In this document: positions 1 to 64,000 of the stretch, piece by piece
Layout of the letters: each line of letters begins with the position of its first letter
How positions within the stretch are numbered: the first letter of the stretch is position 1
Notes under the pieces: generated by a model
What the model was told of the DNA's origin: nothing
What the model saw: the letters and a program-made list of their open reading frames with translations, nothing else
Database searches by the model: none
Made by a program: the position numbers and the translations under genes
Origin: Candidatus Eiseniibacteriota bacterium
Lineage (GTDB): Bacteria > Eisenbacteria > RBG-16-71-46 > CAIMUX01 > VGJL01
Direction: 5' to 3'
Length of the DNA stretch: 64,000 nucleotides
NCBI GenBank assembly: GCA_041946735.1
Contig: JBHGAY010000004.1
Location: 5,425-69,424, forward strand

Positions 1-1296
1 GACCGAAAGCTCGACCTCCGAGCGCGTGACGGAGGAGTTGCCGTGGCGGCTCTCGTTTGTGACGCAGCACCGCTCGACCTGAAACGGCGCCTCGTAGAGA
101 CCGAGGTGCTTGCGCACGATCAGCTCGAAGCTCGCCTCGGCCGTCTCGAAGACGTACCCCTCGTTCTCGAGATCCATCACGCGATCGAGGATCTGCTTGA
201 GGAGCGCCTTGTCCGAGCTCTTCTGGCCGAGCATCTGCGTGATCTTCTCCTGCACGTTGCTCGTGCCCGACAGCTCGCTGATCAGCATGTGGCGGTCGTT
301 GCCGACCGACTCGGGCGGCACGTGCTCGTAGGTCGTCACGTTCTTCAGGACGGCGTGCACGTGCATCCCGCCCTTGTGCGTGAACGCGGCGGGACCGACG
401 TACGGCTGGTGGACCTGCGGCGTCAAGCTGGCCGCCTCGTTGACGAAGCGGCTGACCGCCACGAGCTTCTTCAGGCTCTCGGGGCCTTGCAGGACGTGGT
501 AGCCGAGCTTGAGCGAGAGGTTCGCGACGACGGCGATCAGGTCGACGTTGCCGCACCGCTCGCCGACCCCGTTGATCGTCCCCTGGACCTGCCGCGCCCC
601 GTGCTGCACCGACTTCAGCGCGTTCGCGACGGCGACGCCGGAGTCGTTGTGCAAGTGGACGCCGACCGCCACGCCGGGGATCGCCGCCTGCACGGCGTCG
701 ACGATCTCCGCCATCTCGTCAGGGAGGGTTCCGCCGTTGGTGTCGCAGAGGCAGAGCAGGCGCGCTCCCGCGTTCGCCGCCGACCGCAAGGTCGAGATCG
801 CGTAGTCGGCGTTGCGCTTCCAGCCGTCGAAGAATTGCTCGGCGTCGTAGATCACCTCGCGCCCGTGCGAAACGAGGAAGGCGACGCTCTCGCCGATCAT
901 GGCGAGGTTCTCGTCCGTGGTGACCTGGAGGACTTCGCGCACGTGCAGATCGCTCGTCTTGCCGACGAGCGCGATCGTCTCCGCCTGCGAGTCGAGGAGC
1001 GCGATCATCCCGGGATCCTCGGAGGCGGGGATCCCGCGGCGGCGCGTCATGCCGAACGCGGAGAGCTTTGCGTGGCGCAGCGGGACCTTGCGGATCTCCC
1101 GGAAGAAGGCGACGTCCTTGGGATTCGAGAGTGGGTAGCCTCCCTCGATGTAGTCGACCCCGAGATCGTCGAGCTTCGAGGCGATGGCCAACTTGTCCTC
1201 GAGCGAGAGGTTGAAGCCGAGCCCCTGCGTCCCGTCGCGAAGCGTGGTGTCGTAGATCTCGATCCGGCGGCCTTCCTGGCGATGGAGACTGGACAT
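1..1296 (-). CDS. cimA: (R)-citramalate synthase / 2-isopropylmalate synthase family (LeuA/CimA), C-terminus runs off window edge
   Basis: Reverse-complement translation from ATG at 1296-1294 (GAGG 7 nt upstream) gives MSSLHRQEGRRIEIYDTTLRDGTQGLGFNLSLEDKLAIASKLDDLGVDYIEGGYPLSNPKDVAFF..., the hallmark N-terminus of CimA/LeuA-type aldolases. The frame stays open to position 1. It is not in the ORF track because the ORF is truncated by the window edge. The listed 43..1491 + ORF is its antisense shadow. Confidence 0.85.
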   Translation of the reverse strand, partial: MSSLHRQEGRRIEIYDTTLRDGTQGLGFNLSLEDKLAIASKLDDLGVDYIEGGYPLSNPKDVAFFREIRKVPLRHAKLSAFGMTRRRGIPASEDPGMIALLDSQAETIALVGKTSDLHVREVLQVTTDENLAMIGESVAFLVSHGREVIYDAEQFFDGWKRNADYAISTLRSAANAGARLLCLCDTNGGTLPDEMAEIVDAVQAAIPGVAVGVHLHNDSGVAVANALKSVQHGARQVQGTINGVGERCGNVDLIAVVANLSLKLGYHVLQGPESLKKLVAVSRFVNEAASLTPQVHQPYVGPAAFTHKGGMHVHAVLKNVTTYEHVPPESVGNDRHMLISELSGTSNVQEKITQMLGQKSSDKALLKQILDRVMDLENEGYVFETAEASFELIVRKHLGLYEAPFQVERCCVTNESRHGNSSVTRSEVELSV

Positions 1297-1502
1297 GGCG
1301 ATCCTCGCTTCTGGCTCACCCCGGCTCGCGGCCGGGAGCCGACTTGGCGGACCAAATCCTTTTCCACCTATCGTTTCGGCACGGCTTTGTGGTTCCTGAA
1401 CAACCCGCCCTCGCGGACGTGCCTCGCTCGCGTGGATACCGGGAACGTACAAGGCTCCGAGGCGATCTTCCAGCCCCCCTTTGCCCTATAGTCCGTTACG
1501 AA

Positions 1503-2660
1503 GTGGACACCTCGACGGCGGGAACCCTCATCCGGATCCAGGTCTTCGAGCAGGGGATCCGGATCGAGCCGGCGGGCCTGTGGTGCGATCCGTGGGAGAC
1601 GCGCTCCCTCGCCTACGTCAGCCACGCCCATGGCGACCACGCGCGCGCCGGACACGGGCTTACGCTCGCTTCCGCCGCCACCGCGGACCTGATGATCGCG
1701 CGCGGCGCGGATGGACCCTTCGTGCGGCTCGACCTCGCGGCGCCACGAGCATGCGGCGATCCCCCGGAGCAGCTCGAGCTGCTGGATGGACGGGACCCGT
1801 CCCGGCCGAGGGCGCGAGGCAGCCCGAGCGCGGCTCCGCCACCCTTTCCCGCCGGACTGCGACGCGGCGACGGCGAAGGCGACGGCGGCGGCGGCGCCTG
1901 GCGGCTCGAGGACGCCGGCCTCGAGGTCTTTTCGGCCGGGCACGTCCTCGGCAGCACGTCGCTGCGCGTCACCTTCCCCGAAGGTCGGCTCGCGCTCTCC
2001 GGGGACTTCAAGCTCCGCGCTTCGCTCACCTGCGATCCCGTCACGATCCCCGCGTGCGATCTGCTCGTCATGGAATCGACATACGGGCTTCCGATCTTCC
2101 GTTTCCCCCCCGAGGAGGAGGTGCGTGGGAGGATCGTCGAGACGGCGCGCGAATCGATCGCGCGCGGCGAGGTGCCGGTGTTTCTCGGCTACGGTGTCGG
2201 GCGCGGGCCGGAGATCGTCGCGATCCTCGAACGCGCCGGGATCCCGGCTGCGGTGCACCGGTCGATGATCCCGATCCTCGAGGTGTATGCGCGCCACGGC
2301 CATCGCTTCTCGCTCGCGAGGCCGCTGCGCGCGCGAGCGCTCGGCGGGCGCGCGGTCGTGATCCCGATCGGGGCGCGGGAGAGCCGCATCATCCGCGACC
2401 TGCCGCGACGCCGCATCGCCTACGTGTCCGGGTGGGCCGTTCTCGATCCCATGCGAAGGATGGTCGAAGCCGACGTGTCGATCCCCATGAGCGATCACGC
2501 CGGCTTCGACGATCTTCTCGCGTACGTCGAGGCGAGCGGGGCGCGGAGGGTGCTGGTCACGCACGGCTATGCGGAGGAGTTCGCCGAGACGCTGCGCGCG
2601 CGTGGATGCCGGGCGCAGGCGCTCCGTCCCGGCGACCGGATCGAGATTCCCGCTCGCTAA
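1503..2660 (+). CDS. Metallo-beta-lactamase fold beta-CASP nuclease (ligase-associated DNA-damage-response exonuclease / COG1236-like)
   Basis: GLWCDPWETRSLAYVSHAHGDHA (HxHxDH motif) and the C-terminal SDHAGFDDLLAYVEASGARRVLVTHGY motif are typical of beta-CASP / Lig-associated exonucleases. The start is set at the in-frame GTG at 1503 because the upstream ATG at 1344 would overlap the divergent cimA start. The start is uncertain. Confidence 0.7.
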   Translation: MDTSTAGTLIRIQVFEQGIRIEPAGLWCDPWETRSLAYVSHAHGDHARAGHGLTLASAATADLMIARGADGPFVRLDLAAPRACGDPPEQLELLDGRDPSRPRARGSPSAAPPPFPAGLRRGDGEGDGGGGAWRLEDAGLEVFSAGHVLGSTSLRVTFPEGRLALSGDFKLRASLTCDPVTIPACDLLVMESTYGLPIFRFPPEEEVRGRIVETARESIARGEVPVFLGYGVGRGPEIVAILERAGIPAAVHRSMIPILEVYARHGHRFSLARPLRARALGGRAVVIPIGARESRIIRDLPRRRIAYVSGWAVLDPMRRMVEADVSIPMSDHAGFDDLLAYVEASGARRVLVTHGYAEEFAETLRARGCRAQALRPGDRIEIPAR

Positions 2661-2727
2661 CGGCCGGGCGGCGATCCCCGGCCGGCAAGAGGCACAAGGG
2701 CCTGAAACTACTGGAGCAGGAGCAGAA

Positions 2728-3721
2728 GATGCCGGCGAATCTGACCCCTCAGTACCAGGCTGCCGAGGAGCGCTACCGCAAGGCGGAGACGCTGGAAGAG
2801 AAGATCGAGGCGCTGCGCGAGATGCTCGCCTTGATCCCCAAGCACAAGGGGACGGAGAAGCTCCAGGCGGACATCAAGCGCCGCCTCTCGAAGTGCCAGG
2901 AGGAGCAGGACCAGCGCCGCCGCTCCGGGGGGCATCGTCACGATCCGGGGCACATCGCTCGCGAGGGGGCGGGGCAGATCGCGATGATCGGACCGCCGAA
3001 CTCCGGGAAGTCCTCGCTTCTCGCGCTGCTCACGCACGCGCACCCCGAGATCGCCGACTATCCCTTCACGACTCACGCCCCTCAACCCGGCATGATGCCG
3101 TACGAGGACGTGCAGGTGCAGCTGATCGACACGCCGCCGCTCGCTCCCGAGCCGTTCGATCCGCTGCTCGTCAACGTCGCGCGCAACGCGGACGCCGACC
3201 TGCTCGTGGTCGACCCCGGCGATCCGGAGGCGCCGGCGCAGGCGGAGACGATCGTGAGGTTCCTTGCCCGCTGCCGGATCGTGCCTCGAGGCCGGCCCGT
3301 CCCGGAGGAGCTGCAGATCTCGGGGCGGACGCTGCCGGTGCTGCTCGCCGAGACGAAGTGCGACCGGCCGCGCGATGCGGTGGCAACGGCGGCAGTGCGG
3401 GCGATTCTCGGCGAGGATCTCCCGCGCCTCGACCTCTCGGCGGTGTCGCTCGAAGGGGTCGAGGAGCTGCGACGGCTGCTCTACGGAAGCCTCGGGATCC
3501 TACGCGTCTATGCAAAGGAGCCGGGAAAAAAGGCGGACATGGCGCGGCCGTTCGTGATGCGCCGGGGAGCGACGGTCTTCGATCTCGCCGAGATCATCCA
3601 CAAAGACCTGGCCGCGCACTTCCGTTTTGCGCGTATCTGGGGGTCGGCCCGCTACGACGGTCAGTCGGTCGAGAGGAACCACCCGCTCGAGGACCGGGAC
3701 ATCGTCGAGATCCACGCCTGA
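2728..3721 (+). CDS. Obg/DRG-family GTPase with C-terminal TGS domain
   Basis: ATG at 2728 preceded by ggagcaggagcagaag. P-loop GPPNSGKSS, DTPP and TKCD (NKxD-like) motifs are present, with a TGS-like C-terminus (RGATVFDLAEIIHKDLAAHF...DIVEI). The long 1481..3721 ORF in the track is a frame fusion. Confidence 0.8.
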
Positions 3722-3787
3722 GGGGCGGACGGCGAGCGGGCGGCAGCGGGAGCGGCGCGGGGCAGCCGCACACGCCGCCCGGCGCTC

Positions 3788-4627
3788 CTACTGGCCCTGT
3801 CCGCGCGCAGGCTGAGAGCCGCCGGCCATTCCTTCGAAGGGGACGACGGGGCGCCCCGGCTCGTAGGAGTCGAGCTGAAGCTCGAGGTGCCCGAGGACGG
3901 GCAGGCGCGAGCGCATCTGGACCAGGATCCGGCGTGGATCGTCCGAGAAGAAGAGCTCCGCCTCGCCTCCCTCGCCGAAGAGGCCGCCGGTGCGAATCGT
4001 GGGGCGCACGACGATCGTGTCGAAGGTGCCCATCGGCACCTTCACGCGCTCGCGCCTCACGACTTGCAGAATCACCGGATTGCCTTCCGCTCGGTAGTAG
4101 CGGTCGAGCGTGTAGGTCTGGCCGACCTGCAGGGGCAGGGTGCGCGCAAAGTAGACGAACGAGACGTCGTCTAGCGGCATCTTGGTGGCGAGCGGTCCCT
4201 GGTCCTGGCCGTCGGAACGCATCCAGAGGTCGCGCTCGGGGAAGAAGTCGAGGATCCGGTGGCGCTTGTAGCGGACCTCCTTCTGATCCTGCTCGAAGCG
4301 GCGCGCGAAGAGCGTCTCGACGTCCATCCAGGACTGGAGCTTCGTGTCGACGTGGGCGAAGGGGATCCCGCCCTCGACGGCGAAGCGCAGCCGGTAGGTG
4401 AGATGCCCGTGCACCTTCTCGATACCGGCGACCTCCATCGAGCCGCGGCCCCTGCCGCCCAGGATCCCTACGTTGACCCGGTAGCCGAGCTTCTCGCCAG
4501 GGCCGAAGGGTACCGGCGCGTAGGTGACCGGCTCTTGCGCGGCAGCGGGAAGTGGGGCGAGGGCGGCGAGAAGGAGCAAGGCGAGGACGGGGTGTGGGCG
4601 TCCGCGCGGCGGCTTCCGAAGCTTCAT
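3788..4627 (-). CDS. Secreted hypothetical protein, DUF3108-like
   Basis: ATG at 4627-4625 with GGAAAGGAA upstream. The N-terminus MKLRKPPRGRPHPVLALLLLAALAPLPAAAQEP is a signal peptide. Codon usage is non-low-complexity. The family assignment is tentative. Confidence 0.55.
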   Translation of the reverse strand: MKLRKPPRGRPHPVLALLLLAALAPLPAAAQEPVTYAPVPFGPGEKLGYRVNVGILGGRGRGSMEVAGIEKVHGHLTYRLRFAVEGGIPFAHVDTKLQSWMDVETLFARRFEQDQKEVRYKRHRILDFFPERDLWMRSDGQDQGPLATKMPLDDVSFVYFARTLPLQVGQTYTLDRYYRAEGNPVILQVVRRERVKVPMGTFDTIVVRPTIRTGGLFGEGGEAELFFSDDPRRILVQMRSRLPVLGHLELQLDSYEPGRPVVPFEGMAGGSQPARGQGQ

Positions 4628-4948
4628 GGCGGTTCCTTTCCGGTTCTTCCCGACTCTCGTTCAGACCGAGAACCCCCGAAGGACGGCGAGGGTTCGATCG
4701 GCCCGCCCTCGGGGAGAAGGGTAACTGCTGAGCGACCGTCCGCGCCCCCCCATTGCGACCGCCGCATGGGGGGCGCCGCCCCGAACTCCTCTGCGTCCTT
4801 CGCGTCCTTCGCGTCCTTTGCGCCCCTTTGCGCCCTTCGCGTCGCGTGGCGAGCTGCGATGGCGAGCTGCGATCGGGCCCCGGCGGGCGCGGCGCTTGGA
4901 TCGAAGGTACCTGACGAATTATCATTGAGATCGACGCTCGCCCAAGGG

Positions 4949-5020
4949 TGCGGGCCGACAGCACGAGCCACCGCCCGGGCCGACACCATGAGCCACCCGG
5001 GCCGACACCACGAGCCACCA
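4949..5020. repeat. Three tandem copies of a 22-bp unit (CGGGCCGACA[C/G]CA[C/T]GAGCCACC) immediately upstream of paralogue A
   Basis: The copies are at 4949-4975, 4976-4997 and 4998-5020. Shorter tandem motifs (CGTCCTTCG x3, GCGAGCTGCGATG x2) lie at 4795-4870. Confidence 0.75.
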
Positions 5021-5033
5021 TGGAGGATTCGAG

Positions 5034-5738
5034 ATGAGACGCTCGATCTTGCCTTTCGCGGCCGCCCTGGCCGCCGCCTTCGTCCTTTCCCCTGCCGCCG
5101 CCCTCGCGGACCAGTTCGTCGAGACCTTCGACGGCGGTTCGAACACGGGAGGCTGGACCTACGGCGCTCCCACCGAGGTGATCGAGTCCAATGGCGGGAA
5201 CCCCGGCGCCTACCTTCACGCTTCGGGGCTCGACACCTACGCTCCGCAGCCCCGGACGACGCAGCCGTCGATCTTCAGCGGAGACTTCCGCGCCGCGGGA
5301 GTCACCTCGATCGGAGTCGACCTCGCCACCTTCTATGTCGACTTCTCGGCCGAAGGGCGCCCCTTGAGCCTCATGCTCTACTCCGACAACGGGACCCCGG
5401 GAGACGACCTGGACGACTGGGCCGCCTACACGATGGGCGAGAACATCCCGATCCCCGGAGAGGGATGGCGGTCCTATGACTTCGACGTTCCGTCCGATTC
5501 CCCGACGTTGCCGGCCGGTTGGCTCACGATCGGGTTCGGCCCCGGCTCGCCGGAGAATCCCGACTGGAACGACGTCATCACCAACGTCTCGACGCTCGGC
5601 TTCTTCTACGGCGACCCGACGATGGTGTTCATCTTCCAGATGTGGGAACTGGGGATGGACAACGTCCGGATCACGTACGGCCAGCCGACCGCGGTCGAAG
5701 CGACGACCTGGGGAGGCGTGAAGGCGCTGTTCCGCTAA
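5034..5738 (+). CDS. Small secreted jelly-roll (LamG/concanavalin-like) protein with conserved C-terminal TTWGGVKALFR tail (paralogue A)
   Basis: ATG at 5034 with GGAGGA RBS. Signal peptide MRRSILPFAAALAAAFVLSPAAALA. C-terminus ...DNVRITYGQPTAVEATTWGGVKALFR. A rho-independent terminator follows at 5812..5860. Confidence 0.7.
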   Translation: MRRSILPFAAALAAAFVLSPAAALADQFVETFDGGSNTGGWTYGAPTEVIESNGGNPGAYLHASGLDTYAPQPRTTQPSIFSGDFRAAGVTSIGVDLATFYVDFSAEGRPLSLMLYSDNGTPGDDLDDWAAYTMGENIPIPGEGWRSYDFDVPSDSPTLPAGWLTIGFGPGSPENPDWNDVITNVSTLGFFYGDPTMVFIFQMWELGMDNVRITYGQPTAVEATTWGGVKALFR

Positions 5739-5811
5739 GCGTCGCCGCGAACCCCCGGCCGGCGAGCCGTGGCCGCGTGCGGTTTCGCGAGGCGGAAGGC
5801 GTGGCATGACG

Positions 5812-5860
5812 GGTGGGGTCGCGATCGTCCGAGGGCGATCGCGACCCCACCTCTTTTTCC
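5812..5860 (+). terminator. Rho-independent terminator downstream of paralogue A
   Basis: Perfect 16-bp inverted repeat GGTGGGGTCGCGATCG / CGATCGCGACCCCACC with an 8-nt loop, followed by TCTTTTTCC. Confidence 0.8.
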
Positions 5861-5861
5861 G

Positions 5862-5889
5862 CTTGCGTGTCGATATCGATGTGATATCA
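5862..5889 (+). promoter_or_regulatory. Candidate sigma-70 promoter for the SPFH gene, with an embedded TCGATATCGA palindrome
   Basis: TTGCGT-N16-TATCAT lies in an unusually AT-rich patch (cgcTTGCGTgtcgatatcgatgtgaTATCATtct), about 40 nt upstream of ATG 5932. A 10-bp perfect palindrome TCGATATCGA sits in the spacer. Confidence 0.4.
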
Positions 5890-5931
5890 TTCTGATGTCG
5901 ACGCCCGAATGGGGCACGCAAGGGAGGAACC

Positions 5932-6801
5932 ATGCACGCGGAACGCGAGGTCCGAAGGCCGTCGGGATGGGGGATGCTCCTGGTCAACCTGCTCCTCTAC
6001 GCCCTGGCGATCTACTTCTTGGTGCGGGGAGGGCAGAGCCACTCTCTCCTCATGCTGCTGCTCGGAGGAGTCGGTGGGCTGCTGCTGGCGCTGCTGGCCA
6101 GCGCCGGCTTCTTCGTCGTGAATCCCAACGAGGCGATGGTCCTCTTGCTCTTCGGAGACTACATCGGCTCGGTGCGGAACAATGGCTTCTGGTGGACGAA
6201 CCCGTTCAACCAGAAGGTGCGGCTCTCGCTGCGCGCGCGCACGCTGAACGGTCCGATCCTGAAGGTGAACGATCGCGCAGGAAACCCGATCGAGATCGCC
6301 GCGGTCGTCGTCTGGCAGGTGAAGGACACGGCGATGTCGGTCTTCGAGGTGGACAACTACACCGACTTCGTCAAGACGCAGAGCGAGACGGCGGTGCGGC
6401 ACCTGGCGAGCGCCTACCCGTACGACGGCGGCGAGGAGGAGCTGAGCCTGCGCGGGGCGACCGACGAGGTGAGCGCCCGGCTCTGCACCGAGCTGCAGGA
6501 GCGGCTCGCGCGGGCCGGCGTCCACGTGATCGAGGCCCGGCTCTCCCACCTCGCCTACTCGCCGGAGATCGCCGGCGCGATGCTCCAGCGCCAGCAGGCG
6601 GGAGCGGTCATCGCGGCGCGCAAGAAGATCGTCGAAGGCGCGGTCGGGATCGTCCAGGACGCTCTGCGCGAGCTGAATGAAGGAGACTTCGGGGAGCTGG
6701 ACGAGGAGCGCAAGGCTGCGATGATGTCGAACCTGCTCGTCGTCCTCTGCAGCCAGCACTCGGCGCAGCCGATCGTCAACGCCGGGACGATCTACCACTA
6801 G
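5932..6801 (+). CDS. SPFH / band-7 (stomatin/prohibitin-like) membrane protein
   Basis: GGGAGG RBS 5 nt upstream of ATG 5932. Two N-terminal TM helices ([16 protein letters not shown]..., [25 protein letters not shown]), then an SPFH core with a coiled-coil, Ala/Gln-rich C-terminus. Confidence 0.85.
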
Positions 6802-6819
6802 GCGGGCGAGGGCGCGCGG

Positions 6820-7002
6820 ATGGGACTGAAGAAGGCGTTCCCGCTCCGGCTCGATCCCGAGCTGTACGAGGCGATCCGTCGCTGGGCCGACGAGGAGCTG
6901 CGGAGCGTGAACGGCCAGATCGAGTTCCTGCTGCGCGACGCGGTCGAGAAGGCAGGGAAGAAGGCGGGACCGCTGAAGCGGGAGAAGAAGAAGGGGAGAT
7001 GA
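6820..7002 (+). CDS. Ribbon-helix-helix (Arc/MetJ-like) small DNA-binding protein
   Basis: Starts 18 nt after the SPFH stop. [36 protein letters not shown] has the beta-strand plus two-helix RHH pattern, with a Lys-rich tail. Confidence 0.55.
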
Positions 7003-7075
7003 GTCCGGGTCGGCGCGCGGAAGGCGGAGGCTATGCCGCCGCGCGCCGCCCGCCGCTCATCGCGCGCCGCCCGCC

Positions 7076-7495
7076 TCATTCGCCGACGATCTTGATCAGG
7101 ATCCGTTTCGGCCGCCGGCCGTCGAACTCGCCGTAGAAGATCTGCTCCCACGGACCGAAATCGAGCTTGCCGCCGGTCACCGCCACCACGACTTCCCGTC
7201 CCATGATCTGACGCTTGTGATGCGCGTCGCCGTTGTCCTCCCCCGTCCGATTGTGGTCGTAGCGCGAGAGCGGCTCGTGGGGCGCCAGCTCCTCGAGCCA
7301 GCGCGCATAGTCGCGGTGCAGCCCCGGTTCGTCGTCGTTGATGAAGACGCTCGCCGTGATGTGCATCGCGTTGACCAGGCAGAGTCCTTCGCGGATGCCG
7401 CTCTCCGCGACCGCCTCCTCCACCTCCGGCGTGATGTTGCGGAACGCCATCCGGGCGGGGATGTTCAGCGTGAGCTCCCTGCGGTGCGATCGCAT
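7076..7495 (-). CDS. YjbQ/UPF0047 family protein (secondary thiamine-phosphate synthase-like)
   Basis: ATG at 7495. [62 protein letters not shown]...[33 protein letters not shown] matches YjbQ throughout. Confidence 0.8.
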
Positions 7496-7649
7496 TGTCG
7501 TCGCCTCCTGCTTCCCGGCGCCTTCGGACGATCGGGGCGGGTGTCGGGCGGCCGCGCCGGGCGCCGCGCGCCCGGACTGGCCAGGCCCTTCCAGTCCGTG
7601 GATACTACCCGGCGGCGGCGGCGGAAGCCCCCCGGAAGGAGGCGAGGCG

Positions 7650-8015
7650 ATGCTCGAGGCTCGGAGCCCCGGATCGGCGGCAGAGGGATGGGCGGAGGAG
7701 ATCGGCGCGGCGATCACCGTGACCGACGCGGAGGGGAGGATCCTGTCGATGAACGAGCGCTCGCGCGAGACGTTCGCCGCCGACGGGGGCGCGGCGCTCC
7801 TCGGGCGATCGGTCTTCGATTGCCACCCGGAGCCGGCGCGCACGAAGACGCGCGCGATGTATGCGACTCGGCAGGCGAACCACTACACGATCGAGAAGGA
7901 CGGCCGGCGGAAGATCATCCACCAACTTCCCTGGTTCCGGAACGGCGCCTTCGCGGGGTTTGTCGAGATCTCGATCCCGATCCCCGGCGCCCTCCCGCAC
8001 TTCGTGCGAGACTGA
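7650..8015 (+). CDS. Stand-alone PAS domain protein
   Basis: ATG 7650 with [33 protein letters not shown]...GRSVFDCHP...[29 protein letters not shown] is a PAS fold. Confidence 0.7.
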
Positions 8016-8065
8016 GGGAACCACGGAGGGCCGGACGCCAGCGAGGGAGGGCGCTGCTCCGGTCG

Positions 8066-8491
8066 TCAGCGGATCGTCAGGACGATGATCCCTCCGACGG
8101 TGAGCGCGATGCCGGCGACGGTCTTCAGGGTGAGAGGCTCGCCGCCCAGCGCCACGGCCATCAGCGCCCCGAAGAGCGGCGAGGTGAAGGCGATCGGCAT
8201 CACGCGGGTGAGCGGCGCTCCCTTGAGCGCCGCGTAGAAGCAGAGCATTCCCGCCGCCCCCGCGACGATTCCCCCGCCGACGGTCATCATCAGGAGCGCG
8301 CGGGGGCCGGCGTGCGGGAGGCTCTTCCACTGCGGCGCGCTGACGGCGGCCAGGATCACGAACGCGACGGCGGTGCGGATCGTGATCCCGAGCTGCGGGG
8401 AGAGGTGGCCGAGGTGGAGCCCCTTCTTCTCGAAGTACCCGCCGATCCCCCAGGCCGCCGCCGTCAGTAGCGCGAGCAGTTCCGGTTTCAT
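8066..8491 (-). CDS. EamA-like / DMT-superfamily small membrane protein (four TM helices)
   Basis: ATG 8491. The product is hydrophobic with 4 predicted helices and the EamA-like pattern (LLTAAAWGIGGYF...ALKGAPLTRVMPIAFTSPLFGALMAV...GIALTVGGIIVL). Confidence 0.6.
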   Translation of the reverse strand: MKPELLALLTAAAWGIGGYFEKKGLHLGHLSPQLGITIRTAVAFVILAAVSAPQWKSLPHAGPRALLMMTVGGGIVAGAAGMLCFYAALKGAPLTRVMPIAFTSPLFGALMAVALGGEPLTLKTVAGIALTVGGIIVLTIR

Positions 8492-8516
8492 CGTCCCTCG
8501 AGACCTCCGCCGTCCG

Positions 8517-9269
8517 CTATTCCCCGCTGGCCGAGACGTTGTCGACGTAGAACGTCCCGGGCCCGTCGTTCCAGGACGCGAAGCTGATCGCAGTCAGCGT
8601 CTTCGGAGCCCTCCCGAACGCCTTCAGCTCGACCGGCTTCGGGGTCACGCTCCGCACCAGGACCTCGTAGATCCCGTCGGCCGGATAGACGGTCCCCTCG
8701 ATCGTGTACCAGCGGCCGAGATCGAGATCGCGGGCGATGACGGTCCTCTGTTCCCAGGCTCCCTTTCCCTGGCGCGCGAAGAGGTTCATCTTCCCCTTCG
8801 TCGCCGAGTTCTCGAAGCCCAGGAAGACGAAGCGCTCGTTGCCGGTCGAGTTGGGGCCGTTCTTCTTGTCCGCATCGTTGCCGATCAGGATGAAGGCGGA
8901 GCGATTGAAGGACGGGTCGATCGACTGGACGCAGATGTCGCAGGAGAACGAGAAGTCGGTCTTCTGCGCCTTCACGAACTTCTGCGTCAGGTAGGTATTG
9001 AACTTGGCGCTCCCGTCGATCCGCGCCTTGGGGGTCGCATTGCCCGCGATCGCCGTCTTGTCGAGCTTCAGCATCGCGCGCGATCCCTTGACGTCGTAGC
9101 GGCTCTCGTACCAGTCCTGCCCCTTCGTGTTCCTGCGCAGAAGCTTGCTGGTCGTGCTGCCGTCGAAGCCGCCGTCCGACAGGAGCGGAGGCGCGGCGGC
9201 CAGGGCGACGGAGGCGGCACCGATCAGGACCGCCACCGCGGTCCACCGGGTTCTGCGGACAATCGACAT
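8517..9269 (-). CDS. Secreted LamG/concanavalin-like jelly-roll protein
   Basis: ATG 9269 with aagggaaggaagggaacg upstream. Signal peptide MSIVRRTRWTAVAVLIGAASVALAAAPP. It ends ...SFASWNDGPGTFYVDNVSASGE, typical of a LamG-like beta-sandwich. Confidence 0.6.
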   Translation of the reverse strand: MSIVRRTRWTAVAVLIGAASVALAAAPPLLSDGGFDGSTTSKLLRRNTKGQDWYESRYDVKGSRAMLKLDKTAIAGNATPKARIDGSAKFNTYLTQKFVKAQKTDFSFSCDICVQSIDPSFNRSAFILIGNDADKKNGPNSTGNERFVFLGFENSATKGKMNLFARQGKGAWEQRTVIARDLDLGRWYTIEGTVYPADGIYEVLVRSVTPKPVELKAFGRAPKTLTAISFASWNDGPGTFYVDNVSASGE

Positions 9270-9445
9270 CGTTCCCTTCCTTCCCTTGGTCTCTTGGATG
9301 CTTGCGGTTCCGGCACTCGATCCCGGCCGAATCGAACCGTCCGGAAAAGGCCGAGCACGCCCAGACCGGACGGATCCGATGCACGAGGATACCCGCCGCA
9401 GCGGCGGCACGAAAGGACGATCGGCGGCGCGGCGGCGGCGCGCAC

Positions 9446-9497
9446 GACGCCTCATCTCGGACCGCCCGCCGGACGCCTCATCGCGGACCGCCCACCG
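9446..9497. repeat. Two tandem copies of a 26-bp unit at the GH38 3' end
   Basis: ACGCCTCATCTCGGACCGCCCGCCGG is followed by ACGCCTCATCGCGGACCGCCCACCGG. Confidence 0.7.
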
Positions 9498-12400
9498 GAC
9501 GGGCCTGCCAGAGAAGTTCCGCCGGAACGGGGGCCAGGGGCACGCCGGGACCTTCGTACCACAGCTCGAGAGCCGAGTCGCCGAGCCCCTGGAAGTACTC
9601 GACGCGAATCGGATGCAGCCCGGGCCGGAGGGCGAGCGTGCGCGACACCGCTCCGCGCCCGTGCAGGCCGTCGTTGTCGATCGCCTTCTCGTCACCGATC
9701 CAGAGGGCGCTGCCGTCGTCCGAGAAGAGGTGGAAGGTGTAGATCCCTTCCGTGCGGATCTCGATCCACCCGCGCAAAACGAGGCCGAAGCGCTCGGCGC
9801 GGGCGAAGGAGGGCAGCGCCACCTGACCGATCGGCGCCGAGGCGGCGGCAGGCTCGAGCGCCGAGAAGTTGGGCAGCTCCTCCCATCCCCCTTCCGGCCC
9901 GTACTCGTAGTAGTCGCAGATCAGCCCCGGCGTCTGCCGCACGACACCGTCCGAGGGCCGCGGTATGAGCTTCGTGACGGCGAGCGCGGCGACGTAGTGA
10001 TCGTCGAGACCGTCGCGGAAGGCGCGGGCTTTGACGGTCCTCGACTCCTGGATCGTCAGCGGTCCCCGGTAGAGCACGGACTGGATGGTCGGCTCGGTCC
10101 CGTCGGTCGTGTAGCGGATCGTGGCGCCTGGAGTCGGAGTCACGAGGCGCACGCGCGTCTCGTCGAGGAACTCCAGGCGATCGGCGAGCGCCTTCACGCA
10201 GGTCGCGGCCGGCGGCTCGACGTCGGCGATCGCAGGGCGGGTCGCCGCGTTCGGTGCGCTGGCGAGCGACATCGCGAGGATCCGGACGTTCGGATCGTTC
10301 GGGAGCGTCACCGTGGCGGCTCCGCCCGGAAGCGGCAGGTCGTAGCGGAAGAAGTGCCCGAAGGAATAGGCGAGCCTCTCGCCGCCGGCGGCATGCCGGT
10401 GCGTCGCGAGCCAGGCGAGCCGCACGTCCTTTTCGTATGCCGGCTCGATCGAGTCCGGATCGGAGCGCAACCCTCCCGCCGTCACCCGGTTGTTCCACTG
10501 CGCGATCGGCTCCGCGTAGTCGTGGATCGTGAGGGGGAGCGGCGGGCCGTCGTCGATGCGGAACGACGCTTCGCGGTCCCCATCGACCGAGGCCGCGACG
10601 ATGCAGAGGCGGTCGCCCTGTCTCGCCTCGAGGGGCAACGGGACCGTCTGTCCCTGGCACGCGACCACGTTCGCCGCTCCCGGTTCGCGCGGGCCGGTGC
10701 GAAACGCGATTCCTTCCCGCTGGAAGGTCTGCGGGAGCAGCTCGGACGGAAGCGAGACACCCTCGTTGTCGAAGGCGCCGGCGCCGGCCGAGCCGCACGG
10801 CGTGAGGCCGACCAGGTTCCAGGGAAGGTCGACGGGCGTCGACTTCGGCGGCGCGAGCGCGACGGGGGCATCGGCGAGGCGCACCGCGATCGTACGCGGT
10901 TGAAACGGGCGGAAGTCGAGAACGAGCCGGCCGGAGGCGGCCTCGAGCGGCCCGATCGCCTCCTCGGCGCCGTTCAGCTCGCGGGCGGCGGCGATCGGCC
11001 GCGCGAAGGAGAGCGCGACCGCTTCGCGCGGGCGTCCGGTCGTCTCCAGCAGGCGGACGACGATCTCGTTGCCCTCCTCGGCCTTCTTGACGGCGCGGAT
11101 CGCGATCGCCGGGTCGCTGGTCGAGACGAGCGAGAAGGTCGCCCCGAGCCCGCCTTCGTGCGGCGTCGTGGTGAAGGCGAGGAGCGGCTGGTTCAGGCGA
11201 TCGGCTTCCGAAACGACGCCGCCGTCCTGCCATCCGCCCGAATGGCCGGCGATGGCGTAGCAGAAGCGGTGCCGCCCGAGATCCATCGACTCCTGGTCCT
11301 CGATCCACTTCCAGCGGTCGTTGACGCGCGGGGTGCGGATCAGGGCGAGGCGGAGGGTCGCCGGGTCGGGACGGTCCCAGCCGTACTTGCAGTCGTTCAG
11401 GACGGCGACGCCGTAGGCTCCCGAGGGCTCGGTCACGTCAGCCCATTGCTGTCCCGGCACCTCGTACAGCTCCTTGCGGTTCACCCCTCGCTCGATCGCG
11501 CCGAGCCCGAGATCGTAGGTCGCGTTGGGACTGGAGACGGCGAGCGGGAAGGAAGCGGTGAGGAGCGTCCCCTTCGTCCTCCAGTCGACGTCGGAGTCGA
11601 CCTCGATGCGCGTGCCGGCGCCGCCGCCGGCGAGGCGGATCGTCTGGCGGATCGTCGAGCCGCCCGCTCGCCGCGTGACGCGCACGGCGGCGCGCGCGGG
11701 GCCGGTCTCGATCACCGCAGTCTCGACCTGCCCGCCCACGATTTCCCGCGGTTGCGCCATCAGGTCGTCGTAGTCGATCTCCCATGCGGCCCAGTCGTAC
11801 GGCTCGTCGTCGAGCATCTCGAGCGCGACCGGCGCGCGCAGGAGCTCGCGCCCTGCCCCCTTGTCGTAGATCGAGGAGATCTGCCCGCGCGCGTCGATCG
11901 CCACGCGGTAGCGTTCGTTCTCCAGCCGGCCGCCGTCGGGCGCGACGGCGAGTCCCGTGTCGATCTCGCAGGGACGATCCGACGGCCGGACGTCGTAGAC
12001 GGCGAAGCCGACCGCCGGCACCGTCGCGAGGAAGACGATGCGGTAGCGCCCTCCGCCGAGCGCGGTCGCCTGCGATGCGACTTCCGCGCCGCCGGGAGCA
12101 TAGACGCGCACCGAGGCGGGCGCCTGCTGGGCGGCCGCCGCGCCCTCGAACGCGATCTCCGCCTCGACCGGATCGGTCCGCTCGATCGAGAGCGGGTTGA
12201 AGACCACGACGGGAATCCCCTTCGCCCGCGTGTCGAGAGCGCGCGCGACGCCGCCCGCGGCGTCGGCAAGGACGGCGCGGAAGAGGTTCGAGGCGATCGC
12301 CTCGTCGTTCCACGAATAGACGTAGGCCTCCGGAATGCTCGTGCCGGTCAGGTCGTCGTGGAACTGATGCCAGAGGAAGCGGATCCACGCGTCGTTCAAG

Positions 12401-13578
12401 GTCGCTCGCGGATAAGGCGCCGCGCCGAGCCAGTCGGCGGCGACCGACGCCTTCTCCGCTGCGTCGGCCAGCCGCTCGTTCTTGCGGTTCCATCGCTTCA
12501 TCGCGGCCTGCGAGGTGTAGCAGCCGATGCCGTGGTCGGTCATCAGCAGCTCGCCGCGATAGCGGGGGAGCGCGTCGCGCCGCTGCTGCGGAAGCTGCGC
12601 GATCTCGCGGGCGAAATCGTCCGAGCCGGCAGGGCGGATGAGAATCGGGCCGCCGCCGGCCAGGCTCTTCTCGAGCCACGCGACCGATTCCTCCGCCGGC
12701 GATCCTCCCTGGTCTCCGGTGCCGAAGTAGCGGAGCCCCTTGTACAATCCCGACGCCTTGCCTTGGCTCTCGATCGCGGCGATCGCTGACGAATCGGCGC
12801 TCCAGTCGTGGGTGATCCTGCCGACGTAGTCGCCCGGCCGCAAAGCGGCGGCGAGGGCCGAGCCATCCACTCCTTCCCAGATTCCGATATCGAACGGCAC
12901 GCCGTACGCGGAGCCCCAGGTGAGCTTCTGCGTGGAGAAGCCGAGGAGGCCGCAGTGCGCGGCGATCGAGGGGAGGGCATATCCGAAGCCGAAGCAGTCG
13001 GGCAGGAAGACGTCGCGGCTCCTCTTGCCGAACTCCTTCTCGAAGTAGCCGTTTCCGTAGAGCGCCTGCCGGATCAGCGATTCCGGTGACGGAATGTTCG
13101 TATCGACCGCGTCCACCCAGCTGCCGGCGACGCGCCACCGGCCGTCCGCGATCGCCCTTCGCATCCGCTCGTATTCGCTCGGGTAGTACTCCCGCATCAG
13201 CATGTAGCGGAACGCTCCCTCGAAGCTGAACACGTAGTCCGGGTACTTCTCGAAGTAGGCGAGGTTCTCGCGAAGGGTGGCTGGAAGGTACTCGTCGATC
13301 GTTTCGCGGATCGTCCAGCGCCATTGCGTGTCGAGATGCGCGGTCGCCACCACGTCCAGCTCGAGCTTCGGCGGGGGCGCCGGGTCGTCCGCGCCGGGCA
13401 CGGACGTCGCGGCGCCGGAGGCCGCGAGGGCGGGCGCGGCGCCCGCGGCGGCGCCGAGCGACGAGCCGGCGAGGCCACCGAGCATCCCGCAGACGACGAG
13501 AACGAGTAGGACGCTCGAGGCGAGCGCAGGCCGGAGGGACTCCCCACACCGCCGCGAACCGGACGGTCCACACTTCAT
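9478..13578 (-). CDS. GH38 alpha-mannosidase with C-terminal CHB_HEX_C-like and PA14 domains, secreted
   Basis: ATG 13578 with GGAGGAG RBS, overlapping the permease stop (ATGA). Signal peptide is present. GH38 N-domain motifs ATAHLDTQWRW and FLPDCFGFGYALPSIAAHCG. Later GATIRYTTDGTEP (chitobiase/hexosaminidase C-like) and a PA14 motif GWIEIRTEGIYTFHLFSDDGSALWIGD. The 9127..12789 + ORF is its antisense shadow. Confidence 0.85.
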   Translation of the reverse strand: MKCGPSGSRRCGESLRPALASSVLLVLVVCGMLGGLAGSSLGAAAGAAPALAASGAATSVPGADDPAPPPKLELDVVATAHLDTQWRWTIRETIDEYLPATLRENLAYFEKYPDYVFSFEGAFRYMLMREYYPSEYERMRRAIADGRWRVAGSWVDAVDTNIPSPESLIRQALYGNGYFEKEFGKRSRDVFLPDCFGFGYALPSIAAHCGLLGFSTQKLTWGSAYGVPFDIGIWEGVDGSALAAALRPGDYVGRITHDWSADSSAIAAIESQGKASGLYKGLRYFGTGDQGGSPAEESVAWLEKSLAGGGPILIRPAGSDDFAREIAQLPQQRRDALPRYRGELLMTDHGIGCYTSQAAMKRWNRKNERLADAAEKASVAADWLGAAPYPRATLNDAWIRFLWHQFHDDLTGTSIPEAYVYSWNDEAIASNLFRAVLADAAGGVARALDTRAKGIPVVVFNPLSIERTDPVEAEIAFEGAAAAQQAPASVRVYAPGGAEVASQATALGGGRYRIVFLATVPAVGFAVYDVRPSDRPCEIDTGLAVAPDGGRLENERYRVAIDARGQISSIYDKGAGRELLRAPVALEMLDDEPYDWAAWEIDYDDLMAQPREIVGGQVETAVIETGPARAAVRVTRRAGGSTIRQTIRLAGGGAGTRIEVDSDVDWRTKGTLLTASFPLAVSSPNATYDLGLGAIERGVNRKELYEVPGQQWADVTEPSGAYGVAVLNDCKYGWDRPDPATLRLALIRTPRVNDRWKWIEDQESMDLGRHRFCYAIAGHSGGWQDGGVVSEADRLNQPLLAFTTTPHEGGLGATFSLVSTSDPAIAIRAVKKAEEGNEIVVRLLETTGRPREAVALSFARPIAAARELNGAEEAIGPLEAASGRLVLDFRPFQPRTIAVRLADAPVALAPPKSTPVDLPWNLVGLTPCGSAGAGAFDNEGVSLPSELLPQTFQREGIAFRTGPREPGAANVVACQGQTVPLPLEARQGDRLCIVAASVDGDREASFRIDDGPPLPLTIHDYAEPIAQWNNRVTAGGLRSDPDSIEPAYEKDVRLAWLATHRHAAGGERLAYSFGHFFRYDLPLPGGAATVTLPNDPNVRILAMSLASAPNAATRPAIADVEPPAATCVKALADRLEFLDETRVRLVTPTPGATIRYTTDGTEPTIQSVLYRGPLTIQESRTVKARAFRDGLDDHYVAALAVTKLIPRPSDGVVRQTPGLICDYYEYGPEGGWEELPNFSALEPAAASAPIGQVALPSFARAERFGLVLRGWIEIRTEGIYTFHLFSDDGSALWIGDEKAIDNDGLHGRGAVSRTLALRPGLHPIRVEYFQGLGDSALELWYEGPGVPLAPVPAELLWQARPVGGPR

Positions 13579-15158
13579 CGCGACTCCTCCCGCCCGCTTG
13601 GGGGCTGGACCGCGGCGGACGCGGATGACGACGCGCCGCTCGATCGAGAAATCGGCCAGCGGGGCCGCAGCCGGAACCTCCGGCGCAGCCAACCTCGATG
13701 TTTCAGGCGGTCGAGAAGGACCGCTCCCAGGATCACGAGACCGAGGACCACCTTCTGCGTGTAGCTCTCGACGTTCGTGAGATTCATGCCGTTCTGAATC
13801 ACCGCGATAATGAACGCGCCGACCAGCGTGCCGAGGATCCGCCCCTCGCCGCCGGAGAGGCTCGTCCCGCCGACGACCACCGCGGCGATCACGTACAGCT
13901 CGTACGAGAGCCCGTAGGTCGGGGCGCCGCTCTTCAGCTGCGACGCCATCACGATCCCGCCGAGACCGGCCAACAGGCCGGAGACCGTGTAGACGAAAAG
14001 GAGGACGGCGCGGACGCGCACCCCGGCCAGGCGCGATGCTTCGGCATTCCCGCCGACCGCATAGATGTGGCGTCCCAGGACCGTGCGCGTCATCAGCAGA
14101 TGCGCGGCGGCGAACAGCGCGACCATCAACAGCACCGCATAGGGAAGTCCGAGGACCGGCTCGGCGCCGCGACCGAGCGCGACGAAGCGGCCGGGCACCT
14201 GGTAGATCGGTCGACCCGCGGAGAGCAGATAGGCGAGACCGCTCGCCACTTGCATCATGCCGAGCGTCGCGATGAAGGGGGGGACGTCGAAGCGGGTGAT
14301 CGCCAGGCCGGAGAGAAGCCCGGTCAAGCCGCACGCGAGGATGCCGGCGAGCGCGCCCGCGAGAAGGACCGTGCCGGTCGCGTCCGCCCCGCCGGCATGC
14401 GCGATCGTGCCGGTCGCGACGACGGCGGAGAGCGCGATCAGGCTCCCCACGGACAGGTCGATCCCTCCGGTCAGGATCACCATCGTCATGCCGACCGCGA
14501 GAATCGCGATCACGCTGATCTGGTTCGCGATGTTGCGCACGTTGTCGGGGAGCAGGAACGTCGGCCAGCGATACGACGGCGCGACGAGCACTTCGGCACC
14601 GGCGTACCCCGGCGTCGCATCGAGCACGGTGCGGACCGCCGGCGCGTTGGGGGCGAGCGTCGCGACGCGCAACGCGCCCGCGGAGCGGCCGGCGGGGCGC
14701 TCCGCGTCGGGGGCCTCGGCGGCCGGGCCCTCCGCTGCCGGAAGCTCCTCGGCCGGCTCCGCAGCCGGCTCCGTCGCCGGCTCCGCGACGAGCCGCTCCA
14801 GCGCCCGCCGCAGATCGGCCGGCTCCCCCTGGACCGTGGCGGCCACCGGAATCCCGCGGCGTGCGAGCCCGGCGGCCAGGCGGGCGGCAAAGGCGGCGCC
14901 GTCCTCCCCCTCGCGCACGGCGATCGCCACGGGAGCGCCGGCCGAGGCCGCGCCGGAGGAGGGGGCGGCGGCCTGCGCCGCAACGGCAGCGTCGAGGCGA
15001 GCGAGAATCGCGTCGGCGGCGCGAGCGCCGGAGGGCTGCTGCTCGCGGATCGTCGCGAGCGAGAAGAATCCCGCCAGCAGCAACAGGACCGCGAGCATCC
15101 CGTATTGCGAGGCGAGCTGGGAGCCGGCCGCCCGCAAGCGCGCGCCGAGCCCGCTCAC
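13575..15158 (-). CDS. Sugar ABC transporter permease (RbsC/AraH-like) with about 200-aa Ala/Pro/Glu-rich periplasmic insertion after TM1
   Basis: GTG 15158 overlaps the ATPase stop (GTGA). ...SQYGMLAVLLLLAGFFSLATI is TM1, then a long low-complexity loop, then the canonical BPD-2 permease core (NIANQISVIAILAVGMTMVILTGGIDLSVG...). An alternative start is ATG 15098. Confidence 0.8.
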   Translation of the reverse strand: MSGLGARLRAAGSQLASQYGMLAVLLLLAGFFSLATIREQQPSGARAADAILARLDAAVAAQAAAPSSGAASAGAPVAIAVREGEDGAAFAARLAAGLARRGIPVAATVQGEPADLRRALERLVAEPATEPAAEPAEELPAAEGPAAEAPDAERPAGRSAGALRVATLAPNAPAVRTVLDATPGYAGAEVLVAPSYRWPTFLLPDNVRNIANQISVIAILAVGMTMVILTGGIDLSVGSLIALSAVVATGTIAHAGGADATGTVLLAGALAGILACGLTGLLSGLAITRFDVPPFIATLGMMQVASGLAYLLSAGRPIYQVPGRFVALGRGAEPVLGLPYAVLLMVALFAAAHLLMTRTVLGRHIYAVGGNAEASRLAGVRVRAVLLFVYTVSGLLAGLGGIVMASQLKSGAPTYGLSYELYVIAAVVVGGTSLSGGEGRILGTLVGAFIIAVIQNGMNLTNVESYTQKVVLGLVILGAVLLDRLKHRGWLRRRFRLRPRWPISRSSGASSSASAAVQPPSGREESR

Positions 15159-16798
15159 GCGACCGCCAGGCGGAGCAGTTGCTCCTGGGTAGCGGAGGCG
15201 ACGTCGCGCACCTCGCCGGTCAATCGTCCCTCGTGCATGACGAGGATCCGGTCGGAGAGGGCGAGGATCTCGGGAAGCTCGGAGGAGATGACGAGGATCG
15301 ACTTGCCCTGTCCCGCCAGGTCGTCGATCAGGTTGTACATTTCGAACTTCGCCCCGACGTCGATGCCGCGTGTCGGCTCGTCGAAAAGCAGCACGCGCGC
15401 GTCGTTCTCGAGCCACCGGGCGACGAGCAGCTTCTGCTGGTTGCCGCCGGAGAGGTTGCGGGCCGGCTGCTCGGGGCCGGAAAGACGGATCCGCAGACCG
15501 TCCACGTAGCGAAGAAAGCGTGCGGACTCCTCGCGGCGGCGGATCCAGCCGAAGCGCGACCAGCGGGGCAGATTCGGCAGGGAGAAGTTCTCGCGGGCGG
15601 AGAGGCCGAGGACGAGTCCTTGCGCCTTGCGGTCCTCGGTCAGGAGCGCGATGCCGCGCGCGATCGCTTCGCGCGGGGAGCGGATCGCGACCGGCGTGCC
15701 GTCGAGAAGGATCTCGCCGGAGCGCGGGCGCTGTGCGCCGAAGAGCAGGCGCGCCAGGTCGGTCCGTCCCGAGCCGACGAGGCCGGCGAGCCCGAGGACC
15801 TCGCCGGCGTGGAGCGCGAGGGAGACGCCGCGCACGCGCCCGCCGGAGAGGTCGCGAGCCGCAAGGATCTCCGGGCCGCGCGCGCCCGCCGCGCGACGCA
15901 GGCGCTGGCCGACCGGGCGCCCCACCATCCGCCGGATCATCTCCTCGCGCGTCAGCTCGGAGCGCAGCCAGGTGCCGATCGTCTTGCCGTCCCGCAGGAT
16001 CGTGACCCGGTCGGCGATCGCGAGCACCTCTTCGAGCCGGTGGCTGATGAAGAGGATGCCCTTCCCGGCGGCGCGCAGGTCGCGCAAAAGCGCAAGCAGC
16101 CGCTCCACCTCGCGCGGCGTGAGCGCGGCCGTCGGCTCGTCGAGGACGAGGAGCCGCGCGTCGGCAAGGAGCGCGCGAGCGATCACGATGAGCTGCTGCT
16201 GCGCCACGTCGAGATCGCGCACGAGCGACTCGGGATCGATCGGCGCGCCGAGCCGCTCGAGCGCGTCGCGGGAGCGAGCTCTCTCGATCCGAAGGTCGGG
16301 GATCCCGAAGCGGGCCGGTTCCCGACCGAGGAAGAGGTTCTCGCGGACGCTGCGCGCGGGGAGGAGGTCCAGCTCCTGGTAGATCGCCGCGATGCCGAGC
16401 CGCTGGGCCGCGATCGGGTCGGGCAGGACGGTCGGACGTCCGTCGATTTCGACCTCGCCGCCGTCCGGCGCGTGCGCCCCCGTCGCGATCTTCAGCAGAG
16501 TGCTCTTGCCCGCGCCGTTCTCACCGACGAGCGCGTGGACCTCGCCGGCTCGGATGTCCAGGTCGGCGCCGCGCAGCGCGTGCACACCGGGGAAGCGCTT
16601 GTGGACCCCGGCGAGGCGAAGAATCGGAACGGAGGGGGCGGCCGGCTCCGTGGGCCCGGTGGGCTCGGTGGGCTCCGTGGGCTCGGCGGGCCCGCCAACC
16701 GGTGGGATGGCCGGTGGGATGGACGGCGGCCCGCCCGTGCGAGCCGCGGCGATCTCTGCCGCGGCACCGGAGCGAGATGCCTTGTCGCCCCCCCTCAC
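15155..16798 (-). CDS. Sugar ABC transporter ATP-binding protein (two fused ABC domains, RbsA/MglA-like)
   Basis: GTG 16798 is 13 nt downstream of the SBP stop. Walker A GENGAGKST is present, LSGGNQQKLLVARWL sits in the second ABC domain (the first-domain signature was not located), and the two-domain length is 547 aa. The N-terminus contains a PTEPTEPTGPTEP repeat encoded by a 9-bp microsatellite. Confidence 0.85.
   Translation of the reverse strand: MRGGDKASRSGAAAEIAAARTGGPPSIPPAIPPVGGPAEPTEPTEPTGPTEPAAPSVPILRLAGVHKRFPGVHALRGADLDIRAGEVHALVGENGAGKSTLLKIATGAHAPDGGEVEIDGRPTVLPDPIAAQRLGIAAIYQELDLLPARSVRENLFLGREPARFGIPDLRIERARSRDALERLGAPIDPESLVRDLDVAQQQLIVIARALLADARLLVLDEPTAALTPREVERLLALLRDLRAAGKGILFISHRLEEVLAIADRVTILRDGKTIGTWLRSELTREEMIRRMVGRPVGQRLRRAAGARGPEILAARDLSGGRVRGVSLALHAGEVLGLAGLVGSGRTDLARLLFGAQRPRSGEILLDGTPVAIRSPREAIARGIALLTEDRKAQGLVLGLSARENFSLPNLPRWSRFGWIRRREESARFLRYVDGLRIRLSGPEQPARNLSGGNQQKLLVARWLENDARVLLFDEPTRGIDVGAKFEMYNLIDDLAGQGKSILVISSELPEILALSDRILVMHEGRLTGEVRDVASATQEQLLRLAVA
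16647..16729. repeat. In-frame microsatellites (9-bp unit G[GC]TGGGC[TC]C x5, then 12-bp unit CCGGTGGGATGG x2) inside the ABC ATPase 5' end
   Basis: Direct tandem copies are visible at 16647-16693 and 16701-16729. They encode PTEPTEPTGPTEP and AIPPAIPP at the protein N-terminus. Confidence 0.8.
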
Positions 16799-16811
16799 CT
16801 CCGGGCGCTCC

Positions 16812-17924
16812 TCAGGATCCGGCCTTCGCCTTCTCTCGCGTGAACAGCTCGCAGGGGATCAGGATCGCCGGCGGCACCTCCAGGCCTGTCATGTAGTCGG
16901 CAATTGCCGCGATGGTCGTCTCGCCGATCGTCCTCGGCTGCTGGATCACGTCGGCGTGGATCTTCCCGGCGGCGATCGCCTCGCGCGCCTCGGGAACGGC
17001 GTCGAAGCCGACGATCGTCACGCGCCCTTGCCGTCCCGCCTTCTCGACCGCCGCAAGGGCGCCAAGCGCGGAATCGTCGTTGATGCCGAAGATCGCGTCG
17101 AGGTCGGGGTGGGACTGGAGGATGTCCTCCGCCGTGCGGAAGGCAGCATCCTTCATGCCGCGGCCGGTCAGCTTCGCGACGACCGTGATGCCCGGGTGCT
17201 GCGCGATCTCCTCCTCGAAGCCGCGAACCCGTTGGATGACCGACTCGACCTCCGGATGGTCGATGATCGCGACCTTCCCCTTGCCGCCGATCGCTTCGGA
17301 CACCGCCCGGGCGGCGAGACGACCGCCGGCGACGTTGTCGGAAGCGACGTGGCAGACCACCTTCGCCCCCTCGGCGAGGACCGCGATGTCGGCCGTGAAC
17401 ACCGGGACTCCCGCCGCGTTCGCCGCCTGCACGGAGGTGCCGATCGACTTCGAGTCGCACGGGCAGACGACGATCGCGTTGACCTTACGGACCAGGAAGT
17501 CCTCGATCTGGTCCTTCTGCTTCGCGACGTCGAACTCCCCCGCCTGCACGAGCAGCTCGTAGCCGCGCGCCGCGGCCGCCTCGCGCAATCCCGCCTCGAG
17601 ATCCTGATAGAAGGGATGCGTGCGCGTGAGGAGCGAGACGCCGATCACGACGCCGGACGGAGCAGCGCCGGTCTTCTCATCCCGCGGACCCGCCCCTTCG
17701 CGGACTGCCGCGGTCTGGCGGTCGCCGCCGCCCGGGCCGCATCCTTGGGCCGAGATTGCCGCCACCGCGGCCGCCACCCAGAGCCAGAGGAGCAGGCGGA
17801 GCGTTGCCGCGCCCGACCCACTCGCGAATCTTCCGAATCTTCCCCAACGTCCCGGTCCGAGGAGGGCCACCGCGCCTCCGCACCCTCTCCGCACCCGCAT
17901 CGACTCCCGCGCCGTCCGTCTCAT
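16812..17924 (-). CDS. ABC sugar substrate-binding lipoprotein (periplasmic binding protein type I, RbsB-like)
   Basis: ATG 17924 with GGGAGGG upstream. Signal and lipobox ...LLLWLWVAAAVAAISAQGC. VVIGVSLLTRTHPFYQDLEAGLREAAAARGYELLV...KVNAIVVCPCDS... is the PBP type I fold. Confidence 0.8.
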   Translation of the reverse strand: MRRTARESMRVRRGCGGAVALLGPGRWGRFGRFASGSGAATLRLLLWLWVAAAVAAISAQGCGPGGGDRQTAAVREGAGPRDEKTGAAPSGVVIGVSLLTRTHPFYQDLEAGLREAAAARGYELLVQAGEFDVAKQKDQIEDFLVRKVNAIVVCPCDSKSIGTSVQAANAAGVPVFTADIAVLAEGAKVVCHVASDNVAGGRLAARAVSEAIGGKGKVAIIDHPEVESVIQRVRGFEEEIAQHPGITVVAKLTGRGMKDAAFRTAEDILQSHPDLDAIFGINDDSALGALAAVEKAGRQGRVTIVGFDAVPEAREAIAAGKIHADVIQQPRTIGETTIAAIADYMTGLEVPPAILIPCELFTREKAKAGS

Positions 17925-18164
17925 CCCTCGCCCTCCCCATCCGCCGCCGGCTCCCGGAAGCTCTCCGCCCCCGTTGCGGCGGCACCATCCTAGCGATGTT
18001 CGGAGCGCGCGGCCAGAAGCGGGTTGCGGCGCCGGCGCGGCCGAGGCCGCGGGGCGGCGGAACGCCGGGGCGACGGGACCGCGGAACGCCGGAGCGGCGG
18101 GGCGGCGGAGCACCGGGCAAACGGGCAAACACGCAAAGGGGCGAAGGGGCGAAGCGTGCGGAAC

Positions 18165-18213
18165 GCGAAAGGGGGAAGAAAGCGCCCCGCCTTCCCTTGG
18201 AATGCGGGGCGCT
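18165..18213 (-). terminator. Rho-independent terminator downstream of paralogue B (minus strand)
   Basis: 10-bp GC stem AGCGCCCCGC / GCGGGGCGCT (plus coordinates 18181-18190 / 18204-18213) with a 13-nt loop. On the minus strand it is followed by TTCTTCCCCCTTTCG. Confidence 0.65.
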
Positions 18214-18271
18214 CGGAAGGGAGCGACAGGCGGCCGATGGCGCGCCCGCTTCGCTCTCGGGATCGATCGAT

Positions 18272-18967
18272 CTACCGGAAGCTCTGCTTGACCTTCCCCC
18301 AGGTCGTGTTCTGCGTCGCGACCGGGTTGTATATGGTGAGCGAGAGGTCGTCCCAGTAGACCGGGCTGGCGCTGTTGGCGAAGAGGTCGATGCAGGCGAT
18401 GTCCAGAACGCCACCGCCGCTGACCCCGTCCGTCCAGCTCTTCTGGTACAGCATCTGTCCGTTGAAGTAGAAGGTCTGGATGTTCAGATCGAGATCGATG
18501 ATCACGTAGACTTCGACCCACTGGTCGTAGACCAGCGGAAGGGTGTCGGTCTCCGGATCGGAGACGATGATGTCGTTGGCGCCGTCGAAGTAGACCTGCG
18601 AGGACCAGTTGTACGGACCGCCGTCATTGTACGTGTTCAGCAGGAGGATGTAGTTGATCCCGCTGAGCGACGACGGAATGTACACCCAACCCCTGAGCTC
18701 GTTGACCCCGGACGTGTAGCCGTCCCACTCGTGCACGATGTCGGTCGCGCCCGTGATGGAGACGGAGTTCGAGGGGCTGTGCGAGTAGAGATCGGTCACG
18801 TAGGCATCGGCGGCGGGGTTGCCGTCCCAGCCGTGCCATCCGCCCTGTCCGTGAAGTCCGCTTCCGACGACGTAGGAATCGAAGTTCTCGAACCAATCGG
18901 CCGAGGCGATCCCAGGAAGCGCCGCGAAGGCCAGAATCGAGCAGAACAGTAGTAGCTTGTGCTTCAT
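18272..18967 (-). CDS. Small secreted jelly-roll lectin-like protein with conserved C-terminal TTWGKVKQSFR tail (paralogue B)
   Basis: ATG 18967 with AGGAGGAG RBS. Signal peptide MKHKLLLFCSILAFAALPGIASA. C-terminus ...VYWDDLSLTIYNPVATQNTTWGKVKQSFR. A terminator follows. Confidence 0.7.
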   Translation of the reverse strand: MKHKLLLFCSILAFAALPGIASADWFENFDSYVVGSGLHGQGGWHGWDGNPAADAYVTDLYSHSPSNSVSITGATDIVHEWDGYTSGVNELRGWVYIPSSLSGINYILLLNTYNDGGPYNWSSQVYFDGANDIIVSDPETDTLPLVYDQWVEVYVIIDLDLNIQTFYFNGQMLYQKSWTDGVSGGGVLDIACIDLFANSASPVYWDDLSLTIYNPVATQNTTWGKVKQSFR

Positions 18968-19290
18968 GAGCCACTCCTCCTGATCGTTGTTGCCGAGCCC
19001 GGGCGATTCTCCGGCCGATCTTTTCAGCCGGAGCGAGCGCTCCATTGGCAGCGCACCAATGGTACCACGCCGCCGGTGGCAGAGGGTCGCAAAACGTGCG
19101 GGGACCGGGCACTAGCCGGCCGCAGTGTCGCCTCTATTTGACAATCGACCAGCCCCCTCCGGGACTCCCGTCATGAACGGTTCGCCGGGCTCCCCGGACC
19201 GCGGACCGCGGCGCCCGGACCGCGGGTGTCAAACGGCGGCGCGGGCCGAAAGCCGTACGACAGCGGACGGACGAGCGGACCCCCGGCGGG

Positions 19291-20586
19291 CTACAACAGC
19301 AGCAACGGCAAGCGAGACTGCCGGTTGCTGAGCCACTCGCACCCGCCGGCCGTCACGCGGACCATCTCCTCGAGCCCAATGTAGCCGTGCCCTTCGGCTA
19401 CGGCGCCCAGCTCGAGCGTGTAGACCTGCCCTTCCTCGAGCGGGATCTCCGGCAGCCGGCCGTACCTTTCCCATCGCGGACCGAGAAGGCCTCCGCCGTC
19501 ATGCGCCATGCGGCCGACCTGGTGCCCGGTCGCGTGCATGTACTCGGGGTAGCCGCGTGAGACGAGCAGGCTTCGCGCCGCCTCGTCGACCCGCCAGCCC
19601 TCGATTCCCGGACGGATGCGGGCGGCCGCGGCGGAGATCGCGTCGTGGACCGCGCAGAAGACGGCCGAGACGGCGGGCGGAATCGGCGCCTGCTCGGGCG
19701 GCGCGGCATGGGGGCCTGAGGAGGTCCGGGCGGCGGCAGCGGTCCCACCGGCGTCGGAGGCCGCTCCGGCGGCGGAGGTGGCGCCGGCGGCGAGCCAGCA
19801 GCGTTGCAGATCGGAGGCATAGCCGTCGCGGAGGACGCCGAGGTCGATGTGCAGGACATGGCCGGGCGCCAGCGCGATCGCGGGCGACGGGATCCCGTGG
19901 CCGATCATCGAGTCGGGACCGATGTTCACGATCGGGTCCGACGCGCGGCTCCAGGAGAAGCCGAGACCGCGCGCCTCGATCGTCTGATGGACGAAGTCGA
20001 AGATCTGTTTCTCGGTCTTGCCTGCGGCGCAGAACGTCTCGACTTCCTCGAAGATCCGATCGGTCTCCCCGATCGCGAGACGGATGCGCTCGATCTCCTC
20101 TTCGCTCTTGCGGGAGCGGAGGCTCGCCAGCACCGGCTCGGCGCTGGCGAGCGAGCCTTCGAAGCGAGTCCCGGCAAGGATGTCGCAGAGGACGAGGTAC
20201 ATCCCGTGCGTCAGACCGTCCGCCTTCTCGTCCTCGAGCGAGTAGTTGACGGCGATGCGAGGCGGCCCCGGGCGGCCGGCCGGGACCAGGCGGTCGAGGA
20301 CGCCGAGGAGCTGCGGGCGGATCGATTCGTCGTAACCGATCACCTCATCCCAGTCGCCGGAGGCGCGGAGCGGGTCGGCGTCGTAGCGACCGGCGATCGC
20401 GATCTTGCGGCCGTCCCGCGAGACGAGGAGCGCGCTCTGCCAGGTGAGGCTTCCTTCGAGGATGAGCGGCAGGGCCGGATCGCCTCCGTCGGCGGTCTCG
20501 CGCACGAAGGTCAGCCAAAGGTCGAAGCCGGCCTCGCGCACGAGCGAGACGGCCTGCGTGAGCTTCTCGGACGTCAACGATCCCAT
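19291..20586 (-). CDS. M24-family metallopeptidase (Xaa-Pro aminopeptidase / creatinase-like) with Ala/Gly-rich insertion
   Basis: ATG 20586 with GGGAGAGAG upstream. The creatinase-like N-domain, then the pita-bread fold with metal-ligand context (HGIGHGIPS..., ...MHATGHQVGRMAHDGG, YTLELGAVAEGHGYIGLEEMV). Confidence 0.8.
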   Translation of the reverse strand: MGSLTSEKLTQAVSLVREAGFDLWLTFVRETADGGDPALPLILEGSLTWQSALLVSRDGRKIAIAGRYDADPLRASGDWDEVIGYDESIRPQLLGVLDRLVPAGRPGPPRIAVNYSLEDEKADGLTHGMYLVLCDILAGTRFEGSLASAEPVLASLRSRKSEEEIERIRLAIGETDRIFEEVETFCAAGKTEKQIFDFVHQTIEARGLGFSWSRASDPIVNIGPDSMIGHGIPSPAIALAPGHVLHIDLGVLRDGYASDLQRCWLAAGATSAAGAASDAGGTAAAARTSSGPHAAPPEQAPIPPAVSAVFCAVHDAISAAAARIRPGIEGWRVDEAARSLLVSRGYPEYMHATGHQVGRMAHDGGGLLGPRWERYGRLPEIPLEEGQVYTLELGAVAEGHGYIGLEEMVRVTAGGCEWLSNRQSRLPLLLL

Positions 20587-20712
20587 GATCTCTCTCCCAT
20601 GCCGGGCGCAAAGGCTCGGTATCGATTTCGCGCCGCCACGGCGCCGCTGGCGCAGCCCTCTTCGTCCGCGGCGATCTCAGCGCTCCGCTAACGATCAGCG
20701 CTCCGCTGACGA

Positions 20713-21771
20713 TCAGCGCTCCGCGTCGATCCGCAGGAGCACCTTCCCGACGTTCTCGTTCCGCTGGAGGATCGCGTGAGCCTCCTCCGCTCGCTCGACG
20801 GGAAGGATCGCGTGCACGATCGGCCGGATCGCCCCCGCTTCGAAACGGGGCCAGAGCGCGCGTCGCATCCGCTCGAGGATCGCCGCCTTCTCGCCAGCGG
20901 GACGGGAACGCAGGACGCTCCCGATGATGCGCAGCCGCCTCGAGAGCAGCGGGCGGAGATCGATCCTCGCCTCTCCACCCCGCATCAGGCCGACCACGAT
21001 CCACCGTCCGCCGGGATTGAGCAAGGTCAGCATCCCCCCCAGATCCTCGCCGCCGAGGCAATCGAGGACCACGTCGATCCCCGGCGCGGGCGGCGCGGCC
21101 GGCGCTGCCGGTGGCGGCGCGGCCTCCGCGGGCGGGCGGGCGAGCGAGCGCAACCGCTCCAGGACGTCCTCGCGGTGGCGATCGATGACGACGTCGGCGC
21201 CCAGGGCACGCACCCGCTCCGCCTTCGGCTCGGAGCCGACCGTCGTGACGATGCGGGCCCCTCGGTCCTTCGCGATCTGGATCGCCGCCGTCCCTACGCC
21301 GCTCGCGCCCGCGTGGACGACAACCGTCTCCCCGCGCGCGAGCCGTCCCTCGAGCACGAGGTTCAGGAAGGCGGTGGTGAACGCTTCGGGGATCGCGGCG
21401 GCCTCCTCGATCGACAGTCCCGCCGGGATCGGGAGGACGTGGCGCGCGTCGACGGCGACCTTCTCCGCGTAGCCTCCCCCCGACAGGAGGCAGCAGACGG
21501 GATCGCCGGGATGCCACGCCGGCGTCGCCGCGGCCCGGCCGATTCGAGCGAGTGGAGCGCCGGCCGACTCGATATTGCCGGCCGCTTCGAGCCCCATCCA
21601 CTCGGGAGCGCCGGCGGGAGGCGGGTAGAGCCCGCGACGCTGGAGCAGGTCGCCCCGGTTGACGCCGCAGGCGCGGACGCGCACGACCACTTCGCCGGGG
21701 CCCGGGACCGGATCGGGGACTTCGCTCCACCGCAGGCTCCGGTCGTCCGGGTCGATCATGATTGCGCGCAT
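20713..21771 (-). CDS. NAD(P)H:quinone oxidoreductase, MDR/zinc-ADH superfamily (Qor-like)
   Basis: ATG 21771 with GGCGAGGAGGGA RBS. MRAIMIDPDD...LRWSEVPDPVPGPGEVVVRVRACGVNRGDLLQRRGLYPPP...VVHAGASGVGTAAIQIAKDRGARIV is the Qor signature. Confidence 0.8.
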   Translation of the reverse strand: MRAIMIDPDDRSLRWSEVPDPVPGPGEVVVRVRACGVNRGDLLQRRGLYPPPAGAPEWMGLEAAGNIESAGAPLARIGRAAATPAWHPGDPVCCLLSGGGYAEKVAVDARHVLPIPAGLSIEEAAAIPEAFTTAFLNLVLEGRLARGETVVVHAGASGVGTAAIQIAKDRGARIVTTVGSEPKAERVRALGADVVIDRHREDVLERLRSLARPPAEAAPPPAAPAAPPAPGIDVVLDCLGGEDLGGMLTLLNPGGRWIVVGLMRGGEARIDLRPLLSRRLRIIGSVLRSRPAGEKAAILERMRRALWPRFEAGAIRPIVHAILPVERAEEAHAILQRNENVGKVLLRIDAER

Positions 21772-21972
21772 CGATCCCTCCTCGCCCTCTCGGCAGCCGC
21801 TCACGGCGCTCCCGGCCGCTCTCGAGCCCGGAATCCGCCGGCGCGCACGAGGGCAGCTTCGAGCCTCGCGTGCGCCGGTATCCTACCAAGCGCATCACGA
21901 TCCCGAGAGCCGGCCGCTTCCCCGGAAGTCCCATCGTCGCTATGCTCTCGCGAGTATTGCCTTCGAGAGGAG

Positions 21973-23967
21973 ATGGCGATCTTGCAGAGCGTTCCATCGA
22001 TCGACTACCAGGAGCTCGGCTTGAAGGCCGGGCTCGAGGTCCACCAGCAGCTCCTGACCGACACGAAGATGTTCTGCCACTGCCCCGCCGGCCGCTACAC
22101 GGAGACCCACGATGGGGAAGTGCTGCGGCACATGCGTCCCACGCTTTCCGAGCTGGGGGAGTACGACGGGACGGCGCTCATGGAGTTCCGGACCAAGAAG
22201 AACATCATCTACCTGCTGCACAAGGAAAACGTCTGCACTTACGAAATGGACGACACGCCCCCCTTCCTGGTCAATCAGGAAGCGATCGACATCGCGATCG
22301 AGCAGTGTTTGATGCTGGGGTGCGACATCGTCGACGAGGTGCACATCGCGCGCAAGCAGTACCTCGACGGATCGATCCCGACCGGCTTCCAGCGCACGGC
22401 GATCGTGGGCGTCAACGGCAGGCTTCCGTTTCGCGGCCGCGAGATCTCGATCACGCAGGTCAGCGTCGAGGAGGATTCGTGCCGGGAGGTCTCGGACCGC
22501 GGGCACCTGATCGTCTGGCGGACGGACCGGCTCGGCATGCCGCTCATCGAGACGGTGACAGGTCCCGACCTGCGCACTCCCGAGGAGGTCGAGGAGGCGA
22601 TCCTGCTGATCGGGCGCGTGTGCCGGAGCACCGGGCACGTGCGGGTCGGGATCGGCGCGAGCCGGCAGGACGTCAATGTCTCGGTGCGCGGCGGGCGGCG
22701 GGTGGAAATCAAGGGGGTGCCGCAGGCGCATTGGGCGAGGCGTCTCGTCCACGGCGAAGCGATCCGCCAATGGAACCTGCTGCGGCTGCGAGACGATCTG
22801 CGCCGGCGCGGCTTCGAGAAGCCGGCAGATCTCCGCATCGACGGCTTCAACGTCACCGACGTCTTCGCGGCGAGCGCGCTGCAGCAGCTGCGGGCCGAAT
22901 CGTGGGAGCGCTGGGTGGCGACGACCGGCCGGCGGGTGGGCTTCGAGTTGCGGCCGGGACCGTTCTGCGTGCGCGCCATCCTCTTGAAGGGCCTCGCCGG
23001 CGCGCTGAGCTGGCCGACGCAGCCGGACTTGACGTTCGCCGCCGAGCTGGCGGGACGCGTGCGGGTGATCGCCGGGCTCGATCAGGCGCCGATCCTCTAT
23101 CACGACGAGAAGTGGCCGGACTACGAGGGCTCGGTCGCCGAGTTGCGGCGGGTTCGCAACCGCCTTCGCTGCGATCCCGGCGATGCGATCGTCGTCGTCT
23201 GGGGGTCCGAAGAGGACACGATCACGGCGATGGAGGAGATCCGCACCCGCTTCGCCGACGCGCTCGACGGCGTCCCGAACGAGACGCGGCAGCCGTTCCA
23301 GGATGGGCGGACCGATTTCGAGCGCATCCTTCCGGGACCCGACCGGATGTATCCGGATACCGACAGCCCTCCGTCGCTCGTCACGCGCGAGCGCGTCGAG
23401 CGGTTGCGCCGCGATCTCGCGCCGCGCCCGTGGGAGCGGGAGGCGCGCTACGCGGCGGCCGGGGTGCCGCTCCCCACGATCCACTACCTGATCCGCCGCA
23501 ACGGCGCCGCTCTCGTCGACCGCGTCGCGGAATCGTGCGGGGCCGACCTGCGACATGCCTGCTTCTTCTTCGGCGAGCGGCTGAAGGGACTCCGCAGGGC
23601 GGGGATCGCGGTCCGTTCGATCCCCGAGGAGCGATGGTGCGAGCTGTTCCGAGCGATCGCGGAGCGGCCGATCTTGCGCGAAGCCTGGGAAGTCCTCGTG
23701 CGGAAGATGGCGAGCGCGCCGCCGGCCAGTGTCGCGGAGATCCTCGCGACCGAGGGGCTCGGCGCGGCGCCGGCGCGCTGGCGGGAGATCGTGGACAGAC
23801 AGATCGACGCGGCTCGGAGAGATCTCTACGAAGAGGATCCCGGCCGGCTGCGGCGTCTTGCGATGGGAAGGTGCATGGCGGTCCTTCGCGGGAAGGTGCC
23901 CGCGAAGGAGGTGGCGGCGGCGCTGGACGAGAGCCTCGCGGCGAGGAGCGTGCATGGCCGGGGATGA
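21973..23967 (+). CDS. gatE: Glutamyl-tRNA(Gln) amidotransferase subunit E (archaeal-type GatE)
   Basis: ATG 21973 with GAGAGGAG RBS. MAILQSVPSIDYQELGLKAGLEVHQQLLTDTKMFCHCP matches the GatE N-terminus (M..DY.KLGLK.GLEIHQQL.T..KLFC.CP). It is about 664 aa, longer than GatB, and is followed by an asparaginase-like partner. Confidence 0.8.
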   Translation: MAILQSVPSIDYQELGLKAGLEVHQQLLTDTKMFCHCPAGRYTETHDGEVLRHMRPTLSELGEYDGTALMEFRTKKNIIYLLHKENVCTYEMDDTPPFLVNQEAIDIAIEQCLMLGCDIVDEVHIARKQYLDGSIPTGFQRTAIVGVNGRLPFRGREISITQVSVEEDSCREVSDRGHLIVWRTDRLGMPLIETVTGPDLRTPEEVEEAILLIGRVCRSTGHVRVGIGASRQDVNVSVRGGRRVEIKGVPQAHWARRLVHGEAIRQWNLLRLRDDLRRRGFEKPADLRIDGFNVTDVFAASALQQLRAESWERWVATTGRRVGFELRPGPFCVRAILLKGLAGALSWPTQPDLTFAAELAGRVRVIAGLDQAPILYHDEKWPDYEGSVAELRRVRNRLRCDPGDAIVVVWGSEEDTITAMEEIRTRFADALDGVPNETRQPFQDGRTDFERILPGPDRMYPDTDSPPSLVTRERVERLRRDLAPRPWEREARYAAAGVPLPTIHYLIRRNGAALVDRVAESCGADLRHACFFFGERLKGLRRAGIAVRSIPEERWCELFRAIAERPILREAWEVLVRKMASAPPASVAEILATEGLGAAPARWREIVDRQIDAARRDLYEEDPGRLRRLAMGRCMAVLRGKVPAKEVAAALDESLAARSVHGRG

Positions 23968-25342
23968 CCTGAAGGGATACAAGGGGCGGGCGCGGGCGAA
24001 GCTGGCCGAGCTGGGCGTACGCGTCTGGAGCGACGTGCGCCTGCGCAACGACGCGGGGAGCGTGTTCGAGGGGGTGATCCTGCCGCGGAGCGAGACGCTC
24101 GACGACGCGCATGTCGTGATCAAGATGAAGAACGGCTACAACGTCGGCGTGCACATCGACCGGATCGCGGAGGTGCAGGAGGTCGGCTACAAGGAAGCGG
24201 TCTACAAGATCCCCGAGAAGGAATTCCCGCGGCGCCCCGACCTGCCGTCGGTCACGCTGCTCGGAACCGGCGGGACGATCGCCTCTCGCCTGGACTACCG
24301 GACCGGAGCGGTCATCCCCGCCTTCACGCCGGGCGAGTTGTACGGCGCCGTTCCGGAGCTGGCGGACATCTGCAATCTCACGACGAAGAAGATCTTCGGC
24401 GTCTTCTCCGAGAACATGTCGAAGGATCAGTACATCGAGCTGGCGCAAGCGATCGGCGCGGAGATCGAGGGGGGAGCCGACGGGATCGTAATCGGCCATG
24501 GCACCGACACGATGGGGCACACCGCCGCGATTCTCTCCTTCATGGTGCAGAACTCCCCGGTGCCGATCGTCCTGGTCGGATCGCAGCGCTCGAGCGACCG
24601 CCCGTCGAGTGACGCCGCGCTGAACCTGATCCATTCCGTCCGGTCGGCGGCATACGGCGAAATCGCCGAGGTCGTCATCTGCATGTTCGGGCCGACCTCC
24701 GACCGCTACGGGCTGCTTCATCGCGGGACGCGATGCCGCAAGATGCACAGCTCCTACCGCAGCACGTTCCGGACGGTGGGAGACACTCCGCTCGCGACGG
24801 TGAGCCGCGACGAGTTTTCCTACCTGACGGCAGACTTCCGCCGGCGGGACCGTTCGCGGAAGGTCGTCGTCGATCCGGTCTACGACGACCGGGCCACGAT
24901 CCTCTACTACTACCCGGGTATGCGTCCGGATCTCGTCGATGCGCTCGTCGAGAAGGGGTATCGCGGGATCGTGATAGCCGGGACCGGCCTCGGCCACGTG
25001 AACAAGCCGCTCTACCCGGCGTTGAAGCGCGCGGTCGCCGCGGGCGTGCATATCGTCATGACCGTGCAAACGCTCTGGGGATATGCGCAGATGTATGTCT
25101 ACGACACGGGGCGCGACCTGATCGACATCGGCGTCGTGCCGCTCGACAACATGCTCCCCGAGACCGCGCTGATGAAGCTCTCCTGGGTGCTCGCTCACAC
25201 GGACGACCACGACGAGGTGATGCGAATGATGCGTCGCTCCATCAGCCACGAGATCACCTCGCGGGAGCCGCACAACGGGTACCTGATCCTTCAGGGAGGG
25301 CTGCCCGACACCGAGGAGTTCATCGCTTCGCACTGGAAGTAG
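23954..25342 (+). CDS. gatD: Glutamyl-tRNA(Gln) amidotransferase subunit D (GatD, L-asparaginase-like)
   Basis: ATG 23954 overlaps the gatE end by 14 nt. The asparaginase catalytic motif LLGTGGTIAS and HGTDTM are present, with a GatD-type N-terminal extension (KGYKGRARAKLAELGVRVWSDVRLRNDAG...). Confidence 0.8.
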   Translation: MAGDDLKGYKGRARAKLAELGVRVWSDVRLRNDAGSVFEGVILPRSETLDDAHVVIKMKNGYNVGVHIDRIAEVQEVGYKEAVYKIPEKEFPRRPDLPSVTLLGTGGTIASRLDYRTGAVIPAFTPGELYGAVPELADICNLTTKKIFGVFSENMSKDQYIELAQAIGAEIEGGADGIVIGHGTDTMGHTAAILSFMVQNSPVPIVLVGSQRSSDRPSSDAALNLIHSVRSAAYGEIAEVVICMFGPTSDRYGLLHRGTRCRKMHSSYRSTFRTVGDTPLATVSRDEFSYLTADFRRRDRSRKVVVDPVYDDRATILYYYPGMRPDLVDALVEKGYRGIVIAGTGLGHVNKPLYPALKRAVAAGVHIVMTVQTLWGYAQMYVYDTGRDLIDIGVVPLDNMLPETALMKLSWVLAHTDDHDEVMRMMRRSISHEITSREPHNGYLILQGGLPDTEEFIASHWK

Positions 25343-25444
25343 GCGCGGGTGGGCGGTCGGCTGGCTGGCGGCCGGCGGACGGCCGGCGGGCTGGCTGGCT
25401 CGGACGATGGGCCGGCGGCTGGCGCCCCGGGCCTGCGCGCCATC

Positions 25445-26425
25445 TCAGCCGCGAAGCTTCCGATCGAGCCGGGTTGTCAGCTCGGCGTACGAGTAGCCGA
25501 GGCTCGGGCAGGCGTTGGCCTCCGCGATCCGTTCGAGAAGCGTATCGAGGACGCGGTCGCCCTCCCACCGAGTGCCGACGAGATAGCGCCGGCGCGGATC
25601 CGGGTCGAACAGCGCATGCAGAATCGCGTCGGCCACCCGATCGGGGGGTGAAGGCTTCCGGTTCGTTTCGCTCTCCGGCTCCTCGGACTCCGTCTCGACC
25701 GCACCGTCCCCGCCTTCGGGCCGCCCCTCGCTCTCCGGTCCCCCAGCCCTCTCGGATCCCGCATCGCTCTCCGTCTCCGGCGGCTCCAGGGCCCGTGCGA
25801 TCGCCTGCGCCTCCACATCGAACGGCGCGGGAGCCCGGCGGAAGCGGGCGAGGTCCCCGGCTATCGAGTTCGCGCCGATCGACGTCACCACCCCGCCCGG
25901 CTGGACGATGCTCACCCTCATCCCGAACGGCCGTGCCTCCTCGTCGAGCGCCGTCGTGAGCGCCTCGAGGGCGTGCTTCGTCATCGTGTACGGACCGAAC
26001 AGCTTCTTGCTGATCATCCCGCCCTGCGAGCCGACGTTCACGATCCGCCCGCGCGATCGAAGGAGCAGCGGAAGGAATGCCCGGCTCACGCGCAGTGGGC
26101 CGAGCGCGTTGATCGAGAAGATCTCCTCGAGTTCGGCGTCGGTCCACGACGCGATGGGGCCGATCCCACCGACTCCGGCGTTGTTCACCAGGCCCCAGAG
26201 CCCGGCGTCGTCCTCCTCGACCCGGCGGACGGCGGCTTCGATCTCCGCGGAGTCCCGGACGTCGAGGCGAACGGGAACGGTGTTCGGCAACGCATCGAGC
26301 GCGCGGAGGTCCTCCTCGCGGCGCGCAGTGGCGTAGACCCGGCGGCCGAGACCCGACAGCCTCCGAGCCAGGCAGAAACCGATGCCGCTGCTCGATCCGG
26401 TGACGAGAATTGCGCCTTCCTGCAT
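25445..26425 (-). CDS. Short-chain dehydrogenase/reductase (SDR) with acidic low-complexity insertion
   Basis: ATG 26425. ILVTGSSSGIGFCLARRL (TGxxxGxG), NNAG, and YxxxK context (GPYTMTKHALEAL) are present. The insertion is EPPETESDAGSERAGGPESEGRPEGGDGAVETESEEPESE. Confidence 0.8.
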   Translation of the reverse strand: MQEGAILVTGSSSGIGFCLARRLSGLGRRVYATARREEDLRALDALPNTVPVRLDVRDSAEIEAAVRRVEEDDAGLWGLVNNAGVGGIGPIASWTDAELEEIFSINALGPLRVSRAFLPLLLRSRGRIVNVGSQGGMISKKLFGPYTMTKHALEALTTALDEEARPFGMRVSIVQPGGVVTSIGANSIAGDLARFRRAPAPFDVEAQAIARALEPPETESDAGSERAGGPESEGRPEGGDGAVETESEEPESETNRKPSPPDRVADAILHALFDPDPRRRYLVGTRWEGDRVLDTLLERIAEANACPSLGYSYAELTTRLDRKLRG

Positions 26426-26688
26426 GCGCACTGCTTCCCCCTTCTCTCTCTCCCCTTCGCCTCCCCCAGCAAGACCGCCCGCGCGTTCGCTCGGCTCCAC
26501 AGGAGCATGACCGCCGCGAGGATAACCGCCTGTCGACGGTTCGCCCCACCCTGCTCTAGAATCGCCCGTTCGAATGCCGGCCCCCTTCGGCCCTCATGGC
26601 CGCTCCGCAACCGCCGGCAGACCGTCCCGGTGCGTCGAACGGCGCATCGGACCAGTGACCAAGCAACAAGACCGATGAGGTGAAGTAG

Positions 26689-27321
26689 ATGAACCGTTTC
26701 CATGAAAGCGTTCGCGTGCTGCGCGGGCTCTCGATTCTTTCCGGGCTCGTCCTCGCTCTCGGCAGCGCCTCGATCGTCCGTGCGCAAGAAGCGCCCGGCG
26801 GCATGTCCGAAGAGGAAATGATGAAGAAGATGACCGAGCTGGCGACCCCCGGGGAGCAGCACCAGCGGCTCGCGCGTCTCGTTGGCAACTGGAAGACGAG
26901 TGTCAAGATGTGGATGGGGCCGGGGGAGCCGACCACCTCTTCCGGCACGGCGACGTGCGAGAGCGTCCTCGGCGGGCGGTATGTCCAGAGCCGTCACACC
27001 GGCAATTTCGGCGGCATGCCGTTCGAGGGACTCGGGATCGACGGCTACGACAACGCGAAGAAGCAGTACTTCAGCGCCTGGTTCGACAATATGGGAACGG
27101 GAATGATGACGATGACGGGGCAGCCGAGCAGCGACGGAGATGGCATGACCTACACGGGCACAAGTTTCGAGCCCATGCAGGGAAGAGATGTCAAGATCCG
27201 AGAGGAGGTTCGCTGGCTCGACCCGAACAAGTACGTCTTCACGATGTACATGGAGATGCCCGGGCAGGACGGGAAGCTCCAGGAGATGCGCGTCATGGAG
27301 ATGACGGCCGAGCGGCAGTAG
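26689..27321 (+). CDS. Secreted DUF1579-like protein
   Basis: ATG 26689. Signal peptide MNRFHESVRVLRGLSILSGLVLALGSASIVRA. HQRLARLVGNWKTSVKMWMGPGEPTTSSGTATCESVLGGRYVQ...GLGIDGYDNAKKQYFSAWFDNMGTGMM resembles DUF1579. Confidence 0.6.
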   Translation: MNRFHESVRVLRGLSILSGLVLALGSASIVRAQEAPGGMSEEEMMKKMTELATPGEQHQRLARLVGNWKTSVKMWMGPGEPTTSSGTATCESVLGGRYVQSRHTGNFGGMPFEGLGIDGYDNAKKQYFSAWFDNMGTGMMTMTGQPSSDGDGMTYTGTSFEPMQGRDVKIREEVRWLDPNKYVFTMYMEMPGQDGKLQEMRVMEMTAERQ

Positions 27322-27461
27322 CTGTCGCGGCGGCAGTAGCAGTCGGAGCGGCAGGAGCCCCGTAGGAGGGGCAGCCGCTTCCCTCGCGCGGCGCTTGCAC
27401 ACCGGCCGCCGGGCCACCATCGGGATGGCGCGGCGGCCGGATCACTCGGCGCTTTCCTCCG

Positions 27462-28499
27462 TCATCCTCCCAGGAGACGAATGCTCGGGAGCGACACGCT
27501 CCCCGCAGATCGCTTGCCCGTCTCGACTGCGCGCTGGAACTCTTCCGCCCCTTTCGGCTTCTGCCACACGCTCTGCCGGATCGTCTGCGCGATCTCCTCG
27601 TCGGGCGCGCCACGCCGCAGCGGGCCGCGGAGATCGACGCCGAGCTGGGAGAAGAGGCACAGGCCGAGCCGGCCCGACGCGGTCATCCGGATGCGGTTGC
27701 AGGCTCCGCAGAACGGGTCCGTCAACGAGGCGATGAAGCCGACGCCGCCGGCACCGCCCGCGAAACGGAAGCTCTCCGCGACCCGCGCGCCTCGCGCGGT
27801 CGCCGGTTCGAGCTTGCGCTCCTCCTCGATCCAGCTACGGACGCGATCGAGCGGAAGGACGAGATCCGGGCGCCATGCGGTCCCGCAGAGCGGCATGAAC
27901 TCGATGAAGCGGACCTCGATCGCGAGACGTTCGGCCATCTCGCAGAACGCGAGGACCTCGGCCCGCTCGAGATCGCGCATCGCCACGACGTTCACCTTCA
28001 CGGCGAGCCCACTCGTGAGCGCCGTCTCGATCCCCCGCAGGACGAGGTCGATCTCGTCCCGGCCGGTGATGCGCTCGAAGCGCTGCCGATCGAGGCTGTC
28101 GAGGCTCACGTTCACGGAGTCGAGACCGGCGTCGGCGAGGCGGCGCGCGAGCGCGGAGAGGCGCGCGCCGTTCGTCGTGAGCGCGAGCGAGGCGATCCCT
28201 TCGATGCAGCGAAGGCGCTCGACGAGCGGGACCAGGTCGCGGCGCAGAAGCGGCTCGCCGCCGGTGAGACGGATCTTCCGGACTCCGAGGCGCGCGAAGA
28301 TTCGGCATAGCCGCTCGATCTCTTCGGACGAAAGCAGCTCGTCGCGCGGCTGCAGCGCGAAGCCGCTCGCCGGGTGGCAGTAGGTGCAGCGGAAGTTGCA
28401 CAAATCGGTCACCGAAACGCGCAGGTAGTCGAGCCGGCGGCCGTGGCGATCCTCGAGGCACGCCGAGCCCGTAGCGCGTTCCGCCGCATCCGGTCTCAA
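27462..28499 (-). CDS. moaA: GTP 3',8-cyclase MoaA (radical SAM, molybdenum cofactor biosynthesis)
   Basis: RLDYLRVSVTDLCNFRCTYCHP (CxxxCxxC), a GG motif (RKIRLTGGEPLL) and the C-terminal second-cluster Cys triplet are present. The start is set at TTG 28499 (GGAGGAG 8 nt upstream, TTGA overlap with the delta-chaperone stop). The upstream ATG 28586 lacks an RBS. Confidence 0.85.
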   Translation of the reverse strand: MRPDAAERATGSACLEDRHGRRLDYLRVSVTDLCNFRCTYCHPASGFALQPRDELLSSEEIERLCRIFARLGVRKIRLTGGEPLLRRDLVPLVERLRCIEGIASLALTTNGARLSALARRLADAGLDSVNVSLDSLDRQRFERITGRDEIDLVLRGIETALTSGLAVKVNVVAMRDLERAEVLAFCEMAERLAIEVRFIEFMPLCGTAWRPDLVLPLDRVRSWIEEERKLEPATARGARVAESFRFAGGAGGVGFIASLTDPFCGACNRIRMTASGRLGLCLFSQLGVDLRGPLRRGAPDEEIAQTIRQSVWQKPKGAEEFQRAVETGKRSAGSVSLPSIRLLGG

Positions 28500-29143
28500 C
28501 GTTCCGGCTCCTCCGCCGGCGCGGGCAGCCGGCCGCCGGCCGCGTCGACGACCGCGACGAGAAGCGAGAGGAGGTCGCGCAGGCATGGATAGGGACAGTC
28601 CGCGGCCTTCCCGGCCGCCAGGCCGACCCAGCTCGCGACGTGCCGCTCCAGGTACTCGGATCGAGCGCGCCGGATCTGCTCGAGACGCTCGGAATCCGTC
28701 TCCGCCGCCTCCCTCTCGCATAGATAGCCGAGGAAGTCGAGCTGGTGGCGGAGATGGTCGGAGGTCTCCTCGCTCCCCGCGGAGAGGCGCAGGCCGAACG
28801 CCGCGTAGAAGAGGATATTCTCGTGCAGGATCCGGGGGACCGGATCGCGGCGCAGATAGTGCGATTCGATCAGCGGGACGTGCGGATGCGGCGCGCCCAC
28901 CTCGAACGTCTCGATGTATTGCGTCTCGTACTCCCTCGCGGACCGGGGAAGGGGCGCGGGTCCGGACAGACCGAGCCGGGCCGCGAGATCCGTCCAGGCT
29001 CCCCACGTTTCCTTCGATCGCAGGAACTCCCATTGCTCGGCGCCTGGGGGACGGAAGAGGTCGCGGACGAATCGAAAGGCCGAAGCGAGCGCGCGAGCCT
29101 CCTCGCGATCCTGCCCGTCCGTCGCCGGCGGGATGCCGCTCAC
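28496..29143 (-). CDS. TorD/NarJ-like redox enzyme maturation chaperone (delta subunit)
   Basis: GTG 29143 overlaps the gamma stop (GTGA). The all-helical product has TorD-family features (FRFVRDLF..., ETQYIETFEVGAP, LDFLGYLCEREAAE). Its position after the alpha, beta and gamma subunits is typical. Confidence 0.6.
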   Translation of the reverse strand: MSGIPPATDGQDREEARALASAFRFVRDLFRPPGAEQWEFLRSKETWGAWTDLAARLGLSGPAPLPRSAREYETQYIETFEVGAPHPHVPLIESHYLRRDPVPRILHENILFYAAFGLRLSAGSEETSDHLRHQLDFLGYLCEREAAETDSERLEQIRRARSEYLERHVASWVGLAAGKAADCPYPCLRDLLSLLVAVVDAAGGRLPAPAEEPER

Positions 29144-29891
29144 GGGGCGCCCCCGATCTCGCGCAGCTCGTACCACACGCTGTAGAACTTCAGTCCGTCC
29201 CGCTGCTGCTTCTCGCCGTCCCAAACGGCAAAGGCGATGGGCGTCCCGGCGGCGGCCGGCGGGATCTGGAAGACGCACTCCCAACCATCGGCCGTGCGTC
29301 GGACCGATCCGGGGATCGCTTGCCCCGTGCGGGTCGTCGTCCCGCGGCCGGCCGCGATCAGCCGCTCGAAGCCGCGCGTCCCGTGCCAGTAGTAGAGGTC
29401 GACCGGATGGGCCGCGTCTCCCATCATCAGCGACGGGAAGCTGGCCGCGTCCTGCGCGTTCTGGACGTTCTGCGGGAACATCACGCAGGCGGCGTCCGCA
29501 AAACGCTCGATATCGAGCGAATGCGCCTTGTAGATCGTCGAGTCGCCGGCATCGGCGATCCTTTCCGGGGACCGCGCACGGCTGTCGGTCGGATCCGCCC
29601 ACCGCATCCGCACGAAGGTCGCTTCACCATTGGAGAGCAGCGACACCGCGGCGGCGGGACGCGCGCCATCGTCCGGGGGATCTCCGACGTAGAGCGGCGG
29701 CGTGCGATTCAGGGCGACCTGCGTCTCGATCGCCCCCCGCCAGGCCGGCTCCTCTCCGGCGACGAGGCTCGCCGTCGCGGCGATCGTGCGACCGCACGGG
29801 ATCGTCGCTTCCGCGGCGGCCCGGCCGGCGACGCCCGCCAAAAGCACGAGGAGCACGAGGAGCACGAATCCGAGAAGAATGCGCTGCCGCG

Positions 29892-29895
<4 letters not shown>
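29140..29895 (-). CDS. Gamma subunit, EB_dh-like haem-b protein of type II DMSO-reductase family enzymes, Sec-secreted
   Basis: ATG 29895 overlaps the beta stop (ATGA). Signal peptide MTRQRILLGFVLLVLLVLLAGVAGRAAAEA. Size and composition are like EbdC/SerC/DdhC/pNar gamma (conserved Met/Lys haem-ligand candidates). Confidence 0.6.
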
Positions 29896-31159
<1,264 letters not shown>

Positions 31160-31163
<4 letters not shown>

Positions 31164-34156
31164 GCCCTCCCCTGCGCGCTCGAGGACGCGTCCGCCCAGG
31201 CGGCGACGGGACCGTCATAGCGCTCGATGTCGACGCGGATGTCCCGGTTGTTGCCGGTCGGCCCCCAGTAGTTGAGGGCGAAGTTCAAGTGCCCGTACCC
31301 GCCGATCAGCTGCGTCGGTTTGATCTTGATGTACGTGAGCGATTGCCACCCGCCGCGCTGGAAGCCGAGGTATCGCTCCCACCCGTGGTACATCGTCAGG
31401 CGGCCCGTCTTCTCGCCCGGCAGGATCTTCGCGCGAACGACCGCTTCCCCCTGCTTGTTGAAGATCCGCACCCAGTCGTTGTCAGCGATGCTGCGCGCCT
31501 TCGCGTCGTCAGGGTGGATATAGACGATCGGCATCCCGCGCTGCAGGCGAAGCATGTAGCGATTGTCGCGCCACGTGGAATGGATCGACCAGCGCCCGTG
31601 CGGCGTGTTCCAGTAGAATGGATACTCCTCGTCCTCCACGAGCGGCTTGTGCACCGCGAGCTCTTCGCCGAGTTCGAGAAACCAGTCGTGATCGATGTAG
31701 AACTGCTGCCGGCCGGTGAGCGTGCGCCACGGGCGCTTGAGCTCGACCTGGTGGGTGAACGGCGTGTAGGTCCGACCTTCTTCGATCTCGCTGTTCCACG
31801 TGTCGGGATCGATTCCGACGAAACGCTGCGGGCCGTCCTGCAGGCCGCGGTAGGTCATCCCCTTCGTCTCCTGCGCATGCTCGAGGATGAAGTTCACCGC
31901 GTCCTCGTCCGTCGCGAGCTTCCCTTCTCCGGACCATGCCTCGTGGAGGCGCGTGAAGTCTCGTGTCCACTGCAGGTCCGCGTCCTCGAACGGCGCGAGT
32001 CCCCGCGCCGCGGCGATCTCCGACATCTTGCTTGCGAGAGCGGAGAAGATGTCCCAGTCGGTACGCGATTCGTAGAGCGGGTCGAGCACCTTGGAGAACG
32101 GATGGAGGAATGAGTGGCAGTCGGTCGAGTTGATGTCGGTCTTCTCATAGTAGCTCGACGCGGGGAGGACGATGTCGCTGTAGAGCGCTGTCGTGTCCAT
32201 CCGGTAGTTGATGTCGACGATGAGGTCGAGATCCTTCCACAGGGATCGCAGGATCGCCTCGTTGCCCTTCGCCTGGTTCAGATAGTTCGCGCGCCACACG
32301 ATGAGGGATCTCGGCTTTCGCGGCAGATCGTGCATCGTCTCCGGCGTGAGGGAGGCGAGATCCTGCTTCGGCCAGAGCGGCATCCACTTCTTCCGCACCG
32401 ACTCGAGGATCCACGACTCGATCGGGCGTCCCTCGATCGGATGGGGGTCGCTCTGGCGCGAATGGAGGTAGCTCCAGAGCGTCATGTTCTGCATGCGCTG
32501 CTTCTTCGCCCCCTCGGGGAAGGCGAGCGCCTTGAAACCATGCTCCGGCCAGATCCGCTCCTGCCCGACGTAATGGTTGAAGCCGCCGCCGTTCTTGCCG
32601 ACGTTCCCTGTGAGCGCGACGATCAGGATCATCGCCCGGTTCGCGAGGTCGTTGTGGTACCAGTGGTTCGTGCCGGCGCCGTGGATGATCATCGCCGGCT
32701 TGCGGGTGAACAGGCGCGCGAACTCGACGAGATCCGCTTCGGCGATCCCGCACGCCTCGGCGGCGCGGGCAGGCTCGTAGGCCGGGTCGGACAGCATCTC
32801 CTTCACACGGGCGAAGACCGTGGTCACCTCGGCCGTCGCGCCGTCGGCCAGCCGGACGGTCCAGACTCCTTCGAGATCCGGATCGACCTGCCCCAGCTCG
32901 ATGCTTCGCGCCGTCGACCCCATGCTGCCCGGCACCTGGGCCACCCGCCCGCTCCGCGCGTCGTGCACGTAGAAGACCGCGTCCGGATCGTGCGTGAGCT
33001 TCGGCGGCTGGCTCGCAGGCGCCGTCGGATCGCTCACCTGCGATGCCGTCTTCTTCCGCTTCTCCCACGCCTCGACCTTCGGCTCGCTCCCCCGCTCGGC
33101 CGGGTCGAGATCACTCTCGCGGAGAAGCTTGCCCGTGTCGCGGCGCACGAGCAGCGGCAGGTCTGTCTGCTCCTTGATGTAGGGAATGTCGATCGCCCCG
33201 TTCTCGACGAGCCAGCGCGAGACGGCGTTGGCGAGGATCACGTCGCTCCCCGGGCGGATCCCGAGGAACAGGTCGCTATGGATCGAGCTGGAGTTGTAGT
33301 CGGGCGACACGCTCGCGATCGTGGCGCCGTTGTAGCGCGCTTCCCAGGCGAAGTGCGCGTCCGGGATGCGCGTCGCGTTGATGTTCGATCCCCAGAGGAC
33401 GATGTGCTTCGCGTGGAACCAGTCCGCGCATTCGCACGACTCCGTCTGGACCCCCCAGGTGATCGGTTCGCCGGGCGGGAGATCGCAGTACCAGTCGTAG
33501 AAGGAGCAGAAGACGCCGCCGATGTAATGCGCGAGCCGCGAGCCGGCCGAGAACGAGACCGGGGACATCGCGGGAATCACCGAGAAGAAGGTGTTCGTGT
33601 CGGGACCGTGCTGGTAGATGTTGTCGAGGAGCTTCGAAGCGATCTGCTCGAGCGCCTCGTCCCAGCTCGCCCGTCGCCACTTTCCCTCGCCCCGCTCGCC
33701 GGCCCGGATCAACGGATACTTCAGCCTCTGCGCGCCATACACGTACTCGACGAAGCAGGCTCCCTTCTGGCAGCCGCGCGGGTTGTAGTCGGGCACGTCC
33801 TGGCTGATTCGCGGATAGTCGGCCGCCTGCTCCTCGCGGAGCATGATGCCGTCCTTCACGTAGACCTTCCAGGAGCACGAGCCGGTGCAGTTGGCGGAGT
33901 GCGTGGATCGCACGACCTTGTCGTAAGTGAAGCGGCCGCGGTAGAGGTTCTCCCAGCCCCGGTACGGATAGGTCCGCAGGGGATCGACGTCGACGACCTG
34001 GAACGACTCGAGCGCGCGCGTCGGCCGGCCGAGGAAGCCGAGGATTCCGATCCCCGCGCCCGCCGCGCCGACCTTCAAGAAGCCTCGCCGGTCGATCCGC
34101 TTGCCCTCGCCCACGGGGGCCTCCTTCTTCTTCCTGTTGTCCTGTCCGTCCTTCAT
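31160..34156 (-). CDS. Alpha subunit, Tat-exported NarG-like molybdopterin oxidoreductase (type II DMSO-reductase family; pNar/Nxr-like)
   Basis: ATG 34156 overlaps the cytochrome c stop (ATGA). Twin-arginine leader KRIDRRGFLKVGAAGAGIGILG. VRSTHSANCTGSCSWKVYVKDG...YPRISQDVPDYNPRGCQKGACFVEYVYGAQRLKYP is near-identical in pattern to the NarG FS0-binding region. The product is about 998 aa. Confidence 0.85.
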
Positions 34157-35742
34157 TGCGCGGCCGCCTGTGTCGTCGTCGCTGTCGCCTCCGCGGTCGC
34201 CTCCGCCTTCGCGGTCGCCGGCGCTCCGCCTGCAGCAATCCCGAGCGTCCGGACATAGGAAACGACGTCGCGGATGTCCGCCGGTGAGAGCGCGCCGCGT
34301 GCCCCCCATGCCGGCATCGCGGTGTTCCGCCTGCCCTGGGTGATCGTCTCGATGAGGAAGGCGTCGCTCGCGTACGCCTGGAACGCCGGGGAATCGAGCG
34401 TCGGCGCGACGCCGCCCCGCCCGGCCGGGCCATGGCAACCGGCGCAGTTCTTCACGAAGAGAGACCGCCCGCGTCCCGGATCTCCGATCGGCCCCGCTGT
34501 CGCTTTCATCGGAATCTCCGAGCCGCCTGCCTCGCTGGCGGCCGGGCGGATCTCCTCGCCCGCCACCTCGCGACCGAGCACGAACGAGACGATCTGGCGG
34601 ATGTCCTCCTCCGACATCCCCCCGGCCGCGAGACCCCAAGCCGGCATGATCGTTCCCCGGCGCCCGCTGCGGATCATCGCCGCGACGTACGCCGGGCTCG
34701 CCGCCGCCTTGAACGATTCCGCGCGTACGGCCGGGATGAACGAGCGGAAGAACTTGTCGTAGCGCCCCAGCTCCCCCGTGTCGTGGCACGTGGAGCAGAA
34801 ACGGTTGTACAGATCGGCGCCGGTCATCGGCGCTGGATTTGCGGACGCATAGATCATGAGATGCTTCTCGGGAGTCAGATACGAACCGGGCAGGTCGCGC
34901 TGCTGCTGCGCGAGGAGGAAGGTAGTCAACGCCTCGGTCTCGCCCCGCGACAGCCCGGGACACGGCATCTGGCTCCCGGCGACAACCGCCTGCGGGTCGG
35001 CGAAGTGTTCGATCAACCACTCCGGGACGGTGTGCGGTCCCTGGATGCCGGCCATCGGGAGATTCCCGCGGACCTTCAGCCCCTCGTTGTCGAGAGCCGG
35101 CCCCAGGCTTCCTCCGCGCCCGCCGAGCTTGTGGCAGGACCTGCAGCCCTTCGCCTCGAAGAGGGCCGCGCCGGCCGCGTACGTCTCTCCTCCGTTCTCA
35201 GCCACTTCGCGCGCTGCGTGGCAGACGCCGCACGACGACTGCGTCAGCTCGAGCGGCAGGAGGGGATAGTCCCAGTGTCGGTCCTCCGCCTTCGCGTCCT
35301 CGAAGGACATCGCGCGTCCCTGCCCGCGATGGCAGATCGTGCAGCCGAACCGGTTCGGATCGTGCCACTGGAGATAGGCCCCCGGATGGACCCGGTGGGG
35401 ATTCGCCACGTCGGTCATCCGCGGATCGTCGACCCCGTTGTGGCAGGAGACGCATCGGTCGATCGTCCCGATCTCCGGCAGGACGACCTGGCGCATTTCC
35501 ACATGGAAGTCGTTCGCGATCTTCCGTCCCCGGTCATCGGTCGCCTTCGCGCTCAGAATGCGCTGGTACTCCCGCTGGTAATGCCTCCAGGGATTCCACA
35601 CGTTCTCGCGGAGCGCGGCAGCGCCGAGCAAGGCGATCGTCAGGACGCTCATCGAGAGCAGCGCGAGCTTCACACGCCGGTCCCGCCGCTCCGCCTCCCG
35701 GCGCGTCGCCTGCGAGATCCGGGAGCCGTCCTTCTCGTTCAT
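34153..35742 (-). CDS. Membrane-anchored hexahaem c-type cytochrome
   Basis: ATG 35742. An N-terminal TM helix, then six CxxCH motifs: CVSCH, CTICH, CGVCH, CRSCH, CSTCH, CAGCH. Confidence 0.8.
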   Translation of the reverse strand: MNEKDGSRISQATRREAERRDRRVKLALLSMSVLTIALLGAAALRENVWNPWRHYQREYQRILSAKATDDRGRKIANDFHVEMRQVVLPEIGTIDRCVSCHNGVDDPRMTDVANPHRVHPGAYLQWHDPNRFGCTICHRGQGRAMSFEDAKAEDRHWDYPLLPLELTQSSCGVCHAAREVAENGGETYAAGAALFEAKGCRSCHKLGGRGGSLGPALDNEGLKVRGNLPMAGIQGPHTVPEWLIEHFADPQAVVAGSQMPCPGLSRGETEALTTFLLAQQQRDLPGSYLTPEKHLMIYASANPAPMTGADLYNRFCSTCHDTGELGRYDKFFRSFIPAVRAESFKAAASPAYVAAMIRSGRRGTIMPAWGLAAGGMSEEDIRQIVSFVLGREVAGEEIRPAASEAGGSEIPMKATAGPIGDPGRGRSLFVKNCAGCHGPAGRGGVAPTLDSPAFQAYASDAFLIETITQGRRNTAMPAWGARGALSPADIRDVVSYVRTLGIAAGGAPATAKAEATAEATATTTQAAAQ

Positions 35743-35776
35743 CCTCGATCCCCCTCGCGCCGGCGCAGCCTCGGCA

Positions 35777-37405
35777 TCAGTGAACCGGCCATGACGACTT
35801 GCTCCAATAGAAGCCCCAGTTGGGACCGCGCAGCTCCGATCCCACGAAAGTCAGGACGACGAAGCCGACAAGGAAGCAGAGGAACAGCGCGATCGCCGCC
35901 GCGCGCGTCGATCCGGTGCGGTGCAGGATCGCGAGGGACCATCCGGCGTAGAGGGCGGTGAGGATCGTCCCGGGATTGAGCGCGATGATCACGATCTGCG
36001 GAATCGACGGGAACCAGGTGCGCAGCCATCCGAACCGCACGGGGATCGCGACGGCGAGCACGGCGGCGACGAGCGCGAAGAGCGCGCTCTGCGCGGCGAT
36101 GCGCCTGCCCCGCGGCCCGCTCAGCACGACGCCCGCCTGCTCGCGCTCCCGGTCGAGGAACGGAATCAGCCCGAGCCCCAGGATCGCGATCGCCGGAATC
36201 ACCATCCCGCCGACGAAGGCCGAGTAGGAAACCATCTCCTGGAGCCCGAGGAAATACCAGGGAGCCTTCGCCGGATTCTCCGGAACGGCGGGATTCGCGA
36301 GCTCCTTCAGCGGCGCGTTCCAGAACAAGCCGAGGACGAGACAGGCGGCTGCGCAGGCCATGAGGACGAAGAGCTCCGCGCGCAGCACGTACGGCCACGC
36401 CGGAATCGTGTCCGCGGGATCGACGTTTACCGCGGGAGTGCGGTCACGCACGATGCACATGAGGCCGTAGGTCTTTCGCGGCGCCTCGCTCGGCGCCGCG
36501 GGCACGCTCCCCGGAATCGCCGAGCCCTTGCCCGCCGCCGTCGGCGGCCCGTCGGGACGGCCCAGCCCCCCGTCCTTGCGGATTCGCCAGAAGTGGATCC
36601 CCGCCACCATCGCGAGGGCGAGCGGCAGCACCATGACATGGAGCAGGTAGAAGCGGATCAGCGCCTCTTGCCCGACCGCGTTGGCGCCCAACAGCAATCG
36701 TTTCTGGAACCCGCCCGGATCGAAGAAGCCGGTGATCCCGATCGCGTCGGTCAGTTCGCGGGGGGAACCGGCGATGTTCGCGCCGATCGTGATAGCCCAG
36801 TAGGCGAGCTGGTCCCAGGGGAGAAGGTACCCGGTGAAGGAGAGTCCGAGCGTCAGCACGAAGAGCACCATGCCGACGAGCCAGTTGAACTCGCGCGGCT
36901 TCTTGTAGCTCGCCGTGAAGAACACCCGAACCATGTGCACGAGGACGGTCACGACCATCAGGTGCGCCGCCCAGCGGTGGATGTTGCGGATGAAGCGGCC
37001 GGTCGGCACGACGTAATGGATGTCCTTGATGCTGTCGTACGCCTGGTCGATCGAAGGCTTGTAGTACACCATCAACAGGATCCCGGTCGCGACGAGGATG
37101 AGGAAGAACGAGAGCGAGGCCATCCCCATCGCCCATGTGGTCGAGAAGCGCAGCGTGCGAACATTGACGCGCGTGGAATGAAGGTGGAGGAAGAGGTTCG
37201 AGAAGATCGTCTGCGACCGCGTCCGGTCCGTCTCGGGACGCCCGTGACGGAAGAAGGAGTCCCGCAGGTTTTCGGGAAGGCGGCGCAGGTTCTCCACGAA
37301 CGGCCCGAACCCGCCGTCATGCTCGCGCTCGCCGTCGCGGCCGCGTTCGCCGTCACGCTGGCGGTCGCGGTCACGCTCGCGGCCGCGCGACTCGATCGTC
37401 GCCAT
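35777..37405 (-). CDS. Cytochrome b (fused b6 + subunit IV type) of a bc-like quinol oxidising complex
   Basis: ATG 37405 with GAGGAGGAG RBS. HRWAAHLMVVTVLVHMVRVFFTASYKKPREFNWLVGMVLFVLTLGLSFTGYLLPWDQLAYW carries the haem-ligand His pairs of cytochrome b. A C-terminal SUIV-like half is fused. The N-terminal extension is RD/RE-rich. Confidence 0.85.
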   Translation of the reverse strand: MATIESRGRERDRDRQRDGERGRDGEREHDGGFGPFVENLRRLPENLRDSFFRHGRPETDRTRSQTIFSNLFLHLHSTRVNVRTLRFSTTWAMGMASLSFFLILVATGILLMVYYKPSIDQAYDSIKDIHYVVPTGRFIRNIHRWAAHLMVVTVLVHMVRVFFTASYKKPREFNWLVGMVLFVLTLGLSFTGYLLPWDQLAYWAITIGANIAGSPRELTDAIGITGFFDPGGFQKRLLLGANAVGQEALIRFYLLHVMVLPLALAMVAGIHFWRIRKDGGLGRPDGPPTAAGKGSAIPGSVPAAPSEAPRKTYGLMCIVRDRTPAVNVDPADTIPAWPYVLRAELFVLMACAAACLVLGLFWNAPLKELANPAVPENPAKAPWYFLGLQEMVSYSAFVGGMVIPAIAILGLGLIPFLDREREQAGVVLSGPRGRRIAAQSALFALVAAVLAVAIPVRFGWLRTWFPSIPQIVIIALNPGTILTALYAGWSLAILHRTGSTRAAAIALFLCFLVGFVVLTFVGSELRGPNWGFYWSKSSWPVH

Positions 37406-37421
37406 GATCTCTCCTCCTCGC

Positions 37422-37889
37422 CTACGCCTTGTAGAAGGTCATCGGAGGGACTTCCCGCTCCGCGTCGACCAACAGAGACCCGTCCGCCGCCTGCGACACT
37501 TCCAGCCAGCGCAGCGGGCGCGGCGCCGGGCCGCGCCGCAGCTCGCCGTCCGGCCCGAAGCGCGACCCATGGCAGGGGCAGGCGAATCCATCCTCCGATT
37601 CGCCTACGATGCATCCGAGATGCGTGCAGACGAGCGACAGCGCCGCGATGCCCCGCGCGTCGGAGATCAGCCGGACGTTGCGCTCGGGAACGACACGCGC
37701 CGTGCCGGCGGGGAACTCCTCCGGCCTGCCGACACGGAAGCGGCTTCCCGCCTCCGGCAGCACGCTCGGCTTCGGGAGCCGGGCCATCCCGATCACAGCG
37801 CCAAAGATGGCGAGCGCGGCGCTCCAGGAGCCGGCAAGGCCGAGGAAGTCGCGGCGAGGGATCGGTTCGGGTTCTAGGCGATGCGACAT
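37422..37889 (-). CDS. Rieske [2Fe-2S] protein
   Basis: ATG 37889 with AGGAG upstream. RRDFLGLAGSW Tat-like anchor. CTHLGC ... CPCHGS Rieske boxes. Confidence 0.8.
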   Translation of the reverse strand: MSHRLEPEPIPRRDFLGLAGSWSAALAIFGAVIGMARLPKPSVLPEAGSRFRVGRPEEFPAGTARVVPERNVRLISDARGIAALSLVCTHLGCIVGESEDGFACPCHGSRFGPDGELRRGPAPRPLRWLEVSQAADGSLLVDAEREVPPMTFYKA

Positions 37890-39859
37890 TTCGGGTTCTC
37901 CTGGAAATGGAACCGCTCCATCGTGATCGCTCCGGTCGGACAGCGCTCCGCGCACAGCCCGCATCGGATGCAGATCGTCTCGTCCTTGAGGATCGCGGAG
38001 GCCCGGTCCGGTTCCGTCCCGTCGAGCTGAGCCTCGAGGACGGGCGCGAGCGAGACCTCGCCGGTCAGGCGGTCGACGGAGACGATCCTCAGGCAGAGCT
38101 CCGGACAGACGTCGACGCAGCCCCCGCACAGGATGCACTTGTCGCCGTCGAAGATCGTGTTGACGCCGCAGTCGAGGCAGCGCGATGCCTCGCGGCGCGC
38201 CTGCTCGGCCGAGTACCCGATCTCCACCGGAGCCGCCTGCGAGCGGAGCCTCTCTGCAACCGGGGCGGCCGGTAGCGCGACACGGCGGATCGCTTCGTAC
38301 CCCGGCTCGCGCGCGTAGTCGGGAATCCCCAAGTGCAGCTCGAGCGCCTCTGCTCCGATCGCCCGGCCGGTCGCCGCCTCGTAGATCGCCCGCGCGACGG
38401 CCTTCCCCGACGCGACGGCGTGGATCAGTAGTTTCGGGCCGTAGGCCAGATCTCCGGCCACGAAAACGTCCGGCGCGTTCGTTCGCCCCGTCACCGGATC
38501 GCAGGCGAGAAATCCGCGCGGGGATAGCTCCAGCCCGTCTCGCTGCGGATCGACGAAGCCGACGTCGATCCCCTGCCCGATGCTCGTCAGGACCGTGTCG
38601 CACTCGATCGTTTCGGTCTGCGTCTCGTCGAATACCGGAGCGAAGCGTCGATTCTCGTCGAAGACCCGCAGGCACTTCTTGAACACCACGCCGCGCAGGC
38701 GCCCGGAGGCGTCCTTGAGGATCTCGGATGGGCCCAGCCCGTTGCGGCGCACGATCCCCTCCTCGTCCCCCTCGAGGATCTCGACGTCGTCGGCCGGCAT
38801 TTCCTCGAGAGACTCGAGGGAGCAGAGCCAGACCTTGCCGGGCGCGCGGCCGCCGGGACCCGCCGCTTCCATCTCGCGCTCGATCTCGCGCAGCGCGGTG
38901 CGCGCTGCGTCACTCGCGATCTGGCGAAGGACGGTGCGGCCCACGTCGTAGGCGACGTTCCCTCCACCGATCACGACGACCCGGTTGCCGATCGCGGGCG
39001 GACGGCCGAGGGAAACGTCACGCAGGAACTCCACGCCTCCGAGGACGCCGGCGGCGTCGGCGCCCGGGATCGGGAGCGCGCGGGATCGCTTCGCTCCCAC
39101 CGCGATCACGACCGCGTCGTGGCGCGCGCGCAACTCCGCGAAGGTGAGATCCCGGCCGACCTGGCAGTTCGTGACCGCCTTGACACCCATCTCCAGAATC
39201 ACCTCGACCTCGGCGCGGATCAGATCGCGCGGGAGTCGATACTCCGGCACGCCGACCGCAAGCATCCCGGCGAGGACCGGCTCCATCTCGTAGATCGTGA
39301 CCGCGAAGCCGAGCAGCGCCAGATCGTGCGCCGCTGCGAGGCCGGCCGGACCGCTGCCGATGATGCCGGCGGAGCGGCCGGAGACCGGAGGAACGTCTCC
39401 GGAAAGGAGGGACTGCAGAAGGGGGAGGATCTCGTCGACGTCCCGGCAGGGCTGCGGCGCATGGCGACGGGCGGCCTCTTTCAGGAGCTCGATCAACGAA
39501 CGGCCGGTGTGGGGCGTCGATGCGGGCACCGCCTCGACGCCGTACTTCTCGCAGACGAAACGTTTGAGGGCGCGGATGGCGATCGGCCGGTCCAGTTCGC
39601 CGCGGCGGCACGCAACCTCGCACGGCGCGCCGCAGATCCGCCCACAGATGGAGGCGAGAGGGTTCGGCCCTCGGGCGATCAGGTAGGCCAGCTCGTCGTC
39701 CCCGGCCGCAATGGCGCGCACGTAGCCGCGGGCGTCGGTGTGCACGGGGCAGGCCGCCTGGCATTTGATCTGCTCCTTCCAATAGGAGAGATCCGGCACG
39801 CGGACCTCGGCGCCGTTCGAGGAGTCGATCGGCTCCCAGCCGTTGCCGTCGCGGCTCAC
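37874..39859 (-). CDS. GltD-like NAD(P)H-dependent FAD oxidoreductase with N-terminal and C-terminal 4Fe-4S ferredoxin domains
   Basis: GTG 39859 overlaps the Rrf2 stop (GTGA). The N-terminus CQAACPVHTDARGY...CGRICGAPCEVAC is as in glutamate synthase small subunit-like proteins. AGIIGSGPAGLAAA (FAD) and VVVIGGGNVAYD (NAD(P)) are present. The C-terminal CILCGGCVDVCP and CIRCGLCAERCP. Confidence 0.75.
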   Translation of the reverse strand: MSRDGNGWEPIDSSNGAEVRVPDLSYWKEQIKCQAACPVHTDARGYVRAIAAGDDELAYLIARGPNPLASICGRICGAPCEVACRRGELDRPIAIRALKRFVCEKYGVEAVPASTPHTGRSLIELLKEAARRHAPQPCRDVDEILPLLQSLLSGDVPPVSGRSAGIIGSGPAGLAAAHDLALLGFAVTIYEMEPVLAGMLAVGVPEYRLPRDLIRAEVEVILEMGVKAVTNCQVGRDLTFAELRARHDAVVIAVGAKRSRALPIPGADAAGVLGGVEFLRDVSLGRPPAIGNRVVVIGGGNVAYDVGRTVLRQIASDAARTALREIEREMEAAGPGGRAPGKVWLCSLESLEEMPADDVEILEGDEEGIVRRNGLGPSEILKDASGRLRGVVFKKCLRVFDENRRFAPVFDETQTETIECDTVLTSIGQGIDVGFVDPQRDGLELSPRGFLACDPVTGRTNAPDVFVAGDLAYGPKLLIHAVASGKAVARAIYEAATGRAIGAEALELHLGIPDYAREPGYEAIRRVALPAAPVAERLRSQAAPVEIGYSAEQARREASRCLDCGVNTIFDGDKCILCGGCVDVCPELCLRIVSVDRLTGEVSLAPVLEAQLDGTEPDRASAILKDETICIRCGLCAERCPTGAITMERFHFQENPKCRIA

Positions 39860-40350
39860 CGCGTCCGCCGTCCCGCCGCGGCCACCTTGCCGCGCGCCTG
39901 CTGCGCCACTTTGCCGCCGGGCGCCTGCTCCGCCGCCTTGGCGCCGCGCGCCTGCGCGACCGCCTCGCCGAGCGTGCGCTTCCGGAGGGAATCGACCAGC
40001 GCGTCTCTCAGCTCGCTCCATTCCCAGTGAAGGATGCAGGCGCTCGTGTCGGAGCAGCGCGATTGCCCGAGCAGGCAGACCCGCTTCGTCCCGAACGTGT
40101 CGAATGCCTGGACGATCTGCAGCAGCGAAATGCGGCCGGCGGAGCGAGCGAGGCGAAAGCCTCCCGTCTTCCCCCGCTGGCTTTCCAGGATCCCTGCGGA
40201 GGCGAGCACGCGAAGGATCTTCGCCAGATATTGCGGAGGAAGATCGACGACGCGAGCGATCTCGCGGTTGAGGAACCAGTCTCTCTCCTCGCTCTCGGCC
40301 GCCATGTACGCGAGGGCGCGGATGGCGTATTGGGCGCTCGTGGAAATCAT
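39856..40350 (-). CDS. Rrf2-family transcriptional regulator (NsrR/IscR-like, three-Cys cluster site)
   Basis: ATG 40350. MISTSAQYAIRALAYMA... is a winged-helix N-terminus. CLLGQSRCSDTSAC has C-x6-C-x5-C spacing, as in Fe-S-binding Rrf2 regulators. Confidence 0.75.
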   Translation of the reverse strand: MISTSAQYAIRALAYMAAESEERDWFLNREIARVVDLPPQYLAKILRVLASAGILESQRGKTGGFRLARSAGRISLLQIVQAFDTFGTKRVCLLGQSRCSDTSACILHWEWSELRDALVDSLRKRTLGEAVAQARGAKAAEQAPGGKVAQQARGKVAAAGRRTR

Positions 40351-40429
40351 GAAGGGGATATTAGGACCCGTTAGTCCGAAATGCAAGAGGAGATCGAGTC
40401 GGACCCGGGGGCCCGGCGCCGATGCTCCC

Positions 40430-41062
40430 TCAAACAGTCTCGGTCAGATCTTCCCGGCGGTTCACGTTGCGGAGGGCGCTCGCGACCCGGATTCTCCCGA
40501 CGAAAGCGGCGGAGAGAAGGGTCGCGCCCACGCTCTCGATCACCCGGTGCATGGACGTTCCTTCGGGTGCCGAGGAGAACGCCCGTAGGACGGATCGGTG
40601 GTACAGGCCGGGGAACGGATGCAGTCGCCCGCCGGGCTCCCCATAGCAGACGACCGGCTCCGTCCGTCCTGCGGCTGGCCCGGTGCCACCGGCCCGGATC
40701 GACGCGAGAAGTGGGCGGAGCACTGCAGAGGTCACTCCGGGCATGTCGACGGCGAGGATGAGCGCCCAGTCGGACGATTCGCTTGCAGCATGGGTGAGCG
40801 CGACCCTCACCCCCTCCACGGGACCGAGGCCGGGACGCTCACCCGTCAGGACAGGGGCGCGATACCGCCGGAAAGGCGCCGGATCGGGAGCGACGATCCG
40901 CGGATGGATGTTCAACTCCCGCATCGCCCGAAGCGCGAGCGCGAGGAGACTCCTCCCCCGGTGCGTCGCCAGGGCCTTGTTCGATCCGAACCGCCGCGAC
41001 GCGCCACCGGCGAGAACGAAGCCGGAGACGCGCTCGTTCCCCTTCGTCCCGGCCCTCCTCAA
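40430..41062 (-). CDS. mobA: Molybdenum cofactor guanylyltransferase MobA
   Basis: ATG 41062 overlaps the PNGase stop (ATGA). GFVLAGGASRRFGSNKAL is the MobA signature. It is about 210 aa. Confidence 0.8.
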   Translation of the reverse strand: MRRAGTKGNERVSGFVLAGGASRRFGSNKALATHRGRSLLALALRAMRELNIHPRIVAPDPAPFRRYRAPVLTGERPGLGPVEGVRVALTHAASESSDWALILAVDMPGVTSAVLRPLLASIRAGGTGPAAGRTEPVVCYGEPGGRLHPFPGLYHRSVLRAFSSAPEGTSMHRVIESVGATLLSAAFVGRIRVASALRNVNRREDLTETV

Positions 41063-42444
41063 TGGAGGAACAACAGCTTCCCGCGGCCCGCCCCGTCGGT
41101 TCCGCGCACCTCGTAGAAGTACGCCCCGGCCGGAACGGCCCGGCCCGCGTCGTCCTTGCCGTCCCAGCGCACGCGATGCGATCCCGCCGCGTCATGCGAA
41201 CGTTCGATGCTGCGCACCTGACGCCCCGACGCGTCGTGGATCGTGATCGACACCACTCCGGCGTCCACCGCTCGATAGCGGATCCACGTGGCGCTGCGGA
41301 ACGGGTTCGGCGAGGCGAAAGAGAGCAGAAGCCCGCCCCCTCCCTCCGCGCTCTCGATCCCGGCCGGGGCAAGCTGCCGGTAGAGGATGAGCTGGGTCTG
41401 CAGTGACCAAATCGGCTCGGTGTGCCCCGTGTAGTTGTAGTTGCAGTCTGTGCAGGTCTGTCCCGACACGCAGTTGGGATTGTCGGGGCGGCAGTAGTTC
41501 TCGTACGGCATGATGCCGTAGTCGAGCACGGCGGTCTCCCCCGGAGTCACCGACTCGGTGATGTCGGCGTCCCACGGGTCGACCTTGTCGCCCGGACACC
41601 ACCCGGCGCGGTCGTACTGCCACGTCCCCCCCTGCGGGCTGCACAGGTTGCTCTCGCAGTCGGAGCGCCAGACATTGTGCCAGATCGAGTCGGCGTTCGC
41701 CTTGATCCAGTGGCGGCGATTGCAGAATTCGGCGCAGTTCAGCGTGTTCCCCTGGCCGTGACCGGTCGCGATCGCGCGGAACTTCACCGCGTCGGTTCCC
41801 TCCGGAATCGCAACTTCCATCGGACGCAGGTGGTTCTCGTGCGGATCGTTCGGATTGCCGTAGACGAGGTAGCCGTTCGTCCACAGGTTGCGCACCTCCA
41901 CGGGAACGAGCGACGGCGTTCCTTCGACGAACGCGAAGTCGATCGTGACGAGCCAGCCGCGCGTCCCTCCGATCCAGCTCTCGATGTAATTGACGAGCGT
42001 CACCTCGTCGTGCAGGAGCATCCGGTAGTCGGTGACGTCCAGAACCCAGGTGCACGTCCCTGGCCTCGGGCCTCCGGTAATGTCGTACGGGGTGACGATG
42101 CGGGCGATCTCGATGTCTCCCCCGGGGCGCTGGACGCGAAGCCATCCGAGCCGGTCCCAAGGATCACAGTCATCGGGCGTGGGCGGACAGCCGATCTGAT
42201 AGAAGAGGAGGACCTTGTCGCAAAGGAGCTCGAGTCCGGGAAGCGTAAAGGTCCGTACGTGCGGTTCGGCCCAGTTGTAGAAGTCCTGGTCGAAGGTCCG
42301 CACCCAGGTGGTGTCGCCCGGCGCAGCGGCGGCAGCGGAGAAGACGCCGGCGAACAGCAGCAGGGCGAGAGCGCCGGTGAACACGCGCGAAGCGGACGCA
42401 CCGGCAATCTTGATCGAGAACGAGTTGCAGGAGCTGTCCCTCAT
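41059..42444 (-). CDS. Peptide-N4-(N-acetyl-beta-glucosaminyl)asparagine amidase F (PNGase F) homologue with C-terminal FlgD-Ig/T9SS-like sorting domain
   Basis: ATG 42444 with GGAGG 5 nt upstream. Signal peptide. Collinear matches to Elizabethkingia PNGase F: CDPWDR, IARIVTPY, LDVTDY, ESWIGGTRGWLVTIDFAFVEGTP, CAEFCNRRHWIKANA, GTWQYDRAGWCPG. The tail is NPFRSATWIRY...VRWDGKDDAGRAVPAGAYFYEV. Confidence 0.8.
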   Translation of the reverse strand: MRDSSCNSFSIKIAGASASRVFTGALALLLFAGVFSAAAAAPGDTTWVRTFDQDFYNWAEPHVRTFTLPGLELLCDKVLLFYQIGCPPTPDDCDPWDRLGWLRVQRPGGDIEIARIVTPYDITGGPRPGTCTWVLDVTDYRMLLHDEVTLVNYIESWIGGTRGWLVTIDFAFVEGTPSLVPVEVRNLWTNGYLVYGNPNDPHENHLRPMEVAIPEGTDAVKFRAIATGHGQGNTLNCAEFCNRRHWIKANADSIWHNVWRSDCESNLCSPQGGTWQYDRAGWCPGDKVDPWDADITESVTPGETAVLDYGIMPYENYCRPDNPNCVSGQTCTDCNYNYTGHTEPIWSLQTQLILYRQLAPAGIESAEGGGGLLLSFASPNPFRSATWIRYRAVDAGVVSITIHDASGRQVRSIERSHDAAGSHRVRWDGKDDAGRAVPAGAYFYEVRGTDGAGRGKLLFLH

Positions 42445-42772
42445 CGGACCTCCGACCCATCCGGCCGTCCGGATGGGACTGTGGATGCTGCGCCGGGTGG
42501 GCTGCGCCGGTCGCCTGCCCAAGTCCGGCGGTGGACCGCGCTTTGCGCGAGTCTCGGGCGGATCGCGACGACCATGGGATGCGGCCGAATCGACCGTGGA
42601 GAAGACTAGCCGTTCCGCCATCGAGCCCGCAATATCACGGATCTTGACGGAACACGGAACACGGCCGCAGAGCCCTCGCACCGCAACTCTCCCGGCACAG
42701 GCGCGAAGAGCCTCCGCAGACTTTCATTGGCGCGCGTAGGCCCTCGATCATCGCCAATCGCCGAAGGAAGAA

Positions 42773-45700
42773 TCAGCGGATGCGAAGGACTCTCGCAGTC
42801 GCCGACTCGGAGCCGGCCCGCAGCCGCAATAGATAAAGGCCGGAGACGACGTCTACTCCGGCCGCGTTCTTCCCATCCCAATCGATCCGATTCCGACCGG
42901 ACGGCAAAGGTCCGTTGACAAGCGTGCGGACGAGCCGGCCGCCGACGTCGAACAGCTCCAGGATCACCGGGCGGCTCCCGGCGCCGGAGGGGATCTCGAG
43001 CGAGATTGTCGTCCTCTGCGAGAACGGCGCCGGCGAGAGCGAGACGATCTGCGCCGTGCGGACTACCTGCCCTTCGTCCTCCGGCGCGCCGCCGACCCCG
43101 CAGGAAACCGGCCAGGCGCCGATCAGACCACAGTCGGGATTCGCGTCCGGGGCGCACGGGGAATCTTCGTTCAGACCGAACGGCGCCGCCGGCTCCGACT
43201 CGCCGCAGTAGCGGGGATCCTCGGAGATGTTCCCGTACTGGCCGAGAAGCTGCCCCCACGTGCCCATCCAGTCCCCCCCCGCGTTCCCCCAGAAATCGCA
43301 GCACTCGATCGTCACATCGTCGCCCGCGAACATCGACCCGCCGCTGCTCCCGGTGATGATGTTGTTGCGGAGGACCATGGGCGAGTTCTCCCAGGCCGCG
43401 ATCGCGCCACCGGAGCCGCCGGAATTGCCGTGGAAGGTGCAGTTCTCGATGAGCAGATCCTGCCACGGGTCGGTCGTGCCGATCGCGCCTCCGCCGACGG
43501 TCGCCTCGTTGTCGAGGAACGTGCAGCCTTGAATCAGGATGTTTCCCCCGCCGGAATGTATGGCGATCGCGCCGGCCGCGTTGGAGACGTTGCGGAGGAA
43601 CGTGCATCGCGTGATCTCCACGTGCATGTTCTCCCCAGCGATCGCCCCGCCGCCGTCCGCCGCCTGGTTCTTCTGGAAGACGCAATCGAAGAGCTTCACG
43701 CCGTCGGTGTTCTGGAAGAAGATGGCGCCCCCCGCGCTCATCGCCCGGTTCTCGACGAAGCGGCAATTGCGGATCGTGGGATCGCTGCCGTTCAGGCAGC
43801 GGATCGCTCCCCCGTGTTGGGACGAAGGCGAGCCATCCAGCCAGGCATGGCCACCCTGGATCGTGATCCCCTCGATAACAGAGTCGTTTCCCTCCCCCGT
43901 GATGAAGTCGAATCCCCGATGCGGATGGGCTGGGGTGCCTTCGCAGTCGATCACGCAGGTCTCCGGGTTGCCCGAGGCCGAGCGAACCGTGATCGCCTTT
44001 CCCCGGAAGGAGACGTCGCGGTTGCCGGGCCCGCGATAGATGCCATCTTCGAGCTGCACGATCTCCCCCGGGAGCGCCCCGGATACTGCGGCGTCGATGG
44101 TCGGGTAGTCGCCGCTTCCGTCCGCCCGCACGACGAGAATCGACATGCACTCCACCGTGTGCGATCCGATCTGCCAGCAGTCGCCCACGTATTGCGGAGC
44201 GCAGGGAGAGTGGCTCTCGAGGCCGAGGTCGTAGCGGGCCGCATCGCAGAAGATCGGGTCGACGGAGCGATTGCCGTTCAGCTCACCCTGCCCGGCGATG
44301 CAGCCAACCCAGTCCCCACCGTTGTGATAGAGATCCGAACATAGGAGCGTGACTGTCGCGCCTGCCGCGCAGCCGATCGCATCCCCGCCGGTGTTCCAGG
44401 CCGCGATCGTCTTCGCAATCTCGTGCTCGCCCCCCTCGAAGTGGACCGCCGAGCCGTCGGGCGCCGAGTTACCGACCAGGGTGTTGCGGGCGAGTCGAGG
44501 CTGGCACAGCAGCCCGCAGTCGAGCGCGCCGCCTTGGTAGGCCGCCTGGTTCGCCGCAATGTCGCAGTCCTCCACGGTCGGAGATGCCTCGTTCGCGCAG
44601 GCGATTCCCCCTCCTGCCCCGGCCGCGCGATTCTCGAGCAGACGGCAGCGACGGACTAGGGGCGAAGCGCCTTCGCAGAGAACCGCGCCCCCGTCACTCT
44701 CCGCGTAACCGCCGCGGATCGTGACGGCCTCGAGGACCGTCCCGCTTCCCTCCCCTTCATGTATCCAGAAGCCGCGATGCGGCTCCGGCCCGCTGCCTCG
44801 GCAATCGATCGTGCAGGCGGCCGGATCGTCCGACTCCGAGCGAATCCGGATCCGCTTGCCGCGCAGCTCGATATCGTGGTTGCCGTCCCCGGAGAACGTC
44901 CCGTCGGCGAGGAGGATCACTGCGCCGTCGGCCGCTGCGTCGATCGCGGCCTGGATCGTCGGGTGGTCTCCGGATCCATCCGGCCGGACCGTGAGGACAT
45001 CCCACTCGCACCCGCGCCCGAACGCCCCGATCCGACCGCAGACGGGACTGTTCGTCGAGTCGCACGGGGAGATCTGGGAAACGCGATAGTCGTCCGCCTC
45101 CGGGTCACAGAAGAGTGGGTCGACGTGCAGGTTGTCGTTCGTGAGTTGCCGCCCGTCCAGGGCACCGATCCAGTCCCCATCGGAGTTGCCGAAGATGTCG
45201 GTGCATTCGATTCCCAACGAGGCGAATTGAGTCCACGTGATCGCCTTCCCGGCACCATTCGAAGCAAAGATGCAGCGCTCCACGCTGCTCGGATACGACC
45301 AAAGGGCCGCGAGCGCGGAGCCATCGCCGACTGCCGCCCGGTTGCCGACGAAGGTACAGCGAGTGACATCCATGTACCCTTCCTGACGAATCAGCACGGC
45401 GCCGCCCGGCTCCAGGTCGCAACTGTTCCGCAGGAATAGACAGTCTTCGAGCGTGAGGTGAGCGCCGCCGTCCGTGAAGGCCGCGCCGCCTCCCCAACCA
45501 GCGTGGTTCTCGCGAAACACGCAGCGCCTGACCGTCGCCCGCGTGAGGTTCGACAGGTAGATGGCGCCGGCGTATTCCTTCGCCCGGTTCCCTTCGAACA
45601 GGCAGCCCTCAATGACACCCTCGTAGTAGGTGGTCGGGCCGAACCAGTAGATCGCCCCTCCGTGTTGGACAGTGGTGTTGCGGAGGAACTGACAGCGGTA

Positions 45701-46210
45701 GAGAGTCGGTGTCGTGGACTGGTCCTGGTACCACGCTGCCACGCCGTCTCCGTCGCGGAAGATGCAGTCGCGGATCGTCGGCCGGGCGCCGCCGCCGCAG
45801 AAGATTGCCGACCCGTCCCCCGTCCCGTTCGCCACGGTCACCCCCTCGAGCTTCGCCATCGGAGATTCGTGGCTGAGGAAGTGAAATCCACGATGCGCTC
45901 CTGCGCAATCGACGACGCATGCTTCGGGATGGCCCGACCTCGACCGGATCGTGATCGACTTGCCGTGGTAGTTCGCGTCCCAGTTGCCGGGGCCGGTGAA
46001 CGTTCCGTCCGCGAGCTCGAGGACATCCCCGCCGCCGCAGCCGTCGATTCCTGCCTGGATCGTCGGGAAATCCCCGGTCCCATCGGGACGGATCTGATAG
46101 ACATCGCCCATTGCGGGCGAATGGATGAGGGGGACCGACACGAAGAGGACCAGAATCGTGAAGACTGCGCGCCTCGCGGAGGAGAGCAAGGGGAGCGGGG
46201 CGGCTTGCAT
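42773..46210 (-). CDS. Secreted protein of three tandem right-handed parallel beta-helix (pectin-lyase-like) modules plus C-terminal FlgD-Ig/T9SS-like sorting domain
   Basis: ATG 46210 with AGGAGG RBS. Signal peptide. Three modules of about 330 aa each start RPDGSGD[FHY]PTI[QD]AAI and end DPLFCD../DPIFCD... with Asn/Gly-rich beta-helix rungs. The tail is APFSQRTTISLEIP...IDWDGKNAAGVDVVSGLYLLRL. Other-frame ORFs in this span are Arg-rich artefacts. Confidence 0.65.
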   Translation of the reverse strand: MQAAPLPLLSSARRAVFTILVLFVSVPLIHSPAMGDVYQIRPDGTGDFPTIQAGIDGCGGGDVLELADGTFTGPGNWDANYHGKSITIRSRSGHPEACVVDCAGAHRGFHFLSHESPMAKLEGVTVANGTGDGSAIFCGGGARPTIRDCIFRDGDGVAAWYQDQSTTPTLYRCQFLRNTTVQHGGAIYWFGPTTYYEGVIEGCLFEGNRAKEYAGAIYLSNLTRATVRRCVFRENHAGWGGGAAFTDGGAHLTLEDCLFLRNSCDLEPGGAVLIRQEGYMDVTRCTFVGNRAAVGDGSALAALWSYPSSVERCIFASNGAGKAITWTQFASLGIECTDIFGNSDGDWIGALDGRQLTNDNLHVDPLFCDPEADDYRVSQISPCDSTNSPVCGRIGAFGRGCEWDVLTVRPDGSGDHPTIQAAIDAAADGAVILLADGTFSGDGNHDIELRGKRIRIRSESDDPAACTIDCRGSGPEPHRGFWIHEGEGSGTVLEAVTIRGGYAESDGGAVLCEGASPLVRRCRLLENRAAGAGGGIACANEASPTVEDCDIAANQAAYQGGALDCGLLCQPRLARNTLVGNSAPDGSAVHFEGGEHEIAKTIAAWNTGGDAIGCAAGATVTLLCSDLYHNGGDWVGCIAGQGELNGNRSVDPIFCDAARYDLGLESHSPCAPQYVGDCWQIGSHTVECMSILVVRADGSGDYPTIDAAVSGALPGEIVQLEDGIYRGPGNRDVSFRGKAITVRSASGNPETCVIDCEGTPAHPHRGFDFITGEGNDSVIEGITIQGGHAWLDGSPSSQHGGAIRCLNGSDPTIRNCRFVENRAMSAGGAIFFQNTDGVKLFDCVFQKNQAADGGGAIAGENMHVEITRCTFLRNVSNAAGAIAIHSGGGNILIQGCTFLDNEATVGGGAIGTTDPWQDLLIENCTFHGNSGGSGGAIAAWENSPMVLRNNIITGSSGGSMFAGDDVTIECCDFWGNAGGDWMGTWGQLLGQYGNISEDPRYCGESEPAAPFGLNEDSPCAPDANPDCGLIGAWPVSCGVGGAPEDEGQVVRTAQIVSLSPAPFSQRTTISLEIPSGAGSRPVILELFDVGGRLVRTLVNGPLPSGRNRIDWDGKNAAGVDVVSGLYLLRLRAGSESATARVLRIR

Positions 46211-46454
46211 GAGTGCCTCCTGGGTGGTAGCACGAAGATCGCTTCGAAAAGGGGCGTAACTAGTATAGTGCCCAGGCGCTCTTCGAACAACGTAACGCAT
46301 GCGCCACAACTCTTGACGTTACCCATCCGCCGGCCTGCTCTTGATCGCATCGCTTCGGTGCGGTAGCTTCGCGCGTTCGCCGCGCGGCGGCGGCGTTCCT
46401 TCCAAACGCCGGAATCCAAGCTTCGAGCGCACGCAAGCGCGTAGGAGGTCAGTG

Positions 46455-46916
46455 GTGATCGACGAACCGACGATTGTGGAGACGACCGAGCAGAACTGCG
46501 CCGTCATCCGGCTCACGATCCCGCGCGAGGAGATCCGCAATATGATGGGTCCGGCGATGGAGGAAGTGATCACCACCGTCGCCTTACAGAAGATCGGTCC
46601 GGCCGGCCCGCTTTTCTCGTATCACCTGCGCCTGGATCCTGCCGTCTTCGACTTCGAGGTGGGGGTTCCAGTATCGGCGCCGGTGAGCCCGACCGGCCGC
46701 GTTGTCGAAGGGAAGCTGCCGGCTGCGAGGGTGGTGCGGACCATCTACCGCGGGCCGTATGAAGGTCTTCCCGATGCATGGAAGGACTTCAACGGATGGA
46801 TCGGCAAGGCGGGACACAAGCCGGCCGGCGACCTGTGGGAACGCTACCTCGTCGGCCCGGATTCCAGCCAGGATCCGTCCCAGTGGCAGACGGAGCTGAG
46901 CCGCCGTCTCGCGTAG
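46455..46916 (+). CDS. GyrI-like small-molecule-binding domain protein
   Basis: GTG 46455, 6 nt after GGAGG. ...RTIYRGPYEGLPDAWKDFNGWIGKAGHKPAGDLWERYLVGPDSS is the GyrI-like C-terminal pattern. Confidence 0.55.
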   Translation: MIDEPTIVETTEQNCAVIRLTIPREEIRNMMGPAMEEVITTVALQKIGPAGPLFSYHLRLDPAVFDFEVGVPVSAPVSPTGRVVEGKLPAARVVRTIYRGPYEGLPDAWKDFNGWIGKAGHKPAGDLWERYLVGPDSSQDPSQWQTELSRRLA

Positions 46917-46974
46917 GGCAGCCTATCGAGAGACGGAAACGCGTCGGTCGAGGGGCGAAGGGGTAGAAGCAGAA

Positions 46975-47010
46975 GCGGCGGGCGGAACCTCTGCAGATTC
47001 CGCCCGCCGC
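46975..47010. terminator. Strong GC hairpin between convergent genes (bidirectional terminator candidate)
   Basis: 13-bp perfect stem GCGGCGGGCGGAA / TTCCGCCCGCCGC with a 10-nt loop. It is flanked by microsatellite-like tracts (CGCTCGT x4 and CGAACC/GCGAAG arrays) up to 47110. Confidence 0.5.
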
Positions 47011-47128
47011 TCGTCGCCCGTCGCTCGTCGCTCGTCGCTCGAGACCGAGCTGAACGCGACCGGACCGATGCGAACCGAGACGAACCGAAGCGAGCGAAGC
47101 GACCGAACCGGCCGGCCGGCGACGCCTG

Positions 47129-50100
47129 CTAGAGCGCCTCGGCCAGCTCCGGAACTCCTGCGCCCTGCAGCCCTTCGTCGACCGTCTCGATCGCCTCCGG
47201 CCGCTCGGTGACCGGCACGCGCACGCGGGCCACCAGCACGTAGATCGCGGGGACGACGAAGAGGGTGAACGCCGTTCCGATGATCATCCCGCTCACGAGC
47301 GTGATTCCGATCGAGTTCCGCGCGCCCGCGCCCGGACCGTGCGCGAAGACGAGCGGCAGGTGACCGAAGACCGTGGCCGCGGTCGTCATGAGGATCGGTC
47401 GCAAGCGGGTCCCCGCCGCTTCGATCACCGCATCGAGCTTGCCGAGTCCGGTTTCCTGGAGATGGTTCGCGAACTGGACGATCAGGATCCCGTTCTTCGC
47501 GATCAGCCCGACGAGCGTGATCAATCCGACCTGGCTGTAGATGTTCAAGGTCGTGAACCCCAGGAACGTGAAGAGCAGCGCGCCCGAGAGGGCGAGCGGC
47601 ACCGACCCGGCCAGGATCACGAACGGATCGCGGAAGCTTTCGAACTGCGCGGCGAGCACGAGATAGATCAGGATCGCCGAGAGAAGGAAGACCGCGAGAA
47701 ACCTGCCTCCCTCGGTGCGCAGCTGGCGCGACTCCCCCGCGTAGTCGATCGTGAATCCGGGAGGCAGGATCTGCTTCGCCTCCTCCTCCAGGAACGTCAG
47801 CGCCTTGTCCAGCGAGACCTGCGGCGGGACGACGCCCTGAATCCGCACGGCGTTCAGCTGCTGGAAGCGCTTCAGCTCGCGCGGCTCCGTGGTCGTCTTC
47901 AGGGTGGCGAAGGTCGAGAGCGGCACGAGCGCGCCCTTCGGTCCGCTGACGTAGATCTCCTCGAGCTGCTCGGGCGTGAGCCTCTCGCTCCGCTTCACCT
48001 GCGGGATCACCTTGTAGCTTCTTCCCTGGATGCTGAAGCGGTTCACGTAGTCCCCGCCGAGAAGCGTCGACAGGTCCTGCCCGGCCTGGCTCATGTCGAC
48101 TCCCTGCGACCGCACCTTGTCTCGATTGAACACGACCTCCGCCTGGGGCTGGTCGAACTTCAGATCCGCGTCGGCGAACATGAACAGGCCGCTCTGATAC
48201 GCCTTCTGGACGAGCTGGCCGGCGAATTCCAGCAGCTGTTCCGGTTCCGCGGTCGATGCGATCACGAAGTCGACGGGGAAGTCCCCGCCGCCCGGGAGCG
48301 ACGGCGGCACGATCGGGATCACGCGGATCCCGGGGATCTGCGACAGTGCGGCCGACGACTCCATCTGGAGCTGGGCCGTGCTCTTGTTGCGGTCGCTCCA
48401 CGGCTTCGTCACCATCCCGCCGAAGCCTCCGGTCGGGAACGTGATCTGGAAGGTGTTCTCCGTCTCGGGAAAGGACTTGTAGACGTCGTACACCTTCTTC
48501 GTGAACATCGTCGTCTGATCGATCGTCGCGTTCGGCGAAGCCTGGACGATCCCGAACACCACCGACTGATCCTCCGCCGGCGCCAGCTCCTTCTGCGAGA
48601 ACATGTAGAACGGGATCATCAGGAGGACGACGATCCCCCAGAGGACCAGAACGACCTGGCGGTAGGCGAGCGTGCCGGACAGAGCCCGGCGGTACCAGTC
48701 GCGTACCGCGTCGAAGTGACGGTTGATCATTCCGGCGAATCCGCGCTCCTCCTGGCCGCGCCGCAGCAGCTTCGAGCCCATCATGGGGGACAGCGTGAGC
48801 GCTACCACTCCGGAGACGAGCACCGCCCCCGACAATGCGAACGCGAACTCACGGAAGAGCGACCCGGTCAGACCGCCCTGGATGGCGACCGGCGTGTAAA
48901 CCGCCGCGAGGGTGATCGTCATCGCGATGATCGGACCGACGAGTTCCCGTGCGGCATCGATCGCCGCCTTGAACGGCCGCTTCCCGCTGCGTAAGTGCCG
49001 CTCGATGTTCTCGACCATGACGATCGCGTCGTCGACGACGAGACCCACCGAGAGGACGATCGCGAGCAGCGTCAGCAGGTTGATCGTGAAGCCCGCGACC
49101 GCCATCAGGAAGACCGATCCGACGAGCGAGATCGGAATCGCGATCGCCGGGATGATGAGGCCGCGCACCGAACCGAGGAAGAGGAAGATGATCACGACCA
49201 CGATCAGGAGGGTCTCGGTCAGCGTCTTCAACACCTCGTCGATGGCGTTCTCGATGTAGACGGTGGAGTCGTACGGAATGCCCGCCTTCATCCCGACCGG
49301 AAGCTGCTTCTGGATCTCCGGCATCGCGTCCCGCACCCGCTTGATCACGTCGAGCGAGTTGGCCGTAGGCAGGACCCAGAGGCCCATGAAGGTCGCCTTC
49401 TGGCCGTTGAAGCGGACCTCCTGCTCGTAGTCCTCGGCGCCGAGCGCCACGTCCGCGATGTCGCCGAGGCGAACGACGGCGCCGTCCTCCTGCTTGACGA
49501 TCAGTTGGCGGAACTCCTCGGGTGTCTGCAGATCGGTGTTCGCGACCATGTTCACTGAAACCATCGTCCCCTTCGTCCGTCCCAGGGCCGACAGATAGTT
49601 GTTGCGGGCGAGGGCGTCGCGCACCTGCGACGGGGAGATGCCGAGCGCCGCCATCTTCTCCGGCTTCAGCCAGATCCGCATGGCGAAGGTACGGTCGCCG
49701 AGGATGTCCGCGCGCTGCACTCCCTCGATCGCGGAGAGCTTCGGCTGCACGACACGGGTCAGGTAGTCCGTGATCTGGTTCTGGTCGAGGTCGTCGGACG
49801 CGAACCCGAGGTACATCGCCGCGAACTGGTTGTCGGCCGTCTCGAGCTCGATGACCGGCGCCTCCGCCTCGGGCGGCAGGTCGTTACGGACCTGCGCCAC
49901 CTTCGACTGGATCTGCGTGAGCGCCGCGTTGGTGTCGTAGTTCAGCCTCAGATGGACGGTGATCGTGCTCAGCCCCTGCGCGCTCGAGGACTCGAGATAG
50001 TCGATCCCATCGGCGCTCGCGATCACCCGCTCGAGCGGAGAGGTGATGAACCCGCGCACGAGGTCCGCGTTCGCCCCGATGTACGCGGTCGTCACCCGCA

Positions 50101-50233
50101 CCACCGCGACGTCGCTTCTCGGGAACTGCCGCACGCTCAGCGAGCGGATCGACTGGATTCCCGCGATCAGGATGATCAGGTTGACGACGATCGCGAGAAC
50201 CGGCCGCCGGATGAAAAGGTCGGTGAACTTCAT
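47129..50233 (-). CDS. RND efflux pump inner-membrane transporter (AcrB/HAE1 family)
   Basis: ATG 50233 overlaps the MFP stop (ATGA). MKFTDLFIRRPVLAIVVNLIILIAGIQSIRSLSVRQFP is the canonical AcrB start. It is 1034 aa with 12 TM helices and two large periplasmic loops. Confidence 0.9.
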   Translation of the reverse strand: MKFTDLFIRRPVLAIVVNLIILIAGIQSIRSLSVRQFPRSDVAVVRVTTAYIGANADLVRGFITSPLERVIASADGIDYLESSSAQGLSTITVHLRLNYDTNAALTQIQSKVAQVRNDLPPEAEAPVIELETADNQFAAMYLGFASDDLDQNQITDYLTRVVQPKLSAIEGVQRADILGDRTFAMRIWLKPEKMAALGISPSQVRDALARNNYLSALGRTKGTMVSVNMVANTDLQTPEEFRQLIVKQEDGAVVRLGDIADVALGAEDYEQEVRFNGQKATFMGLWVLPTANSLDVIKRVRDAMPEIQKQLPVGMKAGIPYDSTVYIENAIDEVLKTLTETLLIVVVIIFLFLGSVRGLIIPAIAIPISLVGSVFLMAVAGFTINLLTLLAIVLSVGLVVDDAIVMVENIERHLRSGKRPFKAAIDAARELVGPIIAMTITLAAVYTPVAIQGGLTGSLFREFAFALSGAVLVSGVVALTLSPMMGSKLLRRGQEERGFAGMINRHFDAVRDWYRRALSGTLAYRQVVLVLWGIVVLLMIPFYMFSQKELAPAEDQSVVFGIVQASPNATIDQTTMFTKKVYDVYKSFPETENTFQITFPTGGFGGMVTKPWSDRNKSTAQLQMESSAALSQIPGIRVIPIVPPSLPGGGDFPVDFVIASTAEPEQLLEFAGQLVQKAYQSGLFMFADADLKFDQPQAEVVFNRDKVRSQGVDMSQAGQDLSTLLGGDYVNRFSIQGRSYKVIPQVKRSERLTPEQLEEIYVSGPKGALVPLSTFATLKTTTEPRELKRFQQLNAVRIQGVVPPQVSLDKALTFLEEEAKQILPPGFTIDYAGESRQLRTEGGRFLAVFLLSAILIYLVLAAQFESFRDPFVILAGSVPLALSGALLFTFLGFTTLNIYSQVGLITLVGLIAKNGILIVQFANHLQETGLGKLDAVIEAAGTRLRPILMTTAATVFGHLPLVFAHGPGAGARNSIGITLVSGMIIGTAFTLFVVPAIYVLVARVRVPVTERPEAIETVDEGLQGAGVPELAEAL

Positions 50234-51357
50234 CAGCTGTCCTCCGGCCGCGGCGCGGGGCTGTTCGAAGGTTGCACGTTGTTGTTGACGAGGACCGCCG
50301 CGCCGTTACGGAGCTTGAACGCTCCGGAGGTCACGACTTCCTCACCCGGGTTCACGCCGGAGAGAACCGCCACCTGGTCGCCTCGAGAGCCGCCCAGCTT
50401 GACGAACTGCTGGCGGACGCCGCGGTAGGTCCGTCCCTCGGGACTCTTCACATCCTCGACGATGAAGACCGAGTTGCCATACGGGGCATAGCTGACCGCC
50501 GAAGCCGGAAGCGTCACGAGGGTGCTGCCCGGACCAAGCGTCACCTGAACCTCGACGAACATTCCGGGCCGCAGCACGCCGGCCGGATTCTGCAGAATCG
50601 CCTGCACCTTCACGTTTCGGGTCGCCTCGTCGATGATCGAGTTGATCGCGCTGATCGTCCCCTTCATCGCCGACTCGATCCCCTCGGAGGAGACTTCCAC
50701 CTCGCCGCCCAGATGCAGCTGTCCGACGTCCTGCTGGGGGACGGCGAAGTTGACGTAGATCGGATCGAGGGACTGCAGTGGGACGATCGCGTCGCCGCCG
50801 CTCACGTACTGGCCCACGTCGACCTGGCGGATTCCGAGCGTGCCGGAGAACGGAGCGCGGATCGTCTTGCGATCGATCATCGCCTGGATCTCCCCGACTC
50901 GCGCTTCCGCCTGCTTCCGCTCCGCGTCGGCTCGATCGAATTCCGCCTGGGACGTGACCCCCTTCTCGCGAAGCTCGCGGAACCGAGCGAAGTTCTGGTC
51001 GACCAACTCCCGTTGCGCCTGCGCGGCTGCCAGCTGCGCCCGCTCCTGCCGCGTGTCGAGCGACACGAGGAGATCGCCGGCCTTCACCGACGCGCCCGAC
51101 TGGAAGTGGATCTTCTCGACGATTCCCGGCATGTCGGCGCTGACCGTGACGCCATGCACCGCCTCGACGCTCCCGATCGAGCCGAGCGTCGAAGGCCATA
51201 CTTCCTGATTCGCCATGATCGTCGTCACCGCCTCGGGGGGCGGCTGCCACGCCATGCCTTGCGCGATCGCCGTTTGGATCTGCTTGTACTTCACGAATCC
51301 GATGGCCCCGAGAAAGAAGGCCACCGCAACCAGCATGAGGATCATTCGCTTTTTCAT
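50233..51357 (-). CDS. RND efflux membrane fusion protein (AcrA/HlyD family)
   Basis: ATG 51357. An N-terminal anchor, a coiled-coil hairpin (ERAQLAAAQAQRELVDQNFARFRELREKGVTSQAEFDRADAERKQAEARV), then lipoyl and beta-barrel domains. Confidence 0.85.
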   Translation of the reverse strand: MKKRMILMLVAVAFFLGAIGFVKYKQIQTAIAQGMAWQPPPEAVTTIMANQEVWPSTLGSIGSVEAVHGVTVSADMPGIVEKIHFQSGASVKAGDLLVSLDTRQERAQLAAAQAQRELVDQNFARFRELREKGVTSQAEFDRADAERKQAEARVGEIQAMIDRKTIRAPFSGTLGIRQVDVGQYVSGGDAIVPLQSLDPIYVNFAVPQQDVGQLHLGGEVEVSSEGIESAMKGTISAINSIIDEATRNVKVQAILQNPAGVLRPGMFVEVQVTLGPGSTLVTLPASAVSYAPYGNSVFIVEDVKSPEGRTYRGVRQQFVKLGGSRGDQVAVLSGVNPGEEVVTSGAFKLRNGAAVLVNNNVQPSNSPAPRPEDS

Positions 51358-51610
51358 GGACGGACACTCCCTCTTCGGTTCGGATCAGGCTCGACTCGTG
51401 TGCGAGTTCGTTCGGACTCGGGTTGGACTCGGTGCTCGGACTCGGTTCGGCTGGACTCGGGCTGGACACGGCGGGCGGACTCGGTCCAACCGGACTCGGT
51501 TCCCTCGACCTTCCGCCGTTCACGGCTCGCTCGGACTGCTCGGACTTCTGGGCCCCATTCGCCTGGCCGCAGGCGCGGCACAGCTCGGACCCCTCCGACT
51601 CCTGTCGCTC

Positions 51611-53185
51611 TCATTCGATCTCCCTCCCGTCGATGTCCCGCTCGTCCAGCAGGGAGCCGGTGGCGCGCGCGATCTCGGTGCGCGCGTTCCGATAGGCCGT
51701 CAGGGCTGAGATCTCCTCGAGTCGCGCCCGCGAGAGATCGTTCTGCCGTGTGAGGACGAGGAAGTTCGTCGAGAGCCCGACCGCGTAGCGGTCCTGCTCC
51801 GCGGAGAGCTGCACCTCGGCGGCCTCCCGACCCGAGCGCGCGGCCTCGATCCTCTGCCTCGCCGTCTCCAGCGCGGCCGCAGCGTCGAGCACTTCCGCAC
51901 GGATCGACTTGCGCATTCGCGAGACATCCGCCTGCGCCTGGTCCAGGGCGCTCCTCGCTGACGACGCCGCGGCTCGCGCCGACCGATTCGAGATCGGGAC
52001 CTCGAGGACCAGACCGACCTTCACCGCGTCGTAGTCGCTGTCCCCCAGGCTCTGGAACGCGTCGCCGAGACCGCCCGACCAGCGATCGGGAAGATCCCCT
52101 CCGTCATCCAGAGGATTGCGGGATCCGGCCAAGCCGTAGCGGTCGTACGATAGGACCGCGTCAAGGGACGGATAGACCGAGTTGCGAGCGAGGGACGTCT
52201 CCGCTCGCCGGCGTTCGATCGCGGCCGCTCCGGCGCGCAGCTCGGGACGCCGATCGAGGGCCTGGTCCATCAAGGCGGCGACGTCCACGGGCGACGGGTC
52301 GACAGTCGGCTCGTCCGCGGGAATCAGCCTGTCGGCCCAAAGCGGATCCTCATCCGAGAGGATCTGCACCTTCAGCGCGTTCTCGGCTCTCGAGAGGTTC
52401 TCGCGGGCGGCAAGCAGGTCCCCTGTCCTTCGCTGGAGCTCCGCGCGAGGCTGGGCGGTCTCGGTTTCCGGCGCTGCGCCGGTCTTCACACGACTCTCGG
52501 TCTCCTCGAGCTGCTCTTGAGCGAGGCGAACGCTCTCCTCGAGCACATCGACCGCCTGGCGCGCGGCGATCAGCGACCAGTATCCCTGCTCGACCGATGC
52601 GATGGTCTCCGTGACCGTGCTGCGAAGGGCGGCCTCGGCGCCGCTTCGTTGCGAGCGGGCGACGCGGACATTGGCGCGGGCCGGGTCGATCGCGAATCCG
52701 CGCAGAAGCGGCTGCCGCAGCTCGACGCCGATCTGCGTCGAGTTGGCCGGAGTCAGCAGGGCGAGACTGCCGCTGGTCGTCTCGTGCGCCGCCCGTCCGG
52801 CGATGGAAAGCGACGCGCCGGTCGGAAGCAGCTGCCGGATCGAGAGCGTTCCTTCACTTGCCTTGTAGGTCGGCGCCGATCCGAGCGGCACTCCCGAGAA
52901 GGACGAGTTCAACGGCTCCCGGGAGCGCTGCCATCCGCCGCTGATCTGGAGCAGCGGATCGTACGCGCCTCGCGCACCCGTGAGGCCCGCCTTCGCGGCC
53001 GAGAACGACTCGCGATCGATCGCGATCTGCTCGTTGTGGGACAGAGCCAGTTCGATCGCCTCGTCGAGCGTGAGCGCGTGCTCTGCCGCCCGCGCGGCAC
53101 GGGGCGCCGCGAGCGATGCGGCGCCGGCGATCAGAATCGGCAAGAACGCGGCCCGCGCGGCCCGGGAAATCGTTTGCGGGTGCAT
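51611..53185 (-). CDS. Outer-membrane efflux factor (TolC-like OEP)
   Basis: ATG 53185 with GGGAGGAG RBS. Signal peptide MHPQTISRAARAAFLPILIAGAASLAAPRAARAAEHALTLDEAIELALSHNEQIA is a typical OEP start. The duplicated alpha-helical/beta-barrel repeat structure follows. Confidence 0.8.
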   Translation of the reverse strand: MHPQTISRAARAAFLPILIAGAASLAAPRAARAAEHALTLDEAIELALSHNEQIAIDRESFSAAKAGLTGARGAYDPLLQISGGWQRSREPLNSSFSGVPLGSAPTYKASEGTLSIRQLLPTGASLSIAGRAAHETTSGSLALLTPANSTQIGVELRQPLLRGFAIDPARANVRVARSQRSGAEAALRSTVTETIASVEQGYWSLIAARQAVDVLEESVRLAQEQLEETESRVKTGAAPETETAQPRAELQRRTGDLLAARENLSRAENALKVQILSDEDPLWADRLIPADEPTVDPSPVDVAALMDQALDRRPELRAGAAAIERRRAETSLARNSVYPSLDAVLSYDRYGLAGSRNPLDDGGDLPDRWSGGLGDAFQSLGDSDYDAVKVGLVLEVPISNRSARAAASSARSALDQAQADVSRMRKSIRAEVLDAAAALETARQRIEAARSGREAAEVQLSAEQDRYAVGLSTNFLVLTRQNDLSRARLEEISALTAYRNARTEIARATGSLLDERDIDGREIE

Positions 53186-53418
53186 CACACTCCTCCCTGG
53201 AGGTCGGTTTTCTGTAGCCGTGGATCGAGAGCCTCGGCGAATCTCGCGAGACGACGGGAGTCGATCGACTGCAGCGCGTGCAGCTCGCAAGGAGTCAGTT
53301 GGAATCCCCGCTCCACCAGCTCCTGGAGCGCTGCGCCCGGATCCTTCGAAAAGCGGCGCCGGAACGCCTCGTCGGTCGCCAACCATCCAATGACCCGCTC
53401 CACCGTCGAATGACTCAT
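53185..53418 (-). CDS. Small helical hypothetical protein, Nif11/NHLP-leader-like
   Basis: ATG 53418 with GAGGGAGAG RBS. Its stop overlaps the OEP start by 1 nt. MSHSTVERVIGWLATDEAFRRRFSKDPGAALQELVERGFQLTPCELHALQSID... The coding status is uncertain in this GC-rich DNA. Confidence 0.4.
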   Translation of the reverse strand: MSHSTVERVIGWLATDEAFRRRFSKDPGAALQELVERGFQLTPCELHALQSIDSRRLARFAEALDPRLQKTDLQGGV

Positions 53419-53826
53419 GAGTCTTTCTCTCCCTCGGCGGGCCACTACACCAGGACCGTGCCAGGGGCGAGCGCCGGGCTTCGCGCGCGCGCTTCCGCGC
53501 CGCGGGACGCGGTTTGCGAGGGCCGGGGACGATGAAGGCCGTGCGCGCGGACATACGGGGAGCGGGAAGCGGGTTCGACCACCTGCGGAGATATCGACAA
53601 GTTGTCGGAAGATCCGCGCGGATGCGGAGACAGCCTGGAGACTGAGAGAGACGGAGATGGATTAGGGATAAAGGGAAGGAGAAGGAGATCCAGACGGAAG
53701 CCGAAGCGCCGGAGAAGCGTCCGGTCGCTTCCCCGGACGTCCGGACCGTATCACGGCATCGGCGCGGGTGTCAGCGCATCGGGGCGCAAGTCGCCGGCGC
53801 CCAGTACGCGCCGACCCCCGCTCTTC

Positions 53827-53866
53827 TTCTAGGTAAGGCCGTGCTCCTTCTAGGTAAGGCCGTGCT
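53827..53866. repeat. Perfect 19-bp tandem duplication (period 21) spanning the stop codon of the sigma-54 activator
   Basis: TTCTAGGTAAGGCCGTGCT occurs at 53827-53845 and again at 53848-53866. The second copy encodes the last codons plus the stop of the minus-strand gene. Confidence 0.8.
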
Positions 53867-55976
53867 TCTCGAGGCGCGTGTAGAGTTGCGCGCGGGAGAG
53901 TCCGAGAAGACGGGCCGCCTTCGACTTGTTCCCCTTCGCCTGATGGAGAGCCGCTTCGACGTACCGGCGCTCGACCGAGTCGAGATCGACACCGGCGGGC
54001 GGGATCAGCCCACCCGCGCCGGGCAGTCCCGCAGCGCCGTTGGGCGACGCGACTGCCGGCCTAGCCATCGCCGCCGGCAGGTGCTCACGGGTGATCAGCC
54101 CGCCGTCACAGAGCAGGATCGCTCGCTCGATGGCGTTGCGAAGCTCGCGGACGTTCCCCGGCCAGGTATGGGAGAGCAGCCAGTCGCGCGCGTCGCGCGA
54201 GATCCCCGCTGCGGGGCGTCCCATCGTCCGACCGAGGTCCTCGAGGAACGCCTCCGCCATCGGAAGCACGTCTTCCGGCCGCTCGCGCAGCGGCGGGATG
54301 TGGATCTGAAACACGTTCAATCGATAGTAGAGGTCCTCTCGGAACTCCTGGCGGGCGATGGCGGAGTCGAGGTCCCGGTTGGTCGCCGCGATGACCCGGA
54401 CGTCCGCGCGGTAGGTGCGCGATCCTCCGAGCCGCTGGAACTCCCGCTCCTGGAGAACGCGCAGGAACTTCGCCTGCACTACGGGGCTCATCTCACCGAT
54501 TTCGTCGAGGAACAGAGTCCCGCCCGCGGCTTGCTCGAGGCGGCCGATCTTCGTTGCGATCGCCCCCGTGAAAGCTCCCTTCTCGTGTCCGAACAGCTCG
54601 GATTCCAGGAGGTGCTCGGGCAGCGCCGCGCAGTTGATCGCGACGAACGGCTTCCCGGCGCGCGGCGAGCCGCGGTGGATCAGATGGGCGAGCACCTCCT
54701 TGCCGGTGCCCGACTCGCCAGTGATCATCACCGTCGTTTCCGACGGGGCTACGCGCCCGACCTGCAGCACCGCGTCGCGCCACGACCGCGAGATGCCTAC
54801 GATCCGTCCGCGGCCGCGAGACTCCATTTCGCGGGTGAGCGTCTCGACGGTCGCTGCGAGGCGCTCCGCGCGCTCGCGCGCCTCCGCCGCGATGCGCGCC
54901 TCCTCGGCAAGACGCTGGTGAGAGAACATGAGCGCGATACGGTCGGCGATCCGAATCGCCACCTCCGCATCCTCGCGCCCGAAGCGGGAAGGTTCCGCGT
55001 GGAAGAACCCGAGACTTCCGCGAACCTCGTCCGACATGCGGACGGGCACTCTCAGCCAGGATCGCATTCCCGAGGAGAGAATCAGGCGCTGGCGCTCGGT
55101 CGTCGGCGGCATCTCGACCTGAATGTCCTGCACGATCTCGAAATCGCGCGAGCGGCGCTCCATCTCCTCATCGGTCAAAGAGACGGGATCTTGGGGAACA
55201 GGGCGATCGACGCAACCGGCGAGCGCGATGATGCGAATCGACCGGGCCCGCAGATCCAGCTCCGTCAACACCATGATCGAGTGCTCGAGAACCGGCTGAA
55301 TCCCCTCGGAAAGGCGCTCGAACACCTCTCGGATGTCGAGCGATTCCGCGAGCGTGCCCATCAGCTCCTCGACCCGGTTGAGCCGTTCCTGCCGGCGGCG
55401 GTCGGCGTCCCAGATCCGCCAGTGCTCCACGGCGGAGCCGAGTATCGCGGCGATCGGGCGGAGAAGCCGCTGGTGCTCCTCCGTGAACGCGCTCGGGGCC
55501 GTCGAGCTGAGCCAGACGCCGCCTGCGAAAGGCTCGCCGTAGTGGAACGGCTCCCACAGCGCCGATCGGACTCCGCCCTGGAGGATTCCCGCGTCGCCGG
55601 GGAAGGAAGGGTCGAGCTCGCTCTGCGCATCATCGATGCGCCGGATCGGTCCGGGGCGCGGTCGCATCCGCGGGGACCAGTCGGTCAGCGGGAACGGCGC
55701 CGAGCACGGCGATTCGGCGCAGCCGAGCGTCGTGGCGTGCGCGACCGCCCACTGTCCTTCGAGGACGCGGATCACACCCATGTGCTCGAGCGGAATCAGC
55801 TCACGGACGGAGGTGGCCACGTGATGGAAGACGTCCTGGAGCTCGAGGGTCTGAGACGCCGTGACGGCGATGTCGGTCATGACGCGGGCGAACGCGGGCG
55901 GATCGACCAGGCGGTCGAGGAGATCGATAGCGCCGTGACGCTCCACGGTCTTCTGGTTCGGTGTTCGGGGGATCAT
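53850..55976 (-). CDS. Sigma-54-dependent transcriptional activator with N-terminal GAF domains (GAF-GAF-AAA+-HTH)
   Basis: ATG 55976. Walker A GESGTGKE is present; the [15 protein letters not shown] (GAFTGA) sigma-54 contact motif is present and the C-terminal Fis-type HTH ([24 protein letters not shown]). Confidence 0.85.
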
Positions 55977-56347
55977 GAGGGGAAAGGTAGCAAAGTCGGG
56001 TAGCGAGGCGGCCAGAGGGAAGTGGCATGCGCGTTACTTCACAAGCGGCGAGGCCGCTCTGGCGCGCCGCCTGGTGCGAAAGTGTTTTCGGTCGAGCTCG
56101 CCGGCCGGATCCTCAGGGTCCCCGGAGCACACAGCAGAGAATGGGGGCGAGCGAGCACGGCCCCGGGGCGGGGGTCGCCGTTCCTTCCCGGAGAACGATC
56201 CCTCGGGAATCGACTGTGACCCGTGTGATTCCGATCCGGGCGCATCGTCTCCGGTATGGGCAGATCCGCGCCCTGCGTACCCCGGGACGCGACGACCGGA
56301 GGGGTGTCTGTACGCTGCGCCCGGAGCCCGCCCGAAGGGAGGAGACG

Positions 56348-57088
56348 GTGAGAGAGATCTTCTTGGCGCTCATGGCAGCCGCCTTGCTCGGAGGTGTCGT
56401 GCTTCCGACATCCGGGGAAACGATTTACCTGTACGCTGACTTCAATGACCAGCCGCTCGACCAGCCGATCGGAACGGGCGGACCGGAGCTGGGCCAACCG
56501 ATCGAGGTGGATCCTTTCATCTCGACTGCCGTGCGAGAGGATCCGATGGGATCTGCGAGCCTCGAGATCCGGGACGCAGATGACTACAGCGCGGGCTCCG
56601 TTTGTTTCGAGCTGCTCGACGGCGCCGAACTTTCCAGCGGCCGCGTCGTGATCGCCGCCGATCTCTGGTTCCAAGCGCTTGCGGACGGCTACAGCTTCTT
56701 CTTCGGTGTCCGGGAGCACGGGGGAAACGCCCAGACCTTCGCATCGCTCAACTTCGTGTATGAAGGATCGATCACGCTCCGCGACAAGCAGGGCCCAGCC
56801 GGAATGATCGGACGCTACGAGATCGGCCGCCGGACCCACCTCGTTCTCGACTATGACCTGGACGCAGGAACGTACAGCGTGATGGTGGACGGCTCAGTTC
56901 TGGTGGCGGACCGGGCACATGGTGTGACCGGCAGGGGGATCGGCCGCCTCCTCATCGGCTGTAACAACGATTCCGACCTCGATGGCGTGTTCAACGTGGA
57001 TCTGATCACCGTGACCGACACCATCCGGGAAGTCGCGGCCGCAACGACGACCTGGGGGAAGGTAAGGGCGAGCTTCGGCAGGCGCTGA
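56348..57088 (+). CDS. Small secreted jelly-roll protein with conserved C-terminal TTWGKVRASFGRR tail (paralogue C)
   Basis: GTG 56348 with GGGAGGAG RBS. Signal peptide (M)REIFLALMAAALLGGVVLPTSG. C-terminus ...VFNVDLITVTDTIREVAAATTTWGKVRASFGRR. It is divergent from the sigma-54 activator. Confidence 0.65.
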   Translation: MREIFLALMAAALLGGVVLPTSGETIYLYADFNDQPLDQPIGTGGPELGQPIEVDPFISTAVREDPMGSASLEIRDADDYSAGSVCFELLDGAELSSGRVVIAADLWFQALADGYSFFFGVREHGGNAQTFASLNFVYEGSITLRDKQGPAGMIGRYEIGRRTHLVLDYDLDAGTYSVMVDGSVLVADRAHGVTGRGIGRLLIGCNNDSDLDGVFNVDLITVTDTIREVAAATTTWGKVRASFGRR

Positions 57089-57379
57089 TCGAGTGCCGTC
57101 GGGTCTGAAAGTCGGCGAACGAACATCTCCTCCCCGGAGCCAAACACGCCGCCGCCACGAACATTCGAGGAAGCTGGCGCGTGCTCGCCGTCATTGCGGC
57201 CGGGTTCGGCTGCTTCTCGATCGAAGCAACCGCTGAATTAGCCGTTGAAGTAGCCGTCCCCGGCCGCTATCCTCTCCCGTTCGTTTCGACGCTTGCCCCC
57301 GCCCGGCGCGACGGCGGTTCCACGATCGATCCCTTTTCGTCATCCACGATATCTGGCGGCCGCCATGGAGGTTCGTGTC

Positions 57380-60016
57380 ATGCGTTCACAACGCCGCCTC
57401 GACTGCGCAGGTCGATCCCTACTCCTCGTCGCGCTGACTCTCACGCCGTTTGCCGGCGCGGTCGCTCAGTCCCCGAGCTTGAGCTGGGACCGCGACCAGT
57501 CGCGGAACAACGTCGTGTTCGACAGCGAGGAGGGTCTCTTGCGACAGGACTTCCTGCGGTATCGGGCGGCTCACGAGCTCGAATCCGAGGAAGGGCAGGC
57601 GGACCTTCTGGGCGACAACGAGACGGCCGTCGTCGTGAACCCGGCCGATCCGTCGAACGTCGCCTATGCCTCGCTCTGGGAGCTGCGCGTCTCGATCGAT
57701 GGCGGTCAGACCTTCCAGCCGCCGGTCGCCTCGTCCATCCCGCCGACCCATTACGCCGTCGGAGATCCCTCGCTCGCCTTCGACGCGGACGGCCGCCTCT
57801 ACTGGACTTACCTCGCAAGCCTCGTCGATGACACGCACACCGACATCTTCCTCGCTCAATGCGATCCGGCGACCGGCGAGGTCCTCCCCGGCTATCCGGT
57901 CAACATCTCCGCGCAGACCGGATTCGAGTCGTGCACCGACAAGGAGTGGCTCGCGGTCGACTCCTGGCCGGGCAGCCCCTTCGCCAACCGGCTCTACGTC
58001 ACCTGGACCGACATGGGCTCCGGCTGCTCGTTCGCCAATGACAATCAGAGATTCACCTACTCGACCGATCACGGGCTCACGTGGGCGACGAAGCAGACGC
58101 TCGCCACCGGGAGCTCCTGGCCGGTGAGCATGGCGGTCGCCAGCAACGGTGACGTCTACGTCGCCTATCACGGTTGGACGCAGATTGCGAACGAGCCCGG
58201 GACCGGCTTCGTGAAAATGGTCCGGTCGACGAACGGCGGAGCGAGCTTCGCTCCGGCGACCGATCCATTCCCGCCGGGCAGCGCCAGCATCACCACGAAC
58301 ATCGACCGCGATCTCCCGCACGTCCGCTTCTGGCTGCAAGGAAGTTTGCAGGCCTGGATCCTTCCCGATCCGCATGCGCCGTCCCACCTTGCCGTCATCG
58401 CCTGCGATGACCCGGAGAACGATTTCTCCTCCGGCGATCCGTCGGACGTCATGATCGCGCGGTCGACGAACAGCGGGCAGACGTGGACGGTCCCGCAAAG
58501 GGTGGAGTCGAGCGCCTCGGGGCTGCTGCAGGTGATGCCTTCGGCTGCCGTCGATCGGACGACGGGCAACATTGCCGTGACCTGGTACGACAATCGCGAA
58601 GGAGGCGTGAACGCGGACGGAAACTATCTTCTCGACACCTACGCGGCCGTGAGCACGGATGGAGGAGCCTCGTTCCTCGACGCCTTCCGCATCAGCGACG
58701 TCCCCTTCGACCCGGACCTGCGCGCGCCGTGCAGGTTCAACTGCCCGCCCCGCATCTTCACGTCATGGGACGGAGGAGCGAACTGCGCCTACATCTGCGG
58801 CAACGCCGTCTACAAGTGGAACGGAACGAGCTGGGCGCCGGTGAACCCCGGCGGAACGGCTCAGAAGAACGGCGTTTGGGGCGCCTCCCCCTCGGCGGTC
58901 TGGATCGTTGGGAACTCCGGCGAGATCCGCTTCTGGAACGGCACGCAGTGGTCGGGTCAGACGAGCCCTACCAGCTTGAGCTTGTACAAAGTGCACGGAC
59001 AATCGGCGACAAATGTGACAGCCGTGGGCAACGGCGGCGCGATCGTCCACTGGAACGGGACGAACTGGTCGTTGCAGCCGAGCGGTTTCAACGGCAGTCT
59101 GCGCGGCATCTGGACGCTTCCCGGAGGTACCGCCTGGGCTGCCGGCCGCGCGGGCACCGTCCTCCATTTCGACGGCGTGTCCTGGAGTCCCGCGACTCCG
59201 ATCCCCACCGATCAGCACCTGCAGGACGTCTGGGCCACCTCCGACGCGAACGTCTGGACCGTCGGCCTGAACGGCGGCATCTATCACTGGAACGGGTCGA
59301 GCTGGACCACGATCGAGTCCAACCTCTCGAGCCTCACCGCGGTCTGGGGCAGCGGACCCGACGACATCTACTTCGCGGGATGGGGAAACGACGTCCTTCA
59401 CTGGAACGGTCAGGAGATGGAGCGGCAGGCGATCGGCGGAGACGTGTTCGACATCAACGGCGCCGGTCCCGACGACATCCTGATGTCTCGAAACCCGGGA
59501 AGGGCGACCCGCTTCGATGGAAACTCATGGGTCGAGCAGCCGGTGCCGGTCCTACCTGCGACGGCCGTGCTCCGAATCGGCGAGTACACCGGCACCGCAG
59601 TTGCTGGTGTGCGCGGTCTCGCTACATGGACCGGAAATTCCACGAGAGGAGATTCCGACCCGCCCGCGCAGGCCGCCTTCTTCGACGTCTTCCCGGCCGG
59701 CGGGCCCGCTTCCGCCGGAGAGATCGCGGCCGGTCCCTCGCTTCTGCTGCTCGAGGGTGGGCATCCGAATCCATTCCGGTGGGTGACGGAGATCGGCTAT
59801 TCGCTTCCCGAACCGAAGCACGTCTCCGTCCGCGTCTTCGACGTCTCCGGACGGCTGGTCGATCTGCTCGACTCCGGTATGCGCGACGCGGGGCCCCACG
59901 ATGTGACGTGGGACGGGCGCGATGCTTCCGGGAGAGCCGCCCCGGCGGGCACATACTTCGTGAGGCTCGAGGCGGAGGGCAAGGCGAGCACCGCAACGAT
60001 CGTCCTGTCGCGTTGA
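57380..60016 (+). CDS. Secreted BNR/Asp-box (sialidase-fold) protein followed by seven W/FxGxxW beta-propeller-type repeats and a C-terminal FlgD-Ig/T9SS-like sorting domain
   Basis: ATG 57380, 8 nt after GGAGG. Signal peptide MRSQRRLDCAGRSLLLVALTLTPFAGAVAQ. Asp-boxes STDHGLTW, STNGGASF, STNSGQTW, STDGGASF. About 47-aa repeats YKWNGTSW, RFWNGTQW, VHWNGTNW, LHFDGVSW, YHWNGSSW, LHWNGQEM, TRFDGNSW. The tail is HPNPFRWVTEIGYSLP...VTWDGRDASGRAAPAGTYFVRL. Confidence 0.7.
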   Translation: MRSQRRLDCAGRSLLLVALTLTPFAGAVAQSPSLSWDRDQSRNNVVFDSEEGLLRQDFLRYRAAHELESEEGQADLLGDNETAVVVNPADPSNVAYASLWELRVSIDGGQTFQPPVASSIPPTHYAVGDPSLAFDADGRLYWTYLASLVDDTHTDIFLAQCDPATGEVLPGYPVNISAQTGFESCTDKEWLAVDSWPGSPFANRLYVTWTDMGSGCSFANDNQRFTYSTDHGLTWATKQTLATGSSWPVSMAVASNGDVYVAYHGWTQIANEPGTGFVKMVRSTNGGASFAPATDPFPPGSASITTNIDRDLPHVRFWLQGSLQAWILPDPHAPSHLAVIACDDPENDFSSGDPSDVMIARSTNSGQTWTVPQRVESSASGLLQVMPSAAVDRTTGNIAVTWYDNREGGVNADGNYLLDTYAAVSTDGGASFLDAFRISDVPFDPDLRAPCRFNCPPRIFTSWDGGANCAYICGNAVYKWNGTSWAPVNPGGTAQKNGVWGASPSAVWIVGNSGEIRFWNGTQWSGQTSPTSLSLYKVHGQSATNVTAVGNGGAIVHWNGTNWSLQPSGFNGSLRGIWTLPGGTAWAAGRAGTVLHFDGVSWSPATPIPTDQHLQDVWATSDANVWTVGLNGGIYHWNGSSWTTIESNLSSLTAVWGSGPDDIYFAGWGNDVLHWNGQEMERQAIGGDVFDINGAGPDDILMSRNPGRATRFDGNSWVEQPVPVLPATAVLRIGEYTGTAVAGVRGLATWTGNSTRGDSDPPAQAAFFDVFPAGGPASAGEIAAGPSLLLLEGGHPNPFRWVTEIGYSLPEPKHVSVRVFDVSGRLVDLLDSGMRDAGPHDVTWDGRDASGRAAPAGTYFVRLEAEGKASTATIVLSR

Positions 60017-60094
60017 CCGCGGGTCGCCGGCCGCGACATGCCGTGATCGAGCAGTCGGCGCCCTGTTCCCGTTGCGGGAGAACCGCAGGGGATG

Positions 60095-60112
60095 GGGGCG
60101 CCGGCCCCTTTC
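60095..60112 (+). terminator. Weak terminator-like hairpin after the BNR/propeller gene
   Basis: GGGGCGCCGGCCCC (5-6 bp stem, 4-nt loop) followed by TTTCCC. The stem is short and confidence is low. Confidence 0.3.
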
Positions 60113-60268
60113 CCAACGGCAAGCTGGCTCCGATATAGCGAAGTCCACCGTCCGAACCGGATACTTCGCGGCGCTTCGCCGGACACGGTCATCGGATCAC
60201 AGCCACCGGATCTTGGACGGTCGGCGAGACGGCGATAGACTGGCACCGGTTCGGCATCGGGGGCCCTC

Positions 60269-63200
60269 GTGGACCACTCCGCACACGACTCCCCCGGGAG
60301 CGAGCCGGCGAGAGGACATCGCTCCCGAGAGGGCAAGGAGATCCCGGCAGCCATCGGCCGCTATCCGGTCACCGGTGTGCTCGGCCGCGGCGGCATGGGG
60401 ATCGTGTATGCCGGGGAAGATCCGCAGCTCGGGCGAGCGATCGCGATCAAGGTTCTGCATCCCAGGATCGCTGTCGACTCTGCCGGTCGGACCTCGTTCG
60501 AGCGAGAGGCGCGGCTCCTCGCCGCTCTGAATCACCCGAACATCGCGACGATCTACTCGCTGGAGCGACAGGACGAGCGCGATTTCCTGACGATGGAGCT
60601 CGTGTCCGGCGATAGTCTCGCCGACCGGATCGCGCGTGGGCCGGTCTCTCCCAGCCAGTCGATCGAGTTCGCGCGCCAGATCGCCAGCGGCCTCGAAGCC
60701 GCTCACGCCGCGGGGATCCTCCATCTCGATCTGAAGCCGACCAACATCAAGATCACGCAGGACGAGCGGGTGAAACTGGTCGATTTCGGACTGGCCCGCA
60801 TTCGCTCATCTCAAGAAGCTGCGTCGAGCGAGCGGGCAGCGATCGCCCAACCGGCGACGATCGAGATGGAGATCCAGGGCTCTCCGGGATACATGAGTCC
60901 CGAGCAGCTCCGGGGAGGCCCGTTCGACACGAAGAGCGACATCTGGGCGCTCGGATGCGTGCTCTTCGAAATGTTCGCCGGGCGTCCCGCGTTTCCGGGC
61001 CCCACGGTTTCCGATCGGATCGCCGCGACCCTCCAGACCGTGCCCGACTGGGTGGCGCTCCCCACGGATACGCCGCTTCGGATCCGCTTCCTGATCCAGC
61101 AATGTCTCGAGCGGGACGTGGACCGCCGGCTCGATTCGATGACCCGCGCTCGTCGGATGCTGGAGGGGGAGATCGCATCCGCCATGCAGGAGCCGATTCC
61201 CGAGCCTACTTCCCCGGAGGCCGGCCAACATCCGACCAACCTTCCGCTGGCTCTGACATCGTTCATCGGCCGTTCCGTCCTTCTCGAGGAACTGGCGCGG
61301 CGACTTGCGGAAGAGCGGCTCGTTACGCTGACGGGTCCGGGCGGCTGTGGAAAGACCCGGCTGGCGCGTGAGGCCGGCCGCAGGCTCCTCCCGGCGTTCC
61401 CGGATGGGGTCTGGCTGGTGGAGCTGGGGCCGGTCCGCGAGCCGGAGATGGTTCCGCACGCGGCCTGTGCAGCCCTCGGGATTCGCGAAGACTCCCAGCG
61501 CCCGCTGACGGAGACGCTGCGCCTCGAGCTCAAATCCAGGCAGATGCTCGTCATCCTGGACAACTGCGAGCACCTGGTCGATGCGAGCGCCCGCCTGGCC
61601 CAGTACCTGTTGGAGGTCTGCCCGAACCTCCGCGTTCTCGCCACCAGCCGGGAGCGGCTCGGCGTCGCAGGGGAGTCGCTCTGCCCGCTGCCGCCGCTGG
61701 CGATTCCCGGGAGCATGGAGTTCCGTTCCGTATCGGATCTTGAGCAGATCGAGTCCGTACGGCTCTTCCTGGATCGTGCGCAGGCCGCCGACGCGCGCTT
61801 CACGCTCACGCCGGACAACGCGGAGCTCGTCGCTCAGGTGTGTACAAGGCTCGATGGCATTCCCCTCGCCCTGGAGCTTGCGGCGGCTCGAGTCGGAGTG
61901 CTTCCGGTCGAGGAGATCGCTCAACGCCTCGACGATCGCTTCCACCTCCTCACGACGAGCACGCGGACATCGATCCCCCACCATCGGACGCTGCATGCGC
62001 TGATCGACTGGAGCCATGACACGCTCACGGATGCGGAGAGCCTCCTTTTCCGGCGGCTGGGGATCTTCAGCGGAGGTTGGTCGCTGGAGGCGGTGGAGGA
62101 GATCTGCGCTCCGGGCGACATCGAGCCGTGGAACGTCCTCGACCTGCACTCCCGCCTCGTCGAGAGATCGTTGATCGAACGGGACGTCGATGGCGAACGC
62201 CGGGCCGGTCAGGTCCGCTACAGGGCTCTCGAGACGATCCGTGAATACGCCCGGGAGAAGCTGCGCGAAGCGCTGGAAGAGGAGATGTTGCAGCTCCGGC
62301 ATCGGGGCTTCTTCCTGGCCCTCGCGGTCGGGTCCTCGGCACATCTCGTCGGACCGGACCAACGGGTCTGGTCCCAGCGTCTGGAGGTCGATCACGACAA
62401 CCTGCGATCCGCGATCGCAGGCGCCTGCGCTCCGGGGCCACAGCGCGACGTCGAGGCCGCCGTGAAGATTGCCGCTTCGCTCGGGCGGTACTGGTACGGA
62501 CGCGGCCGCTGGACCGAGGGGCGCACCCTCATGAAGGAGGTGCTCGCGCTCCCCGGCGCCGCTACGAGAAACGCGTGTCGCGCGCAGGCGCTCGCCTGGA
62601 CGGGCTGGATCGCGCTCTGGCAGGGCGATCTGGACGAGGCGTGGACGACGAATCAGGAGAGCCTGGCGATCCGGCGGGAGCTGGGGGATCGGATGGGCAT
62701 CTCCCAGTCACTCAACAACCTCGGCGCCGTGGCACTGGAGCGGGCGGATTTCGCGGCATGCCGTGCGTTCTACGAAGAGAGCCTCGCGTTGCGGCGAGCC
62801 GAGGGGAACCTCCGCTATCAGGCGGTCTCCCTTCACAACCTCGCCGAGCTCTGCTTCCGCACCGGCGATCTCGAAGAAGCACGACGATTCAACGAGGAGA
62901 GCCTGGCGCTTCGACGGGAGGTGGGAGATCTGATGGGGATCGCCGACTCCCTCTGTGCGCTCGGCATGGTCGCGGAACGAATGTCGGATCTCGCAGGGGC
63001 CCGCGAATTCCACGAAGCGAGCCTCGCAAACCGCATGGACAGGGAGGATCCGATGGGAATCGGCGAGTCCTTGCACAATCTCGCAGGGATCGACGCGCAG
63101 GAAGGACGCTTCGACACCGCCCGGCTTCGTTACGCGCGAAGCCTGTCGATCCGGAAGGGCCTCGGAGATCGGCTTGGGATCATCGAATCGCTGGAGGCCA

Positions 63201-63448
63201 TCGGGTTTCTCGAGATCGAGGCGGGCGACTATCGCAGGGCTGCGTGCGTTCTCGGGGCGGCGGCAGCCGTGCGGGCGGAGATCGAGGCGGCGGTTCCTCC
63301 TCCCCGTGAGAGACAGCTCGAGAAAGCGCTCGGCAGGGCTCGCCGGCAACTCGGGCATTCGGCCGTCGAAAGCGAGTGGGAGCGCGGCCGACGCATGACG
63401 ATTCCGGAAGCGGTCGAATGCGCTGCGTCCGGTCTGCCGGGAACATGA
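60269..63448 (+). CDS. Ser/Thr protein kinase fused to a STAND (NB-ARC/AAA) NTPase and TPR repeat array
   Basis: GTG 60269. Kinase motifs GRGGMGIVY, AIKVL, HLDLKPTNI, DFGLAR, GSPGYMSPE. Then P-loop LTGPGGCGKTRLA with hhhhDN (LVILDNCEHL). Then about 10 TPR-like repeats (...LGDRMGISQSLNNLGAV..., ...VGDLMGIADSLCALGMV...). Confidence 0.8.
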   Translation: MDHSAHDSPGSEPARGHRSREGKEIPAAIGRYPVTGVLGRGGMGIVYAGEDPQLGRAIAIKVLHPRIAVDSAGRTSFEREARLLAALNHPNIATIYSLERQDERDFLTMELVSGDSLADRIARGPVSPSQSIEFARQIASGLEAAHAAGILHLDLKPTNIKITQDERVKLVDFGLARIRSSQEAASSERAAIAQPATIEMEIQGSPGYMSPEQLRGGPFDTKSDIWALGCVLFEMFAGRPAFPGPTVSDRIAATLQTVPDWVALPTDTPLRIRFLIQQCLERDVDRRLDSMTRARRMLEGEIASAMQEPIPEPTSPEAGQHPTNLPLALTSFIGRSVLLEELARRLAEERLVTLTGPGGCGKTRLAREAGRRLLPAFPDGVWLVELGPVREPEMVPHAACAALGIREDSQRPLTETLRLELKSRQMLVILDNCEHLVDASARLAQYLLEVCPNLRVLATSRERLGVAGESLCPLPPLAIPGSMEFRSVSDLEQIESVRLFLDRAQAADARFTLTPDNAELVAQVCTRLDGIPLALELAAARVGVLPVEEIAQRLDDRFHLLTTSTRTSIPHHRTLHALIDWSHDTLTDAESLLFRRLGIFSGGWSLEAVEEICAPGDIEPWNVLDLHSRLVERSLIERDVDGERRAGQVRYRALETIREYAREKLREALEEEMLQLRHRGFFLALAVGSSAHLVGPDQRVWSQRLEVDHDNLRSAIAGACAPGPQRDVEAAVKIAASLGRYWYGRGRWTEGRTLMKEVLALPGAATRNACRAQALAWTGWIALWQGDLDEAWTTNQESLAIRRELGDRMGISQSLNNLGAVALERADFAACRAFYEESLALRRAEGNLRYQAVSLHNLAELCFRTGDLEEARRFNEESLALRREVGDLMGIADSLCALGMVAERMSDLAGAREFHEASLANRMDREDPMGIGESLHNLAGIDAQEGRFDTARLRYARSLSIRKGLGDRLGIIESLEAIGFLEIEAGDYRRAACVLGAAAAVRAEIEAAVPPPRERQLEKALGRARRQLGHSAVESEWERGRRMTIPEAVECAASGLPGT

Positions 63449-63563
63449 CGACGCTGGGCGGGACGCCGTTTCTCCGGCGCCCCCACCCACCGTCCTGCTC
63501 GTTCTGCTCGTCAGAATCGCGCTTCTGGAGGCAAGCTACCGAAACGCGTTACCCCAGCCAAGG

Positions 63564-63935
63564 CTACCAGCGGCCGTGATCGGTATGGCCGTGGTGCCCG
63601 TGGTGGCCCGTAGAGTCGCAGCCTCCGCCGCCATGATGTCCGCCGTGGCCGGTTGTATCGCAGCCTCCTCCGCCGTCATGGCAGCCGCCGGGGCAGTTCG
63701 GATCGCAGTCCCCACCGCCCATCATGCAGTCCATGTGGTTCGGACAGGTGCAGCTATCGGCCGGGCAGCCCATGCAGTCGCCGCAGCCACCACCACCACC
63801 GCCTCCCGCTCCGTGAAGGCTCTCTGGAGTGATCACCGAGTTGCGACCGCCTGTGGAGCCCGGATCGTCCGCGCATCCCCACGCGACCAGGAAGAGAAAG
63901 AGGACCGGAATCGACCAGGCCAGAACTCGACGCAT
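63564..63935 (-). CDS. Cys/Gly/His-rich lipoprotein (putative metal-binding)
   Basis: ATG 63935. Signal plus lipobox MRRVLAWSIPVLFLFLVAWGC. The mature part is GGGGGGGCGDCMGCPADSCTCPNHMDCMMGGGDCDPNCPGGCHDGGGGCDTTGHGGHHGGGGCDSTGHHGHHGHTDHGRW. Confidence 0.6.
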   Translation of the reverse strand: MRRVLAWSIPVLFLFLVAWGCADDPGSTGGRNSVITPESLHGAGGGGGGGCGDCMGCPADSCTCPNHMDCMMGGGDCDPNCPGGCHDGGGGCDTTGHGGHHGGGGCDSTGHHGHHGHTDHGRW

Positions 63936-64000
63936 CTCACTTCCCCCTTGTGGCTCGCCAGCGATATCGACACATGGAATGTCACCAGAGTGACGCCTGA

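What the first reader, a model, noticed from the sequence alone, without database searches (positions are those of the whole stretch)
18272..18310. Undescribed conserved C-terminal tail TTWG[KG]VK..F.R shared by three small secreted jelly-roll proteins
Three paralogous Sec-signal proteins of about 230-250 aa occur in this window: A at 5034..5738, B at 18272..18967 and C at 56348..57088. Their mature N-termini begin [AE][DT].F.E.FD.. and their bodies look LamG/concanavalin-like.

All three end in the same motif right at the stop codon:
- A: ...TYGQPTAVEATTWGGVKALFR
- B: ...TIYNPVATQNTTWGKVKQSFR
- C: ...REVAAATTTWGKVRASFGRR

The tail is not PEP-CTERM, not LPXTG, not an OMP C-terminal Phe signature, and it differs from the FlgD-Ig tails used by the large enzymes here. 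A and B each have their own strong rho-independent terminator, so they are monocistronic.

A short conserved C-terminal tag on paralogous secreted cargo is the hallmark of a dedicated sorting, processing or attachment system.
Basis: seen in the sequence. Interest (0 to 1): 0.75.

Follow-up and report, generated by a model that had tools for sequence, protein, structure and literature searches.

The report
New C-terminal address tag on secreted proteins
Three secreted lectin-like proteins in this Eisenbacteria genome end in the same 19-residue tail, and that tail sits on dozens of unrelated secreted proteins in a few related, uncultured phyla exactly where relatives carry known surface-sorting signals, so it is probably an undescribed protein address label whose reader is unknown.

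Summary
Three ORFs end in TTWG.V[KR]..F, and these are the only three matches in all six frames of the window. Their bodies are almost unrelated: A and B align only in the tail.

The full module is P-[TV]-[PA]-[VT]-E-x-[ST]-[ST]-W-G-x-[IV]-K-x-[LMS]-[FY]-[RK]-stop. Named hits are Eisenbacteria, Latescibacterota, Gemmatimonadota, Krumholzibacteriota and "Fibrobacteraceae" MAGs, plus one Planctomycetota-labelled contig.

- The tagged bodies fall into 58 sequence clusters, mostly about 230 aa with Sec signals.
- In all three families, homologues carry a T9SS type A domain, PEP-CTERM, a source-labelled MYXO-CTERM tail or dockerin-like repeats at the same junction.
- AlphaFold2 gives a jelly roll, a flexible linker and a short terminal helix.
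- Pfam, NCBIfam, PDB and full-text searches show no description.

It meets six of Haft's eight attributes of a C-terminal sorting signal. It lacks the transmembrane helix and the Arg cluster. No cognate enzyme was found, so the function is inferred. I judge it a new variant of C-terminal sorting or attachment tag.

The parts
5034..5738 (+). Protein A, 234 aa. Sec signal (residues 1-25, 5034-5108), then a body of unknown family, then the tail.
   Evidence: ORF. No Pfam or NCBIfam hit. The body is 68% identical to P0131, which carries an FlgD_ig-like C-terminal domain instead of the tail.
5685..5735 (+). Tail of A, PTAVEATTWGGVKALFR. The core motif lies at 5703-5732 and the TAA stop at 5736-5738.
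   Evidence: This is the only segment that aligns between A and B.
5811..5852 (+). Intrinsic-terminator-like hairpin after A: 19-bp stem, 13 GC pairs, then a T-run.
18272..18967 (-). Protein B, 231 aa. Sec signal (residues 1-23, 18967-18899), ConA-like jelly roll (to about residue 212), linker, tail.
   Evidence: P0001, Candidatus Eisenbacteria. AF2 pLDDT 93. Foldseek hits to lectin-like jelly rolls.
18275..18325 (-). Tail of B, PVATQNTTWGKVKQSFR. The core motif lies at 18278-18307 and the TAG stop at 18272-18274. This is the finding's locus.
   Evidence: AF2 predicts a helix at residues 223-229 (WGKVKQS) after a flexible linker at 213-222. The tail is conserved in 75 of the 120 listed homologues.
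18181..18213 (-). Hairpin downstream of B: 10-bp perfect GC-rich stem, 13-nt loop, then TTCTT.
   Evidence: Read by eye. The scanner did not call it because the loop exceeds 8 nt.
56348..57088 (+). Protein C, 246 aa. Sec signal (residues 1-23, 56348-56416), beta-sandwich body (to about residue 223), disordered linker, tail.
   Evidence: P0191. AF2 pLDDT 85.
57032..57085 (+). Tail of C, VAAATTTWGKVRASFGRR. It is a variant with R in place of K and three extra residues. The core motif lies at 57047-57076.
   Evidence: AF2 predicts a low-confidence helix at 236-243. Homologues carry the canonical tail (P0192-194, P0198-200) or a T9SS type A / FlgD_ig domain (P0195-197).
57254..60016 (+). Contrast, not part of the tag: a large secreted protein (coordinates are stop-to-stop) with a T9SS type A / FlgD_ig C-terminal domain. 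This is the other C-terminal tag used in the same genome.
   Evidence: PF13860. TIGR04183 scores 24.0 against a cut-off of 23.
41059..46318 (-). Contrast: two further FlgD_ig-tailed proteins. One is PNGase-F-like (41059-42723) and one is a right-handed beta-helix protein (42773-46318).
   Evidence: For the first, TIGR04183 scores 21.9, just under the cut-off.

Best explanation
**What it is.** The tail is an autonomous C-terminal module of about 19 residues: P-[TV]-[PA]-[VT]-E-x-[ST]-[ST]-W-G-x-[IV]-K-x-[LMS]-[FY]-[RK]-COOH. Eisenbacteria and a few allied phyla of the FCB group (the Fibrobacterota-Chlorobiota-Bacteroidota superphylum) append it to many unrelated Sec-exported proteins.

**Proposed mechanism.**
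1. Sec exports the cargo and the signal peptide is removed. (The signal peptides are seen; processing is inferred.)
2. The body folds. A flexible linker of 8-12 residues then presents a 2-2.5-turn helix, W-G-x-[IV]-K-x-L-[FY], ending one residue before the carboxyl terminus. (This is predicted by AlphaFold2.)
3. A lineage-specific protein receptor in the envelope reads this peptide and directs the cargo to the cell surface, or holds it there. This is the same job that a T9SS type A domain, PEP-CTERM or a dockerin is thought to do on homologous bodies. (This step is inferred.)

Whether the tag is cleaved, and what the receptor is, remain unknown. I favour recognition by a protein over plain lipid binding. 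Specific residues (W, G, K, the aromatic) and the distance to the C-terminus are conserved, not just amphipathicity.
For: **Shown**
- *Position.* The motif occurs three times in the window, each at an ORF end. In B's family, 75 of 120 listed homologues end in it: W invariant, G 68/74 and K 70/74 unique tails, and 66/74 stop exactly one residue after the aromatic. Among 32 extra relaxed-motif hits that were not selected for a stop codon, 26 lie 0-3 residues from a stop.
- *Modularity.* A vs B align only in the tail, and A vs C not at all. 117 tagged bodies fall into 58 BLAST clusters. Cargo includes beta-helix proteins, Cys-rich repeat proteins and many with no Pfam family.
- *Export.* 87 of 105 complete tagged ORFs have an SPI-like (signal peptidase I type, non-lipoprotein) signal, and at most 3 have a lipobox.
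Named hits were Eisenbacteria (the large majority), Latescibacterota, Gemmatimonadota, Krumholzibacteriota and 'Fibrobacteraceae', plus one 2.9-kb Planctomycetota-labelled contig. None was Proteobacteria, Actinobacteria or Bacteroidota. The same pattern gave 2 hits in 2.9 million viral contigs.
- *Several per genome.* There are 3 in this 64-kb window. Other genomes have tandem arrays (4 in L023, 3 in L067) and several loci per MAG.
- *Swapping at one junction.* In B's family the alternative is PEP-CTERM (P0048, P0099 at or above the TIGR02595 cut-off), JGI-labelled MYXO-CTERM, or dockerin-like repeats. In A's family it is PEP-CTERM (P0129, P0147), dockerin-like repeats, or an FlgD_ig-like domain on a body 68% identical to A. 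In C's family it is a T9SS type A domain (P0195, TIGR04183 34.8 against a cut-off of 23) or FlgD_ig.
- *Not part of the fold.* AF2 places the last beta-strand before the linker and makes the tail a separate short helix in both B and C.

**Inferred**
- Six of the eight attributes that Haft lists for C-terminal sorting signals are met (preprint 10.1101/2023.06.07.544157).
Against: - No cognate enzyme or receptor was found. Neither the window's Pfam map nor the neighbours in 120 loci show a recurrent candidate.
- The tag lacks the transmembrane helix and the Arg cluster of every sortase, exosortase or myxosortase-type signal. It is far shorter than a T9SS C-terminal domain. No known machinery would be expected to read it.
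- One lipoprotein family carries the motif internally or in tandem: P0154 has 4 copies, and the 470-aa ORF in L010 has 2. A free C-terminus is therefore not always needed.
- The helix is predicted with modest confidence in B (pLDDT about 82) and low confidence in C (about 45).
- Every hit comes from a MAG. There is no experimental localisation, proteomic or genetic evidence.
- The genome scan pattern required AAG and T[AT]C codons, so low-GC lineages were under-sampled.
Confidence: 0.6

Rival explanations
1. The tail is a self-sufficient amphipathic anchor. The short cationic, aromatic helix (W, I/V, L, F/Y on one face, K and R flanking) inserts into a membrane interface or binds LPS directly. 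It would tether small secreted lectin-like proteins to the envelope with no dedicated sorting enzyme, as the C-terminal helices of MinD or PBP5 tether those proteins (from my own knowledge of them).
For: - AF2 predicts a terminal helix detached from the body in both B and C.
- The hydrophobic moment as a helix is about 0.56-0.58 for typical tails.
- No partner gene was found.
- Tandem copies in P0154 would raise avidity, as expected for a weak binding unit.
Against: - Lipid-binding helices usually conserve amphipathicity rather than identity. Here W is invariant, G and K are above 90%, and the upstream P..E and [ST][ST] are conserved too.
- The spacing to the C-terminus is nearly fixed.
- Nine residues is very short for stable anchoring of a monomer.
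- The hydrophobic moment does not separate helix from strand for so short a peptide.
- The narrow lineage range is odd for a generic physical mechanism.
Confidence: 0.2
2. The tail is a third, minimal class of type IX secretion signal. The T9SS translocon or its PorU/PorV attachment complex would read it in these phyla, giving small cargo an alternative to the 70-90-residue type A domain. This is a specific version of the best explanation.
For: - The tail and type A / FlgD_ig domains are interchangeable on homologous bodies: A vs P0131 at 68% identity, and C vs P0195-197.
- Tagged genes often neighbour genes for FlgD_ig-tailed proteins, in roughly 40 of 120 loci.
- Both tags usually end in hydrophobic-hydrophobic/aromatic-[KR]-COOH.
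- A PorU-like gene (NF033707, E 9e-38) lies just downstream of a tandem array of tagged genes in L023 and in the syntenic L062.
- A PorV/PorQ-like barrel lies in L126.
Against: - No hit to any T9SS domain model.
- The tag has no beta-sandwich.
- No Bacteroidota, the main T9SS phylum, appeared among the 120 loci, although the pattern was GC-biased.
- The PorU adjacency is a single independent event.
- The tail is swapped just as readily with PEP-CTERM and dockerin-like modules.
Confidence: 0.2
3. The tail is a structural or assembly element rather than an address. For example, it could be a C-terminal peptide that mediates oligomerisation, or that docks cargo onto a scaffold protein, in the manner of a very small dockerin.
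For: - Dockerin-like repeats occupy the same position in some homologues.
- The residue-specific conservation fits a protein-protein contact.
- Internal and tandem copies exist.
Against: - The 58 unrelated bodies argue against a fold-specific role.
- No candidate scaffold with repeated receptor modules was seen near tagged genes.
- Docking to a surface scaffold would itself be an attachment system, so this rival overlaps the best explanation.
Confidence: 0.12
4. The conserved C-terminal peptide acts from inside the ribosome exit tunnel at termination, as an arrest or pausing peptide like TnaC or SecM (from my own knowledge of those). The amino-acid conservation would then serve translation rather than localisation.
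For: - An invariant Trp sits a fixed nine residues before the stop.
- TAG is the stop in 67% of tagged ORFs, against 41% of conserved untagged ORFs in the same loci.
Against: - Dozens of different cargo genes per lineage carry it. In this window A is followed by a strong terminator and B by a hairpin, so there is no obvious downstream gene to regulate.
- Swapping with sorting domains has no counterpart among arrest peptides.
- Internal copies occur in P0154.
- The stop-codon statistic uses related genes, so it is inflated.
Confidence: 0.03

Closest known systems
PEP-CTERM / exosortase and the other tripartite C-terminal sorting signals (LPXTG, MYXO-CTERM, GlyGly-CTERM, PGF-CTERM)
   Same: - It sits at the extreme C-terminus of signal-peptide-bearing proteins.
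- There are many copies per genome.
- It occurs on unrelated cargo.
- Its lineage range is restricted.
- It has a few near-invariant signature residues.
- It is interchangeable with other tags on homologous bodies: PEP-CTERM itself replaces the tail in P0048, P0099, P0129 and P0147.

These are attributes 1, 2, 3, 6, 7 and 8 in Haft's list.
   Different: - It has no transmembrane helix and no Arg cluster. The whole tag after the signature Trp is 9 residues with one terminal R or K.
- It cannot hold the protein in the inner membrane for an intramembrane sorting enzyme.
- It does not match any of these models.
- No cognate enzyme is known.
T9SS type A C-terminal sorting domain (TIGR04183 / PF18962; FlgD_ig PF13860 in these phyla)
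   Same: - It is used in the same genomes and the same window (57254-60016 passes TIGR04183).
- It occupies the same junction on homologues of A and C.
- Both tags usually end in a basic residue.
   Different: - The T9SS domain is a 70-90-residue beta-sandwich. The tail is a linker plus about 9 residues predicted as a helix.
- There is no model hit.
- In this sample the tail's cargo is mostly small (median 232 aa). The FlgD_ig-tailed neighbours are mostly several hundred to about 1,400 aa.
WGxxGxxG-CTERM (NCBIfam NF038039), a putative sorting domain with no known enzyme
   Same: - It is a C-terminal motif that begins with WG.
- It was found by comparative genomics.
- Its sorting enzyme has not been identified (preprint 10.1101/2023.06.07.544157).
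   Different: - That domain is described as resembling tripartite signals. The present tail has no Gly-repeat motif and no hydrophobic segment.
- The tail gave no hit to NF038039 at E <= 1.
C-terminal amphipathic-helix membrane anchors (MinD membrane-targeting sequence, PBP5/6 C-terminus)
   Same: It is a short C-terminal amphipathic, basic and aromatic helix on an otherwise soluble protein, with a helix predicted here. The properties of MinD and PBP5 are from my own knowledge.
   Different: - Those anchors are defined by physical character, not by a conserved signature.
- They are not swapped with sorting domains.
- They are not lineage-specific multi-cargo tags.
Outer-membrane-protein beta-signal (C-terminal aromatic residue read by BAM)
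   Same: Both have a conserved aromatic residue near the C-terminus of an exported protein.
   Different: - The last residue here is R or K in 129 of 144 tails, not F, Y or W.
- The cargo are soluble jelly rolls and beta-helices, not barrels.
- The hydrophobic residues do not alternate.

Membership tests
Small C-terminal protein-sorting signals (Haft's eight attributes, preprint 10.1101/2023.06.07.544157) | [quoted passage not shown] | tested here: met
   All 3 window copies lie 1-3 residues from a stop. 66 of 74 unique B-family tails end one residue after the aromatic. 26 of 32 hits not selected for a stop codon lie within 0-3 residues of a stop.
Small C-terminal protein-sorting signals (Haft's eight attributes) | 2. 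[quoted passage not shown] | tested here: met
   There are 3 in this 64-kb window. Several MAGs contribute multiple loci and tandem arrays, for example JAPEKQ01 (L023 with 4, plus L033 and L054) and JAUWLR01 (L026, L031, L050, L097). A whole-genome count was not possible.
Small C-terminal protein-sorting signals (Haft's eight attributes) | 3. [quoted passage not shown] | tested here: met
   W 74/74, G 68/74, K 70/74, F or Y 70/74, and S or T at position -1 in 74/74. The motif does not stand at the start of a longer homology domain, as it does in tripartite signals.
Small C-terminal protein-sorting signals (Haft's eight attributes) | 4. Hydrophobic transmembrane segment | tested here: not met
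   Only 8-9 residues follow the Trp, and they include K and R.
Small C-terminal protein-sorting signals (Haft's eight attributes) | 5. Terminal cluster of 2-5 basic residues | tested here: not met
   There is a single terminal R or K in 129 of 144 tails. C ends in GRR.
Small C-terminal protein-sorting signals (Haft's eight attributes) | 6. N-terminal signal peptide on most members | tested here: met
   90 of 105 complete tagged ORFs have a signal-like N-terminus by a simple hydrophobicity rule; 87 lack a lipobox. A, B and C were checked by eye.
Small C-terminal protein-sorting signals (Haft's eight attributes) | 7. Many member pairs share no similarity outside the tag | tested here: met
   A vs B aligns in the tail only. 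A vs C shows no significant similarity. There are 58 BLAST clusters among 117 bodies.
Small C-terminal protein-sorting signals (Haft's eight attributes) | 8. Homologues carry a different sorting signal or none | tested here: met
   The alternatives are PEP-CTERM, T9SS type A / FlgD_ig, a JGI-labelled MYXO-CTERM tail and dockerin-like repeats.
Small C-terminal protein-sorting signals | A cognate sorting enzyme that co-occurs with the signal | tested here: inconclusive
   Within 8 kb of 120 tagged loci, and in the window, no candidate recurs. The only lead is a PorU-like gene next to tagged arrays in L023 and L062. Genome-wide phylogenetic profiling cannot be done with these tools.
PEP-CTERM (TIGR02595 / PF07589) | Match to the model: PEP motif, TM helix, Arg cluster | tested here: not met
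   A, B, C and the isolated tails gave no hit at E <= 1. Homologues with real PEP-CTERM tails do score, at 16-27 bits.
T9SS type A sorting domain (TIGR04183 / PF18962 / PF13860) | A C-terminal beta-sandwich of about 70-90 residues that matches the models | tested here: not met
   A, B and C gave no hit. AF2 shows a linker plus a short helix. The models do detect the window's FlgD_ig proteins and P0195.
WGxxGxxG-CTERM (NF038039) | Match to the NCBIfam model | tested here: not met
   No hit at E <= 1.
OMP beta-signal | Terminal aromatic residue on a beta-barrel protein | tested here: not met
   The terminal residue is R or K in 129 of 144 tails. The cargo are soluble folds.
C-terminal amphipathic-helix membrane anchor | An amphipathic helix that is enough on its own for membrane binding | tested here: inconclusive
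   A helix is predicted. The hydrophobic moment is about 0.56-0.58 but does not discriminate for 9 residues. Binding cannot be tested here.

The most novel reading that the evidence does not exclude
The tail is the address label of an envelope sorting or attachment pathway that has not been described. It would be used by Eisenbacteria, Latescibacterota, Gemmatimonadota, Krumholzibacteriota and relatives. A still unidentified receptor or processing enzyme (or an unrecognised second input to their type IX-like machinery) would read a roughly 9-residue helical C-terminal peptide. That is a design unlike the tripartite sortase-type signals and unlike the T9SS beta-sandwich domain.
Probability: 0.45. 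Interest if true: 0.85.

Novelty: new variant of a known kind. Interest (0 to 1): 0.72.

Why it matters
**Why a new tag is useful.** C-terminal sorting tags have repeatedly led to new envelope machinery: sortases, exosortases, archaeosortases, rhombosortases, myxosortases and the T9SS. This one is abundant in phyla known almost only from metagenomes, where cell-surface biology is essentially uncharted.

**Why its design is unusual.** It has no membrane-spanning segment and no folded domain, so the rules used to find such signals would miss it.

**What it offers in practice.**
- A tail HMM would mark a large set of 'hypothetical' secreted proteins as a likely surface or exported proteome. These include lectin-like jelly rolls, beta-helix proteins and Cys-rich repeat proteins.
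- If confirmed, it would be a very compact portable targeting peptide.

Tried and rejected
1. **Tail-only profile against the 5.8-billion-protein index.** I padded it with 26 residues of A's body. It then returned only five short fragments, three of them family-A C-terminal fragments. One of three searches was largely wasted.
2. **The same padded alignment against 1.84 billion representatives.** The profile kept all 45 columns, so the search mostly retrieved A-family C-terminal regions. It did not give the family-agnostic census I wanted. It was still useful, because it exposed the tail swaps in A's family.
3. **Neighbourhood analysis for a sorting enzyme.** I clustered 2,385 ORFs from 120 loci. 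Only FlgD_ig-tailed proteins, TPR proteins (sulfatase- or glycosyltransferase-like by eye, not checked against a family library) and ECF sigma factors recur. I rejected these as background.
4. **Context of the multi-copy lipoprotein P0154.** Its neighbours are housekeeping genes and an HNH-like ORF.
5. **Is the tail a remnant normally found upstream of a T9SS domain?** The one internal case (L004) is followed by non-coding-looking sequence, not a C-terminal domain. Rejected.
6. **P0142.** It has five 40-residue repeats containing TKTWGEIKSAF. They sit inside a long, hydrophobic, repeat-rich protein, so I treated this as a chance resemblance.
7. **PDB profile search.** It gave only chance internal matches.
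8. **Literature.** Searches for motif strings, and for Eisenbacteria with sorting or T9SS, found nothing relevant.
Full report
**1.

The window comes from a Candidatus Eisenbacteria MAG, at 68% GC. Proteins B and C are identical to NCBI hypothetical proteins ACE15D_03260 and ACE15D_03390, and the collection records a 214-kb contig for each. The three ORFs exist as described:

| Protein | Coordinates | Strand | Length |
|---|---|---|---|
| A | 5034..5738 | + | 234 aa |
| B | 18272..18967 | - | 231 aa |
| C | 56348..57088 | + | 246 aa |

A six-frame scan for [ST]WG.[VIL][KR] finds three matches in 64 kb. All three are the quoted tails, 1-3 residues from a stop. A 48-nt degenerate pattern for the tail plus stop matched A and B and none of 100 shuffles. 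None of the three proteins hits any Pfam or NCBIfam family meaningfully.

**2. The three proteins are not close paralogues, which makes the tail more notable**

- A vs B: the only significant alignment is the last 26 residues (E 4e-5).
- A vs C: nothing significant.
- B vs C: a weak 91-residue C-terminal alignment that includes the tail.
- B's AlphaFold2 model (pLDDT 93) is a beta-sandwich. Foldseek matches it to ConA-like or lectin-like jelly rolls, namely clostridial neurotoxin Hc N-subdomains and glucuronan lyase 2zzj, at E about 1e-7.
- C is also a beta-sandwich.
- In both models the fold ends before the tail (B residue 212, C residue 223). A lower-confidence linker follows. The tail itself is a short helix: WGKVKQS at pLDDT about 82 in B, and WGKVRASF at about 45 in C.

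The tail is therefore not a strand of the jelly roll.

**3. The tail is conserved well beyond this genome and has a longer signature**

Of the 120 listed B homologues, 75 end in the motif. Among 74 unique tails:

| Position | Residue | Count |
|---|---|---|
| 0 | W | 74/74 |
| +1 | G | 68/74 |
| +3 | I, V or L | 73/74 |
| +4 | K | 70/74 |
| +7 | F or Y | 70/74 |
| +8 | R or K | 60/74 |
| -1 | S or T | 74/74 |
| -4 | E or Q | 56/74 |
| -6 | P or A | 71/74 |

In 66 of the 74, the protein stops exactly one residue after the aromatic. The module is thus about 19 residues: P-[TV]-[PA]-[VT]-E-x-[ST]-[ST]-W-G-x-[IV]-K-x-[LMS]-[FY]-[RK]-COOH.

**4. A family-agnostic scan shows many unrelated cargoes in a narrow set of phyla**

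- *The scan.* I back-translated the module into a DNA pattern and scanned one genome per GTDB species.
- *The matches.* All 130 matches end ORFs at a true stop codon. Most of the complete ORFs are about 150-850 aa.
- *Diversity.* With the last 22 residues removed, 117 bodies fall into 58 BLAST clusters at E < 1e-5. Representatives include right-handed beta-helix proteins (PF13229) and large Cys-rich repeat proteins. Most have no Pfam family.
- *Export.* Of 105 complete ORFs, 87 have an SPI-like signal, at most 3 have a lipobox, and the median length is 232 aa.
- *Taxa.* Named records are mostly Eisenbacteria, then Gemmatimonadota, Latescibacterota, 'Fibrobacteraceae' and Krumholzibacteriota. 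One 2.9-kb contig is labelled Planctomycetota. The rest are unnamed MAGs. None is from Proteobacteria, Actinobacteria or Bacteroidota.
- *Control.* The same pattern found 2 matches in 2.9 million viral contigs, and one of those looks like a genuine tail.
- *Unbiased position check.* The fetched loci contain 32 further relaxed-motif matches that my stop-containing pattern had not selected. Of these, 26 lie 0-3 residues from a stop and 3 lie at 4-10.
- *Caveat.* The pattern required AAG and T[AT]C codons, so low-GC genomes were under-sampled.

**5. The tail sits where relatives carry recognised sorting modules**

This is the most informative result.

- *B family.* The body ends ...YYDDLSL. Homologues then continue with one of four things:
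  - the tail;
  - VPEPA...LLRRR tails, with P0048 and P0099 reaching the TIGR02595 PEP-CTERM cut-off;
  - tails that JGI labels MYXO-CTERM (P0065, P0071);
  - dockerin-like repeats.
- *A family.* The body ends ...FFYGDPT.FFIFQMW.LGLDNPRIT. It is followed by one of four things:
  - the tail (P0121-123, P0126-128, P0130, P0132, P0135, P0159, P0187);
  - PEP-CTERM, with P0129 and P0147 above the cut-off;
  - dockerin-like repeats;
  - in P0131, an FlgD_ig-like domain, on a body 68% identical to A.
- *C family.* Homologues carry the tail (P0192-194, P0198-200) or a T9SS type A domain. P0195 has PF18962 and scores 34.8 on TIGR04183 against a cut-off of 23. P0196 and P0197 have PF13860.
- *Same genome.* The window itself uses the type A / FlgD_ig domain on three large proteins: 41059-42723, 42773-46318 and 57254-60016. 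The last of these passes TIGR04183.

Two different C-terminal tags therefore coexist in this organism.

**6. Comparison with known kinds**

Haft lists eight attributes used to recognise small C-terminal sorting signals. The tail meets six:
- C-terminal location;
- several copies per genome;
- at least three near-invariant residues;
- N-terminal signal peptides;
- members that share nothing but the tag;
- homologues that carry other tags.

It fails the two that define the tripartite architecture, namely a transmembrane helix and an Arg cluster. It is therefore not a member of the LPXTG, PEP-CTERM or MYXO-CTERM class. Four further comparisons also fail:
- It is not a T9SS domain: no model hit and no beta-sandwich.
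- It is not WGxxGxxG-CTERM: NF038039 gave no hit.
- It is not an OMP beta-signal: the terminal residue is R or K in 129 of 144 tails.
- A profile search of PDB sequences gave only chance internal matches.

Full-text searches for the motif strings, and for Eisenbacteria with sorting or T9SS, returned nothing relevant.

**7. Mechanism**

*Shown.* The tag is modular. It is C-terminal. It is on Sec-type cargo. It is lineage-restricted. It is interchangeable with surface-localisation modules. It is predicted to be a short helix on a flexible linker.

*Inferred.* A protein receptor reads it and directs or holds cargo at the cell surface. I prefer a receptor to simple lipid binding for two reasons. 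Particular residues are conserved, and so is the distance to the carboxyl terminus.

*Not found.* No partner turned up. The window's genes are metabolic, transport and regulatory. Clustering all ORFs in the 120 loci shows no recurrent candidate.

*Single lead.* A PorU-like gene (NF033707, E 9e-38, truncated by the locus end) with an UshA-like gene lies immediately downstream of a tandem array of four tagged genes in L023. The same order recurs in the syntenic L062. That is one independent event, so it is not statistical evidence.

*Complication.* One lipoprotein family carries the motif internally or in tandem: four copies in P0154, and two in the 470-aa ORF in L010, each after a repeated domain. 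This fits a binding unit better than a strictly terminal cleavage signal.

**8. Verdict**

The feature is real, widespread within a few FCB-group phyla, and undescribed in the resources searched. I file it as a new variant of the known kind 'C-terminal sorting or attachment tag'.

| Claim | Confidence |
|---|---|
| It is a conserved autonomous C-terminal module | About 0.95 |
| It acts as a sorting or attachment tag read by a protein | About 0.6 |
| It works through the T9SS specifically | About 0.2 |

Noticed in passing
L004-L123 (tail-bearing ORFs); window 18272-18274: TAG is the stop codon of 96 of 144 tagged ORFs (67%). It is the stop of 75 of 184 conserved untagged ORFs in the same loci (41%): Fisher odds ratio 2.9, p 4e-6. 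The genes are related, so the p-value is inflated. No explanation was found.
   Followed up: partly
P0104, P0143, P0201, P0203-P0207, P0103: Homologues of A, B and C show another recurrent C-terminal ending, F-[AV]-D-G-F-E-[ST]-G-D-...-W-S, at the same junction as the tail. It may be a further alternative C-terminal module or linker motif. I did not examine it.
   Followed up: no
L035 (863-aa ORF), L047, L065, L068; P0042, P0046, P0047, P0049, P0058, P0125: Some tagged proteins carry tandem Cys-rich repeats of about 40 residues (ACC.P.G.C......C..P..WHPEW..C.PNPCP) between body and tail, or as most of the protein. No Pfam hit.
   Followed up: partly
L023 5689-8000 (+) and L062 (1256-aa ORF, - strand): A PorU-like T9SS sortase homologue (NF033707, E 9e-38) and an UshA-like gene with several CxxCH motifs lie directly downstream of tandem tagged genes. 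This order is seen in two syntenic loci from different MAGs.
   Followed up: partly
P0154 (L126 10001-10819); L010 470-aa ORF: A lipoprotein-like family carries the tail motif internally and in tandem. P0154 has four copies about 19 residues apart. The L010 ORF has two copies, each after a repeated domain.
   Followed up: partly
window 20710-25342 (+): Adjacent genes match GatB_N/GatE-type and GatD_N + Asparaginase domains. This looks like a GatDE-type amidotransferase pair, which from my own knowledge is regarded as archaeal. That would be unusual in a bacterial MAG if confirmed.
   Followed up: no
window 9478-15219 (-) and 41059-42723 (-): A roughly 1,900-aa stop-to-stop ORF carries GH38 alpha-mannosidase, CHB_HEX_C and PA14 domains. 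A separate PNGase-F-like protein has an FlgD_ig tail. Together they suggest N-glycan or mannoside degradation.
   Followed up: no
L125 9072-9119 (-) (IMGVR_UViG_3300028920_002654): A contig classed as viral encodes an ORF ending ...SATQSATWGRVKADFR*, which looks like a genuine tail. It may be a misclassified or prophage-bearing bacterial contig.
   Followed up: no
L054 (233-aa ORF, - strand): The unnamed MAG (JAPEKQ01, MAG173-P120) that has many tagged genes also encodes a PEP-CTERM-like protein ending ...PVPEPSTLLLLGSGLIGLGAVTRRRFRK. The tail and a PEP-CTERM-like tail can therefore coexist in one genome. This was read by eye and not scored against the model.
   Followed up: no
window 60239-63448 (+): A large Ser/Thr kinase fused to a STAND NTPase and TPR repeats lies next to the FlgD_ig-tailed protein downstream of C.
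   Followed up: no

Follow-up and report, generated by a model that had tools for sequence, protein, structure and literature searches.

A putative periplasm-facing nitrate reductase operon with an anammox-type Rieske/cytochrome b complex and an NAD(P)-binding flavoprotein in a Candidatus Eisenbacteria genome

Ten tightly packed genes lie on the minus strand between positions 27462 and 40350 of a 64 kb stretch of a Candidatus Eisenbacteria genome (the whole stretch analysed is called the window), in the order Rrf2 regulator, GltD-like FeS flavoprotein, Rieske protein, cytochrome b, cytochrome c, molybdoenzyme subunits alpha, beta, gamma and delta, and MoaA (Table 1). All ten genes reported for this span in a preliminary description of the DNA were found, and profile matches upheld their family assignments. 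The six 4-nt start/stop overlaps quoted there also read as described (GTGA at 39856-39859, ATGA at 34153-34156, GTGA at 31160-31163, ATGA at 29892-29895, GTGA at 29140-29143 and TTGA at 28496-28499). A second, independent gene call on an identical public contig (Logan SRR29307520) gives identical boundaries for nine genes; it starts beta at a GTG 6 nt downstream (31157), which makes the alpha/beta overlap, and that one only, ambiguous. The layout supports the earlier proposal that alpha to delta, the Rieske protein, cytochrome b, hexahaem cytochrome c, flavoprotein and three-Cys Rrf2 protein are probably one co-transcribed unit. The upstream gene had been labelled mobA, and its best NCBIfam match is indeed MobA, but with a score below the cut-off (73 bits vs 164). 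Delta likewise stays under the TIGR03482 cut-off (92.5 bits vs 152).

Table 1. Genes and sequence motifs of the locus, in order of transcription. Junctions are given with the preceding gene; negative values denote overlaps.
Feature	Position	Strand	Junction (nt)	Length and model matches
MobA-like molybdenum cofactor guanylyltransferase	40430..41062	-		Pfam NTP_transf_3 (identical contig)
Rrf2-family regulator	39856..40350	-	+79	164 aa from ATG; PF02082 103 bits; TIGR00738 101 vs 73
Cytoplasmic NAD(P)-binding FeS flavoprotein (GltD/NfnB-like)	37874..39859	-	-4	661 aa; Fer4_20 + Pyr_redox_2 + 2x Fer4
Rieske [2Fe-2S] protein	37422..37889	-	-16	155 aa; PF00355
Long cytochrome b, b6 and subunit IV fused	35777..37405	-	+16	542 aa; PF00033 + ExtP/ExtQ-like models
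Membrane-anchored hexahaem cytochrome c	34153..35742	-	+34	529 aa; Cytochrome_CBB3 x3 + Cytochrome_C7
Alpha, NarG-type Mo-bisPGD catalytic subunit with Tat signal	31160..34156	-	-4	998 aa; TIGR03479 1116 bits vs 985
Alpha, Tat motif RRGFLK	34073-34090	-		
Alpha, FS0 motif HSANCTGSCSW	33869-33901	-		
Alpha, Mo-ligand motif SFYDWYCDLPPGE with Asp225	33467-33505	-		
Alpha, NHWYH	32654-32668	-		
Alpha, gate Glu533	32549-32575	-		
Beta	29892..31163 (start 31163 or 31157)	-	-4	423 aa; TIGR03478 493 bits vs cut-off 481
Gamma, Sec-exported soluble EB_dh-type haem-b protein	29140..29895	-	-4	251 aa; PF09459 43.6 bits vs 33.3
Delta, NarJ/TorD-family assembly chaperone	28496..29143	-	-4	215 aa; PF02613 57.6 bits vs 22.2 (Nitrate_red_del)
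MoaA, GTP 3',8-cyclase (molybdenum cofactor biosynthesis)	27462..28499	-	-4	TIGR02666 341 bits vs cut-off 284

The operon would be headed by an FeS-type Rrf2 regulator, for which an alternative TTG start at 40386 is possible and which carries a Cys triad (C92, C99 and C105). It had been described as an NsrR-like three-Cys Rrf2 protein; the superfamily and the three Cys stand, but the NsrR model gives 47 bits against a cut-off of 182. Models for SUF, IscR and RirA score above the NsrR model, yet all remain below their cut-offs. An rrf2 gene is present immediately 5' of gltD in nine related loci, most of which retain the Cys triad.

In the flavoprotein, a Fer4_20 domain at the N-terminus is followed by an FAD/NAD(P) Rossmann domain and, at the C-terminus, by a 2x[4Fe-4S] ferredoxin domain; a sequence scan gives neither a signal peptide nor a convincing TM helix. 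Its closest solved structure is NfnABC (9bov/9bp5, 277 bits), at which Hauser et al. likewise arrived for Kuste4570, and its closest solved relatives overall are NfnABC, NfnI and GltD. The preliminary description had regarded this protein as foreign to the systems described so far. This view does not hold, as it is an already described subunit of the anammox Rieske/cytochrome b complexes Kuste4569-4574 and Kustd1480-1485, in which the NAD(P) oxidoreductase carries FAD along with four FeS clusters (PMC12954380).

The Rieske protein has a Tat motif (RRDFLG), a single TM anchor (helix at aa 15-33) and the boxes CTHLGC and CPCHGSRF. Its top solved relatives are Kuenenia Kuste4569 (9rk4, 82.7 bits) and Kustd1480 (9rk3, 62.4 bits); it shares its Ser/Phe pattern with the latter, for which a potential of +335 mV has been measured (PMC12954380). 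The longer open reading frame at 37072-37614, in a different frame, was rejected as the Rieske gene. Cytochrome b, whose top solved relative is b6 (142 bits), is built from a b6-like four-helix part, subunit IV and one additional helix. It contains four haem His, an N-terminal FRHG...LFLHLH stretch with His74 and the Qo motif APWY, and His74 aligns with His43 of Kuste4571, the proposed ligand of an extra haem. The hexahaem cytochrome c has an N-terminal TM helix (aa 26-44) followed by three close-set haems and three class-I cytochrome c domains, with CxxCH motifs at aa 97, 134, 171, 200, 316 and 433, and its solved relatives are generic only.

The two motifs noted earlier for alpha, the leader RRGFLKVGAAGAG (aa 23-35) and HSANCTGSCSW (aa 86-96), are both present. 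The assignment to a Tat-exported type II DMSO-reductase set with a Sec-exported EB_dh-type haem-b gamma is supported, and the cut-offs of TIGR03479 and TIGR03478 are passed. Alignment of the active site identifies Asp225 as the Mo ligand within SFYDWYCDLPP, identical to E. coli NarG; NHWYH is retained with an equivalent of His546, and the gate residue (for the roles of gate residues see PMC8301774) is Glu, as in NarGs, versus Trp in PcrA. Among solved structures alpha scores highest with PcrA (886-890 bits), followed by E. coli NarG (546), EbdA (395) and Kuenenia NxrA (216). A neighbour-joining tree with few references, from which EbdA, SerA, DdhA and NxrA sequences were left out, places the alpha clade as sister to the clade holding Methanoperedens NarG with 100% bootstrap, whereas ClrA (37% identity) falls in a separate clade. 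Identities to Methanoperedens NarG, Haloferax NarG and PcrA are 47-52% over the trimmed alignment.

Beta has 15 core Cys in four groups, corresponding to three [4Fe-4S] and one [3Fe-4S] cluster, and a C-terminal tail of ~100 aa, ending in DCSGCALAQQCG, that is common to two related loci only. Gamma gives 91 bits with TIGR03477, under the cut-off of 170. Its candidate axial ligands are Met158 and Lys236, which lie in MG(D) and RDGxK motifs conserved in an alignment with ClrC, Haloferax Orf7 and orthologues; its only helix is a signal-like one at aa 6-24 and a C-terminal anchor is absent. The Tat motifs of alpha and Rieske, the Sec-like signal of gamma and the N-terminal anchor of cytochrome c argue for export of these proteins to the periplasm.

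The order gltD-Rieske-cytochrome b-cytochrome c-alpha-beta-gamma-delta is kept in all 13 related loci with sufficient upstream DNA, which belong to Terriglobia, Gemmataceae and unclassified bacteria; L092, L109 and L112 share it as well. Because of this synteny in 13 of 13 informative loci, the arrangement is not due to chance. In an unbiased metagenome survey, a nitrate-reductase-type molybdoenzyme comes next in 12/12 close modules (GltD-like protein 52-60% identical, enough downstream DNA). These partners are of four unrelated types, namely window-type pNarGH, Kuenenia-type NxrA-like enzymes (850 bits to 7b04 in L101), NapA-like enzymes with NapG/H-like proteins, and canonical NarGH. The NarGH in L126 faces the cytoplasm, and for it a periplasmic cytochrome c is no obvious donor, a point against the model proposed below. 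In five distant modules (GltD-like protein 39-46% identical) a molybdoenzyme is absent nearby, so that a link to nitrate is not inherent in the module.

The module of flavoprotein, Rieske protein, cytochrome b and multihaem cytochrome c is already known in kind and, judged by these alignments, is homologous to anammox Kuste4569-4573. The subunit set matches those of the anammox complexes R/b-3 (Kuste4569-4574) and R/b-2 (Kustd1480-1485) (PMC12954380), with a Tat-exported Rieske protein, a b6-like cytochrome b, subunit IV, a cytoplasmic FAD/NAD(P) protein and a multihaem cytochrome c that replaces cytochrome f/c1 in both. Identities to a Kuenenia sp. cluster are 48% for cytochrome b (over 256 aa), 34% for subunit IV, 37% for the Rieske protein and 33-48% for the flavoprotein (33% over 498 aa, 48% over 82 aa). 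The 16 flavoprotein Cys are invariant in the alignment, Kuenenia included, and the His for the proposed extra haem b and the APWY motif are also shared. In both organisms the cytochrome c gene is followed by a gene for a nitrogen-oxyanion reductase, which is HAO-like in Kuenenia and pNar in the window. Alpha, with its far lower score for Kuenenia NxrA than for PcrA, is not close to the Nitrospira/anammox Nxr brought up earlier; the likeness to anammox bacteria is a feature of the Rieske/cytochrome b module.

However, there are clear differences from Kuenenia. There the Rieske gene precedes that of the flavoprotein, whereas in the window the flavoprotein comes first; cytochrome b and subunit IV are fused only in the window, the flavoprotein carries an insertion of ~45 aa, a molybdoenzyme takes the place of the partner enzyme, and the host does not belong to the anammox bacteria. 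The hexahaem cytochromes c are almost unrelated (32% over 57 aa), which also counts against the model proposed below. The CxGG motif for haem cn, present in Kuenenia, is absent from the window cytochrome b in the alignment. Since the Kuenenia model routes electrons via haem cn, the electron path in the window would have to differ from that model.

The parallel with haloarchaeal pNar drawn in the preliminary description is real. In Haloferax mediterranei (narA-narB-narC-orf-narG-narH-orf7-narJ, that is narA, Rieske, cytochrome b, orf, narG, narH, EB_dh and TorD), Rieske and cytochrome b genes are located immediately upstream of the nitrate reductase, as in the window. Both systems have a Tat-exported NarG-type alpha that contains the Asp ligand and an FS0 motif of the form H-x3-C-x3-C, a NarH-like beta (56% identity), an EB_dh-type haem-b gamma, a TorD/NarJ-type chaperone and a Q-cycle complex as the proposed electron source. 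Nitrate reduction in haloarchaea is antimycin-sensitive and the nar genes are clustered with Rieske/cytochrome b, according to work as cited in PMC4683180. However, the Haloferax alpha is just 49% identical and not of the nearest clade, NarC is 27.5% identical to the window cytochrome b with a Qo motif PDWF instead of APWY, and both flavoprotein and multihaem cytochrome c are missing. Haloferax Orf7 has a C-terminal membrane anchor, unlike gamma, and the position equivalent to His546 is Asp in Haloferax but His in the window and in E. coli.

Methanoperedens NarG (51-52% identity) shares with the window the Tat signal, the Glu gate, an Orf7-type gamma and NarJ. Its electrons are thought to come from menaquinol via Rieske/cytochrome b and cytochromes c (PMC4683180). 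However, no Rieske/cytochrome b homologues were found within 10 kb of Methanoperedens narG; these genes lie elsewhere in the genome, a flavoprotein subunit is not reported, and the cluster contains NapH-like and HCO-II-like genes instead.

Azospira PcrAB (4ydd/5e7o), the top solved relative over the full length (48% identity), resembles alpha in fold, FS0, Asp ligand and the Phe-Tyr gate pair. Where alpha has Glu533 as its third gate residue, PcrA has Trp461, and the PcrA W461E mutant (5e7o) outscores wild-type PcrA against alpha. The ligand motif is NarG-like YCDLPP in place of YGDHPT, and the window lacks a PcrC or chlorite dismutase context.

A cultured counterpart may be the planctomycete Thermogutta terrifontis R1, which respires nitrate to nitrite (PMC5673643). 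By its published gene order, THTE_1512-1506 encode Rieske (1512), cytochrome b (1511), cytochrome c (1510), NarG (1509), NarH (1508), a third subunit (1507) and TorD (1506), which is the order of the window (PMC5673643 and supplement), and the enzyme was treated there as a cytoplasmic NarGHI (PMC5673643). In planctomycetes and 'in many other cases', including other phyla, subfamily-G cytochromes b are accompanied by large Cys-rich oxidoreductases that bind NAD(P), as noted for the subfamilies of Dibrova et al. (2013, 2017), which also include a clade G' of long cytochromes b in large conserved operons of unassigned function (PMC5600118). By description the window fits this G/G' picture; nitrate reductases were not named there as a partner and no function was proposed (PMC5600118).

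The preliminary description had held that substrate and direction cannot be read from the sequence. However, the position of alpha in the tree, its active-site residues and the repeated occurrence of the module beside four nitrate-reductase types point to the nitrate/nitrite couple and favour nitrate reduction, which is likely the direction of catalysis. NarG-type active sites also occur in Nitrobacter-type NXRs, so that the residues alone leave the direction unfixed.

We therefore propose, with a probability of roughly 0.6, that the operon encodes a periplasm-facing respiratory nitrate reductase (pNar) coupled to an anammox-type Rieske/cytochrome b complex with an NAD(P)-binding flavoprotein. 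From gene content, homologies, cofactor residues, export signals, the conserved arrangement of the genes and the occurrence of the module beside other nitrate reductases, we infer that the proteins would form one complex, that nitrate would be its substrate and be reduced, and which way the flavoprotein might work. The fused cytochrome b would oxidise quinol, probably menaquinol, at its Qo site and release 2 H+ outside. The first electron would pass to the Tat-exported Rieske cluster, the membrane-anchored hexahaem cytochrome c, the gamma haem b, the four beta FeS clusters, alpha FS0 and Mo-bisPGD, where periplasmic nitrate would be reduced to nitrite. The second, low-potential electron would cross the membrane via two b haems, possibly also via an extra interfacial haem b on His74, and then reach NAD(P)+ through four FeS clusters and the flavoprotein FAD. 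The nitrate branch, at +430 mV, would drive this quinol-based bifurcation, a mechanism that has been proposed for Kuenenia Kuste4569-4574 and that even in anammox bacteria is only a proposal. That the enzyme is a nitrate reductase supplied by the Rieske/cytochrome b complex of the operon is quite probable, whereas the view that the flavoprotein reduces NAD(P)+ instead of taking electrons from NAD(P)H is put forward tentatively. The pairing of a complex type discussed for anammox bacteria with a nitrate reductase is widespread in uncultured bacteria, and it could make a long-debated energy-splitting mechanism testable.

The strongest rival, though itself unlikely, runs the flavoprotein in reverse: NAD(P)H would be oxidised at FAD and electrons would enter the low-potential chain or the Qi site of cytochrome b through the FeS clusters, so that the complex would be an NAD(P)H:nitrate oxidoreductase in its own right, running a Q-cycle without bifurcation to NAD(P)+. 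To our knowledge, Eisenbacteria, Terriglobia and Gemmataceae include no known autotrophs with an obvious need for NAD(P)H from quinol. NAD(P)H could just as well be the electron donor of the flavoprotein, and the hosts are probably heterotrophs that need to reoxidise it. Transfer from -320 mV to the b haems or quinone is downhill and makes special energetics unnecessary, GltD/NfnB-type modules are often NAD(P)H entry points, with NfnABC, NfnI and GltD as the closest solved relatives of the flavoprotein, and haem cn, an element of the Kuenenia exit path, is missing. A non-bifurcating role has also been proposed for the anammox complexes (de Almeida et al. 2016, as far as cited in PMC5600118). 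However, this reading leaves unexplained the tie to very high-potential acceptor enzymes and the likeness of the Rieske protein to the unusually high-potential Kuenenia ones (PMC12954380), and a plain NADH:quinone reductase needs no Rieske/cytochrome b complex beneath it.

It is improbable that the transcript combines two independent systems, a general complex III for any acceptor that depends on cytochrome c and a pNar that draws on it as other periplasmic enzymes do, with an unrelated cytoplasmic role for the flavoprotein. Soluble type II enzymes such as selenate reductase are reported to be supplied by an ordinary bc1 complex through cytochrome c (Lowe et al. 2010), and the distant modules stand without a molybdoenzyme. 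In Thermogutta terrifontis the adjacent Rieske/cytochrome b is annotated as the sole complex III, serving also aerobic respiration (PMC5673643). However, gltD and the Rieske gene overlap by 16 nt, every related locus, whatever its phylum, keeps this order, a nitrate-reductase-type enzyme directly follows in all 12 close modules, and the 16 flavoprotein Cys and the cytochrome b His74 go with the module even in Kuenenia, whose subunits are reported to be expressed as a single complex (PMC12954380; PMC5600118, as far as it cites de Almeida 2016).

Even less probable is another oxyanion, chlorate, perchlorate or selenate, as the physiological substrate. PcrA is the top solved relative, haloarchaeal pNar also reduces (per)chlorate (PMC8301774), and a soluble alpha-beta-gamma enzyme with an EB_dh gamma is the architecture of Ser, Clr and Ddh. 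However, the gate Glu is that of all NarGs and the W461E mutant is the better match, no chlorite dismutase gene is present in the 64 kb window, ClrA belongs to another clade, and the NapA-like, NarGH and NxrA-like partners of the module share only the nitrate/nitrite couple.

Least probable of all is a nitrite oxidoreductase that would send electrons from periplasmic nitrite back via cytochrome c to Rieske/cytochrome b by reverse electron flow; Nar/Nxr-kind type II enzymes are reversible in vitro, a periplasmic site is favourable (PMC6050957), Kuenenia-type NxrA-like enzymes are among those that follow close modules, and an NAD(P)+-reducing module would fit a lithoautotroph, but the window (at 64 kb a small sample) holds no terminal oxidase or carbon-fixation genes, the score with Kuenenia NxrA is low, known periplasmic NXRs including that of Nitrotoga are of a different lineage (PMC6050957), the pNarG/PcrA/Methanoperedens clade has no known nitrite oxidiser and its characterised members reduce (PMC4683180, PMC8301774), the NapA-like partners are reductases, and Thermogutta, whose genes are arranged alike, reduces nitrate (PMC5673643).

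We file the alpha-beta-gamma-delta set of the operon as a bacterial periplasm-facing NarG-type nitrate reductase (pNar), with predicted activity and direction, because of the tree position of alpha, its gate and ligand residues, the Cys pattern of beta and the Met/Lys pattern of gamma, the absence of a chlorite dismutase and the placing of the nitrite oxidoreductases (NXRs) in another lineage. The genes preceding it, for a GltD-like FeS flavoprotein (gltD), a Rieske protein, a fused b6/SUIV cytochrome b and a hexahaem cytochrome c, form a module whose components, like the rest of the operon, are of known kinds: they are familiar from haloarchaeal pNar with Rieske/cytochrome b and from the anammox NAD(P)-linked Rieske/cytochrome b complexes. 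The ten consecutive minus-strand genes of the preliminary description and its six 4-nt overlaps read exactly as it quoted them; gltD and the Rieske gene overlap by 16 nt, and gaps of 16 and 34 nt flank the cytochrome b gene. Gene boundaries called independently on the public contig agree, apart from the start of beta (31157 as against 31163), and every family assignment is backed by Pfam and NCBIfam, with MoaA above its own cut-off. A second open reading frame was rejected as the Rieske gene, since its translation is low-complexity nonsense and the true gene lies in a different frame. Six CxxCH motifs and one N-terminal helix are present in the cytochrome c, about eight helices in the cytochrome b and only a signal-like one in gamma, and none is convincing in the flavoprotein, beta or delta; signal peptides were judged by eye and hydropathy.

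In the preliminary description the flavoprotein was held to be no part of the described systems. This is not borne out, since the anammox Rieske/cytochrome b complexes carry such a subunit, homologous to that of the window. It has been reported that the Kuenenia complexes Kuste4569-4574 and Kustd1480-1485 each contain a b6-like cytochrome b, a SUIV and a hexa- or octahaem cytochrome c, and that their cytoplasmic NAD(P) oxidoreductase binds FAD and four FeS clusters (PMC12954380). In the summary of Kartal et al. 2013 given there, a bifurcation of quinol electrons between NAD(P)+ and a high-potential acceptor is proposed for these complexes (PMC12954380). The best solved relatives of the window Rieske protein are two Kuenenia Rieske structures, 9rk4 (82.7 bits) and 9rk3 (62.4 bits), and the solved match of the flavoprotein is NfnABC (9bov/9bp5), to which Kuste4570 was likewise matched by the authors of PMC12954380. 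A Kuenenia sp. locus (L087) was recovered via the Rieske sequence, and direct comparison of its proteins with those of the window (BLASTP) gives identities of 48% over 256 aa for cytochrome b, 34% for SUIV, 37% over 148 aa for the Rieske protein and 33% over 498 aa for the flavoprotein, rising to 48% over the N-terminal 82 aa. The window cytochrome c and the Kuste4573-type protein are both membrane-anchored and hexahaem, but share only 32% identity over 57 aa. As Haloferax NarC is 27.5% identical to the window cytochrome b whereas the Kuenenia protein reaches 48%, the module is nearer to the anammox complexes than to the haloarchaeal one.

The flavoprotein keeps every one of its 16 Cys from the window through Kuenenia, and its GxGxxG motif is present. 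The four haem His of the cytochrome b are found in the alignment, and its N-terminus (FRHG...LFLHLH) is common to the window and Kuenenia. At the position of His43 in the Kuenenia sp. protein (VWLHLH), the window has His74 (LFLHLH), and the first His is kept in all aligned relatives. His43 of Kuste4571 has been proposed, from AlphaFold3 only, to bind an extra interfacial haem b (PMC12954380), and by alignment with it we propose His74 as a candidate ligand of such a haem. The Qo motif is APWY in place of the usual PEWY/PDWY and is identical in Kuenenia SUIV and all aligned module relatives; on these alignments, it may be a signature of the NAD(P)-linked Rieske/cytochrome b family. Box II of the window Rieske protein (CPCHGSRF) has the Ser/Phe pattern of Kustd1480, whose Rieske centre was measured at +335 mV (PMC12954380). 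However, Kuenenia has TWCMGG (CxGG, haem cn) where the window cytochrome b has TWAMGM, and this loss agrees with the rule that long, fused subfamily-G cytochromes b are without the CxGG motif (PMC5600118). Moreover, b6 and SUIV are fused in the window but separate in Kuenenia, and the gene order differs too.

Synteny was counted in the related loci whose alpha is at least about 60% identical and whose upstream DNA is long enough (n=13). The order gltD-Rieske-cytochrome b-cytochrome c-alpha-beta-gamma-delta is kept in 13/13, the hosts being Terriglobia, Bryobacteraceae, Solibacter, Gemmataceae and unclassified bacteria; the module is not carried at the Methanoperedens and Rhodoplanes loci fetched with alpha. 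Thermogutta terrifontis, a cultured nitrate reducer, has Rieske-cytochrome b-cytochrome c-NarG-NarH-x-TorD, ordered as in the window (PMC5673643). Database matches of the flavoprotein at E<1e-30 number 7,947, and the best 120 of these are mostly 66-78% identical and come from Eisenbacteria, Latescibacterota, Binatia, Omnitrophota, Verrucomicrobia and others. At a Verrucomicrobia locus (L090), a Binatia locus (L091) and L095, the module lies directly 5' of a divergent Tat-type NapA-like molybdoenzyme, which has NapA as its best solved relatives and keeps the Cys-ligand motif RMCMTSAV. The multihaem cytochrome c of this NapA-associated module is about 906 aa long, and two NapG-like genes and one NapH-like gene are present downstream of the NapA-like one.

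A metagenome scan seeded with the flavoprotein alignment returned 80 loci. Close modules, taken as those with a flavoprotein 52-60% identical, a fused cytochrome b and a cytochrome c of 6-7 haems, have a nitrate-reductase-type molybdoenzyme directly after the cytochrome c wherever there is enough downstream DNA (12/12), namely window-type pNarGH in three, an NxrA-like protein (NxrA being the NXR alpha) in seven, a NapA-like protein in one and canonical NarGH in one. At L101 the module is followed by a 1,147-aa Tat protein that aligns at full length with Kuenenia NxrA (850 bits), together with beta, gamma and a chaperone; the NxrA-like partners at L103, L104, L105, L107, L108 and L111 were assigned by tblastn pattern only. 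Such loci indicate that NXR/pNar enzymes of the Nitrospira/anammox lineage are also wired to the module in non-anammox metagenome contigs. At L126, on a contig of 52% G+C, the canonical NarG/NarH pair lacks a Tat signal, and both proteins pass the equivalog cut-offs, NarG with 1460 bits and NarH with 659. As to how a periplasmic cytochrome c might serve such a cytoplasm-facing enzyme, Thermus NarC and the bcc-dependent Nar1 of Streptomyces (PMC7931247) are possibly relevant precedents.

More distant modules, with a flavoprotein 39-46% identical, split b6 and SUIV and an octahaem cytochrome c, are mostly found on soil and peat metagenome contigs. Those at L122, L127, L132, L136, L151, L156 and L163, as well as others, stand alone, with no molybdoenzyme within 6-10 kb, and there the module may be the general complex III of the organism. 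A Latescibacterota locus (L089) was discarded as a module without a molybdoenzyme because an N run interrupts its cytochrome c gene. This run lies just after the N-terminus of the cytochrome c in a record presented as a 3.8-Mb single contig; what follows the gap encodes a membrane protein with no relation to it, so that some genes may be absent from the record at this point.

Positions of features in the window and in related loci
Sequence	Position	Strand	Feature	Detail
Window	27462-40350	-	Operon	ten genes
Window	29892-30200	-	C-terminal extension of beta	about 100 aa
Window	29937-29972	-	End motif of the extension	C-x-G-C-x-L-x3-C; DCSGCALAQQCG
Window	36236-36274	-	Qo motif of cytochrome b	aa 378-390; PAKAPWYFLGLQE
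Window	37422-37889	-	Rieske gene	
Window	37072-37614		Open reading frame rejected as Rieske gene	
Window	21973-23967	+	GatE	485 bits, cut-off 456
Window	23954-25342	+	GatD	500 bits, cut-off 310
Window	41059-42444		Large predicted secreted protein	C-terminal FlgD_ig-like domain
Window	42773-46318		Large predicted secreted protein	C-terminal FlgD_ig-like domain
Window	57254-60016		Large predicted secreted protein	C-terminal FlgD_ig-like domain
Window	53850-56033	-	Sigma-54-dependent activator	727 aa; best matches NifA, NorR and AtoC models, all below cut-off
L003, L004, L007-L013, L016, L023, L034, L066			Loci with conserved order	
L090	10001-21914		Module and NapA-like enzyme	Verrucomicrobia
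L091	9117-21045		Module and NapA-like enzyme	Binatia
L101	10001-21700		Module and NxrA-like enzyme	
L126	10001-21860		Module and canonical NarG/NarH	
L089 (CP070763.1)	~14170-14270		N run in cytochrome c gene	Latescibacterota

As its haem-b gamma is soluble and it has no membrane anchor, the pNar must draw its electrons from a donor outside itself. The obvious donor, and a well supported one, is the co-transcribed Rieske/cytochrome b complex together with the membrane-anchored hexahaem cytochrome c. This mirrors the haloarchaeal model, in which Rieske/cytochrome b feeds a periplasmic nitrate reductase, and haloarchaeal nitrate reduction is antimycin-sensitive according to work cited in PMC4683180. 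We further propose that the subunits may form one complex that would reduce NAD(P)+. The standard potentials are about -74 mV for menaquinol and +430 mV for nitrate/nitrite. As in the published bifurcation idea, the first quinol electron would go to the nitrate branch and the second to NAD(P)+; by our own arithmetic from standard potentials, the first would drop by about 0.5 V, which would be enough to carry the second about 0.25 V uphill to NAD(P)+ as well as against a membrane potential of about 0.15 V. An ordinary Q-cycle would waste most of this drop. The main rival explanation reverses the flavoprotein reaction, so that NAD(P)H would feed the low-potential chain, an input that would suit heterotrophs. 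Bifurcation of quinol electrons to NAD(P)+, the idea that we adopt, fits the Kuenenia-like Rieske protein and the way the module is found time and again beside nitrogen-oxyanion enzymes of very high potential; we give it a probability near 0.4, the fate of the second electron being conjectural, and hold it there because haem cn is absent and stand-alone modules exist. A wider reading, which we regard as unlikely in its entirety, is that of a quinol:nitrate/NAD(P)+ bifurcating supercomplex belonging to a large NAD(P)-linked Rieske/cytochrome b family outside anammox, repeatedly recruited by four unrelated nitrate reductases (pNarGH, NxrA-like, NapA-like and NarGH), which would store the ~0.5 V gap between menaquinol and nitrate, wasted otherwise, as NAD(P)H.

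That the low-potential electron goes to NAD(P)+ and not to a quinone has reportedly been an open proposal since about 2011-2013, and to our knowledge Rieske/cytochrome b bifurcation to NAD(P)+ has been studied only in slow-growing anammox enrichments. Outside anammox, the module is present in Eisenbacteria, Terriglobia, Gemmataceae, Latescibacterota, Verrucomicrobia, Binatia and others, and the wiring of its closest forms to a nitrate-reductase-type enzyme names the likely high-potential partner reaction. More tractable organisms are thereby offered for the bifurcation hypothesis, possibly including the cultured T. terrifontis. If the wider reading is true, Q-based bifurcation to pyridine nucleotides would be common in soil and sediment nitrate respiration and no peculiarity of anammox. 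Dibrova et al. (PMC5600118) noted that subfamily-G cytochromes b co-occur with such oxidoreductases 'in many other cases' and that a clade of long cytochromes b lies in 'large conserved operons ... of an unknown function'; in the open-access literature, we found only these general remarks on the operon type outside anammox. In the same literature we found no description of the module joined to a bacterial pNar, an earlier account elsewhere being possible, or of close modules always preceding one of four nitrate-reductase types. The module-pNar operon is common in public data and unrecognised. The alphas of such operons are labelled only as 'molybdopterin-dependent oxidoreductase', 'nitrate reductase alpha subunit' or 'nitrate reductase / nitrite oxidoreductase', and the flavoprotein as 'glutamate synthase beta-like' or 'formate dehydrogenase beta'. 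Owing to such generic labels, the nitrate-respiring potential and energy yield of soils and sediments are probably misjudged.

The alpha subunit aligns end to end with the type II DMSO-reductase model TIGR03479 (1116 bits, cut-off 985), the family to which it had been assigned, and the Tat leader and H-x3-C-x3-C cluster described for it are both found. A hydrophobic stretch comes after D-R-R-G-F-L-K (aa 22-28), and mature PcrA aligns only from aa 62; a twin-arginine signal is read here, which indicates a predicted periplasmic location. The Mo ligand Asp225, within SFYDWYCDLPPGE, and the FS0 ligands (H86, C90, C94 and the Cys of PRGC, in H-x3-C-x3-C...C) are all matched in the alignment by E. 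coli NarG, PcrA and Haloferax NarG. The alignment of ligand and substrate-funnel residues suggested in the preliminary description came out NarG-type: beside Asp225, the gate residues are Phe219, Tyr220 and Glu533 (within GQERIW), the ligand motif SFYDWYCDLPP is that of E. coli NarG around its Asp ligand, and the NHWYH histidine, which haloarchaea have lost, is kept. The roles of the gate and proton-relay residues are taken from PMC8301774.

At E<1e-50, alpha has over 5,700 matches in the database, and the best 120 of them, its own 100% partial copy aside, are 64-79% identical, stem from many phyla and bear generic names. In a neighbour-joining tree (896 columns, 100 bootstraps) with few references (Haloferax NarG, Ideonella ClrA, and E. 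coli and Thermus NarG from annotated plasmids, PcrA from the PDB alignment) and leaving out EbdA, SerA, DdhA and NxrA sequences, the window alpha falls among Eisenbacteria, Terriglobia, Gemmataceae, Omnitrophota, Zixibacteria and Armatimonadetes sequences in a clade that is sister, with 100% support, to one with Methanoperedens NarG. Haloferax NarG and PcrA come next (47-52% identity over the trimmed alignment), with ClrA-like sequences (37%) and cytoplasmic NarG (40-42%) falling outside. The phylogeny proposed in the preliminary description is thereby realised in part: alpha groups with nitrate-reducing NarGs, cytoplasmic NarG being separate, among the clades covered.

Among solved structures, alpha matches PcrA end to end with 886-890 bits, followed by E. 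coli NarG (546) and ethylbenzene dehydrogenase (395). The top match suggests a perchlorate reductase, but we reject this reading on the residue at the gate and the motif around the Asp ligand, and because no chlorite dismutase gene lies within the 64-kb window. PcrA has Trp461 at the gate (Trp489 in precursor numbering) whereas the window alpha has Glu533 in the same column, in agreement with the W461E mutant of PcrA (5e7o) scoring slightly above wild type against it. An NXR reading is rejected on the structure scores, with 216 bits over a partial stretch only to Kuenenia NxrA (7b04_B) as against 850 bits for the L101 protein of the NxrA lineage (Nitrospira/Nitrospina/anammox, ~1150 aa), and on published trees in which all known periplasmic NXRs, including that of Nitrotoga, sit in a different lineage (PMC6050957).

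As a separate observation, the alphas of Rhodoplanes serenus, R. elegans, R. azumiensis and related strains (L026-L029, L036), which are cultured phototrophs, are sister to Azospira PcrA with 100% bootstrap and keep PcrA-type motifs, among them YGDHPT and GQWK with the gate Trp. These isolates may therefore have a perchlorate-reductase-like enzyme.

The beta subunit scores 493 bits against TIGR03478 (cut-off 481) and has 15 Cys in four groups, in the pattern of three [4Fe-4S] and one [3Fe-4S] cluster, the third group being C-x2-F-x2-C-x3-C. Its C-terminal extension ends in a Cys motif that is common to the two closest unclassified-bacterium loci (L003 and L004) and absent from the Terriglobia, Gemmataceae, Methanoperedens and Haloferax betas compared; an additional metal site and a docking tail are conceivable roles for it. 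The view of gamma as a Sec-exported EB_dh-like subunit stands, with 43.6 bits against PF09459 (cut-off 33.3), a signal-like helix at aa 6-24, and Met158 and Lys236 aligned with the conserved Met/Lys of ClrC and Haloferax Orf7; TIGR03477 is below its cut-off (91 against 170 bits). We take this Met/Lys pair, from the EbdC structure, to be the axial ligands of the gamma haem b. Haloferax Orf7 has a C-terminal anchor, unlike the window gamma.

The regulator upstream of gltD matches the Rrf2 superfamily model (101 bits against 73), and the three Cys that had been pointed out do occur. However, calling it NsrR-like does not hold: the NsrR equivalog model NF008240 gives 47 bits against a cut-off of 182, other Rrf2 subfamilies score higher, and an NsrR identity is rejected. 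In at least nine further loci, too, gltD is directly preceded by an Rrf2 gene, in which the Cys triad is usually present. A consensus scan for promoters and terminators over 26500-42000 gave counts not above shuffled controls and is uninformative on transcript boundaries.

The G+C content is 65-73% throughout the window. Its alpha gene is identical to one on a 32.7-kb Logan contig, and the 100%-identical partial proteins are named Candidatus Eisenbacteria. The flanks, annotated in part, hold housekeeping genes, and no further nitrogen-cycle genes were seen in them. GatE and GatD, archaeal-type Glu-tRNA(Gln) amidotransferase subunits, are both over their NCBIfam equivalog cut-offs, in a segment otherwise bacterial (Eisenbacteria). 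Of the three predicted secreted proteins ending in FlgD_ig-like domains, an N-glycanase C-terminal domain is found in one and beta-helix repeats in one; their genes sit immediately 5' of the mobA-like gene and at other places in the window.

Follow-up and report, generated by a model that had tools for sequence, protein, structure and literature searches.

A probable secreted PNGase F-family N-glycanase with a FlgD-Ig/T9SS-type C-terminal domain in Candidatus Eisenbacteria

PNGase F of Elizabethkingia meningoseptica is a type I enzyme with a double jelly-roll fold (PDB accession numbers 1PNG, 1PNF, 1PGS and 3PMS) and without a C-terminal sorting domain. Kuhn et al. are said to have established in 1995 that its residues D60, E206 and R248 are catalytic and that E118 contacts GlcNAc. 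We take W59, W120, W191, W207 and W251 to be the tryptophans that line its chitobiose cleft. The roles of PNGase F active-site residues, including the logic by which E118 relates to types I and II, have been described, and single cleft residues already separate the specificities of known PNGase F subgroups (PMC9522356). The Bacteroides group 1 PNGases (BF0811, 3KS7; BVU_2763, 4QHB) and the type II enzymes (PNGF-II, 4R4X; B. massiliensis, 7ZGN) belong to the same superfamily and share its fold; the Bacteroides enzymes lack a C-terminal sorting domain, and their predicted location is the periplasm (PMC9522356). Such a domain is found on Bacteroidota T9SS type A cargo (TIGR04183 / PF18962), in which a Sec signal and a secreted hydrolase are followed by a linker and a C-terminal β-sandwich of ~80-90 aa. 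T9SS has been described for the FCB superphylum, where glycosyl hydrolases are the commonest class of cargo (PMC11205867).

We analyzed a 64-kb stretch of a Candidatus Eisenbacteria genome (the window) that contains a complete PNGase F-family gene on the minus strand (41059..42444), which starts at an ATG at 42444 and encodes 461 amino acids followed by a TGA stop. Its product is identical to the NCBI entry 'peptide-N-glycosidase F-related protein [Candidatus Eisenbacteria bacterium]', for which the NCBI call comprises the same 461 residues, confirming the open reading frame that an earlier sequence-only reading had placed here. A Shine-Dalgarno sequence, GGAGG, is located 4 nt upstream of the ATG (42453..42449, minus strand). 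A longer, 540-aa reading frame from a GTG at 42681 was rejected, as the extension is Arg/Pro-rich and carries no signal peptide, and as all 40 relatives compared (40/40) and the NCBI call start at the ATG. From its N- to its C-terminus, the protein comprises four segments: a Sec-type signal peptide, the PNGase F core with its two domains, a short linker and a FlgD-Ig/T9SS-type C-terminal domain of ~87 aa.

Hundreds of proteins share this architecture; they come from Eisenbacteria, Ignavibacteria, Gemmatimonadota and other FCB-group lineages. The sequence-only reading had pointed to a high-GC genome and implied that the host was unusual. The GC content of the window is indeed 68%, which sets this host apart from that of Elizabethkingia PNGase F; the implication of an unusual host does not hold, given that Candidatus Eisenbacteria is an FCB-group lineage and that it and its neighbouring phyla commonly have this exact architecture. 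Comparing the GC content of the gene (65%) with that of its neighbours (68-70%), we found no signature of horizontal transfer. We conclude that this is an ordinary gene for a probable secreted PNGase F-family enzyme, the name of which is already in public databases (automatic annotation: PNGase F-related).

The 5' leader contains a perfect hairpin with a 9-bp stem and a 4-nt loop (42456..42477, minus strand), which reads CCCATCCGG-ACGG-CCGGATGGG on the coding strand (42477..42456), ends two bases 5' of the Shine-Dalgarno sequence and has a predicted folding energy of -16.9 kcal/mol. Although the sequence-only reading had described this stem correctly, it is not statistically unusual: the frequency of perfect 9-bp hairpins in the window is not beyond chance (11 observed, ~5 expected from first-order Markov shuffles), and the fold of the whole 5' region has a z-score of -1.44. 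We also rejected a known RNA element, a terminator or a repeat as its identity, as it matched no Rfam family at either the gathering threshold or E<=1, scanning revealed neither a terminator nor a promoter pattern, no T-run follows the hairpin, and the window holds no second copy. An equivalent hairpin is not present in a 56%-identical relative.

To assign the core of the protein (residues ~41-358; 41371..42324, minus strand), we used phmmer, BLASTP, an AlphaFold2 (AF2) model and Foldseek, with the gathering scores of the two Pfam domains of the family, PF09112 and PF09113 (clan CL0612), as the yardstick. The C-domain model PF09113 (N-glycanase_C) matched residues 204-300 with 78 bits (cutoff 25; E 8e-22) and was matched by 40/40 relatives. 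The N-domain model PF09112 did not reach its threshold in the query (13.2 bits, cutoff 22.4; E 0.076) and matched 31/40 relatives at E<=1, with a best value of 5.6e-7. The N-domain (chain residues 6-140) is nevertheless included in the direct alignment to 1PNF. In a phmmer search against the PDB PNGase F entries 1pnf, 1png and 1pgs (1.4e-24), residues 45-316 of the query were aligned collinearly with chain residues 6-284, spanning both domains, and BLASTP gave 30% identity to PNGase F over 266 aa (E 2e-27). The AF2 model (pLDDT 82.3 overall, ~90 in the core) is a double jelly-roll that superposes on the solved PNGase F structures: its top Foldseek matches were 1pgs, 3pms, 1pnf and 1png (E 1.5e-19 to 2.9e-19; TM 0.74-0.76 on the target), and the next were exclusively other PNGases, namely zebrafish 9lwg, PNGF-II 4r4x and Bacteroides 3ks7, 4qhb and 7zgn. 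The Bacteroides group 1 and type II enzymes were matched at E ~1e-13 to 1e-12 in structure; in sequence, the group 1 enzymes are distant (phmmer 1e-9 to 1e-8) and the type II enzymes gave no match. The Eisenbacteria protein lacks the bowl-like domain at the N-terminus of the Bacteroides and type II PNGases. These profile and structure matches bear out the proposal that the gene encodes a PNGase F homologue.

The motifs on which that proposal was based are for the most part present. CDPWDR, DVTDY, ESW...DFAFVEGTP, CAEFCNRRH and RAGWCPG occur in collinear order; the motif given as ITPY reads VTPY in this protein, and the spacing ESW..G.....DF does not hold literally. Alignment to PNGase F places D97 at the position of D60, R98 at R61, E155 at E118, E239 at E206 and R279 at R248, and three cleft tryptophans are kept (W96 for W59, W157 for W120 and W282 for W251). 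The equivalents of D60, R61, W59, E206, R248 and W251 are conserved in 40/40 relatives, that of E118 in 37/40 and that of W120 in 38/40. Thus the catalytic Asp, Glu and Arg, the loss of which would have counted against the assignment, are retained here and invariant in the family. Y85 is also shared with the Elizabethkingia enzyme, and the cysteines of its three disulfides (C51-C56, C204-C208 and C231-C252) are all present. With a Glu at the position of E118, the protein agrees with type I enzymes, and an acidic residue is found there in the Bacteroides group 1 PNGases as well. From sequence, E155 predicts 'type I' behaviour, in which there would be no room for core α-1,3-fucose.

The core differs from Elizabethkingia PNGase F in three places. 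Two cleft tryptophans are replaced, W191 by His (H229) and W207 by Phe (F240), both invariant in the clade of 40 relatives, and a Cys-rich insertion of ~25 aa (residues ~317-340), missing from the Elizabethkingia enzyme, precedes the last β-strand. Because W191 and W207 are replaced, glycan specificity may differ.

We consider a secreted peptide-N4-(N-acetyl-β-glucosaminyl)asparagine amidase of the PNGase F family to be the best explanation of the sequence and the structural model, with a probability of roughly 0.7. The clade-specific cleft changes could instead mean that the enzyme keeps the PNGase F fold and is active on a substrate other than classical eukaryotic N-glycoproteins, such as N-glycans of bacteria or archaea, only short glycopeptides, or a different glycosyl-amide. 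The two invariant replacements, the insertion, the mere 30% identity to the characterised enzyme and the precedent of subgroups that differ in specificity by single cleft residues (PMC9522356) all point in that direction; as the catalytic residues and those that contact Asn-GlcNAc are all kept (D60, R61, E118, E206, R248, W120 and W251) and the nearest structures are all bona fide N-glycanases, we regard this as unlikely. That the protein is a non-catalytic carbohydrate-binding protein or adhesin with a retained PNGase F fold is suggested by the relationship of the jelly-roll domains of this fold to carbohydrate-binding modules (PMC8812541), but is highly improbable given the strong conservation of the whole catalytic set across the clade. 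A broader and rather speculative proposal is that the clade from Eisenbacteria, Ignavibacteria and Gemmatimonadota, marked by His for W191, Phe for W207, the Cys-rich insertion and the T9SS-type tail, forms a functionally distinct PNGase F subtype with its own glycan specificity or stability, exported in a T9SS-like manner in phyla where such export has never been demonstrated. If this proposal were true, the subtype might serve as a new deglycosylation reagent.

For the amidase that we favor, secretion is indicated at both ends of the protein. Residues 1-40 (42325..42444, minus strand) form a predicted Sec (SPI-type) signal peptide (MRDSSCNSFSIKIAGASASRVFTGALALLLFAGVFSAAAA / APGDTTW), with a basic n-region, a hydrophobic core and an AAA motif, and with a helix at residues 16-34 in the AlphaFold model. 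We infer a cleavage site after residue 40, as residues 41-48 (APGD.TTW) align with APAD.TVN at the N-terminus of 3pms, a chain of recombinant PNGase F. The Eisenbacteria and Elizabethkingia proteins would thus have in common a Sec signal and, behind it, a mature N-terminus AP(A/G)D.

At the other end, residues ~375-461 (41062..41322, minus strand) constitute a FlgD-Ig / T9SS type-A-like sorting domain (NPFR...RWDGKDDAGRAVPAGAYFYEV), which the Elizabethkingia enzyme lacks. PF13860 (FlgD_ig) matched this tail with 50.8 bits (cutoff 27; 1.7e-13), and TIGR04183 scored 22.2 bits, 0.8 bit short of its cutoff of 23. PF18962 (Por_Secre_tail) gave no match to the query at E<=1 and matched 27/40 relatives. 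The tail nevertheless aligns position for position with Por_Secre_tail domains of relatives from Ignavibacteria and Bacteroidota, and P379, N380, P381, G407, G421, G440 and Y442 do not vary across an alignment to which relatives with PF18962-scored tails also belong. In the model the tail has seven β-strands (372-459) behind a linker of pLDDT <50 (361-370), and the layout of T9SS cargo, a Sec-like N-terminus with a strictly C-terminal β-sandwich of ~80-90 aa behind a linker, is found here. NCBI names relatives 'T9SS type A sorting domain-containing protein', and two further proteins with FlgD_ig tails are encoded within the same 64 kb. The sequence-only reading was correct about the FlgD-Ig type of this domain.

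Whether the tail also acts as a T9SS signal is a separate question, as it could be an Ig module for binding or surface anchoring on an enzyme that is periplasmic or exported otherwise, by T2SS or vesicles. Consistent with that alternative, the best model for the tail is FlgD_ig rather than either T9SS model. None of the open reading frames in the 64 kb, unannotated ones included, encodes a T9SS component, our literature search found no report of T9SS or PNGase F in Eisenbacteria, and the Bacteroides PNGases are predicted periplasmic (PMC9522356). A PorU sortase beside the PNGase gene of one relative is not supported, as the C25 peptidase encoded there matches the PorU model via its tail only. 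Against the alternative stand the strictly C-terminal placement of ~87 aa behind a disordered linker, the end pattern PNPF...GxY...K-x-hydrophobic, the column-for-column alignment with the tails of the 27/40 relatives that score as Por_Secre_tail, and the presence of the same tail on several large secreted proteins in the window, as a common sorting signal would predict. On balance, we hold a function other than T9SS sorting to be possible but doubtful.

In our preferred reading of a secreted amidase, the signal peptide would direct export via Sec to the periplasm, where the double jelly-roll core would fold with the three disulfides of PNGase F and additional, clade-specific ones, whose cysteines are present and whose pairing is predicted. 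The C-terminal Ig-like domain, by homology of the tail, may then act as a type-A T9SS-style signal for crossing the outer membrane, followed by release or surface attachment. Outside the cell, D97 together with E239 and R279 would hydrolyse the amide bond that joins Asn to the innermost GlcNAc in N-glycans of environmental glycoproteins or glycopeptides, and the freed glycan could be food for the cell. Uncultured FCB-group phyla widely encode N-glycanases of the PNGase F type with T9SS-style tails, which hints that these bacteria scavenge N-glycans from environmental glycoproteins. With two invariant cleft changes and a clade known from sequence, these proteins could, to a modest extent, provide new glyco-analytical enzymes; beyond the right annotation of a PNGase F-family gene, the importance of the present finding is small.

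The PNGase gene overlaps a downstream gene for a mobA-like molybdenum cofactor guanylyltransferase (40430..41062, minus strand; PF12804 9e-31), a functionally unrelated neighbour. The NCBIfam MobA models match its product below their cutoffs. This overlap had been described as ATGA; we confirmed its 4-nt length, and as the junction reads CAT TGA GG, it is a TTGA (41059..41062, minus strand) in which a TTG start of mobA shares bases with the TGA stop that ends the PNGase gene. Upstream of the GFVLAGG nucleotide-binding motif there is no in-frame start but this TTG, the NCBI entry for this locus (L002) has an identical overlap, and residue 14 of the product aligns with chain residue 17 of PDB MobA 2e8b. 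The location of mobA in a molybdoenzyme cluster was also verified: the cluster comprises mobA, Rrf2, an FAD/FeS oxidoreductase, cytochrome b, cytochrome c, a molybdopterin oxidoreductase, a 4Fe-4S protein and moaA.

Translational coupling is plausible from the 4-nt overlap, and ribosomes that end the PNGase gene could probably begin mobA there. A shared physiological purpose of glycanase and molybdoenzyme cluster in one co-regulated operon would fit the overlap, the lack of a usable Shine-Dalgarno sequence of its own for mobA at normal spacing, and the tight packing of same-strand genes from the PNGase gene down to moaA. However, a tblastn search with MobA of 92 loci matched only the two that represent the window's own genome (L001 and L002) and none of the 90 loci of other genomes (0/90), the five relatives inspected gene by gene have five unrelated contexts, and the glycanase would act outside the cell whereas MobA is cytoplasmic. 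We therefore find such a functional link barely credible, and the odd pairing that the sequence-only reading remarked on carries no meaning. A conserved PNGase-mobA operon was likewise rejected, with mobA lacking in the five relatives and in 80 genome loci searched by tblastn. As no mobA relative lies within the flanks of these 90 loci, its adjacency appears to be a local accident; any coupling would be a side effect of the site that the gene came to occupy in this genome rather than a functional partnership, and has no biological message for molybdenum-cofactor biosynthesis.

The contexts of the relatives are unrelated to each other and mostly housekeeping, and hence no glycan-utilisation locus backs the proposed role. 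Clustering of neighbouring open reading frames revealed no conserved glycan-utilisation genes, only further proteins that bear the C-terminal domain and purN/purH, the recurrence of which is a matter of lineage synteny. In the present genome, a 1618-aa GH38 α-mannosidase and a sugar ABC transporter are encoded 27 kb from the PNGase gene.

The window gene was correctly identified by the sequence-only reading as a PNGase F homologue. Its 461-aa product matches the Pfam model N-glycanase_C (PF09113) at 8e-22, and a phmmer search of PDB sequences recovered Elizabethkingia PNGase F (1pnf, 1png, 1pgs and 3pms) at 1.4e-24, in an alignment of residues 45-316 with residues 6-284 of the PNGase F chain that covers both jelly-roll domains. 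BLASTP gave 30% identity over 266 residues. While the C-domain model was matched clearly, the N-domain model PF09112 scored 13.2 bits against a cutoff of 22.4; in 31 of 40 aligned relatives it was matched at E<=1. An AlphaFold2 model built from a 40-sequence alignment had a mean pLDDT of 82 (core ~90), and in a Foldseek comparison of this model with the PDB the four PNGase F entries ranked best (E ~1.5e-19; TM 0.75, target), the remaining matches all being N-glycanases (zebrafish lysosomal PNGase 9lwg, PNGF-II 4r4x, and Bacteroides 3ks7, 4qhb and 7zgn). The motifs listed earlier occur in the same order as in PNGase F, except that "ITPY" reads VTPY and the ESW...DF spacing is not literal. The protein adds a new and as yet uncharacterised member to a known enzyme family.

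The catalytic Asp, Glu and Arg of PNGase F (D60, E206 and R248) align with D97, E239 and R279 of the window protein, and these residues, together with W96, R98 and W282 (PNGase F W59, R61 and W251), are found in 40/40 relatives. Y85 corresponds to Y120, E118 to E155 (conserved in 37/40) and W120 to W157 (38/40). A Glu at the E118 position marks "type I" PNGases, which have no room for core alpha-1,3-fucose (PMC9522356). The window protein also retains the cysteines that form the three disulfides of PNGase F, whereas two cleft tryptophans, W191 and W207, are replaced by His229 and Phe240, both invariant in the clade of 40 relatives. Six further cysteines are invariant, four of them within a ~25-residue insertion preceding the last strand. 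Both the His/Phe changes in the sugar cleft and this Cys-rich insertion retain modest interest.

The open reading frame occupies 41059..42444 (-), from an ATG at 42444 to a TGA at 41061..41059, with a GGAGG Shine-Dalgarno (SD) sequence at 42453..42449 (-). A longer frame from GTG 42681 is unlikely, as its 79 added residues are Arg/Pro-rich and lack a signal peptide, and the ATG is used in the NCBI gene call and in 40/40 aligned relatives. The perfect 9-bp hairpin reported upstream, CCCATCCGG-ACGG-CCGGATGGG at 42477..42456 (-), does exist two bases 5' of the SD (dG -16.9 kcal/mol), but there is little to support it as a functional element. We found no Rfam match, no terminator or promoter pattern at the site, no second copy in the window and no counterpart 5' of the gene in the one relative compared; the window contains 11 perfect 9-bp hairpins against ~5 expected. 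The searches, pattern scan and counts thus lend no support to a specific role, and the hairpin may stabilise the mRNA 5' end.

At the other end of the gene, the junction with mobA reads CAT-TGA-GG, and therefore the overlap is TTGA rather than the ATGA proposed earlier, with TTG as the mobA start. No other in-frame start codon precedes the GFVLAGG motif, NCBI also calls an overlapping mobA from this TTG (L002, a locus of the window's own genome), and the start is sound because residue 17 of the solved MobA 2e8b aligns with query residue 14. In L001, a Logan assembly locus of the same genome with 100% identical DNA, the metagenome caller reduced mobA to its final 40 codons (2655..2777, window 40430..40552), apparently having missed the TTG start overlapping the PNGase stop. 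As no SD lies at normal spacing ahead of mobA, termination-reinitiation, and with it the suggested translational coupling, is plausible.

The pairing itself is without functional meaning. Downstream of it and on its strand, mobA opens a coherent molybdoenzyme cluster (27462..41062, -) that continues with genes for an Rrf2 regulator, an FAD/FeS oxidoreductase, cytochrome b, a multihaem cytochrome c with two cbb3-type domains, a ~1286-aa molybdopterin oxidoreductase and a 4Fe-4S protein and ends in moaA; mobA therefore belongs to this cluster, whose 5' edge the glycanase gene abuts. When MobA was used as a tblastn query, only 2 of 92 loci matched, both from the window's own genome, and five relatives' loci read gene by gene gave five unrelated contexts.

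The C-terminal tail (residues ~375-461) is modelled as a seven-strand beta-sandwich behind a low-confidence linker (361-370). It matches FlgD_ig (PF13860) at 1.7e-13, misses the cutoff of TIGR04183, the T9SS type A model, by 0.8 bit (22.2 vs 23) and has no match to PF18962. P379, N380, P381, G407, G421, G440 and Y442 are invariant in a family alignment that takes in Ignavibacteria and Bacteroidota relatives with PF18962-scoring tails, and several relatives are named "T9SS type A sorting domain-containing protein" by NCBI. Two other large, secreted-looking window proteins carry FlgD_ig tails: a 1178-aa right-handed beta-helix/PMP-repeat protein directly upstream (42773..46309, -) and, at 57293..60016 (+), a 907-aa protein in which no other domain is assigned with confidence, bringing the number of such tails in 64 kb to three. 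Common tails of this kind fit a sorting signal that the proteins share. Genes for T9SS machinery are absent from the 64-kb window, and T9SS-type export in Eisenbacteria, unproven, is of modest residual interest. In L004 (8789..13497, -), a relative's locus, the PNGase gene has as neighbours a NosD/beta-helix protein and a FlgD_ig-tailed Peptidase_C25 protein of 1611 aa. We considered the latter as a PorU sortase, but it is probably gingipain-like cargo, since the PorU model was matched through the tail only (29 bits vs cutoff 420).

The host had been considered unusual for this architecture, a view that our searches contradict. An identical protein is already auto-annotated in NCBI ([quoted passage not shown], GCA_030372885.1). 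A word-indexed search gave at least 889 significant relatives, the best 120 of which nearly all combine PF09113 with FlgD_ig or Por_Secre_tail, and when the catalytic core by itself was searched exhaustively, 1639 representatives of 50% clusters passed E<=1e-3 and 397 passed E<=1e-30. Scanning one genome per species gave relatives in 277 genomes; among the 80 loci listed, those with informative titles are mostly from Eisenbacteria, Ignavibacteria and Gemmatimonadota, while Glassbacteria, KSB1, Cloacimonetes and Holophagae contribute one locus each and Bacteroidota a few. The architecture is routine in the host's FCB-group lineage, and the window protein has the usual make-up for its part of the bacterial tree.

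Neighbour clustering recovered only purN/purH and other tail-bearing proteins as recurrent neighbours. purN and/or purH lie <3 kb from the PNGase homologue in 13-14 relatives' loci (L009, L078 and ~12 others), spanning Eisenbacteria-like and Ignavibacteria genomes, which suggests that this chromosomal position is an older one held in common, and that the window copy has moved away from it.

Elsewhere in the window, ORFs at 56027..57088 (+; immediately 5' of the FlgD_ig-tailed 907-aa protein), 4992..5738 (+) and 18272..19111 (-) have good coding statistics (high GC3) and match nothing in Pfam, even at E 0.05. A GatE-like ORF (20710..23967, +; GatB_N with a large insertion, and GatB_Yqey) followed by a GatD-like ORF (23585..25342, +; GatD_N and asparaginase domains) appears to encode an archaeal-type GatDE Glu-tRNA(Gln) amidotransferase, here in a bacterium; the ORFs are over-extended, which leaves their starts uncertain. 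A ~1618-aa GH38 alpha-mannosidase with CHB_HEX_C_1 and PA14 domains (9478..14334, -) lies with a sugar ABC-transporter ATPase (15155..16798, -) and a periplasmic sugar-binding protein (16812..18623, -); although 27 kb distant, the mannosidase is a plausible downstream step for PNGase-released N-glycans.
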